From IMG/VR virus record IMGVR_UViG_3300020582_000001, positions 1 through 47,928 of that record: a DNA stretch of 47,928 nucleotides; one strand, written 5' to 3'. Source of the stretch: a virus. The notes beneath the pieces are model-generated. The model worked only from the letters and a program-made list of their open reading frames with translations, did no database searches and was not told the origin of the DNA. The position numbers and the translations under genes were made by a program. This document shows, piece after piece, positions 1 through 47,928 of this stretch (positions within the stretch are counted from its first letter, which is position 1; each line of letters begins with the position of its first letter).

Positions 1-127
1 CTGGAGGGGTTGCAGAACCTCGCCGCCGACTACTTCGGTACTCATCCGCGTTGGAATGAGTTTGTCCAGGCTGCGAACCGTATGGTGATCGCCAATGGCT
101 GATGGTGATACCCCAATCGTCGAGGAA
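1..127. repeat. Terminal direct repeat, left copy (identical to 47802..47928); the contig closes into a 47,801-bp circle
   Basis: Read directly: bases 1-127 (ctggaggggttgcagaacc...caatcgtcgaggaa) recur exactly at 47802-47928. The repeat cuts through a CDS (1..102 duplicates the 3' end of 47706..47903) and through the start of the scaffold gene. Confidence 0.95.
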
Positions 128-916
128 AAGCCGTGGTGGTCCGCACTTGACGCTGAGCACCAAGGGCATGTGCAGAATAAGGGTTGGGAGAAGCTAGGCC
201 CAGCCGAAGCCGCCATCGAGCTTACCAAGGCTTGGAAGGGCGCTGAGAAGCTGATTGGCATCCCCAAGGACGAACTCCTGCGTATGCCAAAGGCTGACGA
301 TGCCGAGGCTCAGAAGGCATTTTGGGGCAAGCTCGGGGCGAAGGAAAAGGCTGAGGAATACCAGTTCACCGGCCAGGACAAGCTCGACCCGAAGCTGGTT
401 GAGACGGCCCGCGCAGCCGCTTTTGAGCTTCGCATCCCTGCCGACAAGGCGGATGCGTTCATGCAGAAGTTCGTGGCCTACGAAGGCTCCAGGGCCGAAG
501 CCAACGCCGCTGCTGCAACCGTGGCGAAGAACCTTGAACTGGAGAAGCTACGGGCCTCGTGGGGGCCTAATTACGATGTGAACCTACTCGCGGCCCAAAG
601 AGCAGCTTCCACCATCCCAGGGATCACTCCAGAGGCCGTGACGGCACTTGAGAGCACGGCGGGATATTCCGTTGTCATGGAGATGTTCCGCAACCTCGAT
701 GCCCGCATGGGCGAAGCCAAGTTCCACACCGGGGACAGCACCACGATCGCTCCGGCCATGACCTATGAGCAGGCGTTGGCTGAGAAGGCCGACTTGATGC
801 GTGATAAGGTCTTTGTCAACAAGTGGATTAATGATGGCGATCGGAGCCCTCAGCGGGTGAAGATTGCTGAACTTGACCGATTGATCGCGTCCAATCCCAA
901 TCATCTTCGTAGGTAG
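95..916 (+). CDS. Putative scaffolding (capsid assembly) protein
   Basis: The ATG overlaps the upstream stop (ATGGCTGA). 273 aa, Ala/Glu/Lys-rich and helical-looking. It sits after the portal plus two small ORFs, which is the T7 gp9 position. Its style resembles podovirus scaffold proteins from memory; not searched. Confidence 0.6.
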   Translation: MADGDTPIVEEKPWWSALDAEHQGHVQNKGWEKLGPAEAAIELTKAWKGAEKLIGIPKDELLRMPKADDAEAQKAFWGKLGAKEKAEEYQFTGQDKLDPKLVETARAAAFELRIPADKADAFMQKFVAYEGSRAEANAAAATVAKNLELEKLRASWGPNYDVNLLAAQRAASTIPGITPEAVTALESTAGYSVVMEMFRNLDARMGEAKFHTGDSTTIAPAMTYEQALAEKADLMRDKVFVNKWINDGDRSPQRVKIAELDRLIASNPNHLRR

Positions 917-921
917 AGACC

Positions 922-1521
922 ATGCACACAGTTGAAGACAGAGACGGGATGCGTGTTCTCGTCGTTACCTCCATGCAGGATTTGTCAAGCATGCAGAGTG
1001 GTTCTCTTGAAATCATTGAAGGGAACAAACTCGAAGAGCCGACTGCTATTGTTCATGCCAATGACATAGCAAAATACTACGGCTTGGATATCAGGGATGT
1101 TTGGCCGTTAGTCCATGCCAATGCTATGGGGCAACGCGTATCATATAATTCTACGCCCACGGAGGACAAAGACAGCCCTACACCTGGAAAGCCAATTCTT
1201 CCCATGACAAAAAACTCTAATCGTAATGAACGGTATTGGGTTGATGGATACGACACCCACGGTAACAAAACCAAGGTAGAGCGTGTTCGTCGTGTTCCCT
1301 ACGTTCAAGAACCAGACGACGGCGTGTACGCGAAGTACACTGACGTTCTCTATTTCGCCGACAGCCAGGGTTGGACTAAGGGCGGCGGCAAGCCGAAGTC
1401 GAAAGAAGCTCAGCAGACCACCAGCGACCTGTCGGTTCTCTCGCAGCAGATTGCCGAGTTGACCAAGCTTATGACCATGCAGGTTCAGCTTTCCCTCGAT
1501 GAGAAGAAGGCCCGTAAATGA
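922..1521 (+). CDS. Hypothetical protein (199 aa), first gene of the scaffold-capsid island
   Basis: Long ORF starting 6 nt after the scaffold stop; its stop overlaps the next start (ATGA). The 5' half looks visibly more AT-rich than its flanks. No family recognised. Confidence 0.65.
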   Translation: MHTVEDRDGMRVLVVTSMQDLSSMQSGSLEIIEGNKLEEPTAIVHANDIAKYYGLDIRDVWPLVHANAMGQRVSYNSTPTEDKDSPTPGKPILPMTKNSNRNERYWVDGYDTHGNKTKVERVRRVPYVQEPDDGVYAKYTDVLYFADSQGWTKGGGKPKSKEAQQTTSDLSVLSQQIAELTKLMTMQVQLSLDEKKARK

Positions 1522-1826
1522 AGGTCAATGTCGAAAAGCTTAGGCTGATCGCTGACTTGGTGCACCCTGTCAAAACCAGGGTGTTCCTCACTACCTCGAA
1601 TTGGGCGCGGATCGCAGCCGAGATTAACCTGGTCTACAAGGATAGCCTTGTGATGCCGAGCGGCAAGCCGACGCCTAAGAACTTTAGGGAGATGGTGATC
1701 CGCTCGACCACCTTCATCAACTCGGGCACTGACGATCAGGACGTGTGTAATCTGCTCAACGACCCCGAAGAAGCCCGCACCCCGTTCCGATTTAGAGAAG
1801 CCAACTTTGCAGTGAGGCGCGCATGA
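1518..1826 (+). CDS. Hypothetical protein (102 aa)
   Basis: ATGA overlap with the upstream ORF; no competing ORF; no family recognised. Confidence 0.6.
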   Translation: MKVNVEKLRLIADLVHPVKTRVFLTTSNWARIAAEINLVYKDSLVMPSGKPTPKNFREMVIRSTTFINSGTDDQDVCNLLNDPEEARTPFRFREANFAVRRA

Positions 1827-1857
1827 CTATAACTTACTCGTACCTCAGGTACGGGAT

Positions 1858-2487
1858 ATGAAGGTCTTCCTCGGCTGCCCAATGGGTGAGAACATTATCC
1901 CGCAGACCGCACTAGCAATTCTAGGGCTTGTCAGTACCAGCAAACTGGCAGCGGTCTCATTTGCTCAGGATGGATACATTGATCGTAATCACAACGGGAT
2001 TGTTGGGAACGCTCTTAGCCTCGGCATGGACGCAATCTTGTTCGTCGATAGCGACCACGAGTTTCCATCCGATAGTCTCGATCGCCTCATCGCCAGGAAG
2101 AAGGACATCGTGGGATGCCAATATCGGATGCGACAAACCCCCTGGGGCCTTATGCCACCGTGCAGCTTGAATGGGAACCAAGACGAACTCGATCATGGGT
2201 GCCAGGAAGTGGAATGGCTCCCCAGCGGCCTTATGCTTGTCCGTACAGATGTGTTTCGGAAACTTCCATTCCCTTGGTTCCCCAACCTGTATGGGAAGAA
2301 GTTGGAGGATTTCGTAGGCTCAGACCGATCATTTTCCCGCAAAGCTCGCGGCCTGGGGGGATATAAACTCTGGTGCGACTTCGACCTTAGTGATAAAGTA
2401 ACGCACATCACGCGGGTCTCAGTGCGCCGCGATGGCACCTTTGTTCACCCTGGTACTTCTCTCGACGGAATTTGTGAGGTAGGTTAA
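1858..2487 (+). CDS. GT-A fold (family 2-like) glycosyltransferase, soluble
   Basis: 209 aa. Motifs: ..RNHNGIVGNAL..DAILFVDSDHEFPSDSLDRLI..DIVGCQY.. (DxD motif in DSD), then ..LPSGLMLVRTDVF..PFPWF.., typical of small GT2 enzymes. No TM segment. Its stop overlaps the endolysin start (TAATG). Confidence 0.65.
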   Translation: MKVFLGCPMGENIIPQTALAILGLVSTSKLAAVSFAQDGYIDRNHNGIVGNALSLGMDAILFVDSDHEFPSDSLDRLIARKKDIVGCQYRMRQTPWGLMPPCSLNGNQDELDHGCQEVEWLPSGLMLVRTDVFRKLPFPWFPNLYGKKLEDFVGSDRSFSRKARGLGGYKLWCDFDLSDKVTHITRVSVRRDGTFVHPGTSLDGICEVG

Positions 2488-2936
2488 TGAAACTGTCCAC
2501 CGCAGGAGCTACGTTTATCGCCAGCCTTGAGGGCACCAAGCTTGTAGCCTATCAGGACGTGGCTGGTGTCTGGACGATTGGCTGCGGCCATACAGGAGAC
2601 GTGAACCCAGGCGATCATATCACCCAAGATCAGGCTATGTCACTCCTGCTGATGGACACGGCTCGCTTTGCCAGGGCAGTGGACTTCTACACCAATGTCC
2701 AGACCCAAACCAATCAGAACGGGTTTGATGCGATGGTGAGCTTGGCCTATAACATTGGGGTCAACGCTTTCCTTGGCTCCTCGGTTCTGAAAAAGCACCT
2801 GGCGGCTGATTGGTATGGTGCCCAAGCTGCCTTCCTCTTGTGGGATAAAGCCCATATCGACGGGTGCCTATGCACGGTTCCCGGCCTCCTCAACCGCCGC
2901 AAACAGGAAGCGGCCCTCTATTTGAAAGCTGTCTGA
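2487..2936 (+). CDS. Endolysin, GH24 (T4/lambda R-type) lysozyme
   Basis: 149 aa. FIASLEGTKLVAYQDVAGVWTIGCGHT (catalytic Glu in xLEG, then the D and T/GxGH pattern), ..SLAYNIG.., ..GLLNRRKQEAALY.. at the C-terminus. No signal peptide or SAR segment. Confidence 0.9.
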   Translation: MKLSTAGATFIASLEGTKLVAYQDVAGVWTIGCGHTGDVNPGDHITQDQAMSLLLMDTARFARAVDFYTNVQTQTNQNGFDAMVSLAYNIGVNAFLGSSVLKKHLAADWYGAQAAFLLWDKAHIDGCLCTVPGLLNRRKQEAALYLKAV

Positions 2937-3379
2937 TGGCTCTCCAGTTCTCTACCACCTACCGCAATTACATGCTGAACAACAGTTCATCGGGCGCGAA
3001 CATCGTCAATGCGCTGCTCGGCTCAGGCTCCAACCTTCTGGTCTATGACAACTCGGCTGGTGTCCCGGCCACGTGTGCGGCTTCGGCAACCGGGAACCTC
3101 CTGGCGACGATCGCCCTCGGCACCCCGGAAAGCTCGACGGAACCATTTGCTCAGGCTACCGCTGAGACAATGACCCTATCGGGCCTGACTATCGCCGGCA
3201 CCGCGTCTGGTGGCTCCGCTGCTACGCCTGGGTACTTTCGCCTGGAAACCAGTGGCGGCACCACGCATATTCAGGGCACCGCTGGCATTAGCTCGGGCGA
3301 CCTGTCCTTCAACGGAACGATCACCAATGGGCAGACGATCGACATTACTGGCTTCACGATCACCGCGCCTGGTGCGTAA
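2936..3379 (+). CDS. Hypothetical protein (147 aa), Gly/Thr/Ser-rich beta-type
   Basis: I take the start as the ATG overlapping the endolysin stop (ATGA at 2934-2938), not the track start at 2864. Sequence begins MALQFSTTYRNYML... No family recognised. Confidence 0.6.
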   Translation: MALQFSTTYRNYMLNNSSSGANIVNALLGSGSNLLVYDNSAGVPATCAASATGNLLATIALGTPESSTEPFAQATAETMTLSGLTIAGTASGGSAATPGYFRLETSGGTTHIQGTAGISSGDLSFNGTITNGQTIDITGFTITAPGA

Positions 3380-3382
3380 ACC

Positions 3383-4741
3383 GTGGCTTTTGGTGCGAGG
3401 ATACAGGGCTCCGTCAATGTAAACGGTAGTGGGGGGCCTGTTTCTACAACTCTTTCTGCGATAACAAATGGCAACATAGTCATTTTATGCGCTGCTACTA
3501 CTGGTGCAGCACCAGTGGTTTCAGACAATCAAGGAAACTCCTATTCCGCTGGGGAGGTAATGAACTATGCTACTGGCGCGATCTTTGCCATTTATTACCT
3601 CCTAAATTGTACGAACGGCCCAACGACATTCTCTATGAGTTCTGCGGGGGCGGGGATTACCCAACTCTCCGCAGAGGAATTTACCGGAACCTCTACAGCC
3701 GTTTATGACACCGGCAATCAAGCAAATGACGCATCCTCGGGAGAATTTTTTACCCCAGGGAATATAACCCCATCGAGCTCTGGTGAATTATTAATCGCTT
3801 ATGCGCAATCTAATAATTACCCTATATCCCTAGCTGTTGATAGCCCATTCACAATCGGGGAAGCAAGCGTTACTCTTCCTCATATCGCTTCCGCATATTA
3901 CCTCGATAGCGGTTCTTCTGCGATTACAAGCACGTTTGATGGCGGCTCTGCTAACAACGGGGGCATCTCTGGCATTATTGCTATATCCGCTGGTGGGTCT
4001 GCTGCTACCGCTTCCCTCGCGGTTACGATGCCAGACCTTACCTTGGTTGGCACCGCTACCGTTCCGATCGCGGCCACCCTCGCTAAGACGATGCCGGCTT
4101 TCACGTTATCTGGCACAGCCACGGTTCCTGTTGGTGCCACTCTCGCCGTCACGATGCCCAACTTCACGCTGGCTGGCACCGGGACAATTATCACTGCCGC
4201 GACCCTAGCTAAGACGATCGCTGATCTTACCCTGGCTGGCACGGCTACGGTATCTGGTGGAGTAGTCAGCGGCACACTCGCTGCCACTATGCCTGCCTTC
4301 ACCCTGGTAGGAACAGCCGGGGTAATCTCAGCCGGCAGCCTCGCCGCCACTATCCCCAGCTTTACCCTGGTGGGTACGGCCCAGGTTCTCTCTGTCGTTA
4401 CCGCGGCTCTGGCTGCTACGTTCCCAGCCTTCATCCTGACCGCCACTGCCCTAGTAGGCAAGGCTCCGGTGCCACCCCCGCCTGATGGGGTTTCCAATTT
4501 CATCATGCAGGGTTTGCTGCTAGGGACGATAGTGACCGATGAACCGATCGCAGCGGGGGCTTACAAGGTCTCTGTGTCTGCTCGGTGGAACCAAGGGTCG
4601 AAGATCACCATTGGCACGATCAATGGCCCCGCGTATTCCTGGACCAACAATAGCCGGCGAGGGGTGGCTTTCCCGCTTGGGCAACTGGTGGTCACAGTGC
4701 AGAACGCGACATCGGTAAAAATCGTTATCTCTCCTAGTTGA
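3383..4741 (+). CDS. Repeat-containing putative virion surface/fibre protein (452 aa)
   Basis: GTG start 4 nt after the upstream stop. N-terminal about 200 aa is a beta-rich lectin-like region. It is followed by seven in-frame approx 21-aa repeats (consensus A-T-L-A-x-T-M-P-x-F-T-L-x-G-T-A-T-V), a PVPPPP linker and a C-terminal about 90-aa domain. The function is inferred. Confidence 0.7.
   Translation: MAFGARIQGSVNVNGSGGPVSTTLSAITNGNIVILCAATTGAAPVVSDNQGNSYSAGEVMNYATGAIFAIYYLLNCTNGPTTFSMSSAGAGITQLSAEEFTGTSTAVYDTGNQANDASSGEFFTPGNITPSSSGELLIAYAQSNNYPISLAVDSPFTIGEASVTLPHIASAYYLDSGSSAITSTFDGGSANNGGISGIIAISAGGSAATASLAVTMPDLTLVGTATVPIAATLAKTMPAFTLSGTATVPVGATLAVTMPNFTLAGTGTIITAATLAKTIADLTLAGTATVSGGVVSGTLAATMPAFTLVGTAGVISAGSLAATIPSFTLVGTAQVLSVVTAALAATFPAFILTATALVGKAPVPPPPDGVSNFIMQGLLLGTIVTDEPIAAGAYKVSVSARWNQGSKITIGTINGPAYSWTNNSRRGVAFPLGQLVVTVQNATSVKIVISPS
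4010..4465 (+). repeat. Seven tandem in-frame repeats of 60-75 bp (mostly 63 bp) inside CDS 3383..4741
   Basis: Units read at 4010-4072, 4073-4135, 4136-4198, 4199-4273, 4274-4336, 4337-4405 and 4406-4465. Peptides: ASLAVTMPDLTLVGTATVPIA / ATLAKTMPAFTLSGTATVPVG / ATLAVTMPNFTLAGTGTIITA / ATLAKTIADLTLAGTATVSGGVVSG / TLAATMPAFTLVGTAGVISAG / SLAATIPSFTLVGTAQVLSVVTA / ALAATFPAFILTATALVGKA. Confidence 0.9.
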
Positions 4742-5010
4742 CACCAAGCCTACCATAGCGTAATCTATCTATTCGGTCGGGCGTATAGGGCGTCGTGTAA
4801 TGCGCGCTTCCCGCCCTCGGGCTTCGCATGTATCCCCGCCTTTAGGCCCCCTACAGGGCACCGGTGGCGACCATGTGGGCCGCGCGCCCGACCGAATGGG
4901 GATACGTGTGAAGCGGCCCCCCGCACCCTACCCGCCCGACCGGCCCCCGCAAGGATACGGCTGTAGAGCAGTTACTCTATTGGCCTTAACCCTTGTGACA
5001 GGAGCCCTCC
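4742..5010 (+). promoter_or_regulatory. GC-rich structured non-coding leader upstream of the major capsid gene
   Basis: 269-nt gap in an otherwise gap-free operon. A 12-bp perfect long-range pairing joins 4772-4783 (ttcggtcgggcg) to 4885-4896 (cgcccgaccgaa). A second copy of cgcccgaccg lies at 4933-4942. A nested hairpin pairs 4787-4792 with 4812-4817. AGGAG at 5001-5005 precedes the GTG start. Confidence 0.5.
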
Positions 5011-5976
5011 GTGGCAACTCTCGCCCCTTTTGAAACCAGCATGGAGACGGTGCAGTTTAACACCACCTTCGAGATGCTGTTGCAGCAAGAAGTCTCCAAG
5101 CTTCGCGGCATGGTAGACAGCAAAGCTTATGTCGGTCGTATGGCCCAGGTGGTCAACCAGATTGGTGCCCTTGAGTTCAAGCAGCCCGCTGGCCGATACT
5201 CTCCCCTCCAGTTCCAGATTGCTCAGTACACTCGTCCGTGGGTGCAGCCGACCGACCGTGACATCGCGGTTCCGTTCGACACCTTTGACGAATTGAAGTC
5301 CATCGCCGATCCGAAAGCTGCCATCAGCATGTCTGTGGTTGCAGCGGCGAACCGCTTCTACGACGATCTTATTATCAATGCCTTTGCCGGTACTACCCAG
5401 CGTGGCCAGGACGCACAGACCCTTACGGGCGAGACGTTCCCCACTACGGTCAGCACGACTACCAGCGCCTCGGCCCCGTTTGGCGGCTTCGTGGTGGCTG
5501 ATACGTTTGGTGCGGGTGCCAGCGTTGGCATGACCTTTAACAAAATCCGTGAAGCCCAGCGCGTTCTTCGCCACTACGAGAACAACCTTGCAGCGGAGAA
5601 GCCTACCCTGGTGGTTGGTTCGCAGCAGATTTCTGATTTGCTCGGCCAGGTCGAAGTCATCGACAAGTCGTACAATGACAGTGCGGTTGTTGAGCAGGGC
5701 GAAGTCACCAGCATCCTCGGGACGATGATCGTATCGAGTGAGCGTCTGAACACCAGTTCCAGCAATACGCTGCGCAACTGCTTCATGTTCGTCCGCAGTG
5801 GTATGCACCTTGGCATCTGGAAAGATATGTCCACTCGGATCGACAACCGGCAGGATTTGTCTTCGCAGCCTTGGCAGTTGTATTCGATGATTTCCGCTGG
5901 CGCATGTCGCACCCAGCTTGGTAAGATCATCCAAATCAATTGCGCCGATACCACCGGCTCCGACATCACTCCGTAA
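5011..5976 (+). CDS. Major capsid protein (HK97-fold, T7 gp10-like position)
   Basis: GTG start 5-6 nt after AGGAG. 321 aa. N-terminal ..FNTTFEMLLQQEVSKLRGMV.. resembles the N-terminal region of podovirus capsid proteins as I recall them. Synteny runs scaffold..capsid..adaptor. The long antisense ORF 4972..6015 is a shadow ORF. Confidence 0.75.
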   Translation: MATLAPFETSMETVQFNTTFEMLLQQEVSKLRGMVDSKAYVGRMAQVVNQIGALEFKQPAGRYSPLQFQIAQYTRPWVQPTDRDIAVPFDTFDELKSIADPKAAISMSVVAAANRFYDDLIINAFAGTTQRGQDAQTLTGETFPTTVSTTTSASAPFGGFVVADTFGAGASVGMTFNKIREAQRVLRHYENNLAAEKPTLVVGSQQISDLLGQVEVIDKSYNDSAVVEQGEVTSILGTMIVSSERLNTSSSNTLRNCFMFVRSGMHLGIWKDMSTRIDNRQDLSSQPWQLYSMISAGACRTQLGKIIQINCADTTGSDITP

Positions 5977-6003
5977 TCGCTGGTCTGAAAGGAAGATATT
6001 TCT

Positions 6004-6693
6004 ATGGCACAGCAATCTGCTCCGACGAGCGCTCTTTATAGCGTCACCGTCGCGGGTCTCGATCCTAACCAGAACTCGGGCTTTGTTACTCGTCCGACCG
6101 CTGGGCAGGGTGGTGCTGGCAGGCTTGTGGTTGCAACGGGCACGGTCCTGTTTGCAGCCACCACGGCCACCACTGTCGCGACCCGTATGGTTCGTATTCC
6201 CTCTAATGCTATCGTGAAGTCAGTCGCCTTTGCGCTCGACCTCGCTGGTGGTACGGCGACCACGTTGACGGGTGCGACCGGCCTGTTGTTCTCGGACAAC
6301 GTTCTGGACGGCACTAGCACCATCAACGCCGGTTCGCTCACCCCCTACTCATCCTCGTTCTTCACGGCGACGACTGCGATGGCTGGTTACACCACGGCCT
6401 TCACCAACGTCACGTACCTGAACTCTGCTGGCAACTCGGCCACGGACGGCTACAATGTTCCCTCCTCTAGCACTCTGCCGATCTGGCTGGCTGTTACGCA
6501 GGGTGGACCTGGGCCGGTTCAGACGCCTGGCGCTTGGGCGGGCACTGGCGCAACCTCGCTCTCCACTTCGCCCTCCTACCACGTTGGCGTCGATCCGGGC
6601 GGGTTCTTCGATGTGTTCTTCCAGCCGACGACCACGACCAACCTTTCGGCTGCGATGAACTTCACCTGCGAAGTCACCTACGTAACTACGTAA
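6004..6693 (+). CDS. Thr/Ala/Gly-rich virion protein (229 aa), possible capsid decoration/cement protein
   Basis: Good SD (aaaggaag) upstream; it immediately follows the capsid gene. Thr-rich tracts are present (ATTATTVAT, GGTATTLTGATG, QPTTTTNLS). The function is inferred from position only. Confidence 0.6.
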   Translation: MAQQSAPTSALYSVTVAGLDPNQNSGFVTRPTAGQGGAGRLVVATGTVLFAATTATTVATRMVRIPSNAIVKSVAFALDLAGGTATTLTGATGLLFSDNVLDGTSTINAGSLTPYSSSFFTATTAMAGYTTAFTNVTYLNSAGNSATDGYNVPSSSTLPIWLAVTQGGPGPVQTPGAWAGTGATSLSTSPSYHVGVDPGGFFDVFFQPTTTTNLSAAMNFTCEVTYVTT

Positions 6694-6694
6694 G

Positions 6695-6988
6695 ATGGCT
6701 GACACCTATCAATCTATGGTGATGGGCGCGGAGCTTGTAGCTGGCAGTGGGGGTATCTCCACTGTCAACTCAACTCTTGCAACCCTAGTCGCCGATGGTG
6801 CCAGTCCTACGCAGGCCCATGTCACTGCGGTTGCTAACGCTGTTCTAGCCTTCCAAGGTGGGGCTCTCACTCCGCACGCGGCAGTCTTCCTCAACGTTGA
6901 TACCACTCAAGTTCCCACGGCTTCCGTGCTCCGGGGTATCCTGTTGCAGATGGTAAGCCGTATGACCAACGGAGGGTTATCCCCCTAA
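6695..6988 (+). CDS. Hypothetical virion-module protein (97 aa)
   Basis: Starts 2 nt after the upstream stop; its stop overlaps the next start (TAATG). Confidence 0.6.
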   Translation: MADTYQSMVMGAELVAGSGGISTVNSTLATLVADGASPTQAHVTAVANAVLAFQGGALTPHAAVFLNVDTTQVPTASVLRGILLQMVSRMTNGGLSP

Positions 6989-7293
6989 TGGCGCAGGTCA
7001 ATTATTTCTTTTCGACTATCGTTCCAGCTGGTGGTGATCGTGCCTACACGGCTGCAAACTCTGCCACCCTTGGTGATTTGAACCAGGGTACATCCACTAA
7101 CCTGGCGGACGCATTTGAGTTTCGTGTCAGTACCGGGGTCACTGGTTACACCAACCCCACCAAGCGCGATATCATCAACTTCCTGCGCCTCGTGGAGCGG
7201 TGGGTTCTCGATCAGGGTGGCTCGTCCACTAACTCGGGCCAGGGTCTCGATTACCTGATTACCGCTACCAGCGGCACAGTCGGTATTCCCTAA
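6988..7293 (+). CDS. Hypothetical virion-module protein (101 aa)
   Basis: TAATG overlaps at both ends. Confidence 0.6.
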   Translation: MAQVNYFFSTIVPAGGDRAYTAANSATLGDLNQGTSTNLADAFEFRVSTGVTGYTNPTKRDIINFLRLVERWVLDQGGSSTNSGQGLDYLITATSGTVGIP

Positions 7294-7841
7294 TGGCTGG
7301 TCCCGCTGGCTTCCTACGCACCGATCGCTATGGCTTCGTCAGCGGCACCCTTGTTGCTGGCGTCACCATCCAGACGATTACCGCAACCACTGCGGCCCAA
7401 GCTGTTACGGTTCTCTGGACTAACCCGGTTGGCAGTGGGGTCATTGGTCGCATCAAGACAATCTCTATGGGGAACCATGTCGTCCCCGTTGCTGTTGAGC
7501 CAATGGTTATCGGGGTACAGTCCAACCCCACGAATGCCGCCACTGTCACTACGGCGGCTACCGTTGTTACCATCCCGTTCGGCGCTTCTGGTTCCAACAA
7601 ATGCACGTTTGCCTACTCGGGCACGATCACGTTCAACGGCGCGAGCAAAGAGTTCTTCGATGCCAATTACTACCTTAACAACTTTGCTACGGCAGTTGGT
7701 TGGCAGCCGGGGATTTACGAGTTCAACGATGAACTGATTTGTGGCCCGAATACCAACGTGGTGATCTATAACAACTATGCCACTCTCGCCTCCACGATGG
7801 TTACGTTCGTGTGGGAAGAGTATGCGTTGCAGGCGATCTAA
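7293..7841 (+). CDS. Hypothetical virion-module protein (182 aa)
   Basis: TAATG overlaps at both ends. The antisense and alternate-frame ORFs here are Arg/Ser/Pro-rich shadows. Confidence 0.65.
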   Translation: MAGPAGFLRTDRYGFVSGTLVAGVTIQTITATTAAQAVTVLWTNPVGSGVIGRIKTISMGNHVVPVAVEPMVIGVQSNPTNAATVTTAATVVTIPFGASGSNKCTFAYSGTITFNGASKEFFDANYYLNNFATAVGWQPGIYEFNDELICGPNTNVVIYNNYATLASTMVTFVWEEYALQAI

Positions 7842-8230
7842 TGGCAAACATGACATATGTGAACCGTTGCCCCCAGGCCATTGCGGCTACTGGTGGTCTC
7901 GGTTCCTACCCAGCGCCTGGCAATAACAGGTTCACTACGGTCGATCCTGCCCAGGTGTTCAACGCTGCGGAGAGTACCGCTTGGACGGTGCTGATCGTGG
8001 CGGCGAATGCTGCGGCGGTCACTGCCGGCTACGGGCAGAATGATCCTGGCTATGGGCAGGGCATGATTACCAATTATGGCACCTACCTTGCCAGCGTTCT
8101 AGCGGCTGCTAAGACTGCCGGATATACCCCTGGCACCGCAGCGGTGGGCAGTATCACCCCCAATGGTATCTGGACCTGGCTCTACAATGCCACGGCTCTG
8201 AACGGGACCATCCTCGCACCAGGTACTTGA
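7841..8230 (+). CDS. Hypothetical virion-module protein (129 aa)
   Basis: Start taken at the ATG at 7841 overlapping the upstream TAA (MANMTYVNRC...), not the track start at 7811. Confidence 0.6.
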   Translation: MANMTYVNRCPQAIAATGGLGSYPAPGNNRFTTVDPAQVFNAAESTAWTVLIVAANAAAVTAGYGQNDPGYGQGMITNYGTYLASVLAAAKTAGYTPGTAAVGSITPNGIWTWLYNATALNGTILAPGT

Positions 8231-8231
8231 T

Positions 8232-8909
8232 ATGGCTGAATACACTACTAGCGTAGATATCGCCAACAAGGCTCTGCAACATCTCGGCGCACCGCTGATC
8301 GCCACCCTGGCGGACAACAGCAAGAACGCCGTGCAGATGAATTTCGCCTACGACAAATGTCGGCAGGCTGAACTCCGCTCTCACGTCTGGCAGTTCTCAA
8401 TCGCCTATTCTACTCTCGCGGCTGCCAGCCCTGCCACCCAAGCTTTCCAAAATGGGGCAGTCCGCAATAGGTTTACGCTGCCAGCCAACTACGTTCGTAT
8501 GGCCCAGCAAGACCCGCACACTGCTGGTGTTTCTAACCAGAATGTGACGGCTGGCCTCCAGTGGTCCGACTATTCTGTAGAGGGTACGATCCTTCTCACC
8601 GCGAACCCAAGCGTCCTTCTTCGGTACGCATCGGACATTACCACCGTCACGGCCTTCGATGCGCTGTTCGATGAAGCCCTGGCGGCTCGCCTGGCGTTCG
8701 ACACGTGCGAAGTCATCACTCAGAACCTCAATAAGCGTGGGCAGATGGCACAGATTTACGCTGAGCGTATCGCTATGGCCCAAACCCTCAACTTGATTGA
8801 GACCGCTGCTGATGAGCCGACTGAGCTTGAAGCGATGTTCTCGCGCATTAATCAGAACCCTAATGGGCCTGTGCAACCACAACAGGGTGGTGGTAGAGGG
8901 CAACGGTAA
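8232..8909 (+). CDS. Head-tail adaptor / tail tubular protein A (T7 gp11-like)
   Basis: N-terminus VDIANKALQHLGAPLIATLADNSKNAVQMNFAYDKCRQAELRSHVWQF follows the pattern of T7 gp11 as I recall it (..NDILASIGEPPVSTLEGD....ARRILNKINRQIQSRGWTF). It lies just upstream of the nozzle gene. Confidence 0.7.
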   Translation: MAEYTTSVDIANKALQHLGAPLIATLADNSKNAVQMNFAYDKCRQAELRSHVWQFSIAYSTLAAASPATQAFQNGAVRNRFTLPANYVRMAQQDPHTAGVSNQNVTAGLQWSDYSVEGTILLTANPSVLLRYASDITTVTAFDALFDEALAARLAFDTCEVITQNLNKRGQMAQIYAERIAMAQTLNLIETAADEPTELEAMFSRINQNPNGPVQPQQGGGRGQR

Positions 8910-10423
8910 TGGACGCCTTCAAGGCTCCAGTTGACATCTACAATCGGGCCGCTCAGCATATGCACCTGCCTCGTATCGCTGCTCCTGGTGATATGTCTCA
9001 GGTAGCGCAGGAGCTAAACTTCGCCTACGACAAGATCAGACAGGCCGAACTACGCCGCAATCTCTGGAGGTTTGCCACCAGGAGGCAGCAAGTCAGGCCG
9101 CTCGACTACACGACGATGATTATAAAGCCCTTGTTGTGGCAGGCACCTACAGCCTACCCTGCCGGGGCCATCGTCTCTTATCCGCTGGGCAACTATTGGA
9201 TTAGCCGGTTGCCTAACACCAATCAGGTGCCGAGCAACACCACGGTAGACAGCTACGGCGAACTGGTGTGGGATAGCTACTTCGGCCCTCTCACCGCGCA
9301 ATCTTGGAACCATCAGGTGCCCGGTCAACCTGAGCCGTCGCAAGGCAGCGGGGGTAGTGCCGCGTATGATACCCCTGGTTCCGAGAACTACCAGGCTGGT
9401 GAGCTTGCTTTTGTCCCTATAGGGAATGGCACCGCAGTCCTGTTCCAATGCCTCCAGGGCACCAACATTGGGCCTCTTGAAGCCGAAGGATATGTAGACA
9501 ACCACTATTACAACAAGGGGCAGATTGTCTCTTGGCCTAGCTCGGCGACCTTCATCTTGGGGCCGAATGGTGATACACTATCTGATGCGTCTGGTCTAGG
9601 CAATGTTCTATACCAGAGCACCAGCGACATCAACATCGGCAATGATCCCCAACTCACTCAACTTGGTCCTGGCTCTGGTGGGGCACCGCCTTGGGATGGC
9701 GTCACCAGTTTTGTGGTTTCAGACTACGCTTACGGAACTGACAATCAAATCTATCTATGTGTAGCACCCAGCACTGGCAACTACCCCGATGGTGTGGACG
9801 AGCAAGGGAATGTGGTTACTCCTGGCTCCAATCCTGTCACCGATTATGCCAACGCCTTCTGGCAGCCGCAGTATATGTATATGGGTATGTGGCAACCACT
9901 CGCCACCAATCCCGGTGCTCTGTCTATCCACTGGCAGCAGATACAAGCCAATCTGGTTCCGATCACCCTCGCGTGGCCAAGAGGCTCAAGAGGCTGGCCA
10001 GTCGGCACCGGCCCCGCATCAGAAGAGACGAGCAGCAATATCTATCGGCTCCCGGCGAACTGGATGCGCAGGGCAGCGGAAGACCCGAAATCGGACCTGG
10101 CTCCCTACCTGGGTGGACCGAGCTTCATCAACTACAAGGATTGGGTATTCGAGGGCGATTGGATGATAAGTCATCTGACGGGTCCAGTTCTATTCCGTTT
10201 CGTCGCCGACGTGCAGGACGTTACCGCATTCGATCCCATGTTCGCTGAGGCATTGGCCCTGGCCCTGGCGATTGAGTGTGCTTCTGCTTGTGGCAGTAAA
10301 CGTCCTCTCAATGAGATTGTTAGTCTCTATAAGAACGTGATTGAGGATGCCCGCACGGTGGACGCCATCGAACAGGGCATGACAACCGAACCCGATGATT
10401 TGCTAATAGCCGTCAGATTTTAG
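8909..10423 (+). CDS. Enlarged paralog of the gp11-like adaptor (504 aa)
   Basis: N-terminus VDIYNRAAQHMHLPRIAAPGDMSQVAQELNFAYDKIRQAELRRNLWRFA and C-terminus VLFRFVADVQDVTAFDPMFAEALALALA align by eye with 8232..8909 (VLLRYASDITTVTAFDALFDEALAARLA). About 280 extra residues sit in the middle. Confidence 0.7.
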   Translation: MDAFKAPVDIYNRAAQHMHLPRIAAPGDMSQVAQELNFAYDKIRQAELRRNLWRFATRRQQVRPLDYTTMIIKPLLWQAPTAYPAGAIVSYPLGNYWISRLPNTNQVPSNTTVDSYGELVWDSYFGPLTAQSWNHQVPGQPEPSQGSGGSAAYDTPGSENYQAGELAFVPIGNGTAVLFQCLQGTNIGPLEAEGYVDNHYYNKGQIVSWPSSATFILGPNGDTLSDASGLGNVLYQSTSDINIGNDPQLTQLGPGSGGAPPWDGVTSFVVSDYAYGTDNQIYLCVAPSTGNYPDGVDEQGNVVTPGSNPVTDYANAFWQPQYMYMGMWQPLATNPGALSIHWQQIQANLVPITLAWPRGSRGWPVGTGPASEETSSNIYRLPANWMRRAAEDPKSDLAPYLGGPSFINYKDWVFEGDWMISHLTGPVLFRFVADVQDVTAFDPMFAEALALALAIECASACGSKRPLNEIVSLYKNVIEDARTVDAIEQGMTTEPDDLLIAVRF

Positions 10424-10431
10424 GATAAGAA

Positions 10432-10689
10432 ATGGCAACCTTGACCCTAGCTACTATGTCGGCAGCCCAGGTGCTCGCGACCAAGCTCATCACCGTCAAC
10501 CAGGCCCTCACTACCCTGGCGGGCAACCCAGCCTTGTCAACGCCGCTTCTGTCCTTTGCAGGCTTCCCGCCCGTCCCTACTGACCTGGTGTCTAGCTCAG
10601 TTTTCAACGCAGCTTTCACTAGCGTTCTACAGGCTGAACAGACCGCCTTAGTAGCGGCCCTCGAAGCCCTCGGGGCACCCACGACCTAA
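10432..10689 (+). CDS. Hypothetical small virion-module protein (85 aa)
   Basis: ATG 9 nt after the upstream stop; its stop overlaps the nozzle start (TAATG). Confidence 0.55.
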   Translation: MATLTLATMSAAQVLATKLITVNQALTTLAGNPALSTPLLSFAGFPPVPTDLVSSSVFNAAFTSVLQAEQTALVAALEALGAPTT

Positions 10690-13439
10690 TGTCTCGTGCC
10701 AGTTATACCCAGCCTAATTTCCTTGGTGGTGAGTGGTCCCCATCAGCACAGGGTAGATTAGACCTTCCTCAATACAGGATGGCTCTAGCTCTCTGTCGTA
10801 ATGCCATCGTAAGTGAAACAGGCTCGGTCAATCGTCGATCAGGTACAAGGTTTATATCTCCTACCAATAATGGTCTGGAGGCATTTGTATATACCCTGAC
10901 ACTCGGTCAGCTTGAGAATTATATTATCTGCGAGACCTATGACGGATCGAACTTGATCCTGCATTTCTTTCGTGGCAACCATGTCGTCACGTCAAATGAT
11001 GAAGTGGGGATTAGCAACATCAGCACGGCAACCCCTGCTGAGATTACCACGGCTTCGCCCACACTTTGGGGAACGGGAACCCATATCAGGCTCCAAGTTG
11101 CCCCTCTAGCTACGCACGCTTGGTCCCCCCTGGTGAACCGGGATTTCGTCGTCACCAAGATCGACACTACCCATTTCACCTTAGCTGACGGGATCACGGA
11201 TGCTGCCGTGGTGGGTACAACTTTTGTAGGTACCCAACCTTCCATCCAAGCAGCGTCGGTTGCAGGTTGGGACCCGAGCCAATTCGCTGGCACTGAGCTA
11301 GTTCTATTCAACGTTTTTACCGCGTTGGAGAACGGTATAATGGTGCCGACTTCTCATTTTGCGGGTGCCGGCAACCCCCAGGTCATTGAGGTTACTACTC
11401 CGCAGACCGTTTCAACCTGGGCCAATTTCCAAACTACCCCACTAATCTTTCAGGACGGGCCGTACCAAGACCCGATTACAGATACGCTTACCCTTACGGT
11501 AATCTCCAGTCCTTCATACACATTTACAGCGGCGGCAGGGGATTTCACTTCCAATCAGATTGGCAACCCCATTAGCATTGTTCTGGTGGCAAACCTTTGG
11601 GTAAGTGGCACAGACTACGCTGCTAACCAGGTTGTGGTGACAGACCCTATTACCAATGGGCAGTTCATCAACATCAACACTACGGCTCTTAGCGCTACCA
11701 ATCTTGGGAACCTCCCATCCATCAGCGCAAACTTTTGGGCTCCCTATGCCAATGGCGCAGTCAGGGTGAATGGGTCGATCGCATCTATCAATTCCACCAC
11801 GTCAATCGTTGTGACCCTTGATACTAGCGTACCCCCGCTCTCTAGCTATTTTCCACAGACCTATCAGCTTTCATTGTACAGCGACAAAAACCAGCTTTGG
11901 CCAGTCTGTGGAGTGTTCCATGAAGGACGCGTATGGTTTGGCGATACTGGTCAGAATATCAACGGGTCTTCGGTCTTTGGGTTTAGCGCTCCCTATGCGA
12001 ATATGAGCCCGTCCGATACTTATCAGGAAGTCCTGGATAGTAGTGGTATAAATGAACAAATCATTGGCCCTGGTTCCAATCCGATCTTTTGGTTGGCTCC
12101 TGATGCTGGAGGTATCTTGTTTGGCACCCAGGCTGGTGAGTGGCTTATTCAAGCTTCCAATGAACAGAACCCGCTTACCCCCACTAGTTTCCAGGCCCAC
12201 CAATATACTAAGTTCGGGAGCCTGGATACCGCTCAGCCGGTGCGTCCTGGCTTAGCTATCGTCTTCATTGATCGCTATTCGCAGCGGCTTATGGAGTACA
12301 TCACTGATCCGTTCACCCGGAAATTCTCAGGGCGTCCCCTAAATCTAAATGCTCGTGGCCTGGGGAGACAGTCAGAAGACGTAGCTGGTATGACAGTGCT
12401 GGCATATTCCGAGACACCCGATCCGATCATCTGGACCTTGGGGAACAATGGTGGTTTCCTCGGCTGCACCTATCGCCGTCTCAGTGCCTTCACCACGGAA
12501 GCCCCGCTCTACAATGCTTTCCATCTCCATACATTAGGAAGTGGCTGGGGTATTTCATATCTCTGTGGCAGCTACACGTCAGATGGTGCCAATGACCAAC
12601 CCTACTTCGTTACCCAGGATAGTAATGCGGTACACTATGTCGAGAGCCTTTATCCTCAATTCACTGACAACGATACGCTTCTAACAGCTTGGCCCGTCGA
12701 TGAGGGAGTAACCGGGATTGAGTTTGGCACCCTTCAAGGCGGTGGCAATGATGGAGGCCCGCTACGTTGTGAGGGTTGCTATGGAGTTGATGATGGCGCG
12801 GGTCACATAGTCTTCTCAGGTTTGTGGTACTTCGTCGGTGATACCCTCACTGTATGGCTCGGTGGTCTCGACTTCCAAGATTACGTGGTGGCAGCAGATG
12901 GAACGATCACTGTCCCGTATGCGGCAGACGTGAAGGGGATCGGCACCCAAGCGTACCTTGAGAGTTTGAACGGGCTGAACCTCCCGCCTGCTAATTCTCA
13001 ATGGCCTAGTGTATCTCAACTGCCGACTATCCCCATTTTGATTAGCGGCACCACTTACAATGTACCTGGTGTCATTGGGTTCAAATTCACCACGGAGATA
13101 CAGAGACTTCGGCCTGACGATCAAGAGACCGCCCGCACCCAAGCTGGTTCTGCCTCGGGGCAATTGAAGCGCAACCATTGGTTCTCTGTGCTCCTGGCGG
13201 CAGGAGTTGCCAACACGATCAGCATCGGTTGTAATCCTAATGGCAACCTCTATCCTATGAGCCTGGATAACTTTGATACAGGCCAGCCCACACCTAACAA
13301 CGTGTTGTTCTCTGGCGTCTTCCGAGATACAATTGAAAGCGATTACGACCTAGACGGGCAAATGTATCTAGTGCTCACCAGGCCCGCGCCATTCGTTCTT
13401 AACTCATTGACCGGATTTATGGAAGTGAATGAGCTATAA
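10689..13439 (+). CDS. Tail nozzle / tail tubular protein B (T7 gp12-like)
   Basis: 916 aa. N-terminus QPNFLGGEWSPSAQGRLDLPQYRMALALCRNAIVSETGSVNRRSGTRF fits the xNxxGGxSxxxxxRxDxxxY...N....GxxxxRxGTxF signature I associate with podovirus gp12-type proteins. Size and position after the adaptor agree. Confidence 0.7.
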   Translation: MSRASYTQPNFLGGEWSPSAQGRLDLPQYRMALALCRNAIVSETGSVNRRSGTRFISPTNNGLEAFVYTLTLGQLENYIICETYDGSNLILHFFRGNHVVTSNDEVGISNISTATPAEITTASPTLWGTGTHIRLQVAPLATHAWSPLVNRDFVVTKIDTTHFTLADGITDAAVVGTTFVGTQPSIQAASVAGWDPSQFAGTELVLFNVFTALENGIMVPTSHFAGAGNPQVIEVTTPQTVSTWANFQTTPLIFQDGPYQDPITDTLTLTVISSPSYTFTAAAGDFTSNQIGNPISIVLVANLWVSGTDYAANQVVVTDPITNGQFININTTALSATNLGNLPSISANFWAPYANGAVRVNGSIASINSTTSIVVTLDTSVPPLSSYFPQTYQLSLYSDKNQLWPVCGVFHEGRVWFGDTGQNINGSSVFGFSAPYANMSPSDTYQEVLDSSGINEQIIGPGSNPIFWLAPDAGGILFGTQAGEWLIQASNEQNPLTPTSFQAHQYTKFGSLDTAQPVRPGLAIVFIDRYSQRLMEYITDPFTRKFSGRPLNLNARGLGRQSEDVAGMTVLAYSETPDPIIWTLGNNGGFLGCTYRRLSAFTTEAPLYNAFHLHTLGSGWGISYLCGSYTSDGANDQPYFVTQDSNAVHYVESLYPQFTDNDTLLTAWPVDEGVTGIEFGTLQGGGNDGGPLRCEGCYGVDDGAGHIVFSGLWYFVGDTLTVWLGGLDFQDYVVAADGTITVPYAADVKGIGTQAYLESLNGLNLPPANSQWPSVSQLPTIPILISGTTYNVPGVIGFKFTTEIQRLRPDDQETARTQAGSASGQLKRNHWFSVLLAAGVANTISIGCNPNGNLYPMSLDNFDTGQPTPNNVLFSGVFRDTIESDYDLDGQMYLVLTRPAPFVLNSLTGFMEVNEL

Positions 13440-14041
13440 TGGCTGACGCAGGTTCTTTCACACCGGATGTAACTAGTCCTGGGGATCAAACCTTTGGGGC
13501 TGGTGGTAGCATATTGGCTGGCATCAGCGGTGGCGACCTTACTGCTGCTGGTGGTATCGCCAGTGCTGCGGGTTCCCTCTTCGGCGCTATTGGTAGTTCA
13601 CAGGCTTCTGAGGCTCAGGCTTCTGGATACGAACAGGAAGCTGCGCTCTACACCCAAGCATCTAACATCTCTGAGCAGGACGTGCAGATTGCTGGAGCGG
13701 AAGGCCAGGTTCAGACGGCTGCTGTTAAGCGCCAAATCGCTCAGACTGAGGGCACGGCTGCTGCGGTTGAGGGGGCTGGGGGCACTGGCCCTGGCGGCAG
13801 CAACGCAGCTATCGCTAATGAGAGCAATATCCAAGGCAACCTCGCTGTCGCTCAGACCAATCTCCAGACGCAGCTACAGAAGAATAGCTACCAACAACAG
13901 GCGACAGCTTACCAGGCTCAGTCAGCAGGAGCTACAGCAGCAGCCCAAGCAGCTAAGGCAGCCTCCAGTTCTGGCTTGCTTGGCGGCATCCTCGGTGCCG
14001 TAGGATCAATCGCGAAGATCGCTCTCCCGTTTCTCCCATAG
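13439..14041 (+). CDS. Internal virion protein (gp13/gp14-like position), Ala/Gly/Gln-rich
   Basis: 200 aa, low complexity (AGGIASAAGSLFGAIGSS..., QAQSAGATAAAQAAKAASSSG). TAATG coupling to the nozzle gene. Confidence 0.6.
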   Translation: MADAGSFTPDVTSPGDQTFGAGGSILAGISGGDLTAAGGIASAAGSLFGAIGSSQASEAQASGYEQEAALYTQASNISEQDVQIAGAEGQVQTAAVKRQIAQTEGTAAAVEGAGGTGPGGSNAAIANESNIQGNLAVAQTNLQTQLQKNSYQQQATAYQAQSAGATAAAQAAKAASSSGLLGGILGAVGSIAKIALPFLP

Positions 14042-14049
14042 GAGTTTAG

Positions 14050-15687
14050 ATGCCGACTATCCCGATCTATGAAGCACCAGCTAGAGAAGTTGCGATCCCG
14101 GATCGTGGCGTCGAAGCTCTGGCTCAGGCCGGCAGACGGCTAGGGCAGCTTGGTAACGAGCGGGCTGCGGACATCTCTCGTGGTGCTGAGGATATAGCTC
14201 GTGGCGCTGCGCAGTTCGGCAACGACCTGGAGAACGCTGGCAAACTACAGACTGCCAATGCGGGCAACGCGGAAGTCCTAAACCTGGGGGCTCAAGCTGC
14301 AATCACCAACAACGCACTAACCCAGGCTTGGCAGCAGACGCTCGCGGGGTCCAACCCTACTGATCCTAATGTCAAGCAGAAGTTCATCGAGAACAATGTT
14401 GCGCCTGCCTACCAGGACTTGCTGAGCCAGGCTACTACGCCAGAAGGCAAACGCTGGATAGCCGAGCACGCAGCCCAGCAGGAAACTAGTTGGGATCATC
14501 TCACCAGTGCAGGCCAGGCTCAGCTTGTAAACACCCAAGCCACCACGGCTTACAGCACCGCCTTCGAGCATCTGAGTAGCAGCGTTGCCCTTGACCCCAA
14601 GCATCTTCCTGATGCACTCACTACTCTCCGTTCCCTCACCGACAATGTGATCGGTGCTGTTGGTGGCACACAGACCGCTGAGGATGCTGCTAAGCTCTCA
14701 GGCCCAATCTACCAGGAGCGAGCCAGGGCATTAGTGCAGCAAGCCTACACATCAGCGCTACGCGATAATCCCAACATGGACATGACCGCCTTCAAACAGA
14801 AGTACGGCGACATCATGGGTGGTGAGGGGATCGAACACCTAGACCAGACACAACATGTGTTCCAGGACCAGGCCCGTAAGACTGCTGATGAAGACCGTAC
14901 CGCGCAAGAGCGCCAGGCTAAAGACCTATCCACTCAGAACTCACAGGCTGCTATCGGGCAGTTAATTAATCCTCAGACCGGGCAATACGTTGGTCCAACG
15001 GCTGGTAGCAACTGGCGGCTAAATGTTGTGACTGCTATTGGCAAGGGGCAGCTTACTCGCGAGGATGGCTCAGCCCTACTCGGCCTCCAGGATCGCCTAT
15101 CCAAACCGCAGCAGGAACCCAATGACCCAGCTACCTTCCAACACTTCATGCAGCTTGCCGGTAGAGCACCTGATGACCCGCAGCGGCCGACGCTTGATCA
15201 GGTGTATGACACCATTGGTAGAGGGCTCGACCTAGCGCATGGGAGGATGGTGATCGACGCCATCCAACGGAAATCCCCGCAAGACATCGCCGACACCCAG
15301 CAGTTCAATGCGGATGCTGGTGCTCTAGCTGCGGCGGCTGGACAGATGGGCGGCAACATGGCAGCTAATGCCTATGCTGCTGTCGAGGCTCGCCGGCTAT
15401 TCACAGATGGGTTCGCCAAGGCTAGGGCTGGTGGTTACACATCGGAGTATCTATCTCCAGATGGCCCGCGATCCTACACGAAGACCATCGACTTGAATAA
15501 GATCGCACAGGCAGCGACGAACAGTTCCGTGCACCCTGTTGCTGTTCCTACAACTCCAGTGCGCACTCAACCTAGCAATACTGGTAGCGGAGTGGTTCCT
15601 ATTCCACCCCCCACTCCCCCCAAGCTCGGCCACTTCTTCCAACCTGGTGAGAGTGCGGATCAGTATTTGCGTAGGGAAGCTCAGTAA
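14050..15687 (+). CDS. Internal virion protein (gp15-like position)
   Basis: 545 aa, helical and Ala/Gln-rich. SD ggag lies 7 nt upstream. Its stop overlaps the next start (TAATG). Confidence 0.6.
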   Translation: MPTIPIYEAPAREVAIPDRGVEALAQAGRRLGQLGNERAADISRGAEDIARGAAQFGNDLENAGKLQTANAGNAEVLNLGAQAAITNNALTQAWQQTLAGSNPTDPNVKQKFIENNVAPAYQDLLSQATTPEGKRWIAEHAAQQETSWDHLTSAGQAQLVNTQATTAYSTAFEHLSSSVALDPKHLPDALTTLRSLTDNVIGAVGGTQTAEDAAKLSGPIYQERARALVQQAYTSALRDNPNMDMTAFKQKYGDIMGGEGIEHLDQTQHVFQDQARKTADEDRTAQERQAKDLSTQNSQAAIGQLINPQTGQYVGPTAGSNWRLNVVTAIGKGQLTREDGSALLGLQDRLSKPQQEPNDPATFQHFMQLAGRAPDDPQRPTLDQVYDTIGRGLDLAHGRMVIDAIQRKSPQDIADTQQFNADAGALAAAAGQMGGNMAANAYAAVEARRLFTDGFAKARAGGYTSEYLSPDGPRSYTKTIDLNKIAQAATNSSVHPVAVPTTPVRTQPSNTGSGVVPIPPPTPPKLGHFFQPGESADQYLRREAQ

Positions 15688-18600
15688 TGGCTGACACGAT
15701 GCCCCCGGCACCCGCTCCCGCCGTTCAGGACGCTGCTGTAGCTGCTCGGGTTGAAGGTGGGCATACGTGGGGAGACATCAACAACCACGTCACCCAGGCT
15801 GCTGGGGCGGCCGTGGACGCAGGGTATCACCCCGACACTGTTGCAGCCTACCAAGGCAATGCCCCCGCCTCTACAGCCGTTGAGAACGCCGAGACCCACC
15901 ATGCAGTGGCGGCACACTCGCCCCCGGGGGATGAGACCAAGGCGATGCGCTTCAACTACGCTGACGCCGTGCTCAATGGCTCTGTTGAGGGGCCTACTCA
16001 GTTCGCCAAGAGTTGGGATGCAGGCAAGGCAGCGGCGGCACAGAGCGCTTTAGGCCCCCGTTCAACGCCCGCTGAAACCGTGCCATCCACTGAAAAGGTG
16101 GCGGACTTCCCCAAGCCCCAGGACATTACCGACACCGCTATCTCAGCCGTGCATGACCAGGGCTTGCCGCTCACCCCAAACAACATCAACACGGCGAAGC
16201 AAAACTTGGCGAAGGGATGGGTTAACACTGGCACACCCCCGGCACAGATAGCGCAGCAGGCCCCCGATTGGGTAACGAAGGCTCCATCGGCCCCCGTCAG
16301 CGACACCGTGCTCGGTATCTTTAGTGAGATTGAAAGCCACGGACGCAATGTTCCCCCGAGGACAATTCAAGGCAATGGCCACACCGAAAACGTCACTGGC
16401 CCCTGGCAGGTCACTGATGACACGGCTAAGTCGTATGGGGCTGATCCTGCTAAGCTCACTGACCCCGCCTATAACAAGCAAGTTGCTGGCACCATCCTCA
16501 CTGACTTGTCTCGCCGCTACAATGGTGACTTGCAAGCGATGGCGGTGGCCTACAATGCCGGCCCAGGGACAGCAGACCGGTGGATAAGAGATGGTCGTGA
16601 TCCCAGCGTTCTGTCACAAGAGACACAGAATTATCTAAAGACTTTGAGCACCATTGCTCCTGGCATGGGAGACCTTACACAAGGCCACCGCGATGCTGTC
16701 TATGATCCCCTTACCTCCAGTGGCGTACCGAGTGAGGAACCCGATCTAGCTGCCGGCTGGGCCGCGCTAAAGGGCCTTCCTGCTGATATCCAGAAGGTGA
16801 TCGACGACAACAGCAAGCCCCCTGAGCCTACGATGGGTCAGGAGATGGAGAAGACCAAGCCCGAAGATCAGGATCGGTCAATCAGCATCGCTCTCGGCTT
16901 CGCTGGTGCTGGCCCCGGTAAGATAGCTGGTGACGTGCTGCGCGCATACATGGGGCCGGCGAGAGCAGCAGCCTACGACTTCTCCCTAGCTGGCAAAAGT
17001 GCTGCTACCGACGTGGTGACTGAGGCTCAGGGTTTAATCAAACAGAAGACCGCTGTTGCTGCGGCTGCCCTGGAACAGTATCGTTCCCTGATAAATAGCA
17101 AGCTTGTAGCCTACAAGCAATGGATTGACCTACCTAACAAGGGCAACCAGCCTGTTCCAGAGATACAGCATCTCATCAATTACGTCGAGGGCATACCGGG
17201 CGTACAAATTGGTGGTGGGATGAAAGACCTGGCTGATGCAATGCGTGGCATTTATCATGATACCAGGACTAGCATCGAAAACACTATCCCAAATATGAAG
17301 TCATTCGTTGACGATTACTATCGTCATATGTGGACGGACCCGGTGAAGGCAACCCAGGCATTTGCTGGCCGGACGGGTAGCTCAGCGTCCCTCAAGCTAC
17401 GGACGATCCCCACGCTCGCCGAAGGTATCCTCACTCATGGACTGGTGCCACGCATTCTCGACCCGATTGAGAATACGCTGGCCTACGTTCATTCGATGCA
17501 AAGCTACCTGGCGAACCACACTGTCCGCGAGATTGGTGCGAGCATCGGCCAGGTCAAATACAGCACCAGTGGGCCACCAGTCGGGACCAATTGGGTAAAG
17601 CTGAAAGGCGCATCCTCCAACACCTTTCAAGGTCAAGCCTATGCTCCACCTGGCTGGGCTAGGGTCTATAACTCCTGGGTAGGGCGGGGTGTCTATGATT
17701 GGTCTAACCCTATGTGGGGGAAAATCTATGACAAGCTGCTGGTGGCAAGCAATACTATGACCGCCTTGAAGCTCGGGCTCAGCGGCTACCATGCCTGGAA
17801 CATCGCGCAGGAAACCATTACCTCGGGGCTCTCGAAAGCCTTTGGCAATTTGGAGCATGGTGAACTCGGTCGAGGGCTGGCTGAGCTTGGCTTAACCGCC
17901 ACAGTTGCCCCCAAGATCGTGAAGAATTTGTATCGTGGTAGAGAGCTTAGACTGGCCTACCTGGAGACTGCCGGTGCCCATCCTGATGACGTGGCTTTGA
18001 TGAAGCTCGCTGCTCGTTCGGGGGTGCGTGTGACTAAGCCAGCAGTCTATCAGGGTGCCGGGATACCCAACTACGTAAAAGCGTACCAGGCGGGCTCCTT
18101 GAAGTTCCAGATGAAGGAACAATTGTCGAAGTTGGCCGGGGCTCCTGGTGAAACCAAGCTGGCGACCGGGCTCCTAGCGCCTGGCCGTGCCACAGAGTTC
18201 TTTGCCAACCAAATCGGCAGCACCTTCTCCACTATCATGTCTCCCCTGTTCGACATGGCCATCCCCGCGCTAAAGAATGCAGCTTGGGCTGACGAGATGG
18301 AAATGTACATTCGCAACAATCCCAATGCCACCATGAGTGAACTGCTCGCGCATGGTAGGCCGTTATCCAACCATATGGATGACGTGTTCGGAGAGATGCA
18401 GCAAGACAATCTCTATTGGGCTCGGGGCTTCAAGCAAGCGATGAACCTCCTCACCGTCTCCGTAGGTTGGGAGTATGGCACCCTGCGCGCCTTTGGCACC
18501 GGAGCTAAGGACATCTTTGGTGTAGATGGTCTCACTCCCCGCTCACGTTGGCTGATCGCGTTCCCTATTATGAATGCCTCTATCGCCAACACATATCAGT

Positions 18601-19199
18601 ATCTAAGAACCGGAACCACTGGATTTACAGATTGGCAAACGATGGCTGGCGCTCCCCTCACTGGTGGCACCAACCCGGACGGTTCACCTGAGAGAGCTTG
18701 GAACCCTGGGCCGCAGAAGGAACCATTGCAAGTCGCAAGTGAATGGATGCAGGCCCCCCAAGTCCCACCGCCGTTCAGAGCCGCCATCGCTGTTAAGAAC
18801 TACGCCGAGAGTAAGTTGGGGCCGGCCCCTCAAACCCTCGTGGGGCTCGCCACCAGTAAGAACTACGCAAACATGGACCTTCGTGGAGCTTACCCGAATG
18901 GTGCCCTGCCAGGCTATTGGGATAGCTACGTCAAGTTCATGGAGGATCAGCTTACCTCCATTCAGTTGGAGAATGCTGCGGAACAGGGCACGAAGATCAC
19001 GCTGCCTGAGCGCATCATGGGGATCAGAGCCGCCAACAAGATGATGACCAACCCCGAAGATTTTAAACGCACAATGGATTGGGTGGACCAAAACAACCTG
19101 CGGCAAGCTCAGCACTTCGCTGGTACACAGAACGCTAAGCTGCTGGCACCTGACCCCACCATCCCACTCGTCCCGCTACACCAAAGGAAGTTGCGATGA
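15687..19199 (+). CDS. Internal virion/ejection protein with lytic transglycosylase domain (T7 gp16-like)
   Basis: 1170 aa. The SLT motif set lies at about nt 16300-16590: ..IFSEIESHGRN.. (catalytic E-S), ..TGPWQV.., ..AMAVAYNAGPGTADRW... It is the largest gene of the internal-protein trio. Confidence 0.8.
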   Translation: MADTMPPAPAPAVQDAAVAARVEGGHTWGDINNHVTQAAGAAVDAGYHPDTVAAYQGNAPASTAVENAETHHAVAAHSPPGDETKAMRFNYADAVLNGSVEGPTQFAKSWDAGKAAAAQSALGPRSTPAETVPSTEKVADFPKPQDITDTAISAVHDQGLPLTPNNINTAKQNLAKGWVNTGTPPAQIAQQAPDWVTKAPSAPVSDTVLGIFSEIESHGRNVPPRTIQGNGHTENVTGPWQVTDDTAKSYGADPAKLTDPAYNKQVAGTILTDLSRRYNGDLQAMAVAYNAGPGTADRWIRDGRDPSVLSQETQNYLKTLSTIAPGMGDLTQGHRDAVYDPLTSSGVPSEEPDLAAGWAALKGLPADIQKVIDDNSKPPEPTMGQEMEKTKPEDQDRSISIALGFAGAGPGKIAGDVLRAYMGPARAAAYDFSLAGKSAATDVVTEAQGLIKQKTAVAAAALEQYRSLINSKLVAYKQWIDLPNKGNQPVPEIQHLINYVEGIPGVQIGGGMKDLADAMRGIYHDTRTSIENTIPNMKSFVDDYYRHMWTDPVKATQAFAGRTGSSASLKLRTIPTLAEGILTHGLVPRILDPIENTLAYVHSMQSYLANHTVREIGASIGQVKYSTSGPPVGTNWVKLKGASSNTFQGQAYAPPGWARVYNSWVGRGVYDWSNPMWGKIYDKLLVASNTMTALKLGLSGYHAWNIAQETITSGLSKAFGNLEHGELGRGLAELGLTATVAPKIVKNLYRGRELRLAYLETAGAHPDDVALMKLAARSGVRVTKPAVYQGAGIPNYVKAYQAGSLKFQMKEQLSKLAGAPGETKLATGLLAPGRATEFFANQIGSTFSTIMSPLFDMAIPALKNAAWADEMEMYIRNNPNATMSELLAHGRPLSNHMDDVFGEMQQDNLYWARGFKQAMNLLTVSVGWEYGTLRAFGTGAKDIFGVDGLTPRSRWLIAFPIMNASIANTYQYLRTGTTGFTDWQTMAGAPLTGGTNPDGSPERAWNPGPQKEPLQVASEWMQAPQVPPPFRAAIAVKNYAESKLGPAPQTLVGLATSKNYANMDLRGAYPNGALPGYWDSYVKFMEDQLTSIQLENAAEQGTKITLPERIMGIRAANKMMTNPEDFKRTMDWVDQNNLRQAQHFAGTQNAKLLAPDPTIPLVPLHQRKLR

Positions 19200-19855
19200 G
19201 CTTTCCCAGCCTCGGCATGGTGGCTGAAATGATCGCTTCTAAGATCACGGCAGCCCCCAACAAAACCATTACCATTAGTGGGGATATATCTGGTTCTGGA
19301 ACATCCGCCATTACAGCTACCCTAGCAACGGTCAACTCAGATGTTGGAACCTTTGAGGGTATCACCGTCAATGGTAAGGGGCTCGTCACCGCAGCAGCAA
19401 CTAAGACTAACCTCCAGACCACACCCATCGCAACCTCAGTCGGTCTCACCACATCAAGCACCACCGGGGTAATGATGGGGCTCGCGAGTACGCCTACCTC
19501 GGGAGCGGGTAACGCGGCAGTCATTACCCCCGCAGCAACAGGCAACGTGATGGTGTCTATCGTATTGACCGGAGAGGTAGCGACGGGTACCGACTATGCA
19601 AATGCCCAGCTTGCCCACGGTACGGGCACCGTTCCTACTGCCGGACACACCCCTACTGGTACTACAATCTCTGGCGTGACCTGGGGTCAAACCAATGCTG
19701 CTGCTGATGTACCCTTCTTCCCTGTCACTCTAACCGGCATCATCAAGGGCGCTGCTATCGGCACCCAACTTTGGATAGATGTCGTATGGGCTAATGGCGT
19801 CGGTGCTAGAGCCATTACAGCCTACTCAATCTCTGTCTCAGCCTTTGAAATTTGA
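19196..19855 (+). CDS. Short tail fibre / fibre adaptor protein
   Basis: 219 aa, with ATGA overlap to the upstream gene. ..TLATVNSDVGTFEGITVNGKGLVTAA.. is the widespread phage tail-fibre motif (..G.y..vtV..KGrVt..). Confidence 0.65.
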   Translation: MSFPSLGMVAEMIASKITAAPNKTITISGDISGSGTSAITATLATVNSDVGTFEGITVNGKGLVTAAATKTNLQTTPIATSVGLTTSSTTGVMMGLASTPTSGAGNAAVITPAATGNVMVSIVLTGEVATGTDYANAQLAHGTGTVPTAGHTPTGTTISGVTWGQTNAAADVPFFPVTLTGIIKGAAIGTQLWIDVVWANGVGARAITAYSISVSAFEI

Positions 19856-19879
19856 ACCTCTGTGGAGTATAATCGACCG

Positions 19880-21721
19880 ATGCGCAAACTGATCCTAGCG
19901 GCGTGCTTGGCACTCGCATCCCTGACCCTCGGCCACGCTGCTCATGCTGGTTGTCCGGTTCCCAATCCTAATCTCCAAGCACCCCCGTTCTATGATGGGT
20001 GCATTGTCCCTGCTATCGCCCTTAATCGCTTAGGTGCTCCCGGTCCCGTCTTTTCCCCGCTGGCCTATGGTGCCAAATGCGATGGGGTGACTGACGACAC
20101 CACTGCGCTCAATGCTACTGGTGCAGCGGCAGTGGCGACTGGCGGCTCAATCGCATGGCCTGCCAAGACTTGCTATAGTGCGACGGGTGTTACCTTCGCC
20201 GGCCCAATCTCAATCCGAGGAACGTCGTTTGTCCCCAGCTTGGATAGCGGGTTGGTAGGCTCGGCTCTCGAATGTCCTAACACCATCACTGCATGCCTCA
20301 AGCTCACTGGTGGCACCGGCAACTTAAATGCCGTGTCGATCCGTGACCTGTTTGTGTACGGCAAAGGTACCACACCTACCTCTGGTTCGACTGGCATCTG
20401 GCAGGCGAATGGTGCGGTAGTTACGTGGCAGGATGTTGCCTCAGTCAATTGGGATACGTGCACTAAATTCAGTTCCGCTTCGTCGGCTGGCATCCGTATG
20501 TCGGGACAGAGTATCTACACCGGCGCTTGCTTCACTCATGCGTACACCATTGACGGCTGGCCTGAAATCCTAATCAATGGTGGCGCTGCGGATATTGAAG
20601 GTTCTAATTCTGTTGCAGCTACCGGGCAAAACGATTTTGTCTTCGGCACTAATACCGCCTGCACTACTGGTGGCTGCGGACCTAACACCATCAATTTTGA
20701 GAACTACAACTTCATCACTAATGGTGGGGTATCCTGCTTCTTCAATCTCGCGGGCAACCAGCATCCGACCGATGGTGTGGTCGCAGAATTTCGGTTCCTA
20801 GATGACCATGTTGAGTTTCACGATGCTGCAACCGCGCCAGCAGGATTAATCTGTACCGACAGCACTATTCCACTGTTGGCAAATTTGTATGTCACGAATA
20901 TGCTGACAGCTTCGTTCCAGGCTGGTGGTGCAGCGGGCTCCTATCTGCCTTTGTTCAGCCTGAACTCCAACACTGCCTTGAATGAAGTTCACTTCTCCAA
21001 CAACAGTTTTGACAACTGCACCTACAGTGGCGGCCCCAACATGGCCCTCATTGATCCGTCGCCCGCTTCGGGGGCAGCAGTTAGCAATACCCATTTCGAC
21101 AGCAATGATTTTTGTTCGGGGATCAGCGTTACCTCCAATGGCGTAGGCTCTAATAAGTTCCTTTCGACCGGTAACATTGGTGCTCTGTCTAATATCGCAG
21201 GCTCCTGGGCTGATTTTGAGAGCATGGGCGACGGGTTGCAGGCGGGCTTTACTGATACCGCAACCGGGCATGTGGCAATCGGTTCCTCATACATGAAAGC
21301 GTGGACGCCAGTTCTCCAGTTCTGCACAGGCAGTTCGTGCTCAGGTTCGGGCATCACCTACTCCACTGACAGCGGCTCCTATAGTCGTACCTCAGACGGT
21401 GGCTTCACGGAGACCTTCGCTATCGTGCTCTTGACGAACACCGCAGGCTCGGGCACGTCTACCGAAATTACCGGAGAGCCAGCGGGGCTTGCCTGCACGG
21501 CGGCGAACATTGGTAGCGGGTCAATCCCTTATGTGTCTGGCTTTGCCAGCGCTAGTATCTCTGTGCCACTACAACCGTATTGGAACCCCAATGTAAGCCC
21601 GGTTTCGATCGGGGTACAACAAGCCGCAGCGTCCGCTACCGGATATGCACCCATCCCCTATTCGGCATGGGTTACTGGTTCCACGATTTACGGTTCGATC
21701 CACTGCGCTCACACCACGTAA
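19880..21721 (+). CDS. Secreted right-handed beta-helix (pectate-lyase-like) polysaccharide depolymerase candidate
   Basis: ATG at 19880 lies 10 nt after GGAG (the track start GTG 19862 is also possible). N-terminus MRKLILAACLALASLTLGHAAHA/GCP is a classical Sec signal with an A-H-A cleavage site. ..PLAYGAKCDGVTDDTTALNATGAA.. matches the Pectate_lyase_3-type tailspike motif. Confidence 0.75.
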   Translation: MRKLILAACLALASLTLGHAAHAGCPVPNPNLQAPPFYDGCIVPAIALNRLGAPGPVFSPLAYGAKCDGVTDDTTALNATGAAAVATGGSIAWPAKTCYSATGVTFAGPISIRGTSFVPSLDSGLVGSALECPNTITACLKLTGGTGNLNAVSIRDLFVYGKGTTPTSGSTGIWQANGAVVTWQDVASVNWDTCTKFSSASSAGIRMSGQSIYTGACFTHAYTIDGWPEILINGGAADIEGSNSVAATGQNDFVFGTNTACTTGGCGPNTINFENYNFITNGGVSCFFNLAGNQHPTDGVVAEFRFLDDHVEFHDAATAPAGLICTDSTIPLLANLYVTNMLTASFQAGGAAGSYLPLFSLNSNTALNEVHFSNNSFDNCTYSGGPNMALIDPSPASGAAVSNTHFDSNDFCSGISVTSNGVGSNKFLSTGNIGALSNIAGSWADFESMGDGLQAGFTDTATGHVAIGSSYMKAWTPVLQFCTGSSCSGSGITYSTDSGSYSRTSDGGFTETFAIVLLTNTAGSGTSTEITGEPAGLACTAANIGSGSIPYVSGFASASISVPLQPYWNPNVSPVSIGVQQAAASATGYAPIPYSAWVTGSTIYGSIHCAHTT

Positions 21722-21730
21722 GGAACAATC

Positions 21731-22006
21731 ATGAAGTACCTAATCTATGCTACCGTTGCTGTTGCTCTCGCCATGCTATGTGCCTCCTGTCAGCCCGTCA
21801 ATGATGGGGCCTCTGGCATGAAGCTAATGGTGGCTGGTAATGCCTGTCACTTCGGCGACGTACCTGGTGGCGCTGGTGCAGTCCGCTCGATGCAGGCTTG
21901 CGTTGTAATCACCACGTCCGGGGCCACTAGCTCGGTTCCCACCACCACGACCACACCTACCACTACGGTTACGGTGCCGGTCTCTGCCGTGCCGAGCGTA
22001 CCATGA
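21731..22006 (+). CDS. Small exported protein / probable lipoprotein with Thr-Pro-rich tail (91 aa)
   Basis: MKYLIYATVAVALAMLCASCQPV.. is a signal sequence with an imperfect lipobox (CAS-C). The C-terminus is SSVPTTTTTPTTTVTVPVSAVPSVP. Its stop overlaps the next start (ATGA). Confidence 0.6.
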   Translation: MKYLIYATVAVALAMLCASCQPVNDGASGMKLMVAGNACHFGDVPGGAGAVRSMQACVVITTSGATSSVPTTTTTPTTTVTVPVSAVPSVP

Positions 22007-22251
22007 GCCGCGTTCTGGTTCTTCTAGGTCTACTGTTCTTACCTAGTTGTGTCGATATTAAGTCGATCCCGGATATGCCTGGTGATCGGTGTCATTCTGA
22101 TCTAAACTTTGCTTATTGTCATGTCGTCCTAAAGACTAAGGACGGACCACAAGAAGTGATCGTCAGTGGAAGCACCGTCCTATCAGCCTTCGGAGCAGGC
22201 ATCACCGACGTTGTTGGTGGGGCATCCGCTCACTCAACACTCGCCAAGTAG
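22003..22251 (+). CDS. Lipoprotein (82 aa), o-spanin candidate
   Basis: MSRVLVLLGLLFLPSCVDIK.. has a signal peptide plus lipobox (L-P-S-C). Confidence 0.6.
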   Translation: MSRVLVLLGLLFLPSCVDIKSIPDMPGDRCHSDLNFAYCHVVLKTKDGPQEVIVSGSTVLSAFGAGITDVVGGASAHSTLAK

Positions 22252-22261
22252 GAGACGAGCC

Positions 22262-22579
22262 GTGGACTTCCATACCCGCATCCTCGCTGAGACAGCGGTA
22301 GCCTTGGGAGTTCTCATGGGCTTCTTCTCCGTCATCCCAGCGATCGTTGCCACCATTGGCGGCATCCTCGGCATCACCTGGTACAGCATCCTCATCTTTG
22401 ATAGGATGGCCCAGGCTCGTGCCAAGATCGCCGCCTCTGCCCTCCATGCCGAAGCGAAGATTGCTGCCTCAGCAGTCCAAGCAGAAGCTAAGATTGCCGC
22501 GCAATCCACCGTTGCGGCAGCGGAACTTGAGGCAGCCAAGCTTGTACATGCTGCCAATGTTGCCACTAGTGGAGATTAA
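22262..22579 (+). CDS. Membrane protein with hydrophobic hairpin and repeat-containing helical tail (holin or i-spanin candidate)
   Basis: GTG at 22262 lies 8 nt after AGGAG (the track start 22166 overlaps the upstream gene). A stretch of about 36 hydrophobic residues (TAVALGVLMGFFSVIPAIVATIGGILGITWYSILIF) is followed by AKIAASALHAEAKIAASAVQAEAKIAAQS repeats. Confidence 0.55.
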   Translation: MDFHTRILAETAVALGVLMGFFSVIPAIVATIGGILGITWYSILIFDRMAQARAKIAASALHAEAKIAASAVQAEAKIAAQSTVAAAELEAAKLVHAANVATSGD

Positions 22580-22846
22580 ATGGAGAAACTTGTTCTGCAA
22601 ACCGCAGGATGGTGCGCGGCTACTTTGGTAGCTATCCTCGCCGTCGCTGCCAATCAGGACTGGAACCATGCTCACGGACGTATCGTCGGTGCCGGCATGT
22701 GCCTCGCAGTTCTACCCGCCGCGCTTACTACGTTCCCGACATTCACAACTGCTGGGGAGAAAGTCAACGCCGCCGTCTCAGCCGCTATCGTTGCTGCTGA
22801 TCCTAACACCCCGAAATCCACTATCACTGTTCGTGCAGGAGCATAA
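22580..22846 (+). CDS. Two-TM small membrane protein (holin/antiholin candidate)
   Basis: 88 aa. TM1 is AGWCAATLVAILAVAA and TM2 is IVGAGMCLAVLPAALTTF. The ATG directly follows the upstream TAA. Confidence 0.55.
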   Translation: MEKLVLQTAGWCAATLVAILAVAANQDWNHAHGRIVGAGMCLAVLPAALTTFPTFTTAGEKVNAAVSAAIVAADPNTPKSTITVRAGA

Positions 22847-22849
22847 ATC

Positions 22850-23122
22850 TTGAGCGCATCCGTTAATGTCGTCTTCGATGTTGTCAGCACCCCGGCAACA
22901 TCGGTAACTTTCACTCCCGCCTCTGGCCCGTTCGTGGCTCCCCTCGCCGATGGCACTGTGCTCGGCCAGCTTGCTGTCCTGCCGGCTACCTGGAATGGTA
23001 CGCTGACTATCAGTGGCACCAGCGCTGCCGATGTGTCGATCAATGGTTCCTTGCAGCTTGTGACTTCGGTTGCTAACCTGGCAGTCGGGGCCTACAGCGT
23101 CACCATTACCGCCAACCCGTAA
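22850..23122 (+). CDS. Small Ig-like/beta-sandwich protein (90 aa)
   Basis: TTG start 8 nt after AGGAG (22837-22841). Alternating beta pattern ..VTFTPASGPFVAPLADGTVLGQLAV..WNGTLTISG..AVGAYSVTITANP is typical of bacterial Ig-like domains. Confidence 0.55.
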   Translation: MSASVNVVFDVVSTPATSVTFTPASGPFVAPLADGTVLGQLAVLPATWNGTLTISGTSAADVSINGSLQLVTSVANLAVGAYSVTITANP

Positions 23123-23123
23123 G

Positions 23124-26100
23124 TTGACGGCTTCTGTCACGGTCAATTGGACCGTTGCTGCCTCAGGGGGTAACTCCCCTGATGGTAGCACCCTCATCGC
23201 CCCCGCTACGGGCTCCCTCACAACCTCGGATGGCACCTGGACATGGGGAGGGGCGTATCCTCCTGGCACCAGTGGGCCAGGCCAGTATTATATCCTACTG
23301 AATGGTTCCTCAGCTGCCAATGGTGCCGCTTCTGAATTGGAAGTAGATAATGGCGGGCAGATGTACGCCCTCAATTCTGCCTCTAATTCCTGGTACGTGT
23401 GGGATGAGGGCGGCTGGGCGGCCGCATCAAACCCTAATTCTGGTGGTTCGACAGGAGGCAACGCGGGCCTCAGCGGAGCTACCACTTTCCCAACCACAGT
23501 CTCGCTTCTGAACCTCACTGCCGGGATGCCGACCCAAACCTTTGGGCAGGTTTTCCATGACGGTGATGTGCCTGTTGGTAGTGTGCCCACACTCACCATC
23601 GGCGGCGTAGCACAACCCTTCTCTGCCGGGATGCAGGCGTATCATCCCAGCGGGTGCCTGCGCTTCTGTACTCTGGTGGTCAACCCCACGGTCAACGGCA
23701 ACGCTACCCTGACAATTGGTAGTGCTGCTGGCTCGTGGCCGGCTGCCTCGGGTCGCACTGCGGCTGACGTGTACGCGCAGAACCTCATGATTGAGGCTCC
23801 CCCACTCACTGGTATCACTGGTGGCATCGGGCAGACGCAGCCCACCACGGTTTTTGCCAGGGTTAATGGAGACGCAAACACCTTTAATGTCAGCAAGTGG
23901 TTCGACGGCCAGGCCGGTGCGGGCTTCAAGTTCTCCTGCAATATGGTGGATACCTCAGGTACGGCTCATCCCCAATTGAAGGCAGACTTATATGTGCAAG
24001 CTTTGGGGGCTGGCGCTTCTCCGCTCGGCTTCCGCTGGTCAGGATGCCTACGTGCACCGGACTTCACTGCCACCGGGGCACAGTACAACTTCTTCTTTGC
24101 ACCGCCCAATCCGAGCAACCCCACGGCTGGCCTGAACTGGTCCGCCAATGGAGTAGCACGCGCCCCAACATGGCCCTTTGCCCCTGCGACTGACGTTACA
24201 TCATCGGTTGCTTTCGTCGGCGTAGGTTCTGTAACCAACAACGTGCTGACGATCACCAACACCGAGAGCGGGTCGTTGGTGCAAGGCCAGCCTATCACTG
24301 CTACCGGCATTGGTGCTCTTAACGAAGGATGCTTCATTGACGCTATTCTGTCGAGCAACACTTACCAACTCGGCAATCTACCCGACGGCACCAATGTCCC
24401 AGCCGGCACGACGTTCTACACCCCTGGTGTGCTAACCACCACTCAGGGAGAAGCGTGGAGCACAGGGTCACAGAACCTTGTCCCGGTTCAACTCTCCGGT
24501 AGCGCTCTGCCCAACCCCCTAGCTTCGGGTCAAGTCTATTGGGGACAAATCAATGGGAACAGCCTCTCGCTGAATACTAATCCTGGAGGCGGGGGATCAT
24601 CACAGGTAACAACTGCTGGTGTCTTCACTGCTACCCCGGTCCCCGGCTTCGGATACTTTAATCGGCTCAGCCTAGCCGGCCCCGACGCCAAGTATATGTA
24701 CTTCCAAGGTGGTGGTACACAGGCATCGGAGACAGGTTCCAGAGCGCAGCAGAACCAACTCTATCTCCAGAGCAGTGGGATGATCCCGCCGTATGATCCT
24801 GCCCTGACTGGCACGAGCATGGGTGGCTCTCTCCCTGACACTACCTACCCCTTCCCCTGGAACCCCTACAACCAGGGCACTGTCCCCAACAACATCAACC
24901 AAGGGGGTGATGGTTCGTTCATTGGGGCATTGATGAACCAACAGGTCGTCGATTTTGAGAACCAGTCGGCACTGAGCGAGCAGCAAATCCGTATCCTCGG
25001 ATGGGCCGGTGGCTTGATGCCCTACGATCTTAAAGACCACACCCTCGGCACCGTGCTCAATATGACCGGCAATACCTACGCTGGTCTGCCCGCTTCCAAT
25101 CTTACTATCTCTTGGGATGGGGCAAACGCCAATGGGTTCACTATACCGGGACCGAGTGGAGCCAACGTCTCCGGGCCTATGGGGATGAATGCTGCTGACA
25201 GTTCCCACATGCCCTTCTTCTGCTTCTGGCCGTATTTGAGGACCGGGGAACTCCAGTTCTTCGACTACCTCGTGGACACGGCTTTGGGGGGTGCGCTTAT
25301 CGCCCAGCCAAATCGTAATCCACGAGTGGCCAATGGCGACAGCCCTTATGACCTAGATGGTGTTGCCCTATATGGCAGTGGGCAGTACCGTGGTCTAGGC
25401 TGGTCTAACCGAAACCTCCAATGTGCGGCGCTGCTTGCCCCCTACAATCCGACCACGCCGACAGCGCTTGACTTCGATGGCACCCAGCGGAGCAAGATGC
25501 TGAATGACGTAGCGGACTATGCGTCTAATATCCTCATCGACACATGGAACTACGGCAAGACCAACCCTGCTATCGGGTCGGTGCCCGCGTCCTTCGTCAC
25601 ACCGTACATGCAGTCGGCATCTATGTGGATGCAGTATAACTATGATATCCTCAGTGGTGGACCCGGCTACAATATCGGTCCATTTTGGGAACAGTGCTAC
25701 GTTGGGCTCGGCGAGTGCTATGCTGCGGCTCGTGGTAATACCAAGGCTGTTGAGTTCCTTAGTTTGCTGGGGGCTCGTGCGGCCTACGTTGGTCAAACCT
25801 ATGGCTTCTTTTCGCTCTACCACTATAATCAAGCCACCTGTCTTGACCAGCCTGCGGCCCCATACAACATCGGTGTGACCCCGATATCAGCGGACTATGA
25901 GTACACCATCAGCCAGATAAGCGCGGTTAATGGGAACCCCGCTGATCTTGGGTGGACTACGGGGGCAGGGCCAGCTTGCTTCTATCTCGACACGCAACCC
26001 AACAATGGGTATGTGCCGCAGAACGGGGATGTTATTACGCCATATGATGGCAATGGTGTGTTCCGACCCACGGAGATAGCAGACGCTCAGTTCTACCAAA

Positions 26101-26447
26101 TCGTTGACTTCACACTTACGCCAGCCGGCCCCAACTATGCTACCTTCGGGTTGGCATCCTACGGCTCGACTACTGCTATCCCCATCTCATCGGGGACTGG
26201 TTCAGAGATGGTATTCAACTACATGCCATCGAACCCAGGACCACAATTTACGTATCCCTACGCTGGTAACTTTGCATTCCAGGTTGGTGAATGCGCAGTG
26301 TGGGCGACCAAGATGGGCGCGGCGAATTGGGCAACCTGTATCGCCGACGAAGTAAGACGCAACCAGGGCCAAGGGTTCTCATTTGGTGGGACTGGTGATC
26401 CCTACAATACTGAGGACTATCGGTACATCGTCCTCATCCCGAACTAA
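23124..26447 (+). CDS. Large (about 1107 aa) terminal late protein, possible polysaccharide-degrading or host-recognition protein
   Basis: The uninterrupted ORF opens at 23070. The first start not overlapping the upstream CDS is TTG 23124, one nt after the TAA, and it has no SD. The central region (..SSHMPFFCFWPYLRTGELQFFDYLVDTA.., ..QYRGLGWSNRNLQCAALLAP..) is reminiscent of alpha/alpha-toroid lyases/hydrolases, but only weakly. Confidence 0.6.
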   Translation: MTASVTVNWTVAASGGNSPDGSTLIAPATGSLTTSDGTWTWGGAYPPGTSGPGQYYILLNGSSAANGAASELEVDNGGQMYALNSASNSWYVWDEGGWAAASNPNSGGSTGGNAGLSGATTFPTTVSLLNLTAGMPTQTFGQVFHDGDVPVGSVPTLTIGGVAQPFSAGMQAYHPSGCLRFCTLVVNPTVNGNATLTIGSAAGSWPAASGRTAADVYAQNLMIEAPPLTGITGGIGQTQPTTVFARVNGDANTFNVSKWFDGQAGAGFKFSCNMVDTSGTAHPQLKADLYVQALGAGASPLGFRWSGCLRAPDFTATGAQYNFFFAPPNPSNPTAGLNWSANGVARAPTWPFAPATDVTSSVAFVGVGSVTNNVLTITNTESGSLVQGQPITATGIGALNEGCFIDAILSSNTYQLGNLPDGTNVPAGTTFYTPGVLTTTQGEAWSTGSQNLVPVQLSGSALPNPLASGQVYWGQINGNSLSLNTNPGGGGSSQVTTAGVFTATPVPGFGYFNRLSLAGPDAKYMYFQGGGTQASETGSRAQQNQLYLQSSGMIPPYDPALTGTSMGGSLPDTTYPFPWNPYNQGTVPNNINQGGDGSFIGALMNQQVVDFENQSALSEQQIRILGWAGGLMPYDLKDHTLGTVLNMTGNTYAGLPASNLTISWDGANANGFTIPGPSGANVSGPMGMNAADSSHMPFFCFWPYLRTGELQFFDYLVDTALGGALIAQPNRNPRVANGDSPYDLDGVALYGSGQYRGLGWSNRNLQCAALLAPYNPTTPTALDFDGTQRSKMLNDVADYASNILIDTWNYGKTNPAIGSVPASFVTPYMQSASMWMQYNYDILSGGPGYNIGPFWEQCYVGLGECYAAARGNTKAVEFLSLLGARAAYVGQTYGFFSLYHYNQATCLDQPAAPYNIGVTPISADYEYTISQISAVNGNPADLGWTTGAGPACFYLDTQPNNGYVPQNGDVITPYDGNGVFRPTEIADAQFYQIVDFTLTPAGPNYATFGLASYGSTTAIPISSGTGSEMVFNYMPSNPGPQFTYPYAGNFAFQVGECAVWATKMGAANWATCIADEVRRNQGQGFSFGGTGDPYNTEDYRYIVLIPN

Positions 26448-26454
26448 AGGAAAA

Positions 26455-26476
26455 GCCCCTGGAAAAATCCAGGGGC
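26455..26476. terminator. Bidirectional rho-independent terminator between the convergent late (+) and early (-) arms
   Basis: An 8-bp stem gcccctgg/ccaggggc with a 6-nt loop. It is followed by ctctttctt on the plus strand and preceded by aaaggaaaa (a T-run on the minus strand). Confidence 0.8.
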
Positions 26477-26483
26477 CTCTTTC

Positions 26484-26864
26484 TTACACGCAGCGCTGTT
26501 CTGCTAGGGTCGCATACCCAGCGATGTCATGCCAACTGTCAGCATAGTTAGGATCACCATTGACGATGCGGCCTAGCTTGTTCGCGATGATCCGCAGGGC
26601 CTCCCTCTGCACCGGAGTTGCCTGATGCCACCCCATACCAGACATCAGCGCTTGGTTGATGGTATCCGCGATCCGGGCGTGGTCCGTGAAATCCCCATAC
26701 CTAGCTTTGCGCTCAGCTAGGGTGCACGCCAAAGCTGATGCTGGTGTCTGCGATGGGTAATCAGGGAAGCGTTTCCAGCCACATCCCCGGCACACATCAA
26801 CTATGTCATGGGAAAATTTGCACTCCATTTCTTTCTCCCATTGTTGTTCACTAAAATGTGGCAT
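26484..26864 (-). CDS. Conserved phage protein, DUF6378-like C-terminal domain
   Basis: 126 aa. ..RKARYGDFTDHARIADTINQAL..QREALRIIANKLGRIVNGDPNYADSWHDIAGYATL.. matches the YGD...K..R......DSW.D.aGYa pattern I recall for DUF6378. It is the last gene of the minus-strand arm. Confidence 0.6.
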   Translation of the reverse strand: MPHFSEQQWEKEMECKFSHDIVDVCRGCGWKRFPDYPSQTPASALACTLAERKARYGDFTDHARIADTINQALMSGMGWHQATPVQREALRIIANKLGRIVNGDPNYADSWHDIAGYATLAEQRCV

Positions 26865-27271
26865 CAGAACACCCTCAGTAAATCTTCGACGGGGCCGATC
26901 ACTAGCTCAGCAAATCGGTACATCAAATCCCATTCCTCCGGCTCCTGTTCCATGTAGATGATGCCGCGCTTGGCCTTGCCAATCATCCAACCAAGCTCCA
27001 GGTGCCCTGACTTCCCAGCCGGCAGAACAAGGATGCCAGTGTCAGACATCATCATGTGTTCACGGTCGAAATCAAAAGCGTGATTAGTAAAATCAGTTAC
27101 CATTGCCGTCCTGAAATCATGACCGTATTGCTGGTGATACTCCTTCCAATGACGGTCTGCATCCGGCCCACAAGCATACCATTCGTCGAAGACATGATGT
27201 CCGTCCGCCCTCAAGGCAGACGCTACGACAGGTATATTGGGATTTTTCAGGCTCCCGATTATGTAAATCAT
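26864..27271 (-). CDS. Nucleoside 2-deoxyribosyltransferase-like protein
   Basis: Start taken at ATG 27271, 5 nt after GGAGAA (MIYIIGSLKN..), not the track start 27349. IYIIGS.. at the N-terminus and ..GILVLPAGKSGHLELGWMIGKAKRGIIYM.. resemble the NDT/DUF4406-type Rossmann-like fold motifs. Confidence 0.55.
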   Translation of the reverse strand: MIYIIGSLKNPNIPVVASALRADGHHVFDEWYACGPDADRHWKEYHQQYGHDFRTAMVTDFTNHAFDFDREHMMMSDTGILVLPAGKSGHLELGWMIGKAKRGIIYMEQEPEEWDLMYRFAELVIGPVEDLLRVF

Positions 27272-27363
27272 CTGTTCTCCTAAACTGACAACGACCAACT
27301 TCCCCCCTATTAGCGCAAGGGAGGAAGCCGGCTGGACGAATTGTGTCACACCAAGGGCACGGT

Positions 27364-27543
27364 CTATCGCTCGGTAACATTAGTTTCCTCTGGCCACGGA
27401 ACCAAGCCACATTCGAGGTTGACACCTTGCCCCTGCAACCCAGGGATCGGGCGGATGATAACGACATAAGGGATGCCGGAGATCACCACGACATGGGGCG
27501 GTGCAGCAACCCCCTTCAACTGCAAACCAACGAATGTCTTCAT
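27364..27543 (-). CDS. Hypothetical small protein (59 aa)
   Basis: The ATG at 27543 forms an ATGA overlap with the stop of the upstream phosphoesterase gene. Sequence MKTFVGLQLKGVAAPPHVVVISGIPYVVIIRP... Confidence 0.5.
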   Translation of the reverse strand: MKTFVGLQLKGVAAPPHVVVISGIPYVVIIRPIPGLQGQGVNLECGLVPWPEETNVTER

Positions 27544-28622
27544 CCATCTAACTCCTCTGGTGTGATGGTGTAGCGGCAATACTCACCGCCGTCAAAATTC
27601 AGGACGATAGCCTTCATTTCCCTCTTGCTGCGGTAGCCGAGGTTGAAAGCATACGCATCAGGTGGCGGAAGAATACCAAAGCTCTCCACGTTACACCCAG
27701 CATAAGGACGATCACTGTAATGATGGACATGACCAGTCCACCAAGTATGGTGAGTAGTATTAGCCCAATCATGAGGGCGATCGAAAGCCATAACTCCCGG
27801 AAGCTGCTCGGCTTTAGCGAGATCACCATGCGTCACTCCAATCAGGTTAAGACCATAGCGATGGTAATGGAAGCGGCCAGCAGTAGTATCAATATGAATG
27901 CGAGGATTGGCTCCATAGTGAAGGGCGAGGGCTTCTGACACAAACGCCATGCTAAACTCATCATGGTTCCCTGATGCTACGATGACGTGAACCTCTGCAA
28001 ATTTCTCCGCTGCCAGGTCGATCATGGTACGCCACGACCGCAAGGCAACCCGGATCATCTTCCGGTAACGCCCGTCACTATCGAGGATGTTACCCCCCCG
28101 TTGGGTGATCGGCAGCTTACCGTCATAGTGCATGAAGTCACCGAGGCCGACAAGCAAAGCACTGGTAGCATAGTCAGTACGGTTGTAGAGAGCGGACATT
28201 GCTTGCCCAAGGAGACGCTCTCCGATATCAAGATCGTAGGAGGCTCCAACTTCTGGACGCCAGGCCAACATCCCAAGATGGTGATCACCAATAGGAAAGC
28301 AAGTACGCAGGCTGTTATCATCAAGGCGGGCTTGTCCCTTACCATGATATTCAATCTCCGTTCGCACTGGCAAATCATCGAAGAAAGCCTGGCGAACCTC
28401 GGCCCACTTCTGCACCCGTTCGACATCATCCTGCCGTTGGAAGGTGCTGTATCCTTTCAGCACCCCATCAGGATCAAACCGCTTGGAGGTACGGTACTCG
28501 GGAACACCAATCGCTGGTGACTTTACCACACCCTGGCTCTCTAGGAACATGCGACGGCGGAAGGATCGGCCACTCTCATCGGGCCGTTTCAAATTGTAAT
28601 CCCATTTCGCTGGCCTGCCCAT
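27540..28622 (-). CDS. Calcineurin-like metallophosphoesterase
   Basis: 360 aa with the ordered motifs IGDHHLG, GLGDFMHYD, ASGNHDEF, GVTHGD, TGHVHH (the D-x-H / GD / GNH(D/E) / H / GH set). Confidence 0.8.
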   Translation of the reverse strand: MGRPAKWDYNLKRPDESGRSFRRRMFLESQGVVKSPAIGVPEYRTSKRFDPDGVLKGYSTFQRQDDVERVQKWAEVRQAFFDDLPVRTEIEYHGKGQARLDDNSLRTCFPIGDHHLGMLAWRPEVGASYDLDIGERLLGQAMSALYNRTDYATSALLVGLGDFMHYDGKLPITQRGGNILDSDGRYRKMIRVALRSWRTMIDLAAEKFAEVHVIVASGNHDEFSMAFVSEALALHYGANPRIHIDTTAGRFHYHRYGLNLIGVTHGDLAKAEQLPGVMAFDRPHDWANTTHHTWWTGHVHHYSDRPYAGCNVESFGILPPPDAYAFNLGYRSKREMKAIVLNFDGGEYCRYTITPEELDG

Positions 28623-28867
28623 CAGTTCAACGCCTGAGAGCCGGGGTTGGCAGCGACAACGCGATAGGATTGCTTCACCGCATCCGTTACCCCGGTGCCC
28701 TTGCCTAGAACCTTGAGGAAATCCATCTTAGCCGCGATGGAGTTGCCTTCAAGAGCAAAACACACCGTCAACGCGAGGATATTGAACGCCCGGTTAACAT
28801 CAGGTTCATCCTGCAACGCCTTTAGAAAAGCTTCTGCTGCCTTCTCCGCATCAATCAACTCGCCCAT
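28622..28867 (-). CDS. Hypothetical protein (81 aa)
   Basis: The ATG at 28867 overlaps the stop of the upstream mini-gene (TGATG). Its stop overlaps the phosphoesterase start. Confidence 0.55.
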   Translation of the reverse strand: MGELIDAEKAAEAFLKALQDEPDVNRAFNILALTVCFALEGNSIAAKMDFLKVLGKGTGVTDAVKQSYRVVAANPGSQALN

Positions 28868-29022
28868 CAACCTAACTCCTCGATCAAATCACCGATTGCA
28901 TTCACGACATCTTCCTCGATTTCCATATCTACATCGGCTTTCAGGGGGAAGAGACCGGTGTCAATCACACCCCTATCACAAAGCATGTCAAAGATAGCTT
29001 GAGCGAGCTTTTGAATATCCAT
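28867..29022 (-). CDS. Tiny acidic protein, paralog A (51 aa; below the track cutoff)
   Basis: Hand-translated: MDIQKLAQAIFDMLCDRGVIDTGLFPLKADVDMEIEEDVVNAIGDLIEELG. 13 Asp/Glu versus 3 Lys/Arg. One-base stop/start overlaps (TGATG) at both ends. Confidence 0.6.
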   Translation of the reverse strand: MDIQKLAQAIFDMLCDRGVIDTGLFPLKADVDMEIEEDVVNAIGDLIEELG

Positions 29023-29147
29023 CAACCTAACTCCTCAATCAATTCGCTGATTGCATCAACAACATATTCCTCAGTGCAGTTGTGAGAAATAACCCCCATC
29101 TCGTCGAGCAAGTCATAGATGTCTTGAGCGAGCTTTTGAATATCCAT
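29022..29147 (-). CDS. Tiny acidic protein, paralog B (41 aa)
   Basis: Hand-translated: MDIQKLAQDIYDLLDEMGVISHNCTEEYVVDAISELIEELG. It shares the N-terminal MDIQKLAQ and C-terminal LIEELG with paralog A. Confidence 0.6.
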   Translation of the reverse strand: MDIQKLAQDIYDLLDEMGVISHNCTEEYVVDAISELIEELG

Positions 29148-29278
29148 CAGATGTTGTCCTGCAAGATATCGGCAATGTCGTCAACCAACTCGGCTTTGGT
29201 ATAACCAGCGTAACCAAAGTCCAAGTCAAGTTCAATCAAAAGGTCAACGATCAGTTTAGCCACCGCATCAAAGTCCAT
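29147..29278 (-). CDS. Tiny acidic protein, distant paralog C (43 aa)
   Basis: Hand-translated: MDFDAVAKLIVDLLIELDLDFGYAGYTKAELVDDIADILQDNI. GGAG lies 9 nt upstream. Its stop overlaps the start of paralog B. Confidence 0.55.
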   Translation of the reverse strand: MDFDAVAKLIVDLLIELDLDFGYAGYTKAELVDDIADILQDNI

Positions 29279-29280
29279 GT

Positions 29281-29676
29281 TCACCACTCCTCTGTCCATT
29301 TCAGATGATCATGATAGATTTTTAGGAAGTCTGCGGAGCGGAGAATGACAAGCCATTCGTTTCTAGATCGACGGTGAGCGACGATCGGGGTCCTCCCACT
29401 GGTTCCAGTATCACGGATAGCTTGCGCGAGCCATACATATGGATTGCCAGCTTCAACTCTCTTAACCTCCACATGGAGCCCAGGTACTCCACGGACATCA
29501 GGGTCTTCTGCATTTCCTCCATGCCCCTGTTGACCGTCTCGACGAGCGCCGAGAAATCCATTATCCTGCAAGTGTTTTGCATACTCTCTTTCCCCTTGTG
29601 CGCCTTTAGCTCGGCTGTTAATTCTGCCTCGACTTCTAACGCCCTCTCTAAGGCTGTCTGGTGACAAATGTGGCAT
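29281..29676 (-). CDS. Small PD-(D/E)XK nuclease (Holliday-junction-resolvase-like)
   Basis: ..NSRAKGAQGEREYAKHLQDNGFLGARRDGQQGHGGNAEDPDVRGVPGLHVEVKRVE..TPIVAHRRSRNEWLVIL.. carries the G..GE(R/Y)....G....R, D and E-x-K elements of phage resolvase-like nucleases. The start is uncertain (ATG 29676 or TTG 29703). Another same-strand ORF overlaps it (see findings). Confidence 0.65.
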   Translation of the reverse strand: MPHLSPDSLREGVRSRGRINSRAKGAQGEREYAKHLQDNGFLGARRDGQQGHGGNAEDPDVRGVPGLHVEVKRVEAGNPYVWLAQAIRDTGTSGRTPIVAHRRSRNEWLVILRSADFLKIYHDHLKWTEEW

Positions 29677-29704
29677 TCCTTGAACATGCGATGATGCGTG
29701 CAAC

Positions 29705-31735
29705 TCATTTTTTGTACCTCGTGGACTGCCAGGTTTCAACGTTGATGGGGACTTTGATTTGCTCGGCCCACTCGACGGGCGCGCACATGATTTCTTTGAG
29801 CCTGCCTTCTGTGTACTCTCCATTATCAGGAACCTCGCACATGATTTCGTCGTGCACTGTAAGGACAATGGGCCAGCCCGCAGCTTCCAACCGCTCCATC
29901 GCCCTGCATAGTAGCTGCCTTGCAAGAGCCTGAACGACGTTCTCGGTTAGAATACCACCATAAGCATCCACCCACACCCATGCGCCCTTCTTTTTCGTGC
30001 GGTACTTCCATGCCGGCCTTATGTCTTCCTTCTCTGGTGTGCTCCACGGCATCCGCTTTAGGCATGGTCGCGGGTCGAAATAATAGATATCTTTTTCGTC
30101 GAGCAGTCGGCACACCATAAAGGGTTTATCAGCAATCGTCTTGATCTTGTAACGGATGCCGTGAGACCCAAACACTTTGCCAGGATTGTGACAAGCCTCA
30201 AGCGCAGCATCTTCTAAACCTTTCCATAACCGGGGAACGAGGGGGGCGAAGGCTTTACGATAGGCGTCGATGCCGGCCTTGGCAAACTCATCACTCTCAT
30301 TGGGACAGTAGCGCTTCTGATATGTCTGCCACCCCATCTGAAAGCCGCAGCCGAGGAAGGTGTTCTTCCCGATTTTGTATTCTACCGGGTCCTTGTACTT
30401 GTCGATAGGACGGCCATAGATCAAGCCTGCCACGTCACAGTAGGGGCTCAATCCCTTCGCCATCAACTCTGTCTTATCGTGCTGCCCAGCTAGAGCAAGG
30501 ACAATACGAGCTTCGATGCCTGCGTAATCACCAGCAACAAAAGTGAAACCACCCCCAGCCAATAGAGCATGGCGAAGGCTCGCCACCACCAGTTCAAGGG
30601 GATCACAGGGGCGTTTGTTACGGGTGAAGGTGGAGAGGATTGCGGCTCGGTCGCCGGCAAGCACGGCACTAATCTTTTCCTCGACCCCTCCACCTTCAAC
30701 GTCTGATCCTTGGGGGAAATTCTGAGGTTGGAGGATACGACCGGCCCATCGACCCGTAGCTGCCGCATGGTATTGGAGTAAGCCTCTTGCGCGTCCATCG
30801 AAGCCAACACAATGTTCCATACGGTCGAGCTTTTTGAGCGAGGAAGAGCCGACAAGCGCTCTAATATCAAGCGCTCTTCTGACTTCTCCGGGTAGATTAT
30901 CCAACTCGCCAAGTCCACCCGCCGATCCATCCTCCGACTGATCTTCATCATCTTCTCCTAAAATCGCGGCGACGGTTTCTTTCTTTAGATTGGGGAGTTC
31001 GACGCCTTTATCCCCAAGCCACTGTAGAAACTTAGCGCCCTGCGTGGGGTTTAGCCCTGTGATTTCCCTGAACTCTTGCACAAGCGGCATGGAACCCTCA
31101 TTGACGAGACGCTTAGCGGCCCGCACGAAGGGCAAGTCAATCTTGATGCCGCGCTGGTTGATAGCCTGGTCAATCTCCCAAACCGTCCTTTCCCCATCCG
31201 GTAGCTCACCAAGAGCATCATGCAAGTGAACAGTGCCAACCACATCAATCCGATTGTAGTCATAAACCTTCTCCATTATCTCGGGTGTCTTGGCCGGCAG
31301 CATCCCCGTCTTCTTGTTGATCTTCGACAGGTCTAACGTAACCTTTCTGCCATCCAAATCCTTTACCACAGGTAATCCAAGCACACTCAAGGCATGGTCC
31401 AGGTCCAGGGGCAGTGCATGAAGGGCGCAACTTGCTTGCGTGTCCACCCAACGTTTTATGGGAATTGGTGCAAAACCAAAAACGGGAACCATTATCCATC
31501 GCCACACCGCCTGTTCAAATGAAGCATGGGAAACGAATTTAACTGAGGGGTCTGCTGCTAAGCGCCGAAGCAAATCGTCGGTCGCGGCGGTCGCGGGTGA
31601 CCACAAATTGTACGTATTATTTACGTGGTACACCAGGGACAAGACTTCTGTGTTCGGGTCTTGTGCGTACCGATCAGCACCGCAGAGTTTTAAATCACAG
31701 AAGGACGCAGTTTCAAAGTCAAGTACAACTTTCAT
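29705..31735 (-). CDS. Family A DNA polymerase with 3'-5' exonuclease domain
   Basis: Start taken at ATG 31735, 5 nt after GGGAGA (MKVVLDFETASF = ExoI DxE). Motif A is GDYAGIEARIV, motif B is KIGKNTFLGCGFQMG, motif C is LTVHDEIMCEV. Confidence 0.9.
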   Translation of the reverse strand: MKVVLDFETASFCDLKLCGADRYAQDPNTEVLSLVYHVNNTYNLWSPATAATDDLLRRLAADPSVKFVSHASFEQAVWRWIMVPVFGFAPIPIKRWVDTQASCALHALPLDLDHALSVLGLPVVKDLDGRKVTLDLSKINKKTGMLPAKTPEIMEKVYDYNRIDVVGTVHLHDALGELPDGERTVWEIDQAINQRGIKIDLPFVRAAKRLVNEGSMPLVQEFREITGLNPTQGAKFLQWLGDKGVELPNLKKETVAAILGEDDEDQSEDGSAGGLGELDNLPGEVRRALDIRALVGSSSLKKLDRMEHCVGFDGRARGLLQYHAAATGRWAGRILQPQNFPQGSDVEGGGVEEKISAVLAGDRAAILSTFTRNKRPCDPLELVVASLRHALLAGGGFTFVAGDYAGIEARIVLALAGQHDKTELMAKGLSPYCDVAGLIYGRPIDKYKDPVEYKIGKNTFLGCGFQMGWQTYQKRYCPNESDEFAKAGIDAYRKAFAPLVPRLWKGLEDAALEACHNPGKVFGSHGIRYKIKTIADKPFMVCRLLDEKDIYYFDPRPCLKRMPWSTPEKEDIRPAWKYRTKKKGAWVWVDAYGGILTENVVQALARQLLCRAMERLEAAGWPIVLTVHDEIMCEVPDNGEYTEGRLKEIMCAPVEWAEQIKVPINVETWQSTRYKK

Positions 31736-31746
31736 ATTGTTCTCCC

Positions 31747-31841
31747 TTATGCCTACCATCCGGGACGGCTTGCACCCTATGCGGCCAAATGGTTGGTCCA
31801 CTCGGTCTGTTCATGCCCTCTATTTGGGATGGTAGGCATAA
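31747..31841 (-). promoter_or_regulatory. 15-bp perfect inverted repeat enclosing 65 nt, abutting the DNA polymerase Shine-Dalgarno
   Basis: ttatgcctaccatcc (31747-31761) pairs with ggatggtaggcataa (31827-31841). On the minus-strand mRNA the 3' arm ends directly at the GGGAGA SD (31746-31741). Confidence 0.6.
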
Positions 31842-31842
31842 A

Positions 31843-31871
31843 GGAAAAAGTGGGGGCCTTGCACCCCCTCG
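31843..31871 (-). terminator. Candidate intrinsic terminator/attenuator after ssb (copy 1 of a 22-bp GC hairpin repeat)
   Basis: The minus strand reads gagggggtgcaaggcccccac followed by tttttcc. The stem is GGGGG/CCCCC (plus a possible G-U pair) and the T-run is at 31849-31845. Confidence 0.5.
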
Positions 31872-31895
31872 GCCGTCCATGCGCGGCTCTGTATG

Positions 31896-31917
31896 GTGGG
31901 GGCCTTGCACCCCCTCG
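31896..31917 (-). repeat. Copy 2 of the 22-bp element gtgggggccttgcaccccctcg (identical to 31850..31871)
   Basis: Exact 22-nt direct repeat, 46 bp apart, both in the ssb-pol intergenic region. This copy lacks a T-run. Confidence 0.85.
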
Positions 31918-31947
31918 CGTGTCTAGCTCCACACGTAGCAGCCGTGT

Positions 31948-32574
31948 TTAGAAGTCCGCGTTAGACCCGCTGACATGCCCGCGCGACGGAGGGACCAGGC
32001 CAGCAAAGGCAGTGGCGTCATTCTGTCCACCGATACGATCACCCCGGCCCTGACTAAAGACCGAATTGAAGTACCCGGTGACGCCGCTATCAAACTCGGA
32101 ATAGGCTTTCAGGCTAACCTCGGCACGCACCAGGACGCCAGTGTAGAACTTATCCTTCGCCGCAGCCACCAGGTCGGGGGTCGTAAGGTTGGTGGCCTTG
32201 CCGTTCACCCAGCAACCCAACATGGGCGGACGGGCAGCCGTGGCATGGGCAGAGAACTGCACCTTGCCGGCGAGGGTCTTGCGCATCTTCTCGATAGTGG
32301 CAGCGTCCTTGCCCTTTTCAACTGCCTCTTTAATCAAAGTCCCGGCGCTTTTGAAAGGGCTCTTTACCCCCTTGATATCGCCGCCGTGGGCATCGACCGT
32401 AAGAGCAACCAATGCCTCAAGGTCGGCGCTGTTTTCGGACAACAGGAGCTTGAGGTTATAGCGGGGGTCGCCGGGTTTGCCGCCTTTGTCGGATACATAG
32501 CGGCTCGTCTCGAAGAGGTTGGAGAAATAGAGGACCGCATCCTCAGTCAGACGGTAGTTGAAATACTCTGCCAT
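31948..32574 (-). CDS. Single-stranded DNA-binding protein (DUF2815 / T7 gp2.5-like)
   Basis: 208 aa. N-terminal ..YRLTEDAVLYFSNLFETSRYVSDKGGKPGDPRYNLKLLL.. fits the DUF2815 opening pattern. The C-terminus ..SGSNADF ends acidic-aromatic like gp2.5. It sits between the Cas4-like nuclease and the polymerase, a known module order. Confidence 0.7.
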   Translation of the reverse strand: MAEYFNYRLTEDAVLYFSNLFETSRYVSDKGGKPGDPRYNLKLLLSENSADLEALVALTVDAHGGDIKGVKSPFKSAGTLIKEAVEKGKDAATIEKMRKTLAGKVQFSAHATAARPPMLGCWVNGKATNLTTPDLVAAAKDKFYTGVLVRAEVSLKAYSEFDSGVTGYFNSVFSQGRGDRIGGQNDATAFAGLVPPSRGHVSGSNADF

Positions 32575-32604
32575 TTCACTTCCTTTTCACACGGTTTCAC
32601 AACT

Positions 32605-33732
32605 TCACTCATCTTCGCATACAAGGTTCGGAAAATCAATTGCGGTGCGGACAATAGCTTGGCGCTTGTCTGCTATCCCAACAACCGTAACACCAGGGTC
32701 CGGTGGTATGTGGGCAAACTCGGCGGTTAGCTGCTTCCCGTTCTCCAGGCGATCCTCGGCTTGCTTCGGGCTCATCGGCACGCTCATCCGAGGGGCTTGG
32801 TATCCCGGTATCCACTGTCGATCGGCTTTCTTCCTTACTATCTTCCACGGCCCCTCCTGTCCCGACAAGGCACGCCTGCTCATCTCGGTATAGACTGCCT
32901 TCAAGTATATTTCAACGGCTTTACCAAGCTCAAACTCCCGCCCAAGCGCATCATTAGATAACGTCTCCAGTGCGCTGGTGGGAGCCGTCGCGGCAGCTTT
33001 TGATAGCGCACCAAGGACCGGGCATACAATCTTGACCGGACAGAAGCGGCACCAGGGGCCTGGGACAATCTCTCCCTTGCCTTCTTGGGCCGTCCTGATG
33101 CCGGGTAAAAGCACATCGGAAGCCCATTTAGATAATTTTTTGCCGGTAATACTCCATTCACGGATTATGCCGTCCCTGTGAAAGCCGCGAGGTTGGACGA
33201 TGACGAGATTGAACGTCTCTATTCCTGGGTATCGGCACTGCAATCCGTGGGCGTAATATTTGAGTTGCCCGTTGTCAATAACGTCAACGGCAACACCAAC
33301 TCCGTGCTTGTAGTCGATGACTTCCGCGTAAATCCATCCACCAGGTTCGTCACCAGCGAGGAAATAAACGTCGATTGTTCCGTAAAACGCCGGTTCGTCC
33401 GGGTGCGTGACATGTTGCTCTACCTCCATTTCCACATAGTTGAAACGCTCGCGTAGCTGTTTCAGCCTATTCCACACGAAATCTATGTATTTCTGTACTG
33501 CCTCCACATGATCGGCTCGGAAGCGGCGGATACCTGGAGTAACAAATTCCCAGGCATCCAGGTTGTTGCGCAGGGCCTCGGAGGCAACCTCATGTGCGAG
33601 GGTGCCATCCACGCGGTAGTCAGGCTCATCGCTTTCCTGGTCCAACCCGGCCCCCCTGATTAGGGAGACCGAGCCGGGGCAATTCAGGAAACGCTCTGTG
33701 CTGCTACCGCCCGTCTTAGAGTGGAATGTCAA
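32605..33732 (-). CDS. Cas4/RecB-like PD-(D/E)XK exonuclease with 4-Cys cluster (DUF2800-like)
   Basis: ..GGSSTERFLNCPGS.. (N-terminal Cys), ..IDVYF..VIDYKHG..GQLKYYAHG.. (D, D-x-K, QxxxY), and C-terminal PGPWCRFCPVKIVCP (three Cys). The start is uncertain: I place it at TTG 33732. The track start 33831 overlaps the upstream gene by 116 nt. Confidence 0.75.
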   Translation of the reverse strand: MTFHSKTGGSSTERFLNCPGSVSLIRGAGLDQESDEPDYRVDGTLAHEVASEALRNNLDAWEFVTPGIRRFRADHVEAVQKYIDFVWNRLKQLRERFNYVEMEVEQHVTHPDEPAFYGTIDVYFLAGDEPGGWIYAEVIDYKHGVGVAVDVIDNGQLKYYAHGLQCRYPGIETFNLVIVQPRGFHRDGIIREWSITGKKLSKWASDVLLPGIRTAQEGKGEIVPGPWCRFCPVKIVCPVLGALSKAAATAPTSALETLSNDALGREFELGKAVEIYLKAVYTEMSRRALSGQEGPWKIVRKKADRQWIPGYQAPRMSVPMSPKQAEDRLENGKQLTAEFAHIPPDPGVTVVGIADKRQAIVRTAIDFPNLVCEDE

Positions 33733-34360
33733 CGTGAAGGGTCGGGGCCAGGAGGTAACGCAAAAAGACGGGGCGATCCTCCATTTTAATATCCGCCGCT
33801 TTCTTGCCAGGCTCGCCGACGAAGTTCGCAATCAGAGCACGGATTTCATGGCCGATATCTAGGTTGTCCTCAGCCAAACCCCGCTCCTGACGAGCCGCGC
33901 AAGCTGACCGCAGCATCTCATCCGTTGGGGCGGTATCCCCAAGAGATGAAGTGGACTTTACAACCGTGTCCTCCGTTGCAGTCTGCGGGGCCTCGGCAGT
34001 TGCAGTAGGGTCCGCTGCACTCTTACGCCCACGCTTCTTCGGGGCAGGCATACCGCTCTCGCCAGCGCCTACCTTATCGCTCTCAGGCATAGCAACAGCT
34101 TCCGCCTGGTGACGCTGCTCCATCGCGCTAGTGGTTGCCGCCTCTACCACCAAGGGCACAGAGGCAGGAACCACTAGGCCGGATGGGGTGATGCCGAGGC
34201 TGGCAAAAACTTGCTGCTGAGCAAGACGCCGGGCCTGTTCAGCCAGACCAGCCCCATCATCCTTGTCAGTGGAAAAGGTGATTTCAGCCTTGGCGATACG
34301 GTGCTGGAAATCACCATCATTGATGCGCTTCTCGAAAGTGATGGTGCCATTAGTGATCAT
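33716..34360 (-). CDS. Hypothetical protein (214 aa) with disordered Ala/Pro/Thr linker
   Basis: Long ORF; the ATG overlaps the upstream stop (ATGA). No family recognised. Confidence 0.65.
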   Translation of the reverse strand: MITNGTITFEKRINDGDFQHRIAKAEITFSTDKDDGAGLAEQARRLAQQQVFASLGITPSGLVVPASVPLVVEAATTSAMEQRHQAEAVAMPESDKVGAGESGMPAPKKRGRKSAADPTATAEAPQTATEDTVVKSTSSLGDTAPTDEMLRSACAARQERGLAEDNLDIGHEIRALIANFVGEPGKKAADIKMEDRPVFLRYLLAPTLHVDIPL

Positions 34361-34743
34361 CGCGCATTCCCCAAAAAGTGTCTACCAGACCAGATCGAGG
34401 CTGTCGGCTTGGAACAGGGCGCGACCTTGGACAATTCGTCGGGCGTTCCGTAACCAAGCGCAACCTGCCCGGGGCCGCGACCGTACAGAGGATGCCCAAG
34501 CTGTTCCTGCACGCGCTGCTCAATAGGCTGATCGCGTTTATTGAACTCAGCTTCGGCGCGCTTCATGTTCGCTTCGGCGGTGAAGATACTAGCCTCGTTA
34601 AATTTGGCTGCCGCATAACCCTCGGCCCAAGTCTCATCTCTTTTAAACTTAACATCGAACTCCGCTGCCTTGTAACCATCGTCCCAAGCCTCATCAAGCA
34701 ACTTATCGACATAGATCGACTGCTTGGTAGTGAACTTCCTCAT
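34357..34743 (-). CDS. Hypothetical protein (128 aa)
   Basis: ATGA-type overlaps with both neighbours. Internal GY.AA.F repeats (DDGYKAAEFD / AEGYAAAKFN). Confidence 0.6.
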   Translation of the reverse strand: MRKFTTKQSIYVDKLLDEAWDDGYKAAEFDVKFKRDETWAEGYAAAKFNEASIFTAEANMKRAEAEFNKRDQPIEQRVQEQLGHPLYGRGPGQVALGYGTPDELSKVAPCSKPTASIWSGRHFLGNAR

Positions 34744-34898
34744 TTGGTTTTCCTTCTAGGTTTGGCTTTGTAAAGCCGGCCATCCTCATAAGCGTGTTGT
34801 TCGGCGATGCTCCATGTGTCATAGAGAGGGTGAAAAGGTTCTCCATTCCTATAATCCTCCTCGCCCATCGCGAAGAACTTTTGGAGTTTGGGGCTCAT
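34740..34898 (-). CDS. Hypothetical small protein (52 aa)
   Basis: Start taken at ATG 34898, which forms an ATGA overlap with the upstream stop (MSPKLQKFFAMGEEDYRNG..), not track start 34994. Confidence 0.5.
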   Translation of the reverse strand: MSPKLQKFFAMGEEDYRNGEPFHPLYDTWSIAEQHAYEDGRLYKAKPRRKTK

Positions 34899-35131
34899 TC
34901 GGTGGCCGGGAGATTGTCCAATTGTATCCATTTGCCTGTTTGATAGGCCCAAGCGGTTCCATCTGTTGCTACGGCATAAAGCCGGCCAAAACACACCGTC
35001 ACGCTGGCGAACTTACGGGGTGCTGGCTTGTATTGTGCCGCCCGTTTGGCAGCGACTTCGGCGAGCGCGTTAGCTTGTTTGGCAGCAACTTCGGCGAGCG
35101 CGTTAGCTTCAGCTTGTGCATCAAAACCCAT
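34895..35131 (-). CDS. Hypothetical protein (78 aa) with internal 11-aa duplication
   Basis: SD aggagg lies 8 nt upstream. ANALAEVAAKQ/ANALAEVAAKR is encoded by a 33-bp tandem duplication (35045-35077 / 35078-35110). Confidence 0.6.
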   Translation of the reverse strand: MGFDAQAEANALAEVAAKQANALAEVAAKRAAQYKPAPRKFASVTVCFGRLYAVATDGTAWAYQTGKWIQLDNLPATE

Positions 35132-35224
35132 AGTTTATTCCTCCTAAAACGGGGTCGTGCATCCCCATGCACATATTAACCCACTCACGCCACATGTCGC
35201 GATAGGACAAGAAAGCTGAGAGGG

Positions 35225-35380
35225 TCATCGCTTCTGCGCAGTCTTCGCCTTCTTAACAGGCGCGAGTAGATTGACGGAACTAGTGCTAGAGCCTCGGGCG
35301 TCAACGCGACCCTTCTTCGGGCCAAGGCGTTCCTGCTTAGCAGCCTTGCGGCGGTTCCTAGCGATACAACAGACACTCAT
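35225..35380 (-). CDS. Small basic protein (51 aa; below the track cutoff)
   Basis: Hand-translated: MSVCCIARNRRKAAKQERLGPKKGRVDARGSSTSSVNLLAPVKKAKTAQKR. The ATG forms an ATGA overlap with the upstream ORF. It competes with track ORF 35185..35376, which is in another frame. Confidence 0.4.
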   Translation of the reverse strand: MSVCCIARNRRKAAKQERLGPKKGRVDARGSSTSSVNLLAPVKKAKTAQKR

Positions 35381-35535
35381 GAGAGACCGTCCACTCTATC
35401 AAGAACCTCACTGAGAGTACCGTGCTCATCAAAAACATGAAGCGCAGCCCAAAAATCCTCTGCGCTCTCTTCATCGAGGTTAAGACACCCTTCCTTTATG
35501 CAGGTGAGGCAGTGGATAAAGTCTTTATAGCTCAT
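35377..35535 (-). CDS. Small acidic protein (52 aa; below the track cutoff)
   Basis: Hand-translated: MSYKDFIHCLTCIKEGCLNLDEESAEDFWAALHVFDEHGTLSEVLDRVDGLS. SD aaggga lies upstream. Confidence 0.5.
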   Translation of the reverse strand: MSYKDFIHCLTCIKEGCLNLDEESAEDFWAALHVFDEHGTLSEVLDRVDGLS

Positions 35536-35548
35536 AGCATTTTCCCTT

Positions 35549-35722
35549 TCATTCGACTACCCACCAGTTTCCGTATTCATTCGTCAGATATGTGTAAACG
35601 ATCCCCAAGCGGGAGGAGTACGCCCAACGTGAGGTATCCTCTGCCTCCCACCTACCTGGGTAGTAGATGAAACGCCGGCCATGGAAGGGACCGCCGATGC
35701 AGATGCCATCAAGTTTGGTCAC
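35549..35722 (-). CDS. Small protein (57 aa; below the track cutoff)
   Basis: Hand-translated from a GTG start: VTKLDGICIGGPFHGRRFIYYPGRWEAEDTSRWAYSSRLGIVYTYLTNEYGNWWVVE. GTGA overlap with the upstream ORF. Confidence 0.5.
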   Translation of the reverse strand: MTKLDGICIGGPFHGRRFIYYPGRWEAEDTSRWAYSSRLGIVYTYLTNEYGNWWVVE

Positions 35723-35844
35723 AACATTTTCCCTTCTTGGGCTGCCTTGTCCGCTTCATCAACGATATCCCGCAAGCGACGCTTTGTCATCTCCATCAGT
35801 CTGAGATAATTCCATAGGCGGCGAGCATTCAACGCATCATTCAC
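35719..35844 (-). CDS. Small helical protein (41 aa)
   Basis: Hand-translated from a GTG start after GAGGGA: VNDALNARRLWNYLRLMEMTKRRLRDIVDEADKAAQEGKML. Confidence 0.4.
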   Translation of the reverse strand: MNDALNARRLWNYLRLMEMTKRRLRDIVDEADKAAQEGKML

Positions 35845-35899
35845 TTCTTTTCCCTCGGCACTAAAAACTTGTCAGGATCATGCCAAGCCAGCGACATCT

Positions 35900-36001
35900 T
35901 CATGCGTCATCGTCCCAAGGGTAGCAAAGAGCATTGGGGTAATAGTCCCACAGCCATCGCCAGCGCTGCTGACAGATAGCTAAACCACGATAGAGGTTCA
36001 T
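35900..36001 (-). CDS. Micro-ORF (33 aa), Trp/Cys-rich
   Basis: Hand-translated: MNLYRGLAICQQRWRWLWDYYPNALCYPWDDDA. ATGA overlap with the stop of 35998..36300. A further 20-codon ORF (35841..35903) bridges to the next gene with ATGA/GTGA overlaps. Confidence 0.3.
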   Translation of the reverse strand: MNLYRGLAICQQRWRWLWDYYPNALCYPWDDDA

Positions 36002-36300
36002 GCCGGTTCCTTTGGAGTTGGGGGTTCGCCGTCGGCCCAGTCGGAGTAGATCAGGGCGGCAACGTAGGCACCATACTCTCTAGCGTATGGCGTGGCTTTA
36101 TCCGCTAGAGCGAGCAATCGTGCTGTTGTTACGCCGCGTTTCTTTGCCAGGCGATTGATGCGTTCAATGTCAGGCAGGGTTTGCTCGCGCTTGTTAGGAT
36201 CATCTTCGAGCGGGGAAGGCCAGACGATCGTTTCCACAAAGGCACCTGGCTCCGCTAGGCTCATCATCCGGGAAAGAGCCTCAACCGTCTTTTTCGTCAT
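35998..36300 (-). CDS. Hypothetical protein (100 aa from ATG 36300)
   Basis: MTKKTVEALSRMMSLAEPGAFVETIVW... The track start 36429 is a TTG without an SD. The true start is uncertain (36300 or 36264). Confidence 0.55.
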   Translation of the reverse strand: MTKKTVEALSRMMSLAEPGAFVETIVWPSPLEDDPNKREQTLPDIERINRLAKKRGVTTARLLALADKATPYAREYGAYVAALIYSDWADGEPPTPKEPA

Positions 36301-36457
36301 CCCATTTGTACTCCCAACCCCGCTCAGTTTTTGCAGCGGGCAGCATTTTGTTAATGAATGGAAGGGCTGGGCAATTCTCAGTGCGAGGTTCCCCAAGACA
36401 GGCCCGCTCAGCACACGTATGCTGGTCAATCGGGCACATGCGGAAAAAGACGCTCAT
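36281..36457 (-). CDS. Small Cys-containing protein (58 aa; below the track cutoff)
   Basis: Hand-translated: MSVFFRMCPIDQHTCAERACLGEPRTENCPALPFINKMLPAAKTERGWEYKWDDEKDG. Strong SD GAGGAGG lies 5-6 nt upstream, and there is an ATGA overlap with the acidic protein gene. Confidence 0.45.
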   Translation of the reverse strand: MSVFFRMCPIDQHTCAERACLGEPRTENCPALPFINKMLPAAKTERGWEYKWDDEKDG

Positions 36458-36723
36458 TCTTCCTCCTCAGGCCAAAAATCATCAATATCATAATAGGTAT
36501 CGGCACCATGATAATCCTCATCATAATATCTGGCACCATGATAACTAGGATCGTGGAGATCGACGGCACCGTCGTCGTAGCCTGCATCGTAATCTGACTG
36601 TAGATCACCAGCGTTACGTCTGGATAGCCCTTCTAGGGCATCATCATAGCCCTCGTCATAGGCTGCTACCTGCAATTCGAGCAGTTCTACCTCGGTAGCT
36701 GGCATGGGAATGTATGTCACCAC
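36454..36723 (-). CDS. Highly acidic Asp/Tyr-rich protein (about 88 aa), DNA-mimic/anti-restriction candidate
   Basis: ..AAYDEGYDDALEG..SDYDAGYDDGAVDLHDPSYHGARYYDEDYHGADTYYDIDDFWPEEEE. About one third Asp/Glu, many Tyr, and a repeated GYDD motif. GTG start at 36723 or 36720. Confidence 0.65.
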   Translation of the reverse strand: MVTYIPMPATEVELLELQVAAYDEGYDDALEGLSRRNAGDLQSDYDAGYDDGAVDLHDPSYHGARYYDEDYHGADTYYDIDDFWPEEEE

Positions 36724-36806
36724 TTGGTTCCTTTCCGTAAGCCGGTGAAGAAGAGAACGAGAAGCAGGAATATGGAGAAGAGGATGGCAACTGCCACCCC
36801 CTCCAT
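36717..36806 (-). CDS. Possible 29-aa single-TM micro-protein
   Basis: Hand-translated: MEGVAVAILFSIFLLLVLFFTGLRKGTKW. Its stop forms GTGA with the downstream GTG start. The SD is weak. Track ORF 36656..36847 in another frame looks like a shadow. Confidence 0.3.
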   Translation of the reverse strand: MEGVAVAILFSIFLLLVLFFTGLRKGTKW

Positions 36807-36858
36807 CCCGTTGATGATGCTGACCAGGGTGCAGTGAACTTGGTCAAGCTGACAGATA

Positions 36859-37734
36859 TTAAAACTCATCCCGGTTCACTTTCTTATCACTCTGCTGGGA
36901 ATGCAACTTGATGTCGAACAGGGCACGGACTTCCTTAGATGCCGCTTCATAATCACGGACAACCTGGAAACTGGCGTCACCTTGCCCTTTCAAAGCGAGT
37001 GGCAACCCCATTTTTATAGCATCGAACTGCTGCGCAAACCAGATGCTCTTGTTGGGCATGTCGAGATATGACCGCCATAACTTAGTAGCGGCTTCCTCGT
37101 CCGGGGACGGGTCTTCTCTAACCCGTTCTTTTCTCAGCTTTGGTGTAGGGAGAGGGGATTGAGTTTCGGACGCCAATTTAGCCTCAAGCATGTGAATGTG
37201 GGCGACATGTTCCTCCCGTATCTGATGTACGTGATGCAATTCCAACTGCACGGCTCCAAGGTCGGCTCGGAGCGCCAGCACTTCGTCGCTAGGACCGATT
37301 AACGCGGTGCGGTGGGGCATGTACCAAGCGTCGAACACCCGAAGGTTATCGAAGCCCATAGCCTCCACGATGCGGCGTGCCTGGTTAGCCTCATGATGGA
37401 CCGGGGCCTTAGCCTGCTCGGCGATCTCACGGCGGGTCTCGGCTAGAGCCTCTTCCTCACTTTCTACAGGATCATTTTGCTGAACTAGTTCAGCAGATTT
37501 CTTATGTTCAATAGCAAGGATTTTATAGGCGGCACGATAAGTGATGGTGAGATTGTTTTCTACCCAAGCCTCCCATCCCTGGTCGGTTTCACCAGCTTCG
37601 ATCCTTCCATGAGCCTCAATAATGAGTTGATTTCGGGTATCGCGATATGCGCGGGCATCCTTTACTGCCTTACCCATTTTCTCGGTAAGAGCGTTGATTT
37701 TGCCGGCAACAGTTTCGAGGGTGTCATTCGCCAT
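36859..37734 (-). CDS. Hypothetical coiled-coil protein (291 aa)
   Basis: Long ORF; the ATG lies inside the last codons of the upstream gene (11-nt overlap). No family recognised. Confidence 0.7.
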   Translation of the reverse strand: MANDTLETVAGKINALTEKMGKAVKDARAYRDTRNQLIIEAHGRIEAGETDQGWEAWVENNLTITYRAAYKILAIEHKKSAELVQQNDPVESEEEALAETRREIAEQAKAPVHHEANQARRIVEAMGFDNLRVFDAWYMPHRTALIGPSDEVLALRADLGAVQLELHHVHQIREEHVAHIHMLEAKLASETQSPLPTPKLRKERVREDPSPDEEAATKLWRSYLDMPNKSIWFAQQFDAIKMGLPLALKGQGDASFQVVRDYEAASKEVRALFDIKLHSQQSDKKVNRDEF

Positions 37735-38137
37735 TGGTGGTGATCCTTTTCAGGTTCGGGCGGATGGTCGGAACAGTTTCGTTGGCACCGTGATAAGTGG
37801 GATCGGGGTGGCGGTGATCGCGGGTGTTGTCTTCGCCGTCGCGGTCGTCTACCGCTTCGTAAACCTTTTCCTCGCCGGTGACGTTCTGAATATCCAGTTG
37901 CGCGGGAATACCGCGGTCGATGCTGTTAAAACCATAAGCGCAAGGATGGCTTGTAGGCGAGCGCCCCGGTGCTGTTACGTAGGATTGTACCATATCCTTA
38001 GACATGATCCCATCAAGCGGCTCGCGGTATCGTCGGCTGAAAGAGAACCAGTATTCCGGTGGGTTCCGATTAGCGTTAGCCTCAGACTGGCAGGAGTGCC
38101 AGATATAGGCGAGTGCGGTATCCAAATTCGTGTTCAC
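37724..38137 (-). CDS. Hypothetical protein (137 aa), first gene of the minus-strand block downstream of the inverted primase gene
   Basis: GTG start 8 nt after AAGGAG. Only 43 bp separate it from the divergent primase-helicase start. Confidence 0.6.
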   Translation of the reverse strand: MNTNLDTALAYIWHSCQSEANANRNPPEYWFSFSRRYREPLDGIMSKDMVQSYVTAPGRSPTSHPCAYGFNSIDRGIPAQLDIQNVTGEEKVYEAVDDRDGEDNTRDHRHPDPTYHGANETVPTIRPNLKRITTNGE

Positions 38138-38180
38138 GTGGTATGCTCCTTATGTTTCATAGAGTTAGTGGAGAGTACGA

Positions 38181-39950
38181 ATGAGTTATGCGATTTTGCA
38201 GGCTGCCCTCCGTTTGGCAGAGGCTGGTATCCCGGTATTCCCCACCAGTGGGAAGATGCCGGTAACGATGTACGGATTTAAGGACGCTACCTCGCATCGT
38301 AAAACGATTACCGATTGGTTTGAGCACACGGATTACAACATCGCCATTGTGCCAGCCTCAGCGGGTTGGCTTGTGGTTGATGTTGATCTAGGTGCTGATC
38401 CTGATTTGGTGAGCCAGTTACCACCAACATTTACGGTTCGTACACCGTCTGGTGGTCATCATTATTATTACGACGATGAGGGCCTGGGCGAGATAGGAAA
38501 TGCGAAACTCGCCGCTAGGGTTGATATCCGCCATGCAAGCGGATACGTGCTCGTGCCACCATCGGCGGGGTATGTTCAGATTGATCGACGTGATCCTGTT
38601 CCTTTGCCAAAGTGGGTGAGTGAGAAGCTTGCACATAGGTCGGATGCTCCGGCCCACGTGGAAGGCTCTCCGGTGGCCGTGGATGAGCTATTAAGCACCA
38701 TAGGCAGAATTGACCCGGCTTGCGATTATAACGCCTGGGTGCGCGTCCTGGCGGCTTTGGCAGCTACTCCATATGAGCCGAAGGATGGTGAGCTTAGCAA
38801 AGCGGATATCGCCATAGCTTGGTCAAATGGGGAGTACAGCGGGGAGGTTCCGGCTAACGCGTGTGGGTACGATTATGACATGGAGGGTAAGCTCGCCTCG
38901 TTTGGTAGTGAGGGAGTGGGTTATGGGACGCTGCTATATCTGGCTTACCCACCAGCGACAACAGCGATCCCGGATGATTTGAATGCGGATAGGTTTACCG
39001 CCGAAGCCTGGCTGGCTCGCGACGATCTCGCGGAACGGGAGCAGTTGATCGGTCCCATAAGCAAAACATCAAGAGTGATGCTGGTGGCACCGACAGGAGT
39101 AGGCAAAACGCACGTGGCGATGGCGATAGCATGTAGTATATCGTCTGGAGTGTCATGGTTGCCTCATTGGAATGTACCGTCAGCGGAGAGAGTGCTGTAC
39201 ATCGACGGTGAAATGCCAGCGACGTTGATTAGGGATCGGATTAAGGAAGCGGTTAGCCGAGTGGGAGTTGATAATCTCCAAGGTAGGCTAACATTTCTCA
39301 ATTACGCCGACTTTCTGTCAGAGCTAGGTGGCTTCCCAGCTATGGAGAGTGTGGATGGTCAGGTTTTTATCGACGATTGGCTGAAACAGACTGGAGCGAA
39401 GTTTGTGATCTTCGACAACATACAGAGTTTGACCATCGGGGATATGAAGGAAACGGATAGTTGGAGAATGGTGCAAGCATTTTGCCGCAAGCTAACGGAT
39501 CAAGGGATCGGGCAATTGTGGGTGCACCATGCTAACAAAGATGGGAGCATGTACGGGGATAAAACGAGGGCGTATCAGTTCGACACGGTTATGAGTTTGA
39601 AGCCGGTCGATGATAGCGATAAGGAAACGGACGAATTGACGTTCGATCTTGGGTACCAGAAAACGAGGGAACTGCACCCGGAGAAAACTGCGGCTTGGTA
39701 TGCAACAGGGAGAGTGTCGCTTTCAAAATCACTCGGCTGGCAGTTTCGATCTAAAGCGGCGATCGAAGAGCGAGCGATTGTGGAAGCGGTACAAGGTGGG
39801 GAAACGTACACAACGGGGGAATTGGTCGAATTGCTCGGTATCAACAAAATGACGTTAGGGAGGTACGCGAAAGGGAAATGGTCCAAGTACGTTGTACTGG
39901 GATCAAAACCCCTTCGCTGGATGATGTCACGTGTTACCGACGATTTTTAG
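38181..39950 (+). CDS. Bifunctional primase-polymerase (PrimPol) fused to a RepA/DnaB-like P-loop helicase domain
   Basis: N-terminus: ..AGIPVFP..GFKDAT..VVDVDLG..TPSGGHHYYY..DIRHASGYVLVPPS (PrimPol signature). C-terminus: Walker A VMLVAPTGVGKTHVA and Walker B KFVIFDNIQSL. It is the only plus-strand gene inside the early arm. Confidence 0.85.
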   Translation: MSYAILQAALRLAEAGIPVFPTSGKMPVTMYGFKDATSHRKTITDWFEHTDYNIAIVPASAGWLVVDVDLGADPDLVSQLPPTFTVRTPSGGHHYYYDDEGLGEIGNAKLAARVDIRHASGYVLVPPSAGYVQIDRRDPVPLPKWVSEKLAHRSDAPAHVEGSPVAVDELLSTIGRIDPACDYNAWVRVLAALAATPYEPKDGELSKADIAIAWSNGEYSGEVPANACGYDYDMEGKLASFGSEGVGYGTLLYLAYPPATTAIPDDLNADRFTAEAWLARDDLAEREQLIGPISKTSRVMLVAPTGVGKTHVAMAIACSISSGVSWLPHWNVPSAERVLYIDGEMPATLIRDRIKEAVSRVGVDNLQGRLTFLNYADFLSELGGFPAMESVDGQVFIDDWLKQTGAKFVIFDNIQSLTIGDMKETDSWRMVQAFCRKLTDQGIGQLWVHHANKDGSMYGDKTRAYQFDTVMSLKPVDDSDKETDELTFDLGYQKTRELHPEKTAAWYATGRVSLSKSLGWQFRSKAAIEERAIVEAVQGGETYTTGELVELLGINKMTLGRYAKGKWSKYVVLGSKPLRWMMSRVTDDF

Positions 39951-39985
39951 AAAGTGAGGAACAGCAACGCTAAAAGCGGGTAACA

Positions 39986-40018
39986 CTGTAACCCCCTATA
40001 ATAGGGGGGGTGTTACAG
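39986..40018. terminator. Imperfect hairpin between convergent genes (bidirectional terminator candidate)
   Basis: ctgtaaccccctat / ataggggggtgttacag (ccccc:ggggg plus gtaa:ttac with a bulge). It is followed by ttttaaggttttgggtttt on the plus strand and by cgctttt on the minus strand. Confidence 0.55.
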
Positions 40019-40060
40019 GTACCCTTTTAAGGTTTTGGGTTTTCCCGGTAACACTGGCGG

Positions 40061-40312
40061 TTAGCGATACGAAAGAAGGTCGAGCCGCTGGTGATCCTTA
40101 TCGCACTCGGTACAACGATGACATGGAAATTCGCCGGAGCATTGGTGAGTGTTAGCTTCGGGTTCCAATTCAGATTTGAGGTATGCTAACAATTGGCGGG
40201 CTTCATCGTCCGAGATAGCGGTGCACCCAAGTTTGCCGTCAATTGTTAGCCTGAACCAAGAGAGGGTGAAGTGGCGCTCGATTGTGACAGTGGGTCCTAT
40301 GTTAACGATCAT
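40061..40312 (-). CDS. Hypothetical protein (83 aa) with C-terminal Cys/His cluster
   Basis: AGGAG lies 5 nt upstream. ..HQCSGEFPCHRCTECDKDH.. is a possible zinc-binding motif. Confidence 0.6.
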   Translation of the reverse strand: MIVNIGPTVTIERHFTLSWFRLTIDGKLGCTAISDDEARQLLAYLKSELEPEANTHQCSGEFPCHRCTECDKDHQRLDLLSYR

Positions 40313-40320
40313 GCTAACTC

Positions 40321-40674
40321 CTACAGGTGAGAGAGAAGGATTTCCGAGATTACCTCGGCTTCGGTAGGGTCGAAAATGATTTGGTGCTCACCTTGCAAAT
40401 GGCGATCACCAATTTTATAAACACGGACGACGAAGCCGGCAGCTTCCAAAGCCTCAATTGCGTCTTCGTCGAAAAAATATTTGATGGTTCCTGGAGTGGG
40501 AAATGCGAAGCGCCGGTTTTTAAATTGCCAAGGATCATCAATCCCATCATCTTCGGGTGCCGGCAACCTGTTCCCAGCATCATAAATTGCGTCGATATAA
40601 TCCATTTCTCTAATTATAGATCGGCACCAGGGTCCACATTTTAACTCGGCATGTTCGATGCGGTACACTTCCAT
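40321..40674 (-). CDS. Hypothetical protein (117 aa)
   Basis: The ATG at 40674 overlaps the upstream stop (TGATG). MEVYRIEHAELKCGPWCRS... Confidence 0.6.
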   Translation of the reverse strand: MEVYRIEHAELKCGPWCRSIIREMDYIDAIYDAGNRLPAPEDDGIDDPWQFKNRRFAFPTPGTIKYFFDEDAIEALEAAGFVVRVYKIGDRHLQGEHQIIFDPTEAEVISEILLSHL

Positions 40675-41234
40675 CACGCCACCATGCTAGTGTGGAGGTT
40701 AGAGATATGATCGGGTTTGTCACCTTCGCGTTCGGCAACATATTCGCACCAGCCGTTCCATAGACGCTCACAACCACCTAGAGCGGCGCATGTGTCGATG
40801 TAGGATTGGATACGGTGCCAACGTGTGCGAGCGCTGTAGTTTGGCTCGATACGAAATGACCTTGGGGATAACCCGAAGCGAACGACGTTGTGGGTATCCA
40901 GGCAACCAACTCGTCCGTATAGCAATTGGCAGCAGAAGCCAGCCTTAGCAGCTTGGATGCCAGGTATACGGAGAAACACCGCCATGAGTGCAGCGTCGTC
41001 ATGAGCCTCTTCCGCATCTTGGTATAAGCTGTCAGCGTGCTGGGTGAGGTAGGAGAGACCGTTTAGTTTTGAGCCAAAGAATACCGCTGATGGGTATTCC
41101 CCCGTCCTGGCAGCCTCCGCAGCGTCTCGTAGGTGCACGCGAATTGTACTGAGCACAAACTCACACACTTTTGTAAAGTTATGGGGATTAGCGCGCCCCC
41201 ATTGGGATATGCGCGGCTGGTGATCGGCAAACAT
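40674..41234 (-). CDS. Hypothetical protein with helix-hairpin-helix (HhH-GPD-like) segment
   Basis: 186 aa. ..LRIPGIQAAKAGFCCQLLYGRVGCLDTHNVVRFGL.. resembles the GiG..tA...l...g....D.H..r pattern of HhH-GPD proteins. The call is weak. Confidence 0.6.
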   Translation of the reverse strand: MFADHQPRISQWGRANPHNFTKVCEFVLSTIRVHLRDAAEAARTGEYPSAVFFGSKLNGLSYLTQHADSLYQDAEEAHDDAALMAVFLRIPGIQAAKAGFCCQLLYGRVGCLDTHNVVRFGLSPRSFRIEPNYSARTRWHRIQSYIDTCAALGGCERLWNGWCEYVAEREGDKPDHISNLHTSMVA

Positions 41235-41256
41235 GATATCTCCCTTCTAAACAATG

Positions 41257-41281
41257 CTGCTCACTCACACGGAATGAGCAG
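41257..41281 (-). other. Intercistronic hairpin (7-bp stem, 11-nt loop)
   Basis: ctgctca (41257-41263) pairs with tgagcag (41275-41281), between the stop at 41295 and the SD/ATG at 41234. There is no strong T-run. Confidence 0.4.
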
Positions 41282-41294
41282 TGATCTTTAGAAG

Positions 41295-41720
41295 TTATTC
41301 ACCACGACGCTTTTGTGGTGTGTTACGATCGGGTACGCCAGCATATTTGGGGAACAGTTTTTCTTTATCCCAAGGTGCGGGCTCGGACGGATACACCCAA
41401 GTTTCGGGCTCAATCTCTTCTAAGCAATGTCCACGTGCAACACCATCCTTGTGCACAACATATACATCTTTCATGTTGGTATAGTTGACTAGGAAGATGA
41501 TGCAGTCTGCTACTTGACTGTCGGACAGGGACGCAACGCGGTAAACAGTGATAAATTCTTCCTCACCACGCCAGCCGCCAGTTGCACAATAACGAGTGTA
41601 CCCAAGCGCCATATCGGTGAGCATGCCGTGCCAGTTTGCAAATGCGTCCCTGCTGACAAGGTGGTCCACCAGATGGAACACGGTTTCGCGGCCAAGAGCG
41701 TCAACGCGGTAGGTTTTCAT
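41295..41720 (-). CDS. Hypothetical protein (141 aa)
   Basis: ATGA overlap with the upstream small paralog gene. No family recognised. Confidence 0.65.
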   Translation of the reverse strand: MKTYRVDALGRETVFHLVDHLVSRDAFANWHGMLTDMALGYTRYCATGGWRGEEEFITVYRVASLSDSQVADCIIFLVNYTNMKDVYVVHKDGVARGHCLEEIEPETWVYPSEPAPWDKEKLFPKYAGVPDRNTPQKRRGE

Positions 41721-41896
41721 AGCATGTATCCTTTCGGGCCGACCCCACTCACTTTGAAGTACCCATTAAGGTAGCAAAATTGTTGGTTGTATCGGCAGGC
41801 TACTCGATTGGCTTCCTCCCATGTGTTGTAATAGGCGGCACCTATCCGGGCGCCTCTATATACTTCTTTCCAGTAAATCACGCGATAATGGATCAT
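41717..41896 (-). CDS. Small protein, paralog 2 of a tandem pair (59 aa; below the track cutoff)
   Basis: Hand-translated: MIHYRVIYWKEVYRGARIGAAYYNTWEEANRVACRYNQQFCYLNGYFKVSGVGPKGYML. It aligns with 41910..42098. Confidence 0.6.
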   Translation of the reverse strand: MIHYRVIYWKEVYRGARIGAAYYNTWEEANRVACRYNQQFCYLNGYFKVSGVGPKGYML

Positions 41897-41909
41897 GGTG
41901 TTAGTTCCT

Positions 41910-42098
41910 TCATAGCATGTATCCTTTCAGGAATGGGCGAACCACAAAATGCCCCGGCTGGTAGCAGTAAATAAGGTTGTACCGGCAAGCTACTTTATTA
42001 GCTTCGTCCCATGTATCAGCAAGGATAAACCCAACTACGCCTTTGTAATCCTTTCCTATCCAGTAAGTCACACGCCAACTATAACGGATCATGGTCAT
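41910..42098 (-). CDS. Small protein, paralog 1 of a tandem pair (62 aa)
   Basis: MTMIRYSWRVTYWIGKDYKGVVGFILADTWDEANKVACRYNLIYCYQPGHFVVRPFLKGYML. The ATG at 42098 forms ATGA with the upstream stop (the track start 42128 lies further upstream). Confidence 0.6.
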   Translation of the reverse strand: MTMIRYSWRVTYWIGKDYKGVVGFILADTWDEANKVACRYNLIYCYQPGHFVVRPFLKGYML

Positions 42099-42277
42099 TC
42101 CTCCACAACGGGAATTGCATTGATGCAAGCGAGATATTGCTTGTAAAGCTGATCCAATACGATAACCAAATCACGTTTGCGACTGGCAGTCATTGTTGGG
42201 CGCGAGCGCTCTACCATGCCGTATAGATCGCGCTCGGTATCACATACGCGCAGATGGAGCTTTTCGCTCTTGGTCAT
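42095..42277 (-). CDS. Hypothetical small protein (60 aa)
   Basis: ATGA overlaps at both ends. MTKSEKLHLRVCDTERDLYGMVERS... Confidence 0.55.
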   Translation of the reverse strand: MTKSEKLHLRVCDTERDLYGMVERSRPTMTASRKRDLVIVLDQLYKQYLACINAIPVVEE

Positions 42278-42471
42278 GGGTGTACCCTTTCACCTTCTAC
42301 CAGTGTGGAGATATAGAATAGTCTGCCACCGGTTTTCTGCCGTATTAGCTGGCGACGGTGGTGCTCAGCAGCAGCTAATGATTTGTGTGCTGCACGAATG
42401 ATAGGCGTGCGGTATTTGCCTACATCATTCACTTCTAAGCTGTAGGTATCAACACATGTGAGATACATCAT
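42274..42471 (-). CDS. Hypothetical small protein (65 aa)
   Basis: Start at ATG 42471, preceded by GGAAGGAATTGGCACC. This 21-nt initiation region is identical to that of 42488..42679. Confidence 0.55.
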   Translation of the reverse strand: MMYLTCVDTYSLEVNDVGKYRTPIIRAAHKSLAAAEHHRRQLIRQKTGGRLFYISTLVEGERVHP

Positions 42472-42487
42472 GGTGCCAATTCCTTCC

Positions 42488-42679
42488 TTAATACACTCGC
42501 CCATGCAGTGTTGGTTTAACCCATTTCTCGGTGTTAAACGCTTCGCATGCGCGGATGTACGCTTCACACCGTTCCTTTGCGGCTGGTAATCCTTTCATGT
42601 CATGGGCGACATAAATTTGTTTTCGTGTTCCGCTATCAACCGCATACCCATCGGCAATCTGACGCAAGGTGTAGATCAT
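42488..42679 (-). CDS. Hypothetical small protein (63 aa)
   Basis: Start at ATG 42679, preceded by the same GGAAGGAATTGGCACC. MIYTLRQIADGYAVDSG... Confidence 0.55.
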   Translation of the reverse strand: MIYTLRQIADGYAVDSGTRKQIYVAHDMKGLPAAKERCEAYIRACEAFNTEKWVKPTLHGRVY

Positions 42680-42840
42680 GGTGCCAATTCCTTCCATGCT
42701 TTGAATTGCTCATTCAGCGACTTGCCGGCCAGTTCATTGTCGATTTGCAGCGTGTCTGTCAGTCCATAGACTTTCAGATTACGCTCCCGCCAAGCCTCGA
42801 TTTGCTGGCGCTGGTATTCGTCTCTCAGTTGATTGGTCAT
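42676..42840 (-). CDS. Small helical protein (54 aa; below the track cutoff)
   Basis: Hand-translated: MTNQLRDEYQRQQIEAWRERNLKVYGLTDTLQIDNELAGKSLNEQFKAWKELAP. SD ggag lies upstream. Its stop forms ATGA with the next start. Confidence 0.5.
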   Translation of the reverse strand: MTNQLRDEYQRQQIEAWRERNLKVYGLTDTLQIDNELAGKSLNEQFKAWKELAP

Positions 42841-42891
42841 TGGTGATTACTCCATTAAAAGCATTGAGGTTTGCCACATACATGGCAGTGT

Positions 42892-42927
42892 CGGCTTATT
42901 CCTGGCGTCTCACATGGGAATAAGCCG
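42892..42927 (-). other. Strong hairpin (11-bp perfect stem, 14-nt loop) in the early transcript
   Basis: cggcttattcc (42892-42902) pairs with ggaataagccg (42917-42927). No flanking T-run on either strand. Confidence 0.6.
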
Positions 42928-42953
42928 AGCCAACGATGCAGCCACACTCGCAT

Positions 42954-43064
42954 TTAGCGCCTTCCATTCAGATAGTCAGTTGCGCTTACGAAGCGCCAAG
43001 CTGAACCACCGTCGAACATGTTGCGCCAAGCCTGATAGCATCCTGCCAGTTTCATTTCAGTCAT
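42954..43064 (-). CDS. Possible first early micro-ORF (36 aa)
   Basis: ATG 43064 follows AAGGAC. MTEMKLAGCYQAWRNMFDGGSAWRFVSATDYLNGRR. The track start 43148 has no SD. Confidence 0.35.
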   Translation of the reverse strand: MTEMKLAGCYQAWRNMFDGGSAWRFVSATDYLNGRR

Positions 43065-43410
43065 TGGTGATGTCCTTGGCTGATAACATCGACGCTCACT
43101 CTTGCTGTCGAATGAGCGCAGTCTTATCAGCGATCCGCGACTTACCAATGGTGCTTACCTCATCCGGGCTGCTCACTGCACAATCGCTCATCGTCTCGAT
43201 TGCCTCGCTTGCCTTGCCGGTTATCTCAGCACCCGTTTGCACGGTACCAGCCGATCATGCCCGCTATCTTTCATCGGGTCGGCTGGTCTATCGCCTTCTC
43301 GGCGTACCTCAGAACGGTGAGCCCGTCTGACAGGACCGAATATGATCGTATCAATCACACCTTGCAACACATTTATTAGTTGAGTTGCATTCAATCATTG
43401 AGTGTGTGAT

Positions 43411-43604
43411 GTTAGCATACATGATATATGATGCGCATTATGATTAGGCGATTTGTATGCAATATATTTCATGCTAACTTCGTGCCACATTCGATCAGAG
43501 ACCGGGGGTATCGTGCTGGCCGGATGCTAACGTGCGTGCGATGGGGAAATTCCTACCCAAAATGTGCGGCGACAAAAATTTTTGAGTATGCTAACTGTTA
43601 GCAT
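43411..43604. promoter_or_regulatory. Cluster of five ATGCTAAC sites (operator-like), including a perfect 8-1-8 palindrome
   Basis: gttagcat 43411-43418, atgctaac 43471-43478, atgctaac 43524-43531, and atgctaac-t-gttagcat 43588-43604. Two more gctaac cores lie at 43619-43624 and 43628-43633. Confidence 0.6.
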
Positions 43605-43606
43605 TC

Positions 43607-43635
43607 TTGACACCAGGAGCTAACTACGCTAACAT
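43607..43635 (+). promoter_or_regulatory. Sigma70-like promoter candidate for the late (terS) operon
   Basis: TTGACA (43607-43612), a 17-nt spacer, then TAACAT (43630-43635). The terS ATG at 43642 would lie at or next to the predicted +1. There is no SD within 15 nt of the ATG. Confidence 0.4.
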
Positions 43636-43641
43636 ACCTTC

Positions 43642-44151
43642 ATGAACACGATCTTAGAAGACAGCAAGCTCGGTCCCGCCATGTCTAGCCTGAATGCCAG
43701 GCAAAGGTCATTCGTGATCGCCTATTGTGCCACTGGTGGCAAGAACGCCGTAGGAGCGGCTAGAACCGCAGGCTACGAGGGTACAGACGTGTCCCTTCGC
43801 GTTCAAGCCCACCGGCTGGCGCATTCCGAGGCGGTCCAGGCAGCCATCCACGAGGAAGTCGGTCGCCGGCAGCAGGCCCTCGCCCCGATGGCACAATTGA
43901 ACATCGAAAGGATCGCCAATAACACGCTCAACCGCAATTCATTCGAGGCCAACAAGCTTCTCCTGGCCCTAGCCGGTCACTCCGCAGTGCAAAAATCCGA
44001 GCACAAGGTCACTCAGGAGCTTACCACCAAGGAAATGATTGAGGAAATCCGCAAACTCGGCGCTACCCTGGGGGCAAACGTCGTCAAATCGCTCCTGCCA
44101 CCCACAATCGACATCACTCCGACCTCAGTGGTAGTCGATGACGACTTCTGA
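43642..44151 (+). CDS. terS: Terminase small subunit (Terminase_2-like)
   Basis: ..LNARQRSFVIAYCATGGKNAVGAARTAGYEGTDVSLRVQAHRLAHSEAVQAAI.. is the classic HTH opening of Terminase_2 small subunits. It lies directly upstream of terL. Confidence 0.8.
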   Translation: MNTILEDSKLGPAMSSLNARQRSFVIAYCATGGKNAVGAARTAGYEGTDVSLRVQAHRLAHSEAVQAAIHEEVGRRQQALAPMAQLNIERIANNTLNRNSFEANKLLLALAGHSAVQKSEHKVTQELTTKEMIEEIRKLGATLGANVVKSLLPPTIDITPTSVVVDDDF

Positions 44152-45637
44152 CCTCGAAACTCTCGACCGGAGCGAGCTAAACCGGATACTCGCGGGCCTC
44201 AAAGCGGCTGAGAAGCTAAAGCAAAGGGCAAAACTTGACTTCTTCGTACCCTACCCTAAGCAATTGGAGTTTTACAGGCTCGGCGCAACGAAGCGCGAGC
44301 GTGTTATCATGGCTGGAAACCAGCTTGGAAAGACGGAGTGCGGTGCCGTCGAGATGGCTTTCCATCTCACTGGTCTCTACCCCAAATGGTGGCCTGGAAA
44401 ACGTTTTACGAAACCCATTATGGCATGGGCCTGTGGGGAAAGCGCAGCAAAGGTAAGAGATGTCCAACAATCAAAACTCTGTGGACACCATACGATCGCT
44501 CAGTTGCCGAGTGACGAAGGTTGGGGAACTGGTTTTATCCCCCGGCACCTGCTTCTCGGTAGAACTCTCGGACATGGAACTACAGGCGCTTTTGATACGA
44601 TCACTGTCCGTCACACCACAGGCGGAATTAGCGTCCTTGGTTTTAAGTCTTATGTCCAAGGCCGTGCCCTGTTCCAAGCCGACAGCCTCGACCTGGTTTG
44701 GGAAGATGAGGAACCGCCTGGCGACGTTCATTCGGAGTGTAAGGCGCGCATAACCGCTACTGGCGGAATGCTCTACATGACCTTCACGCCGCTGAACGGC
44801 ATTACCGAGATTGTGTCGGATTTCTACCCAGCCCCCAATTCCGTCAGTCGGGGCTTTGTGCTGATGGGGATGAGGGACGTTACCCACATTCCCAATCCCG
44901 AGGAAGTGGCTGCCGGTTACAAACCTTTCGAGCGCGAAGCCCGCGTCAATGGCATTCCCCTCTTGGGCTCAGGTGCCGTGTGGGAGGAAGTGTCACCTGA
45001 CATGATCCGTGTGCCACCAATCCCGCTTAGTGAGATACCGCCTTTCTGGAAGAAGATAGCCGGGGTGGACTTTGGCATTGGTCACCCTTTCGCGTGTGCT
45101 ACCCTTTGTCACGATGCCGATGCGGATATCGTCTATGTCGTCCACGAACACAAAGTTGCAGATGCAATGTCCGCACTGCATGTCGCTGCACTCCGTCCCG
45201 TCCTCGGAGAAATTCCTGTCGCGTGGCCACATGACGGGGGAGACCGTGAAAAATCCACAGGCATACAGCTTGTCGAAAGCTACCGCGATCTTCCCGGCAG
45301 TCCTGGCTTGCGGATGCGGCCTACTCACGCTACTCACCCGCGAGGAGGCTATTCAACTGAGGCTGGTATAGATGCCATCCTGATACGGATGCGCACTGGC
45401 CGCTTCAAGGTTTTCAGCACCCTCGTCAACTGGTGGTTAGAGTTTGGAAGCTACCATCGCAAAGATGGTTTGATCGTAAAAAAGAATGATGACTTGATGT
45501 CCGCAACAAGGCAGGGTATTATGGACCTTCGGTACGCCCGCCCTGTGCTGTTCGGGAGACCGCCTGCGCTCAAAAAGCCAGGACCGCCTCAGCAGCTTGA
45601 CCCTTGGACAGACAGGCCGGTGAAACTTGGCTACTAA
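44138..45637 (+). CDS. terL: Terminase large subunit
   Basis: 499 aa. ..YPKQLEFYRLGATKRERVIMAGNQLGKTECGA.. (Walker A-like GNQxGKT), an ..LVWEDEEP.. acidic Walker B-like motif, and a C-terminal nuclease-like half. It overlaps terS by 14 nt. Confidence 0.9.
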   Translation: MTTSDLETLDRSELNRILAGLKAAEKLKQRAKLDFFVPYPKQLEFYRLGATKRERVIMAGNQLGKTECGAVEMAFHLTGLYPKWWPGKRFTKPIMAWACGESAAKVRDVQQSKLCGHHTIAQLPSDEGWGTGFIPRHLLLGRTLGHGTTGAFDTITVRHTTGGISVLGFKSYVQGRALFQADSLDLVWEDEEPPGDVHSECKARITATGGMLYMTFTPLNGITEIVSDFYPAPNSVSRGFVLMGMRDVTHIPNPEEVAAGYKPFEREARVNGIPLLGSGAVWEEVSPDMIRVPPIPLSEIPPFWKKIAGVDFGIGHPFACATLCHDADADIVYVVHEHKVADAMSALHVAALRPVLGEIPVAWPHDGGDREKSTGIQLVESYRDLPGSPGLRMRPTHATHPRGGYSTEAGIDAILIRMRTGRFKVFSTLVNWWLEFGSYHRKDGLIVKKNDDLMSATRQGIMDLRYARPVLFGRPPALKKPGPPQQLDPWTDRPVKLGY

Positions 45638-47456
45638 AGACCCGTTTGCTACCGGCGACTATAGCGCTAATTACACTGGTGGCAACGACCACGAGGAAGA
45701 GAAGCTTGCTTTCTATATCCAGCTTTTCAACCAGCTTCGGGCCAGACGCGTAAATTTTGAGTTGCAATGGGAGGAAACCGCTTCCCTCTGTTGGCCCGAG
45801 TACCAGAGCAGCTTTTTCTTCGGCCGCGACGTTGCACCTGGCATGAAGCGCCAGCAATACCAACTTGACACCACTGCCCAGGTCAGCAGCCATCGTTTTG
45901 GAGCTATAGCCGAATGGTTGCTGACGCCCACCAATCTTATGTGGTCTGCTGTATGCGCTGGGGGCGAGAACGGCGAATACCTCATGAAACGCAGGGAAGT
46001 CGCCCTCTATTACGAGCAACTGACCCGCATCATGTGGATGGAGCGTTATAAGCCCGAAGCAAACTTCATTGGGCAAAATTCCCAAAATATGCAGGGCCTC
46101 GGTGTCTTCGGCAACATGGGGATGTTCACTGACGAGTATTGTGACACTGTTGACCCCAAAAAGCGCGGTCTGAGCTACCTAGCTACTCCGGTTGGTGAGA
46201 TTTATGTTATTCGAGACCATCAGCGCCGGGTCGTGGGCTTCATCCGTCATTTTCGCCTTACCGCTCAGCAGGCCAAACGCAAGTGGAAGGACAAGGTTGT
46301 TCCAGTCCTTGAGGCGGCATTACAGATTAACAGCACGCAGCTATACGACTTCCTGCATATTGTGCGCCCGCGTGATGATTATAATCCGGGTTTTCTGCTC
46401 TCCCCGAAGGGCAAGAAATACGAGAGCGTGTACATTTCGTACCAGGGTCACTGCATTCTTGAAGAAAGTGGATATCGCACTATGCCTCTGGCATATGGCG
46501 CTTATATGCAGGCCCCCGATGAAGACTATGGGCGCGGGCCTGCTCAGATGGTGCTCGCGAGCCTTAAAACGCTCAACGCGGAGAAAGCCATCTTCCTCAA
46601 GCAAGGACATCGTGCATCTGATCCTGCTTATCTCATTGGAGACACAGGGCTTCTCGACTTACGCACAAACTCAGGCTCGTTTAACGCGGGGGGTGTAACT
46701 CCTGATGGGCGGCCCCTTGTACACATTCTTCCGACAGGTGAAATCCAGATTACTGAAAAGATGATGGAGAATGAGCTAGTCGGGGTGAACGATGCTTTCC
46801 TGGTCAATCTGTTCAAGATGATTATGGAAAATCCTACTGACATGAATTATCGCCAGGTGTTGGAATACGTTAATGAACGCGGTATCTTCCTGGCTCCGAC
46901 GATTGGTCGCCAATGTAGCGAGTATCTTGGTCCTCTCCACGATCGCGAACTTGATATTTTATCCTGGCTTCGCAAACTGCCCCCGGTGCCTCCCATACTC
47001 AAAGAAGCAAAAGCTGGACTTGACTACCAAATTGTTTACTCTTCACCTATCGCGCGATCGGTGCAGTCGCAGGAGAGCGCTGGGTTTATGCGAATTGTGG
47101 AGTGGGCCTCTGCCACCAGCCAGGCGATTGGTGATCCGTCGTTGATGGACAACTTCGACTTCGATACTTCGATCGCGGCTATGGGCAAACAGTCTGCTAC
47201 TCCGCCCTCCTGGTTTTCTTCCAATGAGCAGAAGGCTAAGGCGCGTAAGGCTAGGGCTGATGCTGAGGAACGGTCGAACCAGGTTAAGGAATTGCCGGGT
47301 AAGGCAGCTATCATGAAGGCACAGGCTATCAGCGACAAAGCGGGCGCTGGGCAAAATACTGGTGGTGCTCTAAGTGGCACGCCGCCCACAGGTATGCCGG
47401 GTGTGCCAAATCAACAAGGTCAGATTACTAACAACCAAGGATTTCAAGGCCCATGA
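45627..47456 (+). CDS. Portal (head-tail connector, podovirus gp8-like)
   Basis: 609 aa, directly after terL. TTG start overlapping the terL stop (no upstream ATG in frame). Size, position and the Gln/Gly-rich C-terminal tail fit podovirus portals. Confidence 0.8.
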   Translation: MATKDPFATGDYSANYTGGNDHEEEKLAFYIQLFNQLRARRVNFELQWEETASLCWPEYQSSFFFGRDVAPGMKRQQYQLDTTAQVSSHRFGAIAEWLLTPTNLMWSAVCAGGENGEYLMKRREVALYYEQLTRIMWMERYKPEANFIGQNSQNMQGLGVFGNMGMFTDEYCDTVDPKKRGLSYLATPVGEIYVIRDHQRRVVGFIRHFRLTAQQAKRKWKDKVVPVLEAALQINSTQLYDFLHIVRPRDDYNPGFLLSPKGKKYESVYISYQGHCILEESGYRTMPLAYGAYMQAPDEDYGRGPAQMVLASLKTLNAEKAIFLKQGHRASDPAYLIGDTGLLDLRTNSGSFNAGGVTPDGRPLVHILPTGEIQITEKMMENELVGVNDAFLVNLFKMIMENPTDMNYRQVLEYVNERGIFLAPTIGRQCSEYLGPLHDRELDILSWLRKLPPVPPILKEAKAGLDYQIVYSSPIARSVQSQESAGFMRIVEWASATSQAIGDPSLMDNFDFDTSIAAMGKQSATPPSWFSSNEQKAKARKARADAEERSNQVKELPGKAAIMKAQAISDKAGAGQNTGGALSGTPPTGMPGVPNQQGQITNNQGFQGP

Positions 47457-47698
47457 CCCTCACTCAAATGCAGGAGTGCTATCGTGCTACTTTCCTCGGG
47501 AAAGACGGCCAGGTGGTGCTCCAGGACTTGATGGGGAAATGTTTTGCCAACCAGACGACTGCTGTTGCTAATGAGCGGCAATCCATGCTCAATGAGGGCC
47601 ACCGGCAAGTCTGGCTCCATATCAACACGATGCTGAACCTGACCCCTGAGCAGATAGCCCGCTGCCAGCTTGGTCTTCCCTTCATCCAGGGCGAATAG
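47453..47698 (+). CDS. Small conserved head-module protein (possibly Bbp19-like)
   Basis: 81 aa, with ATGA overlap to the portal stop. ..FLGKDGQVVLQDLMGKCF....NEGHRQVWLHINTML.. resembles the Bbp19-type small proteins found after podovirus portals. This is from memory only. Confidence 0.6.
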   Translation: MTLTQMQECYRATFLGKDGQVVLQDLMGKCFANQTTAVANERQSMLNEGHRQVWLHINTMLNLTPEQIARCQLGLPFIQGE

Positions 47699-47705
47699 GA
47701 ATACC

Positions 47706-47903
47706 GTGGCTGACACTCCGTCAACACCCTCGGAAATCCGAGCAGAACTAAAGGTCGTGAAGCGCCTTGTCGCTGAGCTACCTATCCAACATGCGCTAAA
47801 CCTGGAGGGGTTGCAGAACCTCGCCGCCGACTACTTCGGTACTCATCCGCGTTGGAATGAGTTTGTCCAGGCTGCGAACCGTATGGTGATCGCCAATGGC
47901 TGA
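47706..47903 (+). CDS. Hypothetical small head-module protein (65 aa)
   Basis: GTG at 47706 follows AGGA. Its 3' end lies inside the terminal repeat (= 1..102) and overlaps the scaffold ATG. Confidence 0.5.
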   Translation: MADTPSTPSEIRAELKVVKRLVAELPIQHALNLEGLQNLAADYFGTHPRWNEFVQAANRMVIANG

Positions 47904-47928
47904 TGGTGATACCCCAATCGTCGAGGAA
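47802..47928. repeat. Terminal direct repeat, right copy (identical to 1..127)
   Basis: Exact 127-nt identity with the window start, read directly. Confidence 0.95.

Follow-up and report, generated by a model that had tools for sequence, protein, structure and literature searches.

A predicted soluble GT-A glycosyltransferase conserved between the scaffold-like and capsid genes of an uncultured podovirus

Organization of the region between the scaffold-like and capsid genes

The window analysed in this work, a stretch of 47,928 nucleotides, belongs to an uncultured podovirus with a T7-type portal, related to DU_RP_II and HTVC010P-type podoviruses and not to T7 proper. Six open reading frames in a single orientation (plus strand, as are the scaffold-like, capsid, and p229 genes described below) were found at positions 922-1521, 1518-1826, 1858-2487, 2487-2936, 2936-3379, and 3383-4741, the fifth being taken from the ATG at 2936 (a longer GTG form from 2864 was also listed). 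The upstream boundary, outside the insert, is a scaffold-like gene (95-916, 273 aa) matching phrog_3742 (2.3e-14) and showing 27-36% identity to the pre-capsid gene of Ralstonia phage DU_RP_II, MW202898, and the relatives L015 and L025; its putative role as scaffold is drawn from position and composition. The downstream boundary is the major capsid gene (5011-5976; Phage_capsid_2, 6.6e-54). The coordinates proposed in the original prediction were right for the six frames, and dN/dS values of 0.01-0.28 against near-identical relatives, indicative of purifying selection, support their being real genes.

In distant relatives no more than one small ORF separates the scaffold gene from the capsid gene, so that the extra 3.8 kb is real with respect to those phages. 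The GC content of the whole interval (0.543) was compared with the window mean (0.544), and the interval is therefore not compositionally foreign. The original view of a single accessory island had to be abandoned: comparison of gene content among relatives shows two layers, a trio of genes (922-2487) and a variable slot (2487-4741), and only this distal half behaves as variable cargo. The refuting condition named in the original prediction, that close relatives show the island to be ancestral, was half borne out: the trio is conserved and the distal slot varies.

The trio comprises genes p199, p102, and GT, packed translationally behind the scaffold gene. It was present between scaffold and capsid genes in nine loci, corresponding to four distinct relative lineages whose capsid identity to the window phage falls from 98% to 67%; it occupied the same position in every relative with capsid identity of at least 67%, and was absent in those with 43% or less. 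It also co-diverges with the scaffold gene across the clade. Across this podovirus clade, inheritance of the trio follows that of the head genes, and relatives swap it as an allele.

The first gene, p199 (922-1521, 199 aa), has homologues of 37-80% identity at the same position in L009, L010, L018, L023, L005, L013, L014, and L004 (dN/dS 0.11 and dS 0.96 against L009), and gave no matches in Pfam, PHROG, NCBIfam or phage tblastn. As originally noted, its 5' part is AT-rich: with a GC content of 0.463, positions 922-1221 rank among the 2% of 300-bp windows poorest in GC. The AlphaFold model of p199 was poor (pLDDT 52.8), with a long helix at the C-terminus, and the variable low-GC 5' half likely encodes a disordered linker. 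The start of p102 (1518-1826) overlaps the p199 stop; its homologues (37-96% identity) follow p199 in all trio-carrying relatives. No family match was obtained for p102, nor any similarity to the ~100-aa protein that precedes GT in SU10-type phages.

The distal part (2487-4741), next to the capsid gene on its upstream side, is a slot permissive for cargo, in which relatives carry different genes or none. It begins with a GH24 (T4-type) endolysin of 149 aa (2487-2936) whose start overlaps the GT stop, with matches to Phage_lysozyme (3.8e-36) and phrog_7 (6.8e-49) and the triad E15-x8-D24-x5-T30. No second endolysin was found among the ORFs scanned, in agreement with its earlier description as the only recognisable one; an SLT domain lies within a 1170-aa internal virion protein. 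Among the relatives, L009, L010, and L018 alone have the GH24 endolysin at this position; L023, L005, L013, and L014 lack it, and L004 has a GH108 lysin in its place. The next gene, p147 (2936-3379), encodes a Ser/Thr-rich protein (27% Ser+Thr) that matches phrog_3758, labelled 'virion structural protein', over its full length (8.6e-15) and is 34% identical to gp24 of Pseudanabaena phage Pan4, likewise located downstream of an endolysin; an unrelated 175-aa protein replaces it in L023 and L005.

The last gene, p452 (3383-4741), encodes a modular repeat protein of 452 aa with a swappable N-terminal domain (aa 1 to ~205; GC 0.48 vs 0.60 for the remainder), seven repeats of ~21 aa (aa 212-363, nt 4016-4471), and a conserved C-terminal domain (aa 369-452, nt 4487-4738). 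The N-terminal domain is different in L018, and the copy number of the repeat stalk varies between relatives, with one repeat more in L010; no tandem repeat was found at the DNA level in this gene. At the same position, L023 encodes a 589-aa Gly-rich repeat protein whose end shares 51% identity with the C-terminal 84 aa of p452. Apart from a match of the repeats to PMI_typeI_C, which was rejected as spurious, p452 gave no family or phage match. Its probable role is that of a surface fibre or decoration protein.

The glycosyltransferase and its relatives

The 209-aa product of GT (1858-2487) was modelled by AlphaFold as a GT-A fold (pLDDT 93, pTM 0.89), and can be confidently predicted to be a single-domain, soluble, minimal GT-A glycosyltransferase. 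The residues for metal and nucleotide-sugar binding (DxD and the C-terminal His) are present. In 105 family members no variation was seen at D64 and D66 of the DxD motif (D64-S65-D66, DSD) or at H183, and D156 and D174 were almost invariant across the 65-105 members compared; the window protein has GSD instead of the family consensus GED, Asp156 being the acidic residue at the GED position. Together with a dN/dS of 0.07-0.09, these features make the enzyme look catalytically active. The protein has no membrane segment, and its most hydrophobic stretch (residues 18-36, local pLDDT 97) is modelled as a core helix plus strand. The original prediction of a soluble GT-A enzyme with intact motifs in the head operon was thus upheld, whereas its label 'GT2-like' applies at the level of fold and not of Pfam, where GT2 scored 13.2 bits vs a cut-off of 23.3.

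The best Foldseek match in the PDB was A197 of Sulfolobus turreted icosahedral virus (STIV; 2c0n, E 3.2e-9, TM 0.63/0.69), followed by COLGALT1, Mnn9, and LH3, and a profile of the GT family retrieved Mnn9 (7e-6), COLGALT1 (4e-5), and A197 (1.9e-4) among solved structures. Proteins or protein-linked glycans are the substrates of many top fold matches (COLGALT1, LH3, Mnn9, ppGalNAc-transferases), and others are polysaccharide or glycolipid enzymes (KfiA, heparosan synthase, B4GALNT1, WrtF), so that the type of acceptor cannot be read from the fold. DNA-glucosyltransferases did not appear among fold or sequence matches, and the check for a DNA- or LPS-modifying family placed neither these nor Gtr seroconversion enzymes among the closest solved relatives. 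The ORFs scanned contained no recognisable base-hydroxymethylase, nucleotide-sugar synthesis gene or Gtr partner, a provisional result given that many ORFs in the window are unannotated.

Both A197 and the window enzyme are GT-A proteins of ~200 aa and a single domain, with a DxD motif and without extra domains or membrane anchor, and A197 is found by the GT-family profile with E values of 1.9e-4 to 2.7e-3. They differ in sequence (~12% identity; match RMSD 10.6 Å) and in origin, an archaeal PRD1-type virus vs a tailed phage. A197 is essential and the STIV coat protein is glycosylated (PMC10551542); the virus-encoded enzyme is proposed to glycosylate this major coat protein (B345), its putative acceptor. 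The best profile matches among solved structures, yeast Mnn9/Anp1 (CAZy GT62) and human COLGALT1 (GT25), align across the DxD region and also act on proteins or protein-linked glycans, but they are larger, membrane-anchored enzymes of the secretory pathway, with similarity limited to ~60-100 residues. Weak Pfam matches to Anp1 were found in 39 of 65 GT-family members, the window GT being below every Pfam threshold. Mycobacteriophage glycosyltransferases (Che8 gp110, Corndog gp38, and that of Myrna) are described as glycosylating capsid and tail-tube proteins (Freeman et al. 2023, as referred to in PMC12363180). These phage-encoded cytoplasmic enzymes use the mechanism proposed here; however, they belong to actinobacterial siphoviruses and myoviruses in which glycosylation has been demonstrated, whereas for the window phage it is a proposal, and the only connection is that gp87 of Mycobacterium phage Ardmore matches as a generic GT-A fold (E 3e-7).

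The window protein matches phrog_1574 (3.9e-11), a very large uncharacterised family annotated 'unknown function'. At least three podovirus lineages, a Brevundimonas prophage included, have members of it in their head modules. To this family belong the 'putative glycosyltransferases' of Manatee Spring podoviruses MW202711 and MW202496 (31-35% identity), likewise embedded in the head module, but in a different slot, between capsid and adaptor genes, and in the SU10_MCP rather than the Phage_capsid_2 capsid lineage. Of the 80 best IMG/VR loci, 67 showed the order capsid, ~100-aa gene, GT, adaptor, as did the Brevundimonas pondensis prophage; GT occupies one position in most of the 71 SU10-type loci, and stays within head modules as capsid identity drops to 41-61%. 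Within the head module the position of GT varies: it may come after the portal, scaffold or capsid gene, or precede the portal gene. It follows the portal gene in L025 and L085, and the capsid gene in Microcystis phage Mel-JY34. Other members were found in regions of early or accessory genes (L019, L020), with two copies on one contig. The family is also present in cellular genomes, where 72 of 80 bacterial loci lacked a head gene from the panel used, and where the neighbours sampled (VapE-like, HrpB, methyltransferase) included no LPS or EPS gene. Head-module slots also hold unrelated cargo, such as an HNH endonuclease in Sulfitobacter phage pCB2047-A, a GH108 lysin in Ochrobactrum phage OH, and the endolysin of the window phage. 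With so many members outside head modules, this makes the position of GT suggestive and not diagnostic.

Capsid leader and candidate acceptors

The capsid leader (4742-5010) contains an AGGAG ribosome-binding site and the motif GGCCCCCGCAAGGATACGGC (4942-4961), unique within the window, kept in L009, L010, L023, and L004 and partially in L013; the RNA fold z-score of this leader was -4.07. Within the capsid protein, a Ser/Thr-rich insert of 12 residues, VSTTTSASAPFG (aa 147-158, nt 5449-5484), was present in all four aligned relatives that carry GT and in none of five that lack it. This contrast lies within a single clade and counts as one evolutionary event, and it was not reproduced in a second lineage (SU10-type). 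From this distribution, the insert is a candidate glycan acceptor.

A second candidate is p229 (6004-6693), a Ser/Thr-rich protein (28%) encoded just downstream of the capsid gene, with homologues in L004, L023, and L015 and no family match. GT-carrying relatives preserve its TTTT tract (aa 209-212), where GT-lacking L015 reads ATAA. The Thr/Ser tracts quoted in the original prediction are present. As an argument for glycosylation they are weak, since structural proteins here are generally richer in these residues (Ser/Thr fraction 0.12-0.28 vs 0.07-0.16 in replication proteins), which is ordinary.

Possible function of the glycosyltransferase

Glycosylation of virion proteins is the best single explanation for GT, a tentative hypothesis to which we assign a probability of about 0.4. 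It is favoured by the synteny of GT in the clade and its recurrence in other head modules, by the features that make the enzyme look active, by the origin of its closest solved relative, A197, in a virus with a glycosylated coat protein, by the many top fold matches directed at proteins or protein-linked glycans, by the restriction of the Ser/Thr-rich capsid insert to GT-carrying relatives, and by the mycobacteriophage precedent, with no base-hydroxymethylase, nucleotide-sugar synthesis or Gtr partner genes recognised in the ORFs scanned. Against it stand the nature of head slots as insertion hotspots for unrelated genes, the family members in early, accessory, and cellular contexts, the polysaccharide and glycolipid enzymes among the fold matches, and the single phylogenetic event behind the capsid-insert correlation. 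From the original interpretation there remain the soluble GT-A enzyme in the head operon, now with recurrence of its family, and not the single island or the Ser/Thr argument.

In an unlikely alternative, the target of GT would be an envelope glycan of the host or a precursor linked to lipid (LPS core, O-antigen, capsule, or EPS), modified late in infection at the membrane's inner face. Adsorption of progeny to debris, or superinfection, might thereby be prevented, with the head operon providing only strong late expression. Many bacterial envelope glycosyltransferases are soluble or peripheral GT-A proteins, and both the matches to KfiA, heparosan synthase, B4GALNT1, and WrtF and the family members in bacterial chromosomes outside prophage head modules fit this proposal. 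However, the ORFs scanned contained no recognisable GtrA, GtrC, flippase or polymerase partner, nor an integrase, the lack of which makes lysogenic seroconversion unlikely; the sampled cellular neighbours lacked LPS and EPS genes, GT is kept in head modules despite capsid divergence, and late expression would leave little time to remodel the envelope. Equally unlikely is a target outside the virion, such as a host protein or small molecule, in takeover or anti-defence, with GT lodged in cargo-tolerant slots beside the capsid gene. The HNH endonuclease and the GH108 and GH24 endolysins in the same slots, the varying position of GT within head modules, and the early, accessory or duplicated family members would agree with such a role; on the other hand, GT is not loose cargo in this clade, where it stays together with p199 and p102 as the contents of the adjacent slot change, most SU10-type loci keep it at one position, and the searches run gave no link to defence or counter-defence.

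Glycosylation of phage DNA to evade restriction, the classic activity of T-even phage glycosyltransferases and an option named in the original prediction, is very improbable for GT: the T4 alpha- and beta-glucosyltransferases have a GT-B fold and not GT-A, no DNA-glucosyltransferase was matched, the ORFs scanned revealed neither a thymidylate-synthase-like hydroxymethylase nor any other hypermodification gene, and the gene lies in the head operon rather than in the replication module. Least probable of all is a protein that has lost catalysis and serves in structure or assembly; its location among assembly genes and the GSD in place of GED would be compatible with this, but the conservation of DxD, D156, D174, and H183 in close and distant relatives and the low dN/dS argue for an active enzyme.

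Under the preferred explanation, virion glycosylation, GT would be made late, alongside the head proteins, would take a nucleotide sugar of the host in the cytoplasm, and would O-glycosylate at least one virion surface protein, either ahead of assembly or in its course. The Ser/Thr-rich capsid loop (aa 147-158), p229, and, where present, p147 and p452 are the candidate acceptors, with p199 and p102 as possible specificity or assembly partners. The capsid would in this way be coated with sugar, as it is in mycobacteriophages Che8, Corndog, and Myrna, and as has been suggested for A197 and B345 of STIV.

Gene content and history of the scaffold-capsid interval

The window, of 47.9 kb, seems to be a complete and circularly permuted genome of a podovirus, with genes for small and large terminase (43642-45637), a T7-type portal (45627-47456; Head-tail_con, 2e-67), a scaffold-like protein (95-916) and the major capsid protein (5011-5976; Phage_capsid_2). 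Tail and internal-virion genes lie on the plus strand downstream of the capsid gene, and the minus strand carries a replication module consisting of a family A DNA polymerase fragment, a primase-helicase, a PD-(D/E)XK nuclease and an SSB-like protein. A DNA-level search of positions 1-6000 against GenBank phages gave zero matches, and the nearest named phages by capsid protein were the Ralstonia phages DU_RP_II and RpY1 (33%) and HTVC010P-type pelagiphages (about 29%). Scanning the window for Rfam families and tRNAs revealed none, and the numbers of promoter and terminator predictions did not exceed those in shuffled sequence. Two adjacent ORFs (19862-21721 and 21731-22006) have lipoprotein-like N-termini (…ALASLTLGHAAHAGC and …VALAMLCASC) and were without match in family searches; the smaller one, of 91 aa, contains the tract TTTTTPTTTVT and may represent an o-spanin or a lipoprotein for superinfection exclusion.

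Six co-oriented, closely packed ORFs fill positions 922-4741, as originally described: p199 (922-1521), p102 (1518-1826), the glycosyltransferase gene (GT; 1858-2487), an endolysin gene (2487-2936), p147 (2936-3379) and p452 (3383-4741). Homologues of all six were found in related metagenomic contigs, and dN/dS values of 0.02-0.28 against near-identical relatives indicate purifying selection. Scaffold and capsid genes are nearly adjacent in distant relatives, which have at most one small ORF between them, and two loci with 43% capsid identity (L015 and L016) have about 800 bp and none of the six genes. The additional 3.8 kb is therefore real.

Comparison by tblastn of the window proteins with loci recovered through capsid, GT and p199 separated this interval into two layers. 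All six genes lie between scaffold and capsid in L009 and L010 (about 98% capsid identity to the window), and all six are present in L018, a contig that breaks off after the first 22 residues of the capsid protein. The locus L023 (capsid 95%) has p199, p102 and GT (hereafter the trio) followed by the genes of a 175-aa protein and of a Gly-rich repeat protein of 589 aa; L005 is similar, on a contig that does not reach the capsid gene. At 81% capsid identity (L013 and L014) the trio stands alone and is followed by 384 bp of non-coding DNA, and at 67% (L004) it is followed by two small ORFs, a GH108 lysin gene and a 74-aa ORF. The trio is thus found after the scaffold gene in every relative with capsid identity of at least 67%, and its identity drops in parallel with that of the scaffold (62-68% for the trio and 63% for the scaffold in L023). 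Judged from this conservation and parallel divergence, the trio is a module at the level of the clade and did not arise by recent insertion; by the same comparison, everything between GT and the capsid gene is variable cargo. Synonymous divergence from L009 and L010 was 0.32-0.97 in the trio, several-fold above that of the scaffold and capsid genes (0.14-0.18), which points to a divergent allele gained by recombination, that is, by allelic replacement among close relatives.

Base composition was examined along the same interval. The 5′ half of p199 is indeed AT-rich, as first noticed (GC 0.463, among the lowest 2% of 300-bp windows), and a second low-GC patch corresponds to the N-terminal domain of p452; the GC of the whole interval is 0.543 vs a genome mean of 0.544. 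A recent, horizontally acquired island was rejected because the overall GC equals the genome mean and the trio tracks scaffold divergence. Nor does the description as one single island hold, the trio being clade-level and only the part between GT and the capsid gene being variable.

The upstream side of the scaffold gene also differs among relatives. In L023 (4807-9159) and L005 (3844-8269), with 80-82% portal identity to the window, there is an extra insertion between portal and scaffold that comprises a 116-122-aa ORF, a 1,181-1,200-aa protein with a weak ArabFuran-catal match, an ORF resembling Bbp19 and one further small ORF; these insertion genes are all missing between portal and scaffold in the window. 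The Phage_Bbp19 domain is a separate small ORF in L005 and L023 and is fused to the C-terminus of the portal in L004 (2839-4938), and the corresponding gap between portal and scaffold in the window holds a 77-aa ORF (47670-47903).

Regarding the individual proteins, that encoded at 2487-2936 is a canonical GH24/T4-type lysozyme (Pfam Phage_lysozyme, 124.6 bits vs a cut-off of 22.3) with a complete E-x8-D-x5-T triad (E15, D24 and T30), and it was the only endolysin recognised among the ORFs scanned, in agreement with the original prediction. The p147 protein matches phrog_3758, annotated as virion structural protein (8.6e-15), and a protein of Pseudanabaena phage Pan4 likewise encoded after an endolysin; it is not similar to the 175-aa protein found in its place in L023. 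None of p199, p102 and p452 was explained by a match in Pfam, PHROG or NCBIfam, and phage tblastn searches with p199 and p452 gave no match. The AlphaFold model of p199, built from only six sequences, was poor (pLDDT 52.8) and at best hints at small beta/alpha elements, a variable, disordered linker and a C-terminus formed by a long helix. No similarity was found between p102 and the ~100-aa protein preceding GT in SU10-type phages, another podovirus lineage.

Judged by its sequence, p452 behaves like a cassette protein. Its low-GC N-terminal domain is replaced by an unrelated domain in the otherwise near-identical L018 (about 5290-6745), its repeats of ~21 aa number seven in the window and eight in L010 (5702-7123), and its C-terminal ~84 aa, the only part shared with the 589-aa protein that takes its place in L023 (12031-13800), are 51% identical to the end of that protein. 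Such a design, in which the C-terminal anchor is conserved and the distal N-terminal domain can be swapped, would fit a surface fibre or decoration protein. The repeats are visible at the protein level only, Tandem Repeats Finder having detected no DNA-level repeat, and a PMI_typeI_C match of 17 residues inside them was discarded as spurious.

The 270-nt gap between p452 and the capsid gene (4742-5010) may contain a late promoter and a structured leader. Folding of the leader RNA is far more favourable than that of shuffled sequence (z = -4.07), the p452 stop codon overlaps a TTGACA hexamer, and the motif GGCCCCCGCAAGGATACGGC (4942-4961) occurs once in the window and is kept in relatives down to 67% capsid identity.

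Family and fold of the glycosyltransferase

The 209-aa product of 1858-2487 had been described as a GT2-like glycosyltransferase; its GT-A fold stands, and the GT2 assignment does not, as the Pfam GT2 profile (PF00535) scored 13.2 bits (E 0.086) vs a cut-off of 23.3. Only 11 of 65 family members matched Glycos_transf_2 (PF00535) at E<=0.01. Weak matches to Pfam Anp1 (PF03452; CAZy GT62) were obtained for 39 of 65 relatives (best 6.5e-9), and the window protein itself had none at E<=0.1. An NCBIfam search returned nothing, and the PHROGs match was to phrog_1574, of 'unknown function' (3.9e-11). Searched as a single sequence against PDB sequences, the protein gave nothing, and a family profile was needed; such profiles retrieved Mnn9 (7e-6, about 70-100 residues), COLGALT1 (about 4e-5) and A197 of the archaeal virus STIV (E 2.7e-3 and 1.9e-4), with an identity to A197 of 12% in the structural alignment. 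These data indicate that GT is not assignable to any curated CAZy-type family. The family is very large, with 8,750 or more clusters at the 50% identity level: among 1.84 billion cluster representatives searched by profile, 8,750 relatives were recovered at E<=1e-3 (2,788 at E<=1e-10), and the 150 matches listed are mostly stand-alone proteins of about 200 aa.

The AlphaFold model of GT (pLDDT 93, pTM 0.89; 105-sequence alignment) predicts a single Rossmann-like alpha/beta/alpha nucleotide-sugar binding domain, as in the GT-A superfamily. It gave 190 PDB matches at E<=0.001, and the 50 listed were all glycosyltransferases: A197 was the best (E 3.2e-9), followed by COLGALT1, Mnn9, B4GALNT1, KfiA, LH3, heparosan synthase and ppGalNAc-transferases. 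The best viral fold matches were uncharacterised GT-A proteins from uncultured phages. A DxD metal-binding motif (D64-S65-D66), which aligns with that of COLGALT1 (FVDADN), and a C-terminal His ligand (H183) are invariant in the 105 family members, and D156 and D174 are nearly so. The predicted lack of a membrane segment agrees with the model, which places the hydrophobic residues 18-36 in a buried helix and strand of the Rossmann core. GT is a soluble, minimal GT-A enzyme and is probably active. Like A197, it is virus-encoded and consists of the GT-A core only, with neither accessory domain nor membrane anchor. We conclude that it is an uncharacterised virus-encoded GT-A glycosyltransferase of which A197 is the closest solved example.

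Genomic context of the family

GT genes also adjoin head genes in other phages. GT directly follows a portal gene in L025 (portal 52% identical to that of the window), comes after a portal of 25% identity in L085, and is found after the capsid gene in Microcystis phage Mel-JY34, on which no paper was found in the literature searched. Among the 80 best GT loci in IMG/VR, 71 belong to phages with SU10-type capsids; these loci are not independent, as they are the most similar ones gathered with a single peptide pattern and one lineage dominates. As far as contig ends show, 67 of the 71 have the order capsid, ~100-aa gene, GT, adaptor, also seen in L021, MW202711 and MW202496, and the remaining four have GT just upstream of the portal gene. 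A prophage of Brevundimonas pondensis, a cultured alphaproteobacterium (CP062006.1, 251017-271682), has SU10-type portal and capsid genes and the order capsid, 111-aa gene, GT (10001-10666 of the prophage locus), adaptor, and offers a tractable system for testing virion glycosylation. Phages with head-operon GTs infect, where the host is known or inferred, Gram-negative bacteria that are for the most part aquatic and alphaproteobacterial.

The SU10-type slot after the capsid gene, judged by its contents, is an insertion hotspot, since different phages hold in it an HNH endonuclease (Sulfitobacter phage pCB2047-A), a GH108 endolysin (Ochrobactrum phage OH), GT or nothing, as in MW202481 and Pseudomonas phage TL, where the order is capsid, ~100-aa gene, adaptor. 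Family members also occur in early or accessory regions in the loci L019 and L020. The former, a 43-kb phage contig, has two paralogous members (5082-5678 and 8001-8609) about 2.3 kb apart in a stretch of small early or accessory genes that is remote from every head gene recognised. Of 80 loci on contigs of bacterial genomes, 72 lacked all head genes of the panel used, and sampled neighbours encoded a VapE-like protein, HrpB and a methyltransferase. Altogether, genomic context as a link between GT and the head is suggestive and non-diagnostic. No description of a family-wide tie to podovirus head modules was found in the literature searched.

Candidate acceptors and the role of the enzyme

The Thr/Ser richness of the structural proteins had been regarded as unusual, and as such it turned out to be ordinary (0.12-0.28 in structural and 0.07-0.16 in replication proteins). 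Sequence comparison nevertheless yielded two candidate acceptor sites. The capsid protein has a Ser/Thr-rich insert of 12 residues, VSTTTSASAPFG (aa 147-158), with TGETFPTTVSTTTSASAPFGG as candidate acceptor peptide; the insert is present in the four GT-carrying relatives aligned and in none of five lacking GT. The second is p229 (6004-6693), with a conserved TTTT tract that reads ATAA in the GT-lacking L015. Both contrasts come from a single clade and amount to one evolutionary event. In the second, independent lineage, that of SU10-type phages, GT presence showed no link to a Ser/Thr-rich capsid insert, the variable capsid loop being Ser/Thr/Gly-rich in GT-carrying and GT-lacking members alike.

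The original interpretation survives as to the enzyme and its setting, and fails as to the island. We consider late cytoplasmic O-glycosylation of virion surface proteins with host nucleotide sugars the main reading, with a probability of about 0.4. GT is phage-encoded, and its gene is co-oriented and tightly packed between scaffold and capsid genes; the enzyme would be expressed late, together with the structural genes, take host nucleotide sugars in the cytoplasm and O-glycosylate virion surface proteins. Precedent for virion glycosylation by a phage glycosyltransferase exists in mycobacteriophages (PMC12363180), and a glycosylation role has been proposed for A197 in STIV (PMC10551542). Virion glycosylation of tailed phages is documented, in the literature searched, for mycobacteriophages, in which it protects the particles against antibodies; no report was found there on podoviruses of Gram-negative hosts.

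Seroconversion modules of the GtrABC type modify the host envelope through a membrane-bound bactoprenol glycosyltransferase (GtrB) with the GtrA flippase and GtrC. Unlike GtrB, the window enzyme has no membrane segment, and no Gtr-like partner was found among the ORFs scanned; a host envelope glycan or a lipid-linked precursor seems an unlikely substrate. We would place at a similarly low level a target outside the virion, with the head operon acting as a merely permissive, highly expressed slot. Slots adjoining the capsid gene are cargo hotspots, so that position in the head operon alone is no proof of a structural function. Glycosylation of DNA is far less plausible: the T-even DNA glucosyltransferases have a GT-B fold and work with a hydroxymethyl-pyrimidine pathway, whereas GT has a GT-A fold and no hydroxymethylase was recognised among the ORFs scanned. 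Loss of catalysis, contradicted by the conserved catalytic residues, is the most improbable of all.

Extending O-glycosylation of the virion to the family is more tentative. It is possible, and at present somewhat doubtful, that the ~200-aa enzymes which several podovirus lineages encode in their head operons add sugars to capsid proteins (in this phage at loop 147-158 and/or p229) and that sugar-coated virions are common well beyond actinobacteriophages and archaeal viruses. Concrete handles are available in a defined enzyme with predicted catalytic residues, the two candidate acceptor sites and the related B. pondensis prophage. Should the glycosylation idea prove wrong, the cargo hotspots beside the capsid gene would still stand. 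If it is true, environmental phages would widely carry capsid glycans that have been overlooked, with consequences for adsorption, for the stability of particles, for grazing and aggregation, for recognition by the immune system and for phage engineering.

Follow-up and report, generated by a model that had tools for sequence, protein, structure and literature searches.

The 47,928-nt window analyzed here, which is the whole stretch of viral DNA under study, carries a noncoding gap (43065–43641) that separates a set of small, leftward genes from a rightward terS–terL–portal operon, and the comparisons described below support this gap as a conserved control region. The phage has no known cultured close relative. 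A near-mode DNA search of the gap and the terminase genes against 50,697 phage records returned no match, a distant-mode search of the same number of records returned one 143-nt match, to terL of Microcystis phage MJing1, a TerS protein search found nothing, and a scan of genome contigs gave nothing beyond the remnant of a degraded prophage in a MAG of an alphaproteobacterium. Upstream of terS, the layout differs both in Rhizobium RHph_N2 and Microcystis MJing1, the described phages whose TerL is nearest, and in the TerL relatives L008 and L009 (L numbers denote the lineages compared here). Nothing meaningful came from a tRNA scan or from Rfam searches, whether at the gathering threshold or at a permissive one. 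The initial annotation had described the gap as AT-leaning, which is true of positions 43330–43641 (42% GC) but not of 43065–43330 (56% GC), the genome as a whole being 54% GC.

The terS gene (43642–44151, plus strand) encodes a 169-residue small terminase that matches PF03592 at 27.7 bits (cut-off, 26.1 bits) and phrog_51 with E = 7.7e-12, and the Pfam match makes it a member of the SPP1 G1P family. No in-frame start codon precedes 43642, and a downstream start is ruled out because a conserved GPAM motif sits at residues 11–14. An N-terminal helix–turn–helix domain spans approximately residues 11–72; an AlphaFold model (pLDDT of 94–97 over residues 11–70) places helices at residues 36–42 and 49–60, and the modeled domain superposes on the DNA-binding domain of SF6 G1P (4zc3/2cmp) with a target TM-score of 0.85 and an rmsd of 1.4–1.8 Å. 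The latter helix in the model, α3 (codons 49–60; 43786–43821, plus strand; DVSLRVQAHRLA), occupies the recognition-helix position. By sequence, the nearest solved TerS structures are those of the Pseudomonas podoviruses PaP3 and NV1 (6w7t, E = 7e-10). The large terminase, encoded by terL (44138–45637, plus strand), has Terminase_6N and 6C domains and shares 39% identity with P22 gp2 over 93% of its length; this relatedness suggests headful (pac) packaging and leads us to expect that the genome contains a pac site. The assembly of the window as a circle with a 127-nt overlap is compatible with headful packaging.

Eight copies of the 8-mer ATGCTAAC/GTTAGCAT are present in the window (39529+, 40183+, 40311+, 43411−, 43471+, 43524+, 43588+, and 43597−), against 1.22 ± 1.12 in dinucleotide shuffles, none of 100 of which reaches eight. 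This recount agrees with the initial annotation, which had counted eight copies, five of them in the gap, and had called for such a shuffled control; its copy positions also stand, except that 40310 is correctly 40311 on the plus strand. The five gap copies lie inside 43411–43604; when the gap was simulated 20,000 times with a first-order Markov model, the mean was 0.02 copies and the probability of at least two was 1e-4. Together with two GCTAAC cores at 43619 and 43628, they make up a terS-side array of seven motif copies in 43411–43633, four of which lie beside or inside a TTGACA-17-TAACAT promoter. The gap sites are spaced by 60, 53, and 64 bp; the cores and these spacings are as first reported, and the distances of 53–64 bp show no helical phasing. 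The start of the terS coding sequence holds no motif copy and thus no equivalent of pacR (box C). To our knowledge, and judged by eye, none of the consensus sequences for CtrA, IHF, CRP, σ54, and ECF factors fits the motif.

The ATGCTAAC repeats ahead of terS are real and conserved: in relatives whose TerS is 83–98% identical, the sites are kept, with variation in copy number and half-site spacing. Site 1 (43411–43418, minus strand; an exact match) is unchanged in L001, L002, and L003 and falls within an invariant noncoding block (43362–43440; TTGCAACACATTTATTAGTTGAGTTGCATTC...), at the left edge of which the relatives' alignment with L001 ends and which is partly kept in L023 (TerS 62% identical). 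The block is likely the leftward promoter region, and site 1, which as the 10-mer ATGCTAACAT shares nine of 10 bases with the −10 region GTGCTAACAT of the predicted L024 terS promoter, could also serve as an extended −10 for transcripts that run leftward. Candidate positions for the leftward start are ∼43402 and ∼43334. Site 2 (43459–43478, plus strand) is a unit, GCAATATATTTCATGCTAAC, with an exact 8-mer at 43471–43478; since this unit is found once in the window, twice in L021, and in extra tandem copies in L001 and L002, its copy number differs across strains with TerS of 83–98% identity. Site 3 (43524–43531, plus strand; an exact match), located between the two conserved elements described below, is found in L001 and L002, is mutated or absent in L003 and L021, and is probably dispensable. 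Sites 4 and 5 form the perfect 8-1-8 palindrome ATGCTAAC-T-GTTAGCAT (43588–43604), 2 nt upstream of the −35 box. L003, L021, and L022 have an 8-0-8 version of this palindrome, L024 and L050 have in its place two direct (G/A)TTAGCAT repeats 11 bp apart, and L054 has TTAGCGCTAAC 4 nt before the −35.

The first of the two conserved elements, which is G-rich (AGAGACCGGGGGTATCG, 43497–43513), is conserved throughout the TerS family: an GACCGGGG-type element is found 120–191 nt upstream of terS in approximately 20 lineages, most of them with a GGGG...CCCC hairpin, and RNAalifold on the element gives four invariant G–C pairs and zero covariation. We consider it a candidate cleavage or assembly core. 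The second element, TGTGCGGCGAC followed by AAAAATTTTT (43563–43583), is invariant in L001–L003 and present in L020, L021, and L023; other lineages show C(A)CGCGG and then a T-run at the same relative place. Positions 43566–43573 (GCGGCGAC) share eight bases with the 12-nt lambda cohesive end. At the other side of the gap, the GC-rich, conserved leader of the leftward operon (43066–43340, minus strand) is predicted to be unusually structured, with a minimum free energy of −109 kcal/mol against −87.9 ± 5.0 for shuffles (z = −4.2), and in a hairpin CTGATAAC...GTTATCAG (∼43080–43132) the pairing, as read from the alignment, is kept despite different inner sequences in L001 and L003. A 48-codon GTG ORF noted earlier in this leader (43096–43242, minus strand) shows no coding signal by codon position (7/4/7 and 6/9/6 substitutions, without third-position bias) and is interrupted by a 2-nt gap in the L003 alignment; it is probably not a gene.

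The predicted σ70-type terS promoter (43607–43635, plus strand) consists of TTGACA (43607–43612), a 17-nt spacer, and TAACAT (43630–43635), with 10 of 12 matches in the promoter scan; its arrangement, and that of the palindrome that ends 2 nt before it, is just as the initial annotation described. Two motif copies fall within the promoter, GAGCTAAC (43617–43624) and ACGCTAAC (43626–43633). TAACAT is separated by 6 nt from the terS ATG (43642), which is the predicted +1, and terS is preceded by no Shine–Dalgarno match of at least 3 nt; most other genes in the window show AAGGA or AGGAG. Across lineages, TTGAC[AT] is kept 29–38 nt before the terS start codon in 16 cases, and the layout of a −35, 17–18 nt, TAA[CG]NN, 6–9 nt, and ATG recurs, with TAAC-type −10 elements family-wide, including lineages that lack GCTAAC. 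The window thus has the geometry of a leaderless gene, with a −10 ending 6–9 nt before the start codon and no Shine–Dalgarno, and the earlier suggestion of a leaderless terS mRNA, now backed by the conserved −35-to-ATG distance, is well supported, at least for an mRNA that is leaderless or nearly so. In L020, L023, L025, and L014, the terS leader does contain a Shine–Dalgarno.

GCTAA/TTAGC half-sites within 80 nt of terS were counted for a TerS helix class, [SA]LR[VF]QA[HYS]RL, and for lineages with other helices. Half-sites are found near terS in all nine lineages of the helix class (mean, 2.2), against a mean of 0.32 in 22 others (Mann–Whitney p = 1.7e-5), and at least two are present in six of the nine versus none of the 22 (Fisher p = 1.1e-4), in statistics that ignore phylogeny and use a class defined after the first examples had been seen. 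A single GCTAA lies near terS in seven of the 22 other-helix lineages, which exceeds the chance expectation of roughly 15%, and part of the half-site signal may simply be the TAAC-type −10; the physical linkage of the adjacent promoter and DNA-binding-domain coding region could also contribute to the association. The peptide SLRVQAHRLA is identical in the window, L024, L049, L050, L051, and L054, with only three to five of 10 third codon positions shared; because the codons differ at most third positions, the sharing of the helix appears to be old and maintained by selection rather than the result of recent transfer. The link between helix and motif takes the form of a double dissociation: L020 and L023 have a window-like TerS C-terminal part (64–66% identity), a different helix, and no array, whereas L024 has an unrelated C-terminal part (30%), an identical helix, and the sequence GTTAGCAT-cga-GTTAGCAT-TGACA...TGCTAACAT. 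Five lineages were chosen by helix sequence before their DNA was seen, and four of these (L049, L050, L051, and L054) carry the motif at the promoter, the fifth (L053) having one-mismatch versions. L049 has only two GCTAAC in 15.5 kb, both at the promoter, and the single GCTAAC in 13.3 kb of L051 is also at the promoter; L004, L013, and L016 have none in 6.5–9.8 kb. Where the helix differs, the layout recurs with different half-sites, such as GGATAAC-aaa-GTTATCC in L036, GATAAC-ctc-GATAAC in L032, and GATAAG-tgc-CTTATT in L029. The sites accordingly co-vary with the recognition helix between specificity groups, as is the case for lambda-type cosB. Because the motif co-varies with helix α3, the candidate binder is TerS itself, and we revise the initial proposal of a tiny early protein or a host factor in this sense.

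The window contains a second cluster of 10 GCTAAC at 38853–40318 (Poisson P ∼1e-11 relative to the rest-of-genome rate and 5e-9 relative to a uniform rate); taken alone, the three exact 8-mer copies beyond the gap do not reach significance, but the 6-mer core does. Five of the cores (40060−, 40151−, 40185+, 40245−, and 40313+) lie at 40060–40318, over the last leftward gene (40061–40312), together with GTTAAC at ∼40301 and an inverted pair, GCTAACAATTG / CAATTGTTAGC (repeat I8). All sites of this part are kept in L003 and L007, even though in L007 the sequence that separates the inverted pair is divergent. The other five (38853+, 39252−, 39287+, 39491+, and 39531+) form a looser run at 38853–39536 in the Prim-Pol/helicase gene; those at 39287 and 39531 are kept in L003, and L049 and L050, which have the same genome layout, show no counterpart of the run. 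A search of IMG/VR with the Prim-Pol protein returned only close relatives. In this cluster, GCTAAC is more often on the sense strand (∼10 sense and three antisense), a bias judged not significant. The cluster, 3.3–4.8 kb from the terS-side array, is absent from L049 and L050 and is not predicted by a simple pac model.

Our preferred reading, which we hold to be on balance probable, is that the ATGCTAAC/GCTAAC copies are a putative TerS recognition and autoregulation array. Helix α3 of the N-terminal helix–turn–helix domain would read the copies, which flank and overlap a host-type TTGACA-17-TAACAT promoter from which a leaderless transcript would start at or next to the terS ATG. Bound TerS would mark this stretch of concatemeric DNA as the place of terminase assembly, TerL would make its cut close by, the G-rich and GCGGCGAC elements bracketed by the sites being possible places, and rightward headful packaging would follow. 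The promoter geometry also fits self-repression: with TerS on the palindrome next to the −35 and on the copies within the spacer and −10, transcription of terS–terL would be throttled, in what we infer to be negative autoregulation. A packaging signal, a late promoter, and a leaderless start codon would then be packed within ∼60 bp. How the small terminase chooses viral DNA is still debated, SPP1/SF6-type proteins appear nonspecific in vitro, and few pac sites have been defined; this phage family would provide a natural series of matched recognition-helix/half-site pairs on a constant promoter scaffold, and in many uncultured phages the G-rich hairpin and the CGCGG/T-run, both strongly conserved, may mark the core at which terminase cleaves or assembles.

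We think it unlikely, but give it due weight, that the sites are instead operators of a separate factor, from the host or among the small early phage proteins, that times the early-to-late switch at divergent promoters. The palindrome, from −54 to −38, abuts the −35, and the spacer and −10 contain more copies, a classic operator geometry in which, as for CI/Cro-type repressors, operators overlap the promoter; the cluster where the leftward operon ends is also easier to explain by a regulator of that operon than by a packaging signal, and the window has many small early ORFs with no assigned function. In these small ORFs, however, we find no regulator, helix–turn–helix, or repressor domain, in line with the initial annotation, which recognized no repressor or Cro-like gene, and no cognate repressor gene of the CI/Cro type was found next to the operators. 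The only early proteins of the window common to L049, L050, or L024, genomes that carry the motif and of which L049 and L050 are sampled in part, are e186, the Prim-Pol N-terminus, and TerS, and the motif-carrying lineages have no other window DNA-binding protein in common. There is, moreover, no obvious reason for a host factor to follow a helix of TerS. The lack of GCTAAC in 6.5–9.8 kb of L004, L013, and L016 also speaks against a separate factor.

Less likely again is a more far-reaching version of TerS recognition, in which TerS proteins of this family would be truly sequence-specific, with a readable code (α3 variants paired with GCTAAC, GATAAC, and ATAAG), and in the window lineage might also bind at both ends of the 3-kb leftward early operon. 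Late in infection, TerS on the promoter-side array and on the 38853–40318 cluster would shut off early transcription and nucleate packaging; if true, the early-to-late switch would be coupled to terminase accumulation.

More doubtful still is the possibility that the 8-mer serves chiefly in promoter recognition: RNA polymerase, together with the host sigma or a phage factor, would read it as an extended −10, TG-c-TAAC(A/T)N, and its copies would represent several promoters in both directions. The copy at 43626–43635 occupies precisely the −10 position that goes with a consensus −35, site 1 reads ATGCTAACAT and faces the leftward genes, the −10 elements of L024, L050, and L025 are TGCTAACAT, ATGCTAACAA, and ATGCTAACTT, and a TAAC-type −10 is family-wide. 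A good −35, however, is present only at the terS copy, and the inverted and direct repeats lie 0–4 nt from the −35 with an 11-bp period (L024, L050, and L026), which is not how promoters stack. In L049 and L051, the motif is found nowhere else in 13–15 kb and is therefore not a general promoter element, and the window encodes no RNA polymerase or sigma factor. Finally, it is highly improbable that the sites are replication-origin iterons bound by the Prim-Pol/helicase C-terminal domain, with the second cluster as a partner region on the model of P4 ori and crr: the Prim-Pol/AAA_25 gene does have GCTAAC clusters in its 3′ half and immediately after its end, the C-terminal 90 residues of Prim-Pol give weak helix–turn–helix matches (E ∼0.08), A/T tracts adjoin the sites, and the unit copy number differs between strains, but L049 and L050, which share the gene order and the Prim-Pol N-terminus, have no GCTAAC near that gene and do not conserve the Prim-Pol C-terminal region, and the motif tracks TerS instead.

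The proposed recognition of the array by TerS can be placed in the context of known systems. The lambda PRM/cI unit is a leaderless, autoregulated promoter whose product binds operators beside and over it; cI, however, is a dimeric repressor, unrelated in protein and purpose to the ring-forming packaging protein proposed as the binder here. The sites of lambda cosB, unlike those of the window, are not known to overlap a promoter. Like cosB (R3/R2/R1, bound by the winged helix–turn–helix of gpNu1), the gap has several mixed-orientation sites in ∼200 bp before terS, which adjoin more conserved elements. The cosB R sites of lambda, 21, and N15/Monarch likewise change together with the TerS recognition helix, and cosB comprises simple and complex arrays per specificity (PMC4669245), comparable to one palindrome in L049 versus seven copies in the window. 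Differences from lambda are that the window TerS is of another fold family, that TerL groups with the P22-type rather than the lambda-type enzymes, and that the window was assembled as a circle. The excerpted report on PaP3 and NV1 describes a ring-forming TerS and a proposed short specific site bound through neighboring helix–turn–helix motifs, which resembles our proposal; PaP3 differs in that it is a cos phage and that the proposed contacts are lysines in other helices, and within that excerpt neither promoter overlap nor autoregulation is described (PMC7672466).

The closest parallel is with the Bacillus siphoviruses SPP1 and SF6. In SPP1, pac shares sequence with the PL1/PL2 promoters and the beginning of gene 1, its pacL and pacR portions are the targets of Gp1, and TerS binding both starts packaging and represses synthesis of the terminase (PMC6316719; PMC4737164), as is proposed here. 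Around the TerS ring, neighboring helix–turn–helix motifs are separated by roughly one turn of DNA (PMC4737164), a spacing that the 11-bp direct repeats in L024, L050, and L026 fit. The window shares with SPP1/SF6 a PF03592 TerS with the same DNA-binding-domain fold (TM-score of 0.85 to 4zc3, in the model), sets of repeats upstream of terS that span its promoters, and what appears to be a headful-type TerL. The SF6 TerS DNA-binding domain bound DNA in vitro without sequence preference (PMC4737164), whereas the window repeat is a sharply defined 8-mer, palindromic or direct, that co-varies with helix α3. In addition, pacR repeats lie inside the start of terS in SPP1 and none do in the window, SPP1 has a ribosome-binding site where the window terS mRNA appears leaderless, and the window virus is a podovirus with a T7-type portal and an extra, distant cluster of sites. 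By this analogy, the terS-side array is most likely a variant of the arrangement already known from SPP1.

The 8-mer ATGCTAAC is present in eight exact copies in the window against 1.22 expected, and five of these fall within 43411-43604 upstream of the small terminase gene terS, where simulations matched to the composition of the gap yield a mean of 0.02 copies. All eight copies listed in the initial annotation are found, the eighth at 40311 rather than 40310; the additional pair of GCTAAC cores, at 43619 and 43628, is confirmed, as is the perfect 8-1-8 palindrome (43588-43604) that ends 2 nt upstream of TTGACA. The proposed promoter reads TTGACA, a 17-nt spacer, TAACAT, six further bases and the terS ATG. 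The gap had also been described as AT-leaning, which holds only for 43330-43641 (42% GC), and a 48-codon ORF placed in the early leader lacks a coding signature.

The window is a circular assembly, with bases 1-127 recurring at 47802-47928, and thus a genome of 47,801 bp. The plus strand carries terS (43642-44151; PF03592), terL (44138-45637), a T7-type portal gene (45627-47456) and structural genes across the circular junction, and a block of small genes runs on the minus strand from 43064 down to 40061. The replication genes beyond a plus-strand Prim-Pol/AAA_25 primase-helicase gene (38181-39950) form a module on the minus strand (DNA polymerase A, an Enc34-type ssDNA-binding protein and a DUF2800 nuclease). 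Searches of the window genes gave no integrase, repressor, sigma factor or RNA polymerase. The last 90 residues of the primase-helicase (39678-39947) give weak helix-turn-helix matches (HTH_DeoR, HTH_17 and HTH_5; E about 0.08-0.14), and conservation of this tail does not extend to the homologues from the relatives L049, L050 or L028.

There is no in-frame start for terS further upstream, and the conserved GPAM motif at TerS residues 11-14 excludes a downstream one. TTGAC[AT] is found 35-38 nt ahead of the start codon in the window lineage and in the terS-carrying contigs of relatives L024, L026, L050, L054, L053, L004, L016, L012, L032, L029 and L030, with 17-18 nt between it and a hexamer of the type TAA[CG]NN or similar, and 6-9 nt from there to the start codon; L049 and L028 have shorter -35-to-start distances of 29 and 31 nt. 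Since TTGAC would occupy so narrow an interval by chance in <1% of lineages, and since terS has no Shine-Dalgarno match, unlike most genes of the phage, which show AAGGA or AGGAG, the earlier suggestion that terS mRNA may be leaderless, or nearly so, is well supported by this recurring geometry. A leaderless start is not universal: in L020, L023, L025 and L014, terS is preceded by a leader that includes a Shine-Dalgarno sequence.

Close relatives (metagenomic contigs L001, L002/L007, L003, L011, L021 and L022; TerS 83-99% identical) retain the minus-strand site at 43411, the unit GCAATATATTTCATGCTAAC (43459-43478), the palindrome and both promoter copies. Because the unit is present in one to three copies, the palindrome is spaced 8-1-8 or 8-0-8 and the site at 43524 is missing from L003 and L021, we view the sites as separable 8-bp modules in an expanding and contracting array.

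Across more distant lineages, the motif tracks one helix of TerS, and from this sequence comparison we infer that TerS probably reads the 8-mer. In a predicted model (pLDDT 94-97 over residues 11-70), helices 36-42 and 49-60 make up a helix-turn-helix motif, which can be superposed on the DNA-binding domain of SF6 G1P; helix 49-60 reads DVSLRVQAHRLA. L024 TerS is ~35% identical to that of the window overall (30% in the C-terminal part, 65% in the DNA-binding domain) and has the same helix; its promoter reads GTTAGCAT-cga-GTTAGCAT-TGACA-acga-TGCTAAG-tcag-TGCTAACAT-ggggac-ATG. TerS of L020 and L023 are 64-66% identical in the C-terminal part, with helices SSVDKQAYRLV and SNAKQYAYRLA, and upstream of terS GCTAAC is absent in L020 and present as one degenerate copy in L023. 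Five lineages were picked on helix sequence alone and their DNA fetched afterwards. L049 has TTGACA-caatt-ATGCTAAC-agg-GTTAGCA-ATG and no other GCTAAC in 15.5 kb; L050 has ATTAGCAT-ggg-ATTAGCAT-g-TTGACA...ATGCTAACAA; the sole GCTAAC in 13.3 kb of L051 directly precedes terS; L054 has TTAGCGCTAAC 4 nt upstream of the -35; and L053 has versions with one mismatch, ATGCTAAT and GTTAACAT.

Within 80 nt of terS, nine helix-class lineages carry on average 2.2 copies of GCTAA/TTAGC versus 0.32 in 22 others (p=1.7e-5, a statistic that ignores phylogeny), and at least two copies are found in six of the nine versus none of the 22, in a class defined post hoc with its first cases already known and for which the five later lineages serve as the forward test. 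The promoter and the coding region of the DNA-binding domain are physically linked; third codon positions of the common helix mostly differ between lineages, which argues for an ancient association rather than recent transfer. Lineages with other helices show the same layout with other half-sites: GGATAAC-aaa-GTTATCC in L036, GATAAC-ctc-GATAAC in L032 and GATAAG-tgc-CTTATT in L029. In L049, L050 or L024, counterparts exist for no compared window protein other than TerS, the Prim-Pol N-terminus and a 186-aa protein; the last of these is also present in L028, a lineage without the motif. Separately, L042 and L043 are one 46.8-kb IMG/VR contig with a terS at each end, the two having similar C-terminal parts and different DNA-binding domains and upstream sequences; this looks like co-assembled strains differing in a TerS specificity module.

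Other elements of the gap are also conserved. A G-rich element, AGAGACCGGGGGTATCG (43497-43513), recurs in about 20 lineages at 120-191 nt ahead of the terS gene, even where TerS identity falls to about 30%, usually as AAAAGACCGGGG followed by a GGGG...CCCC hairpin without measurable covariation; on the minus strand it is terminator-like in most lineages, not in the window. A second element, TGTGCGGCGAC followed by A5T5, lies at 43563-43583. As ATGCTAAC sites bracket both, the two elements may form a cleavage or assembly core. A block at 43362-43440 is invariant in close relatives, its left edge being the point where relatives cease aligning with L001. The 275-nt stretch to its left folds unusually strongly as minus-strand RNA (z = -4.2) and probably serves the leftward operon as a structured leader. 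It contains a hairpin, CTGATAAC...GTTATCAG (43080-43132), directly ahead of the first leftward gene's Shine-Dalgarno sequence; the inner stem differs in L001 and L003 with complementarity kept, and a role in processing or in the control of translation is possible for this hairpin. Irrespective of helix class, the G-rich element is flanked on its left by arrays of GCAAC(A)AT(A/C)TTGCGC-type repeats (L049:9740-9860, L050:9620-9850, L004:3150-3235, L016:300-400, L024:400-575 and L028 upstream of 9944), with only remnants in the window (TTGCAACACATTT at 43362 and GCAATATAT at 43459); a second factor of greater conservation may bind these arrays, or they may represent an origin.

A second cluster of ten GCTAAC lies in 38853-40318 (P about 1e-11), and those of its sites that overlie the last leftward gene persist in L003 and L007, even across diverged intervening DNA. 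An origin tied to the Prim-Pol gene is argued against by L049 and L050, which have no counterpart of this cluster; if TerS binds here, DNA looping or early-operon shut-off would be possible. Where the primase-helicase gene and the leftward operon converge, the gap (39975-40060) has two copies of GGTAACAC and a strong hairpin, GTAACACTGTAACCCCCTATAATAGGGGGGGTGTTAC, followed by T-runs, probably a terminator; the hairpin is also present in L007, where its inner bases differ (CTCTC/GAGAG). L049, which has the genome layout of the window, carries an IS1595-family transposase gene within the leftward small-gene block (L049:5706-6749).

Eleven of about 29 contigs of at least 6 kb (L016, L020, L021, L022, L029, L031, L033, L036, L037, L038 and L042) end 12-620 nt upstream of terS, compared with ~1.5 expected by hand estimate for random terS placement, and in L022, L025 and L012 the contig start is no more than about 10 nt from a GCTAAC/GTTAGC site that closely precedes the -35. 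These could be true DNA ends or assembly breaks at a module boundary that is variable and rich in repeats. In the window, the E. coli Chi octamer GCTGGTGG is found 10 times on the plus strand (eight within plus-strand late genes) and three times on the minus strand versus 0.7 expected per strand, at positions including 3989, 6244, 7027, 13499, 13547, 15427, 17738 and 20921, and its 7-mer core CTGGTGG occurs in 30 and 12 copies versus 2.9 expected; Chi-like protection or codon/dipeptide bias could account for the excess. This excess and an alphaproteobacterial prophage remnant provide hints to the host. The commonest 8-mer of the window is TGGTGATC/GATCACCA (21 copies on both strands versus about 1.5 expected), and repeats comprise 54-62-nt direct units of 81-85% identity near 28.9-29.1 kb (28864-29149) and a tandem 33-nt pair at 35044-35109.

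By analogy, the region upstream of terS would have the working logic of both the SPP1 and lambda-like systems. In lambda-like phages, conserved cosQ and cosN adjoin variable cosB R sites, which co-vary with the TerS recognition helix, and one specificity can have simple and complex arrays (PMC4669245). In SPP1, Gp1 binds pacL and pacR, gp2 cuts in pacC, and the terminase represses its own synthesis (PMC6316719; PMC4737164). Around the TerS ring, neighboring helix-turn-helix motifs are separated by about one turn of DNA (PMC4737164), consistent with the 11-bp direct repeats of L024, L050 and L026. The window region shares the protein family, fold and promoter overlap of the SPP1 type, but its terS lacks repeats inside the gene start, and we therefore regard it as a variant of that type.
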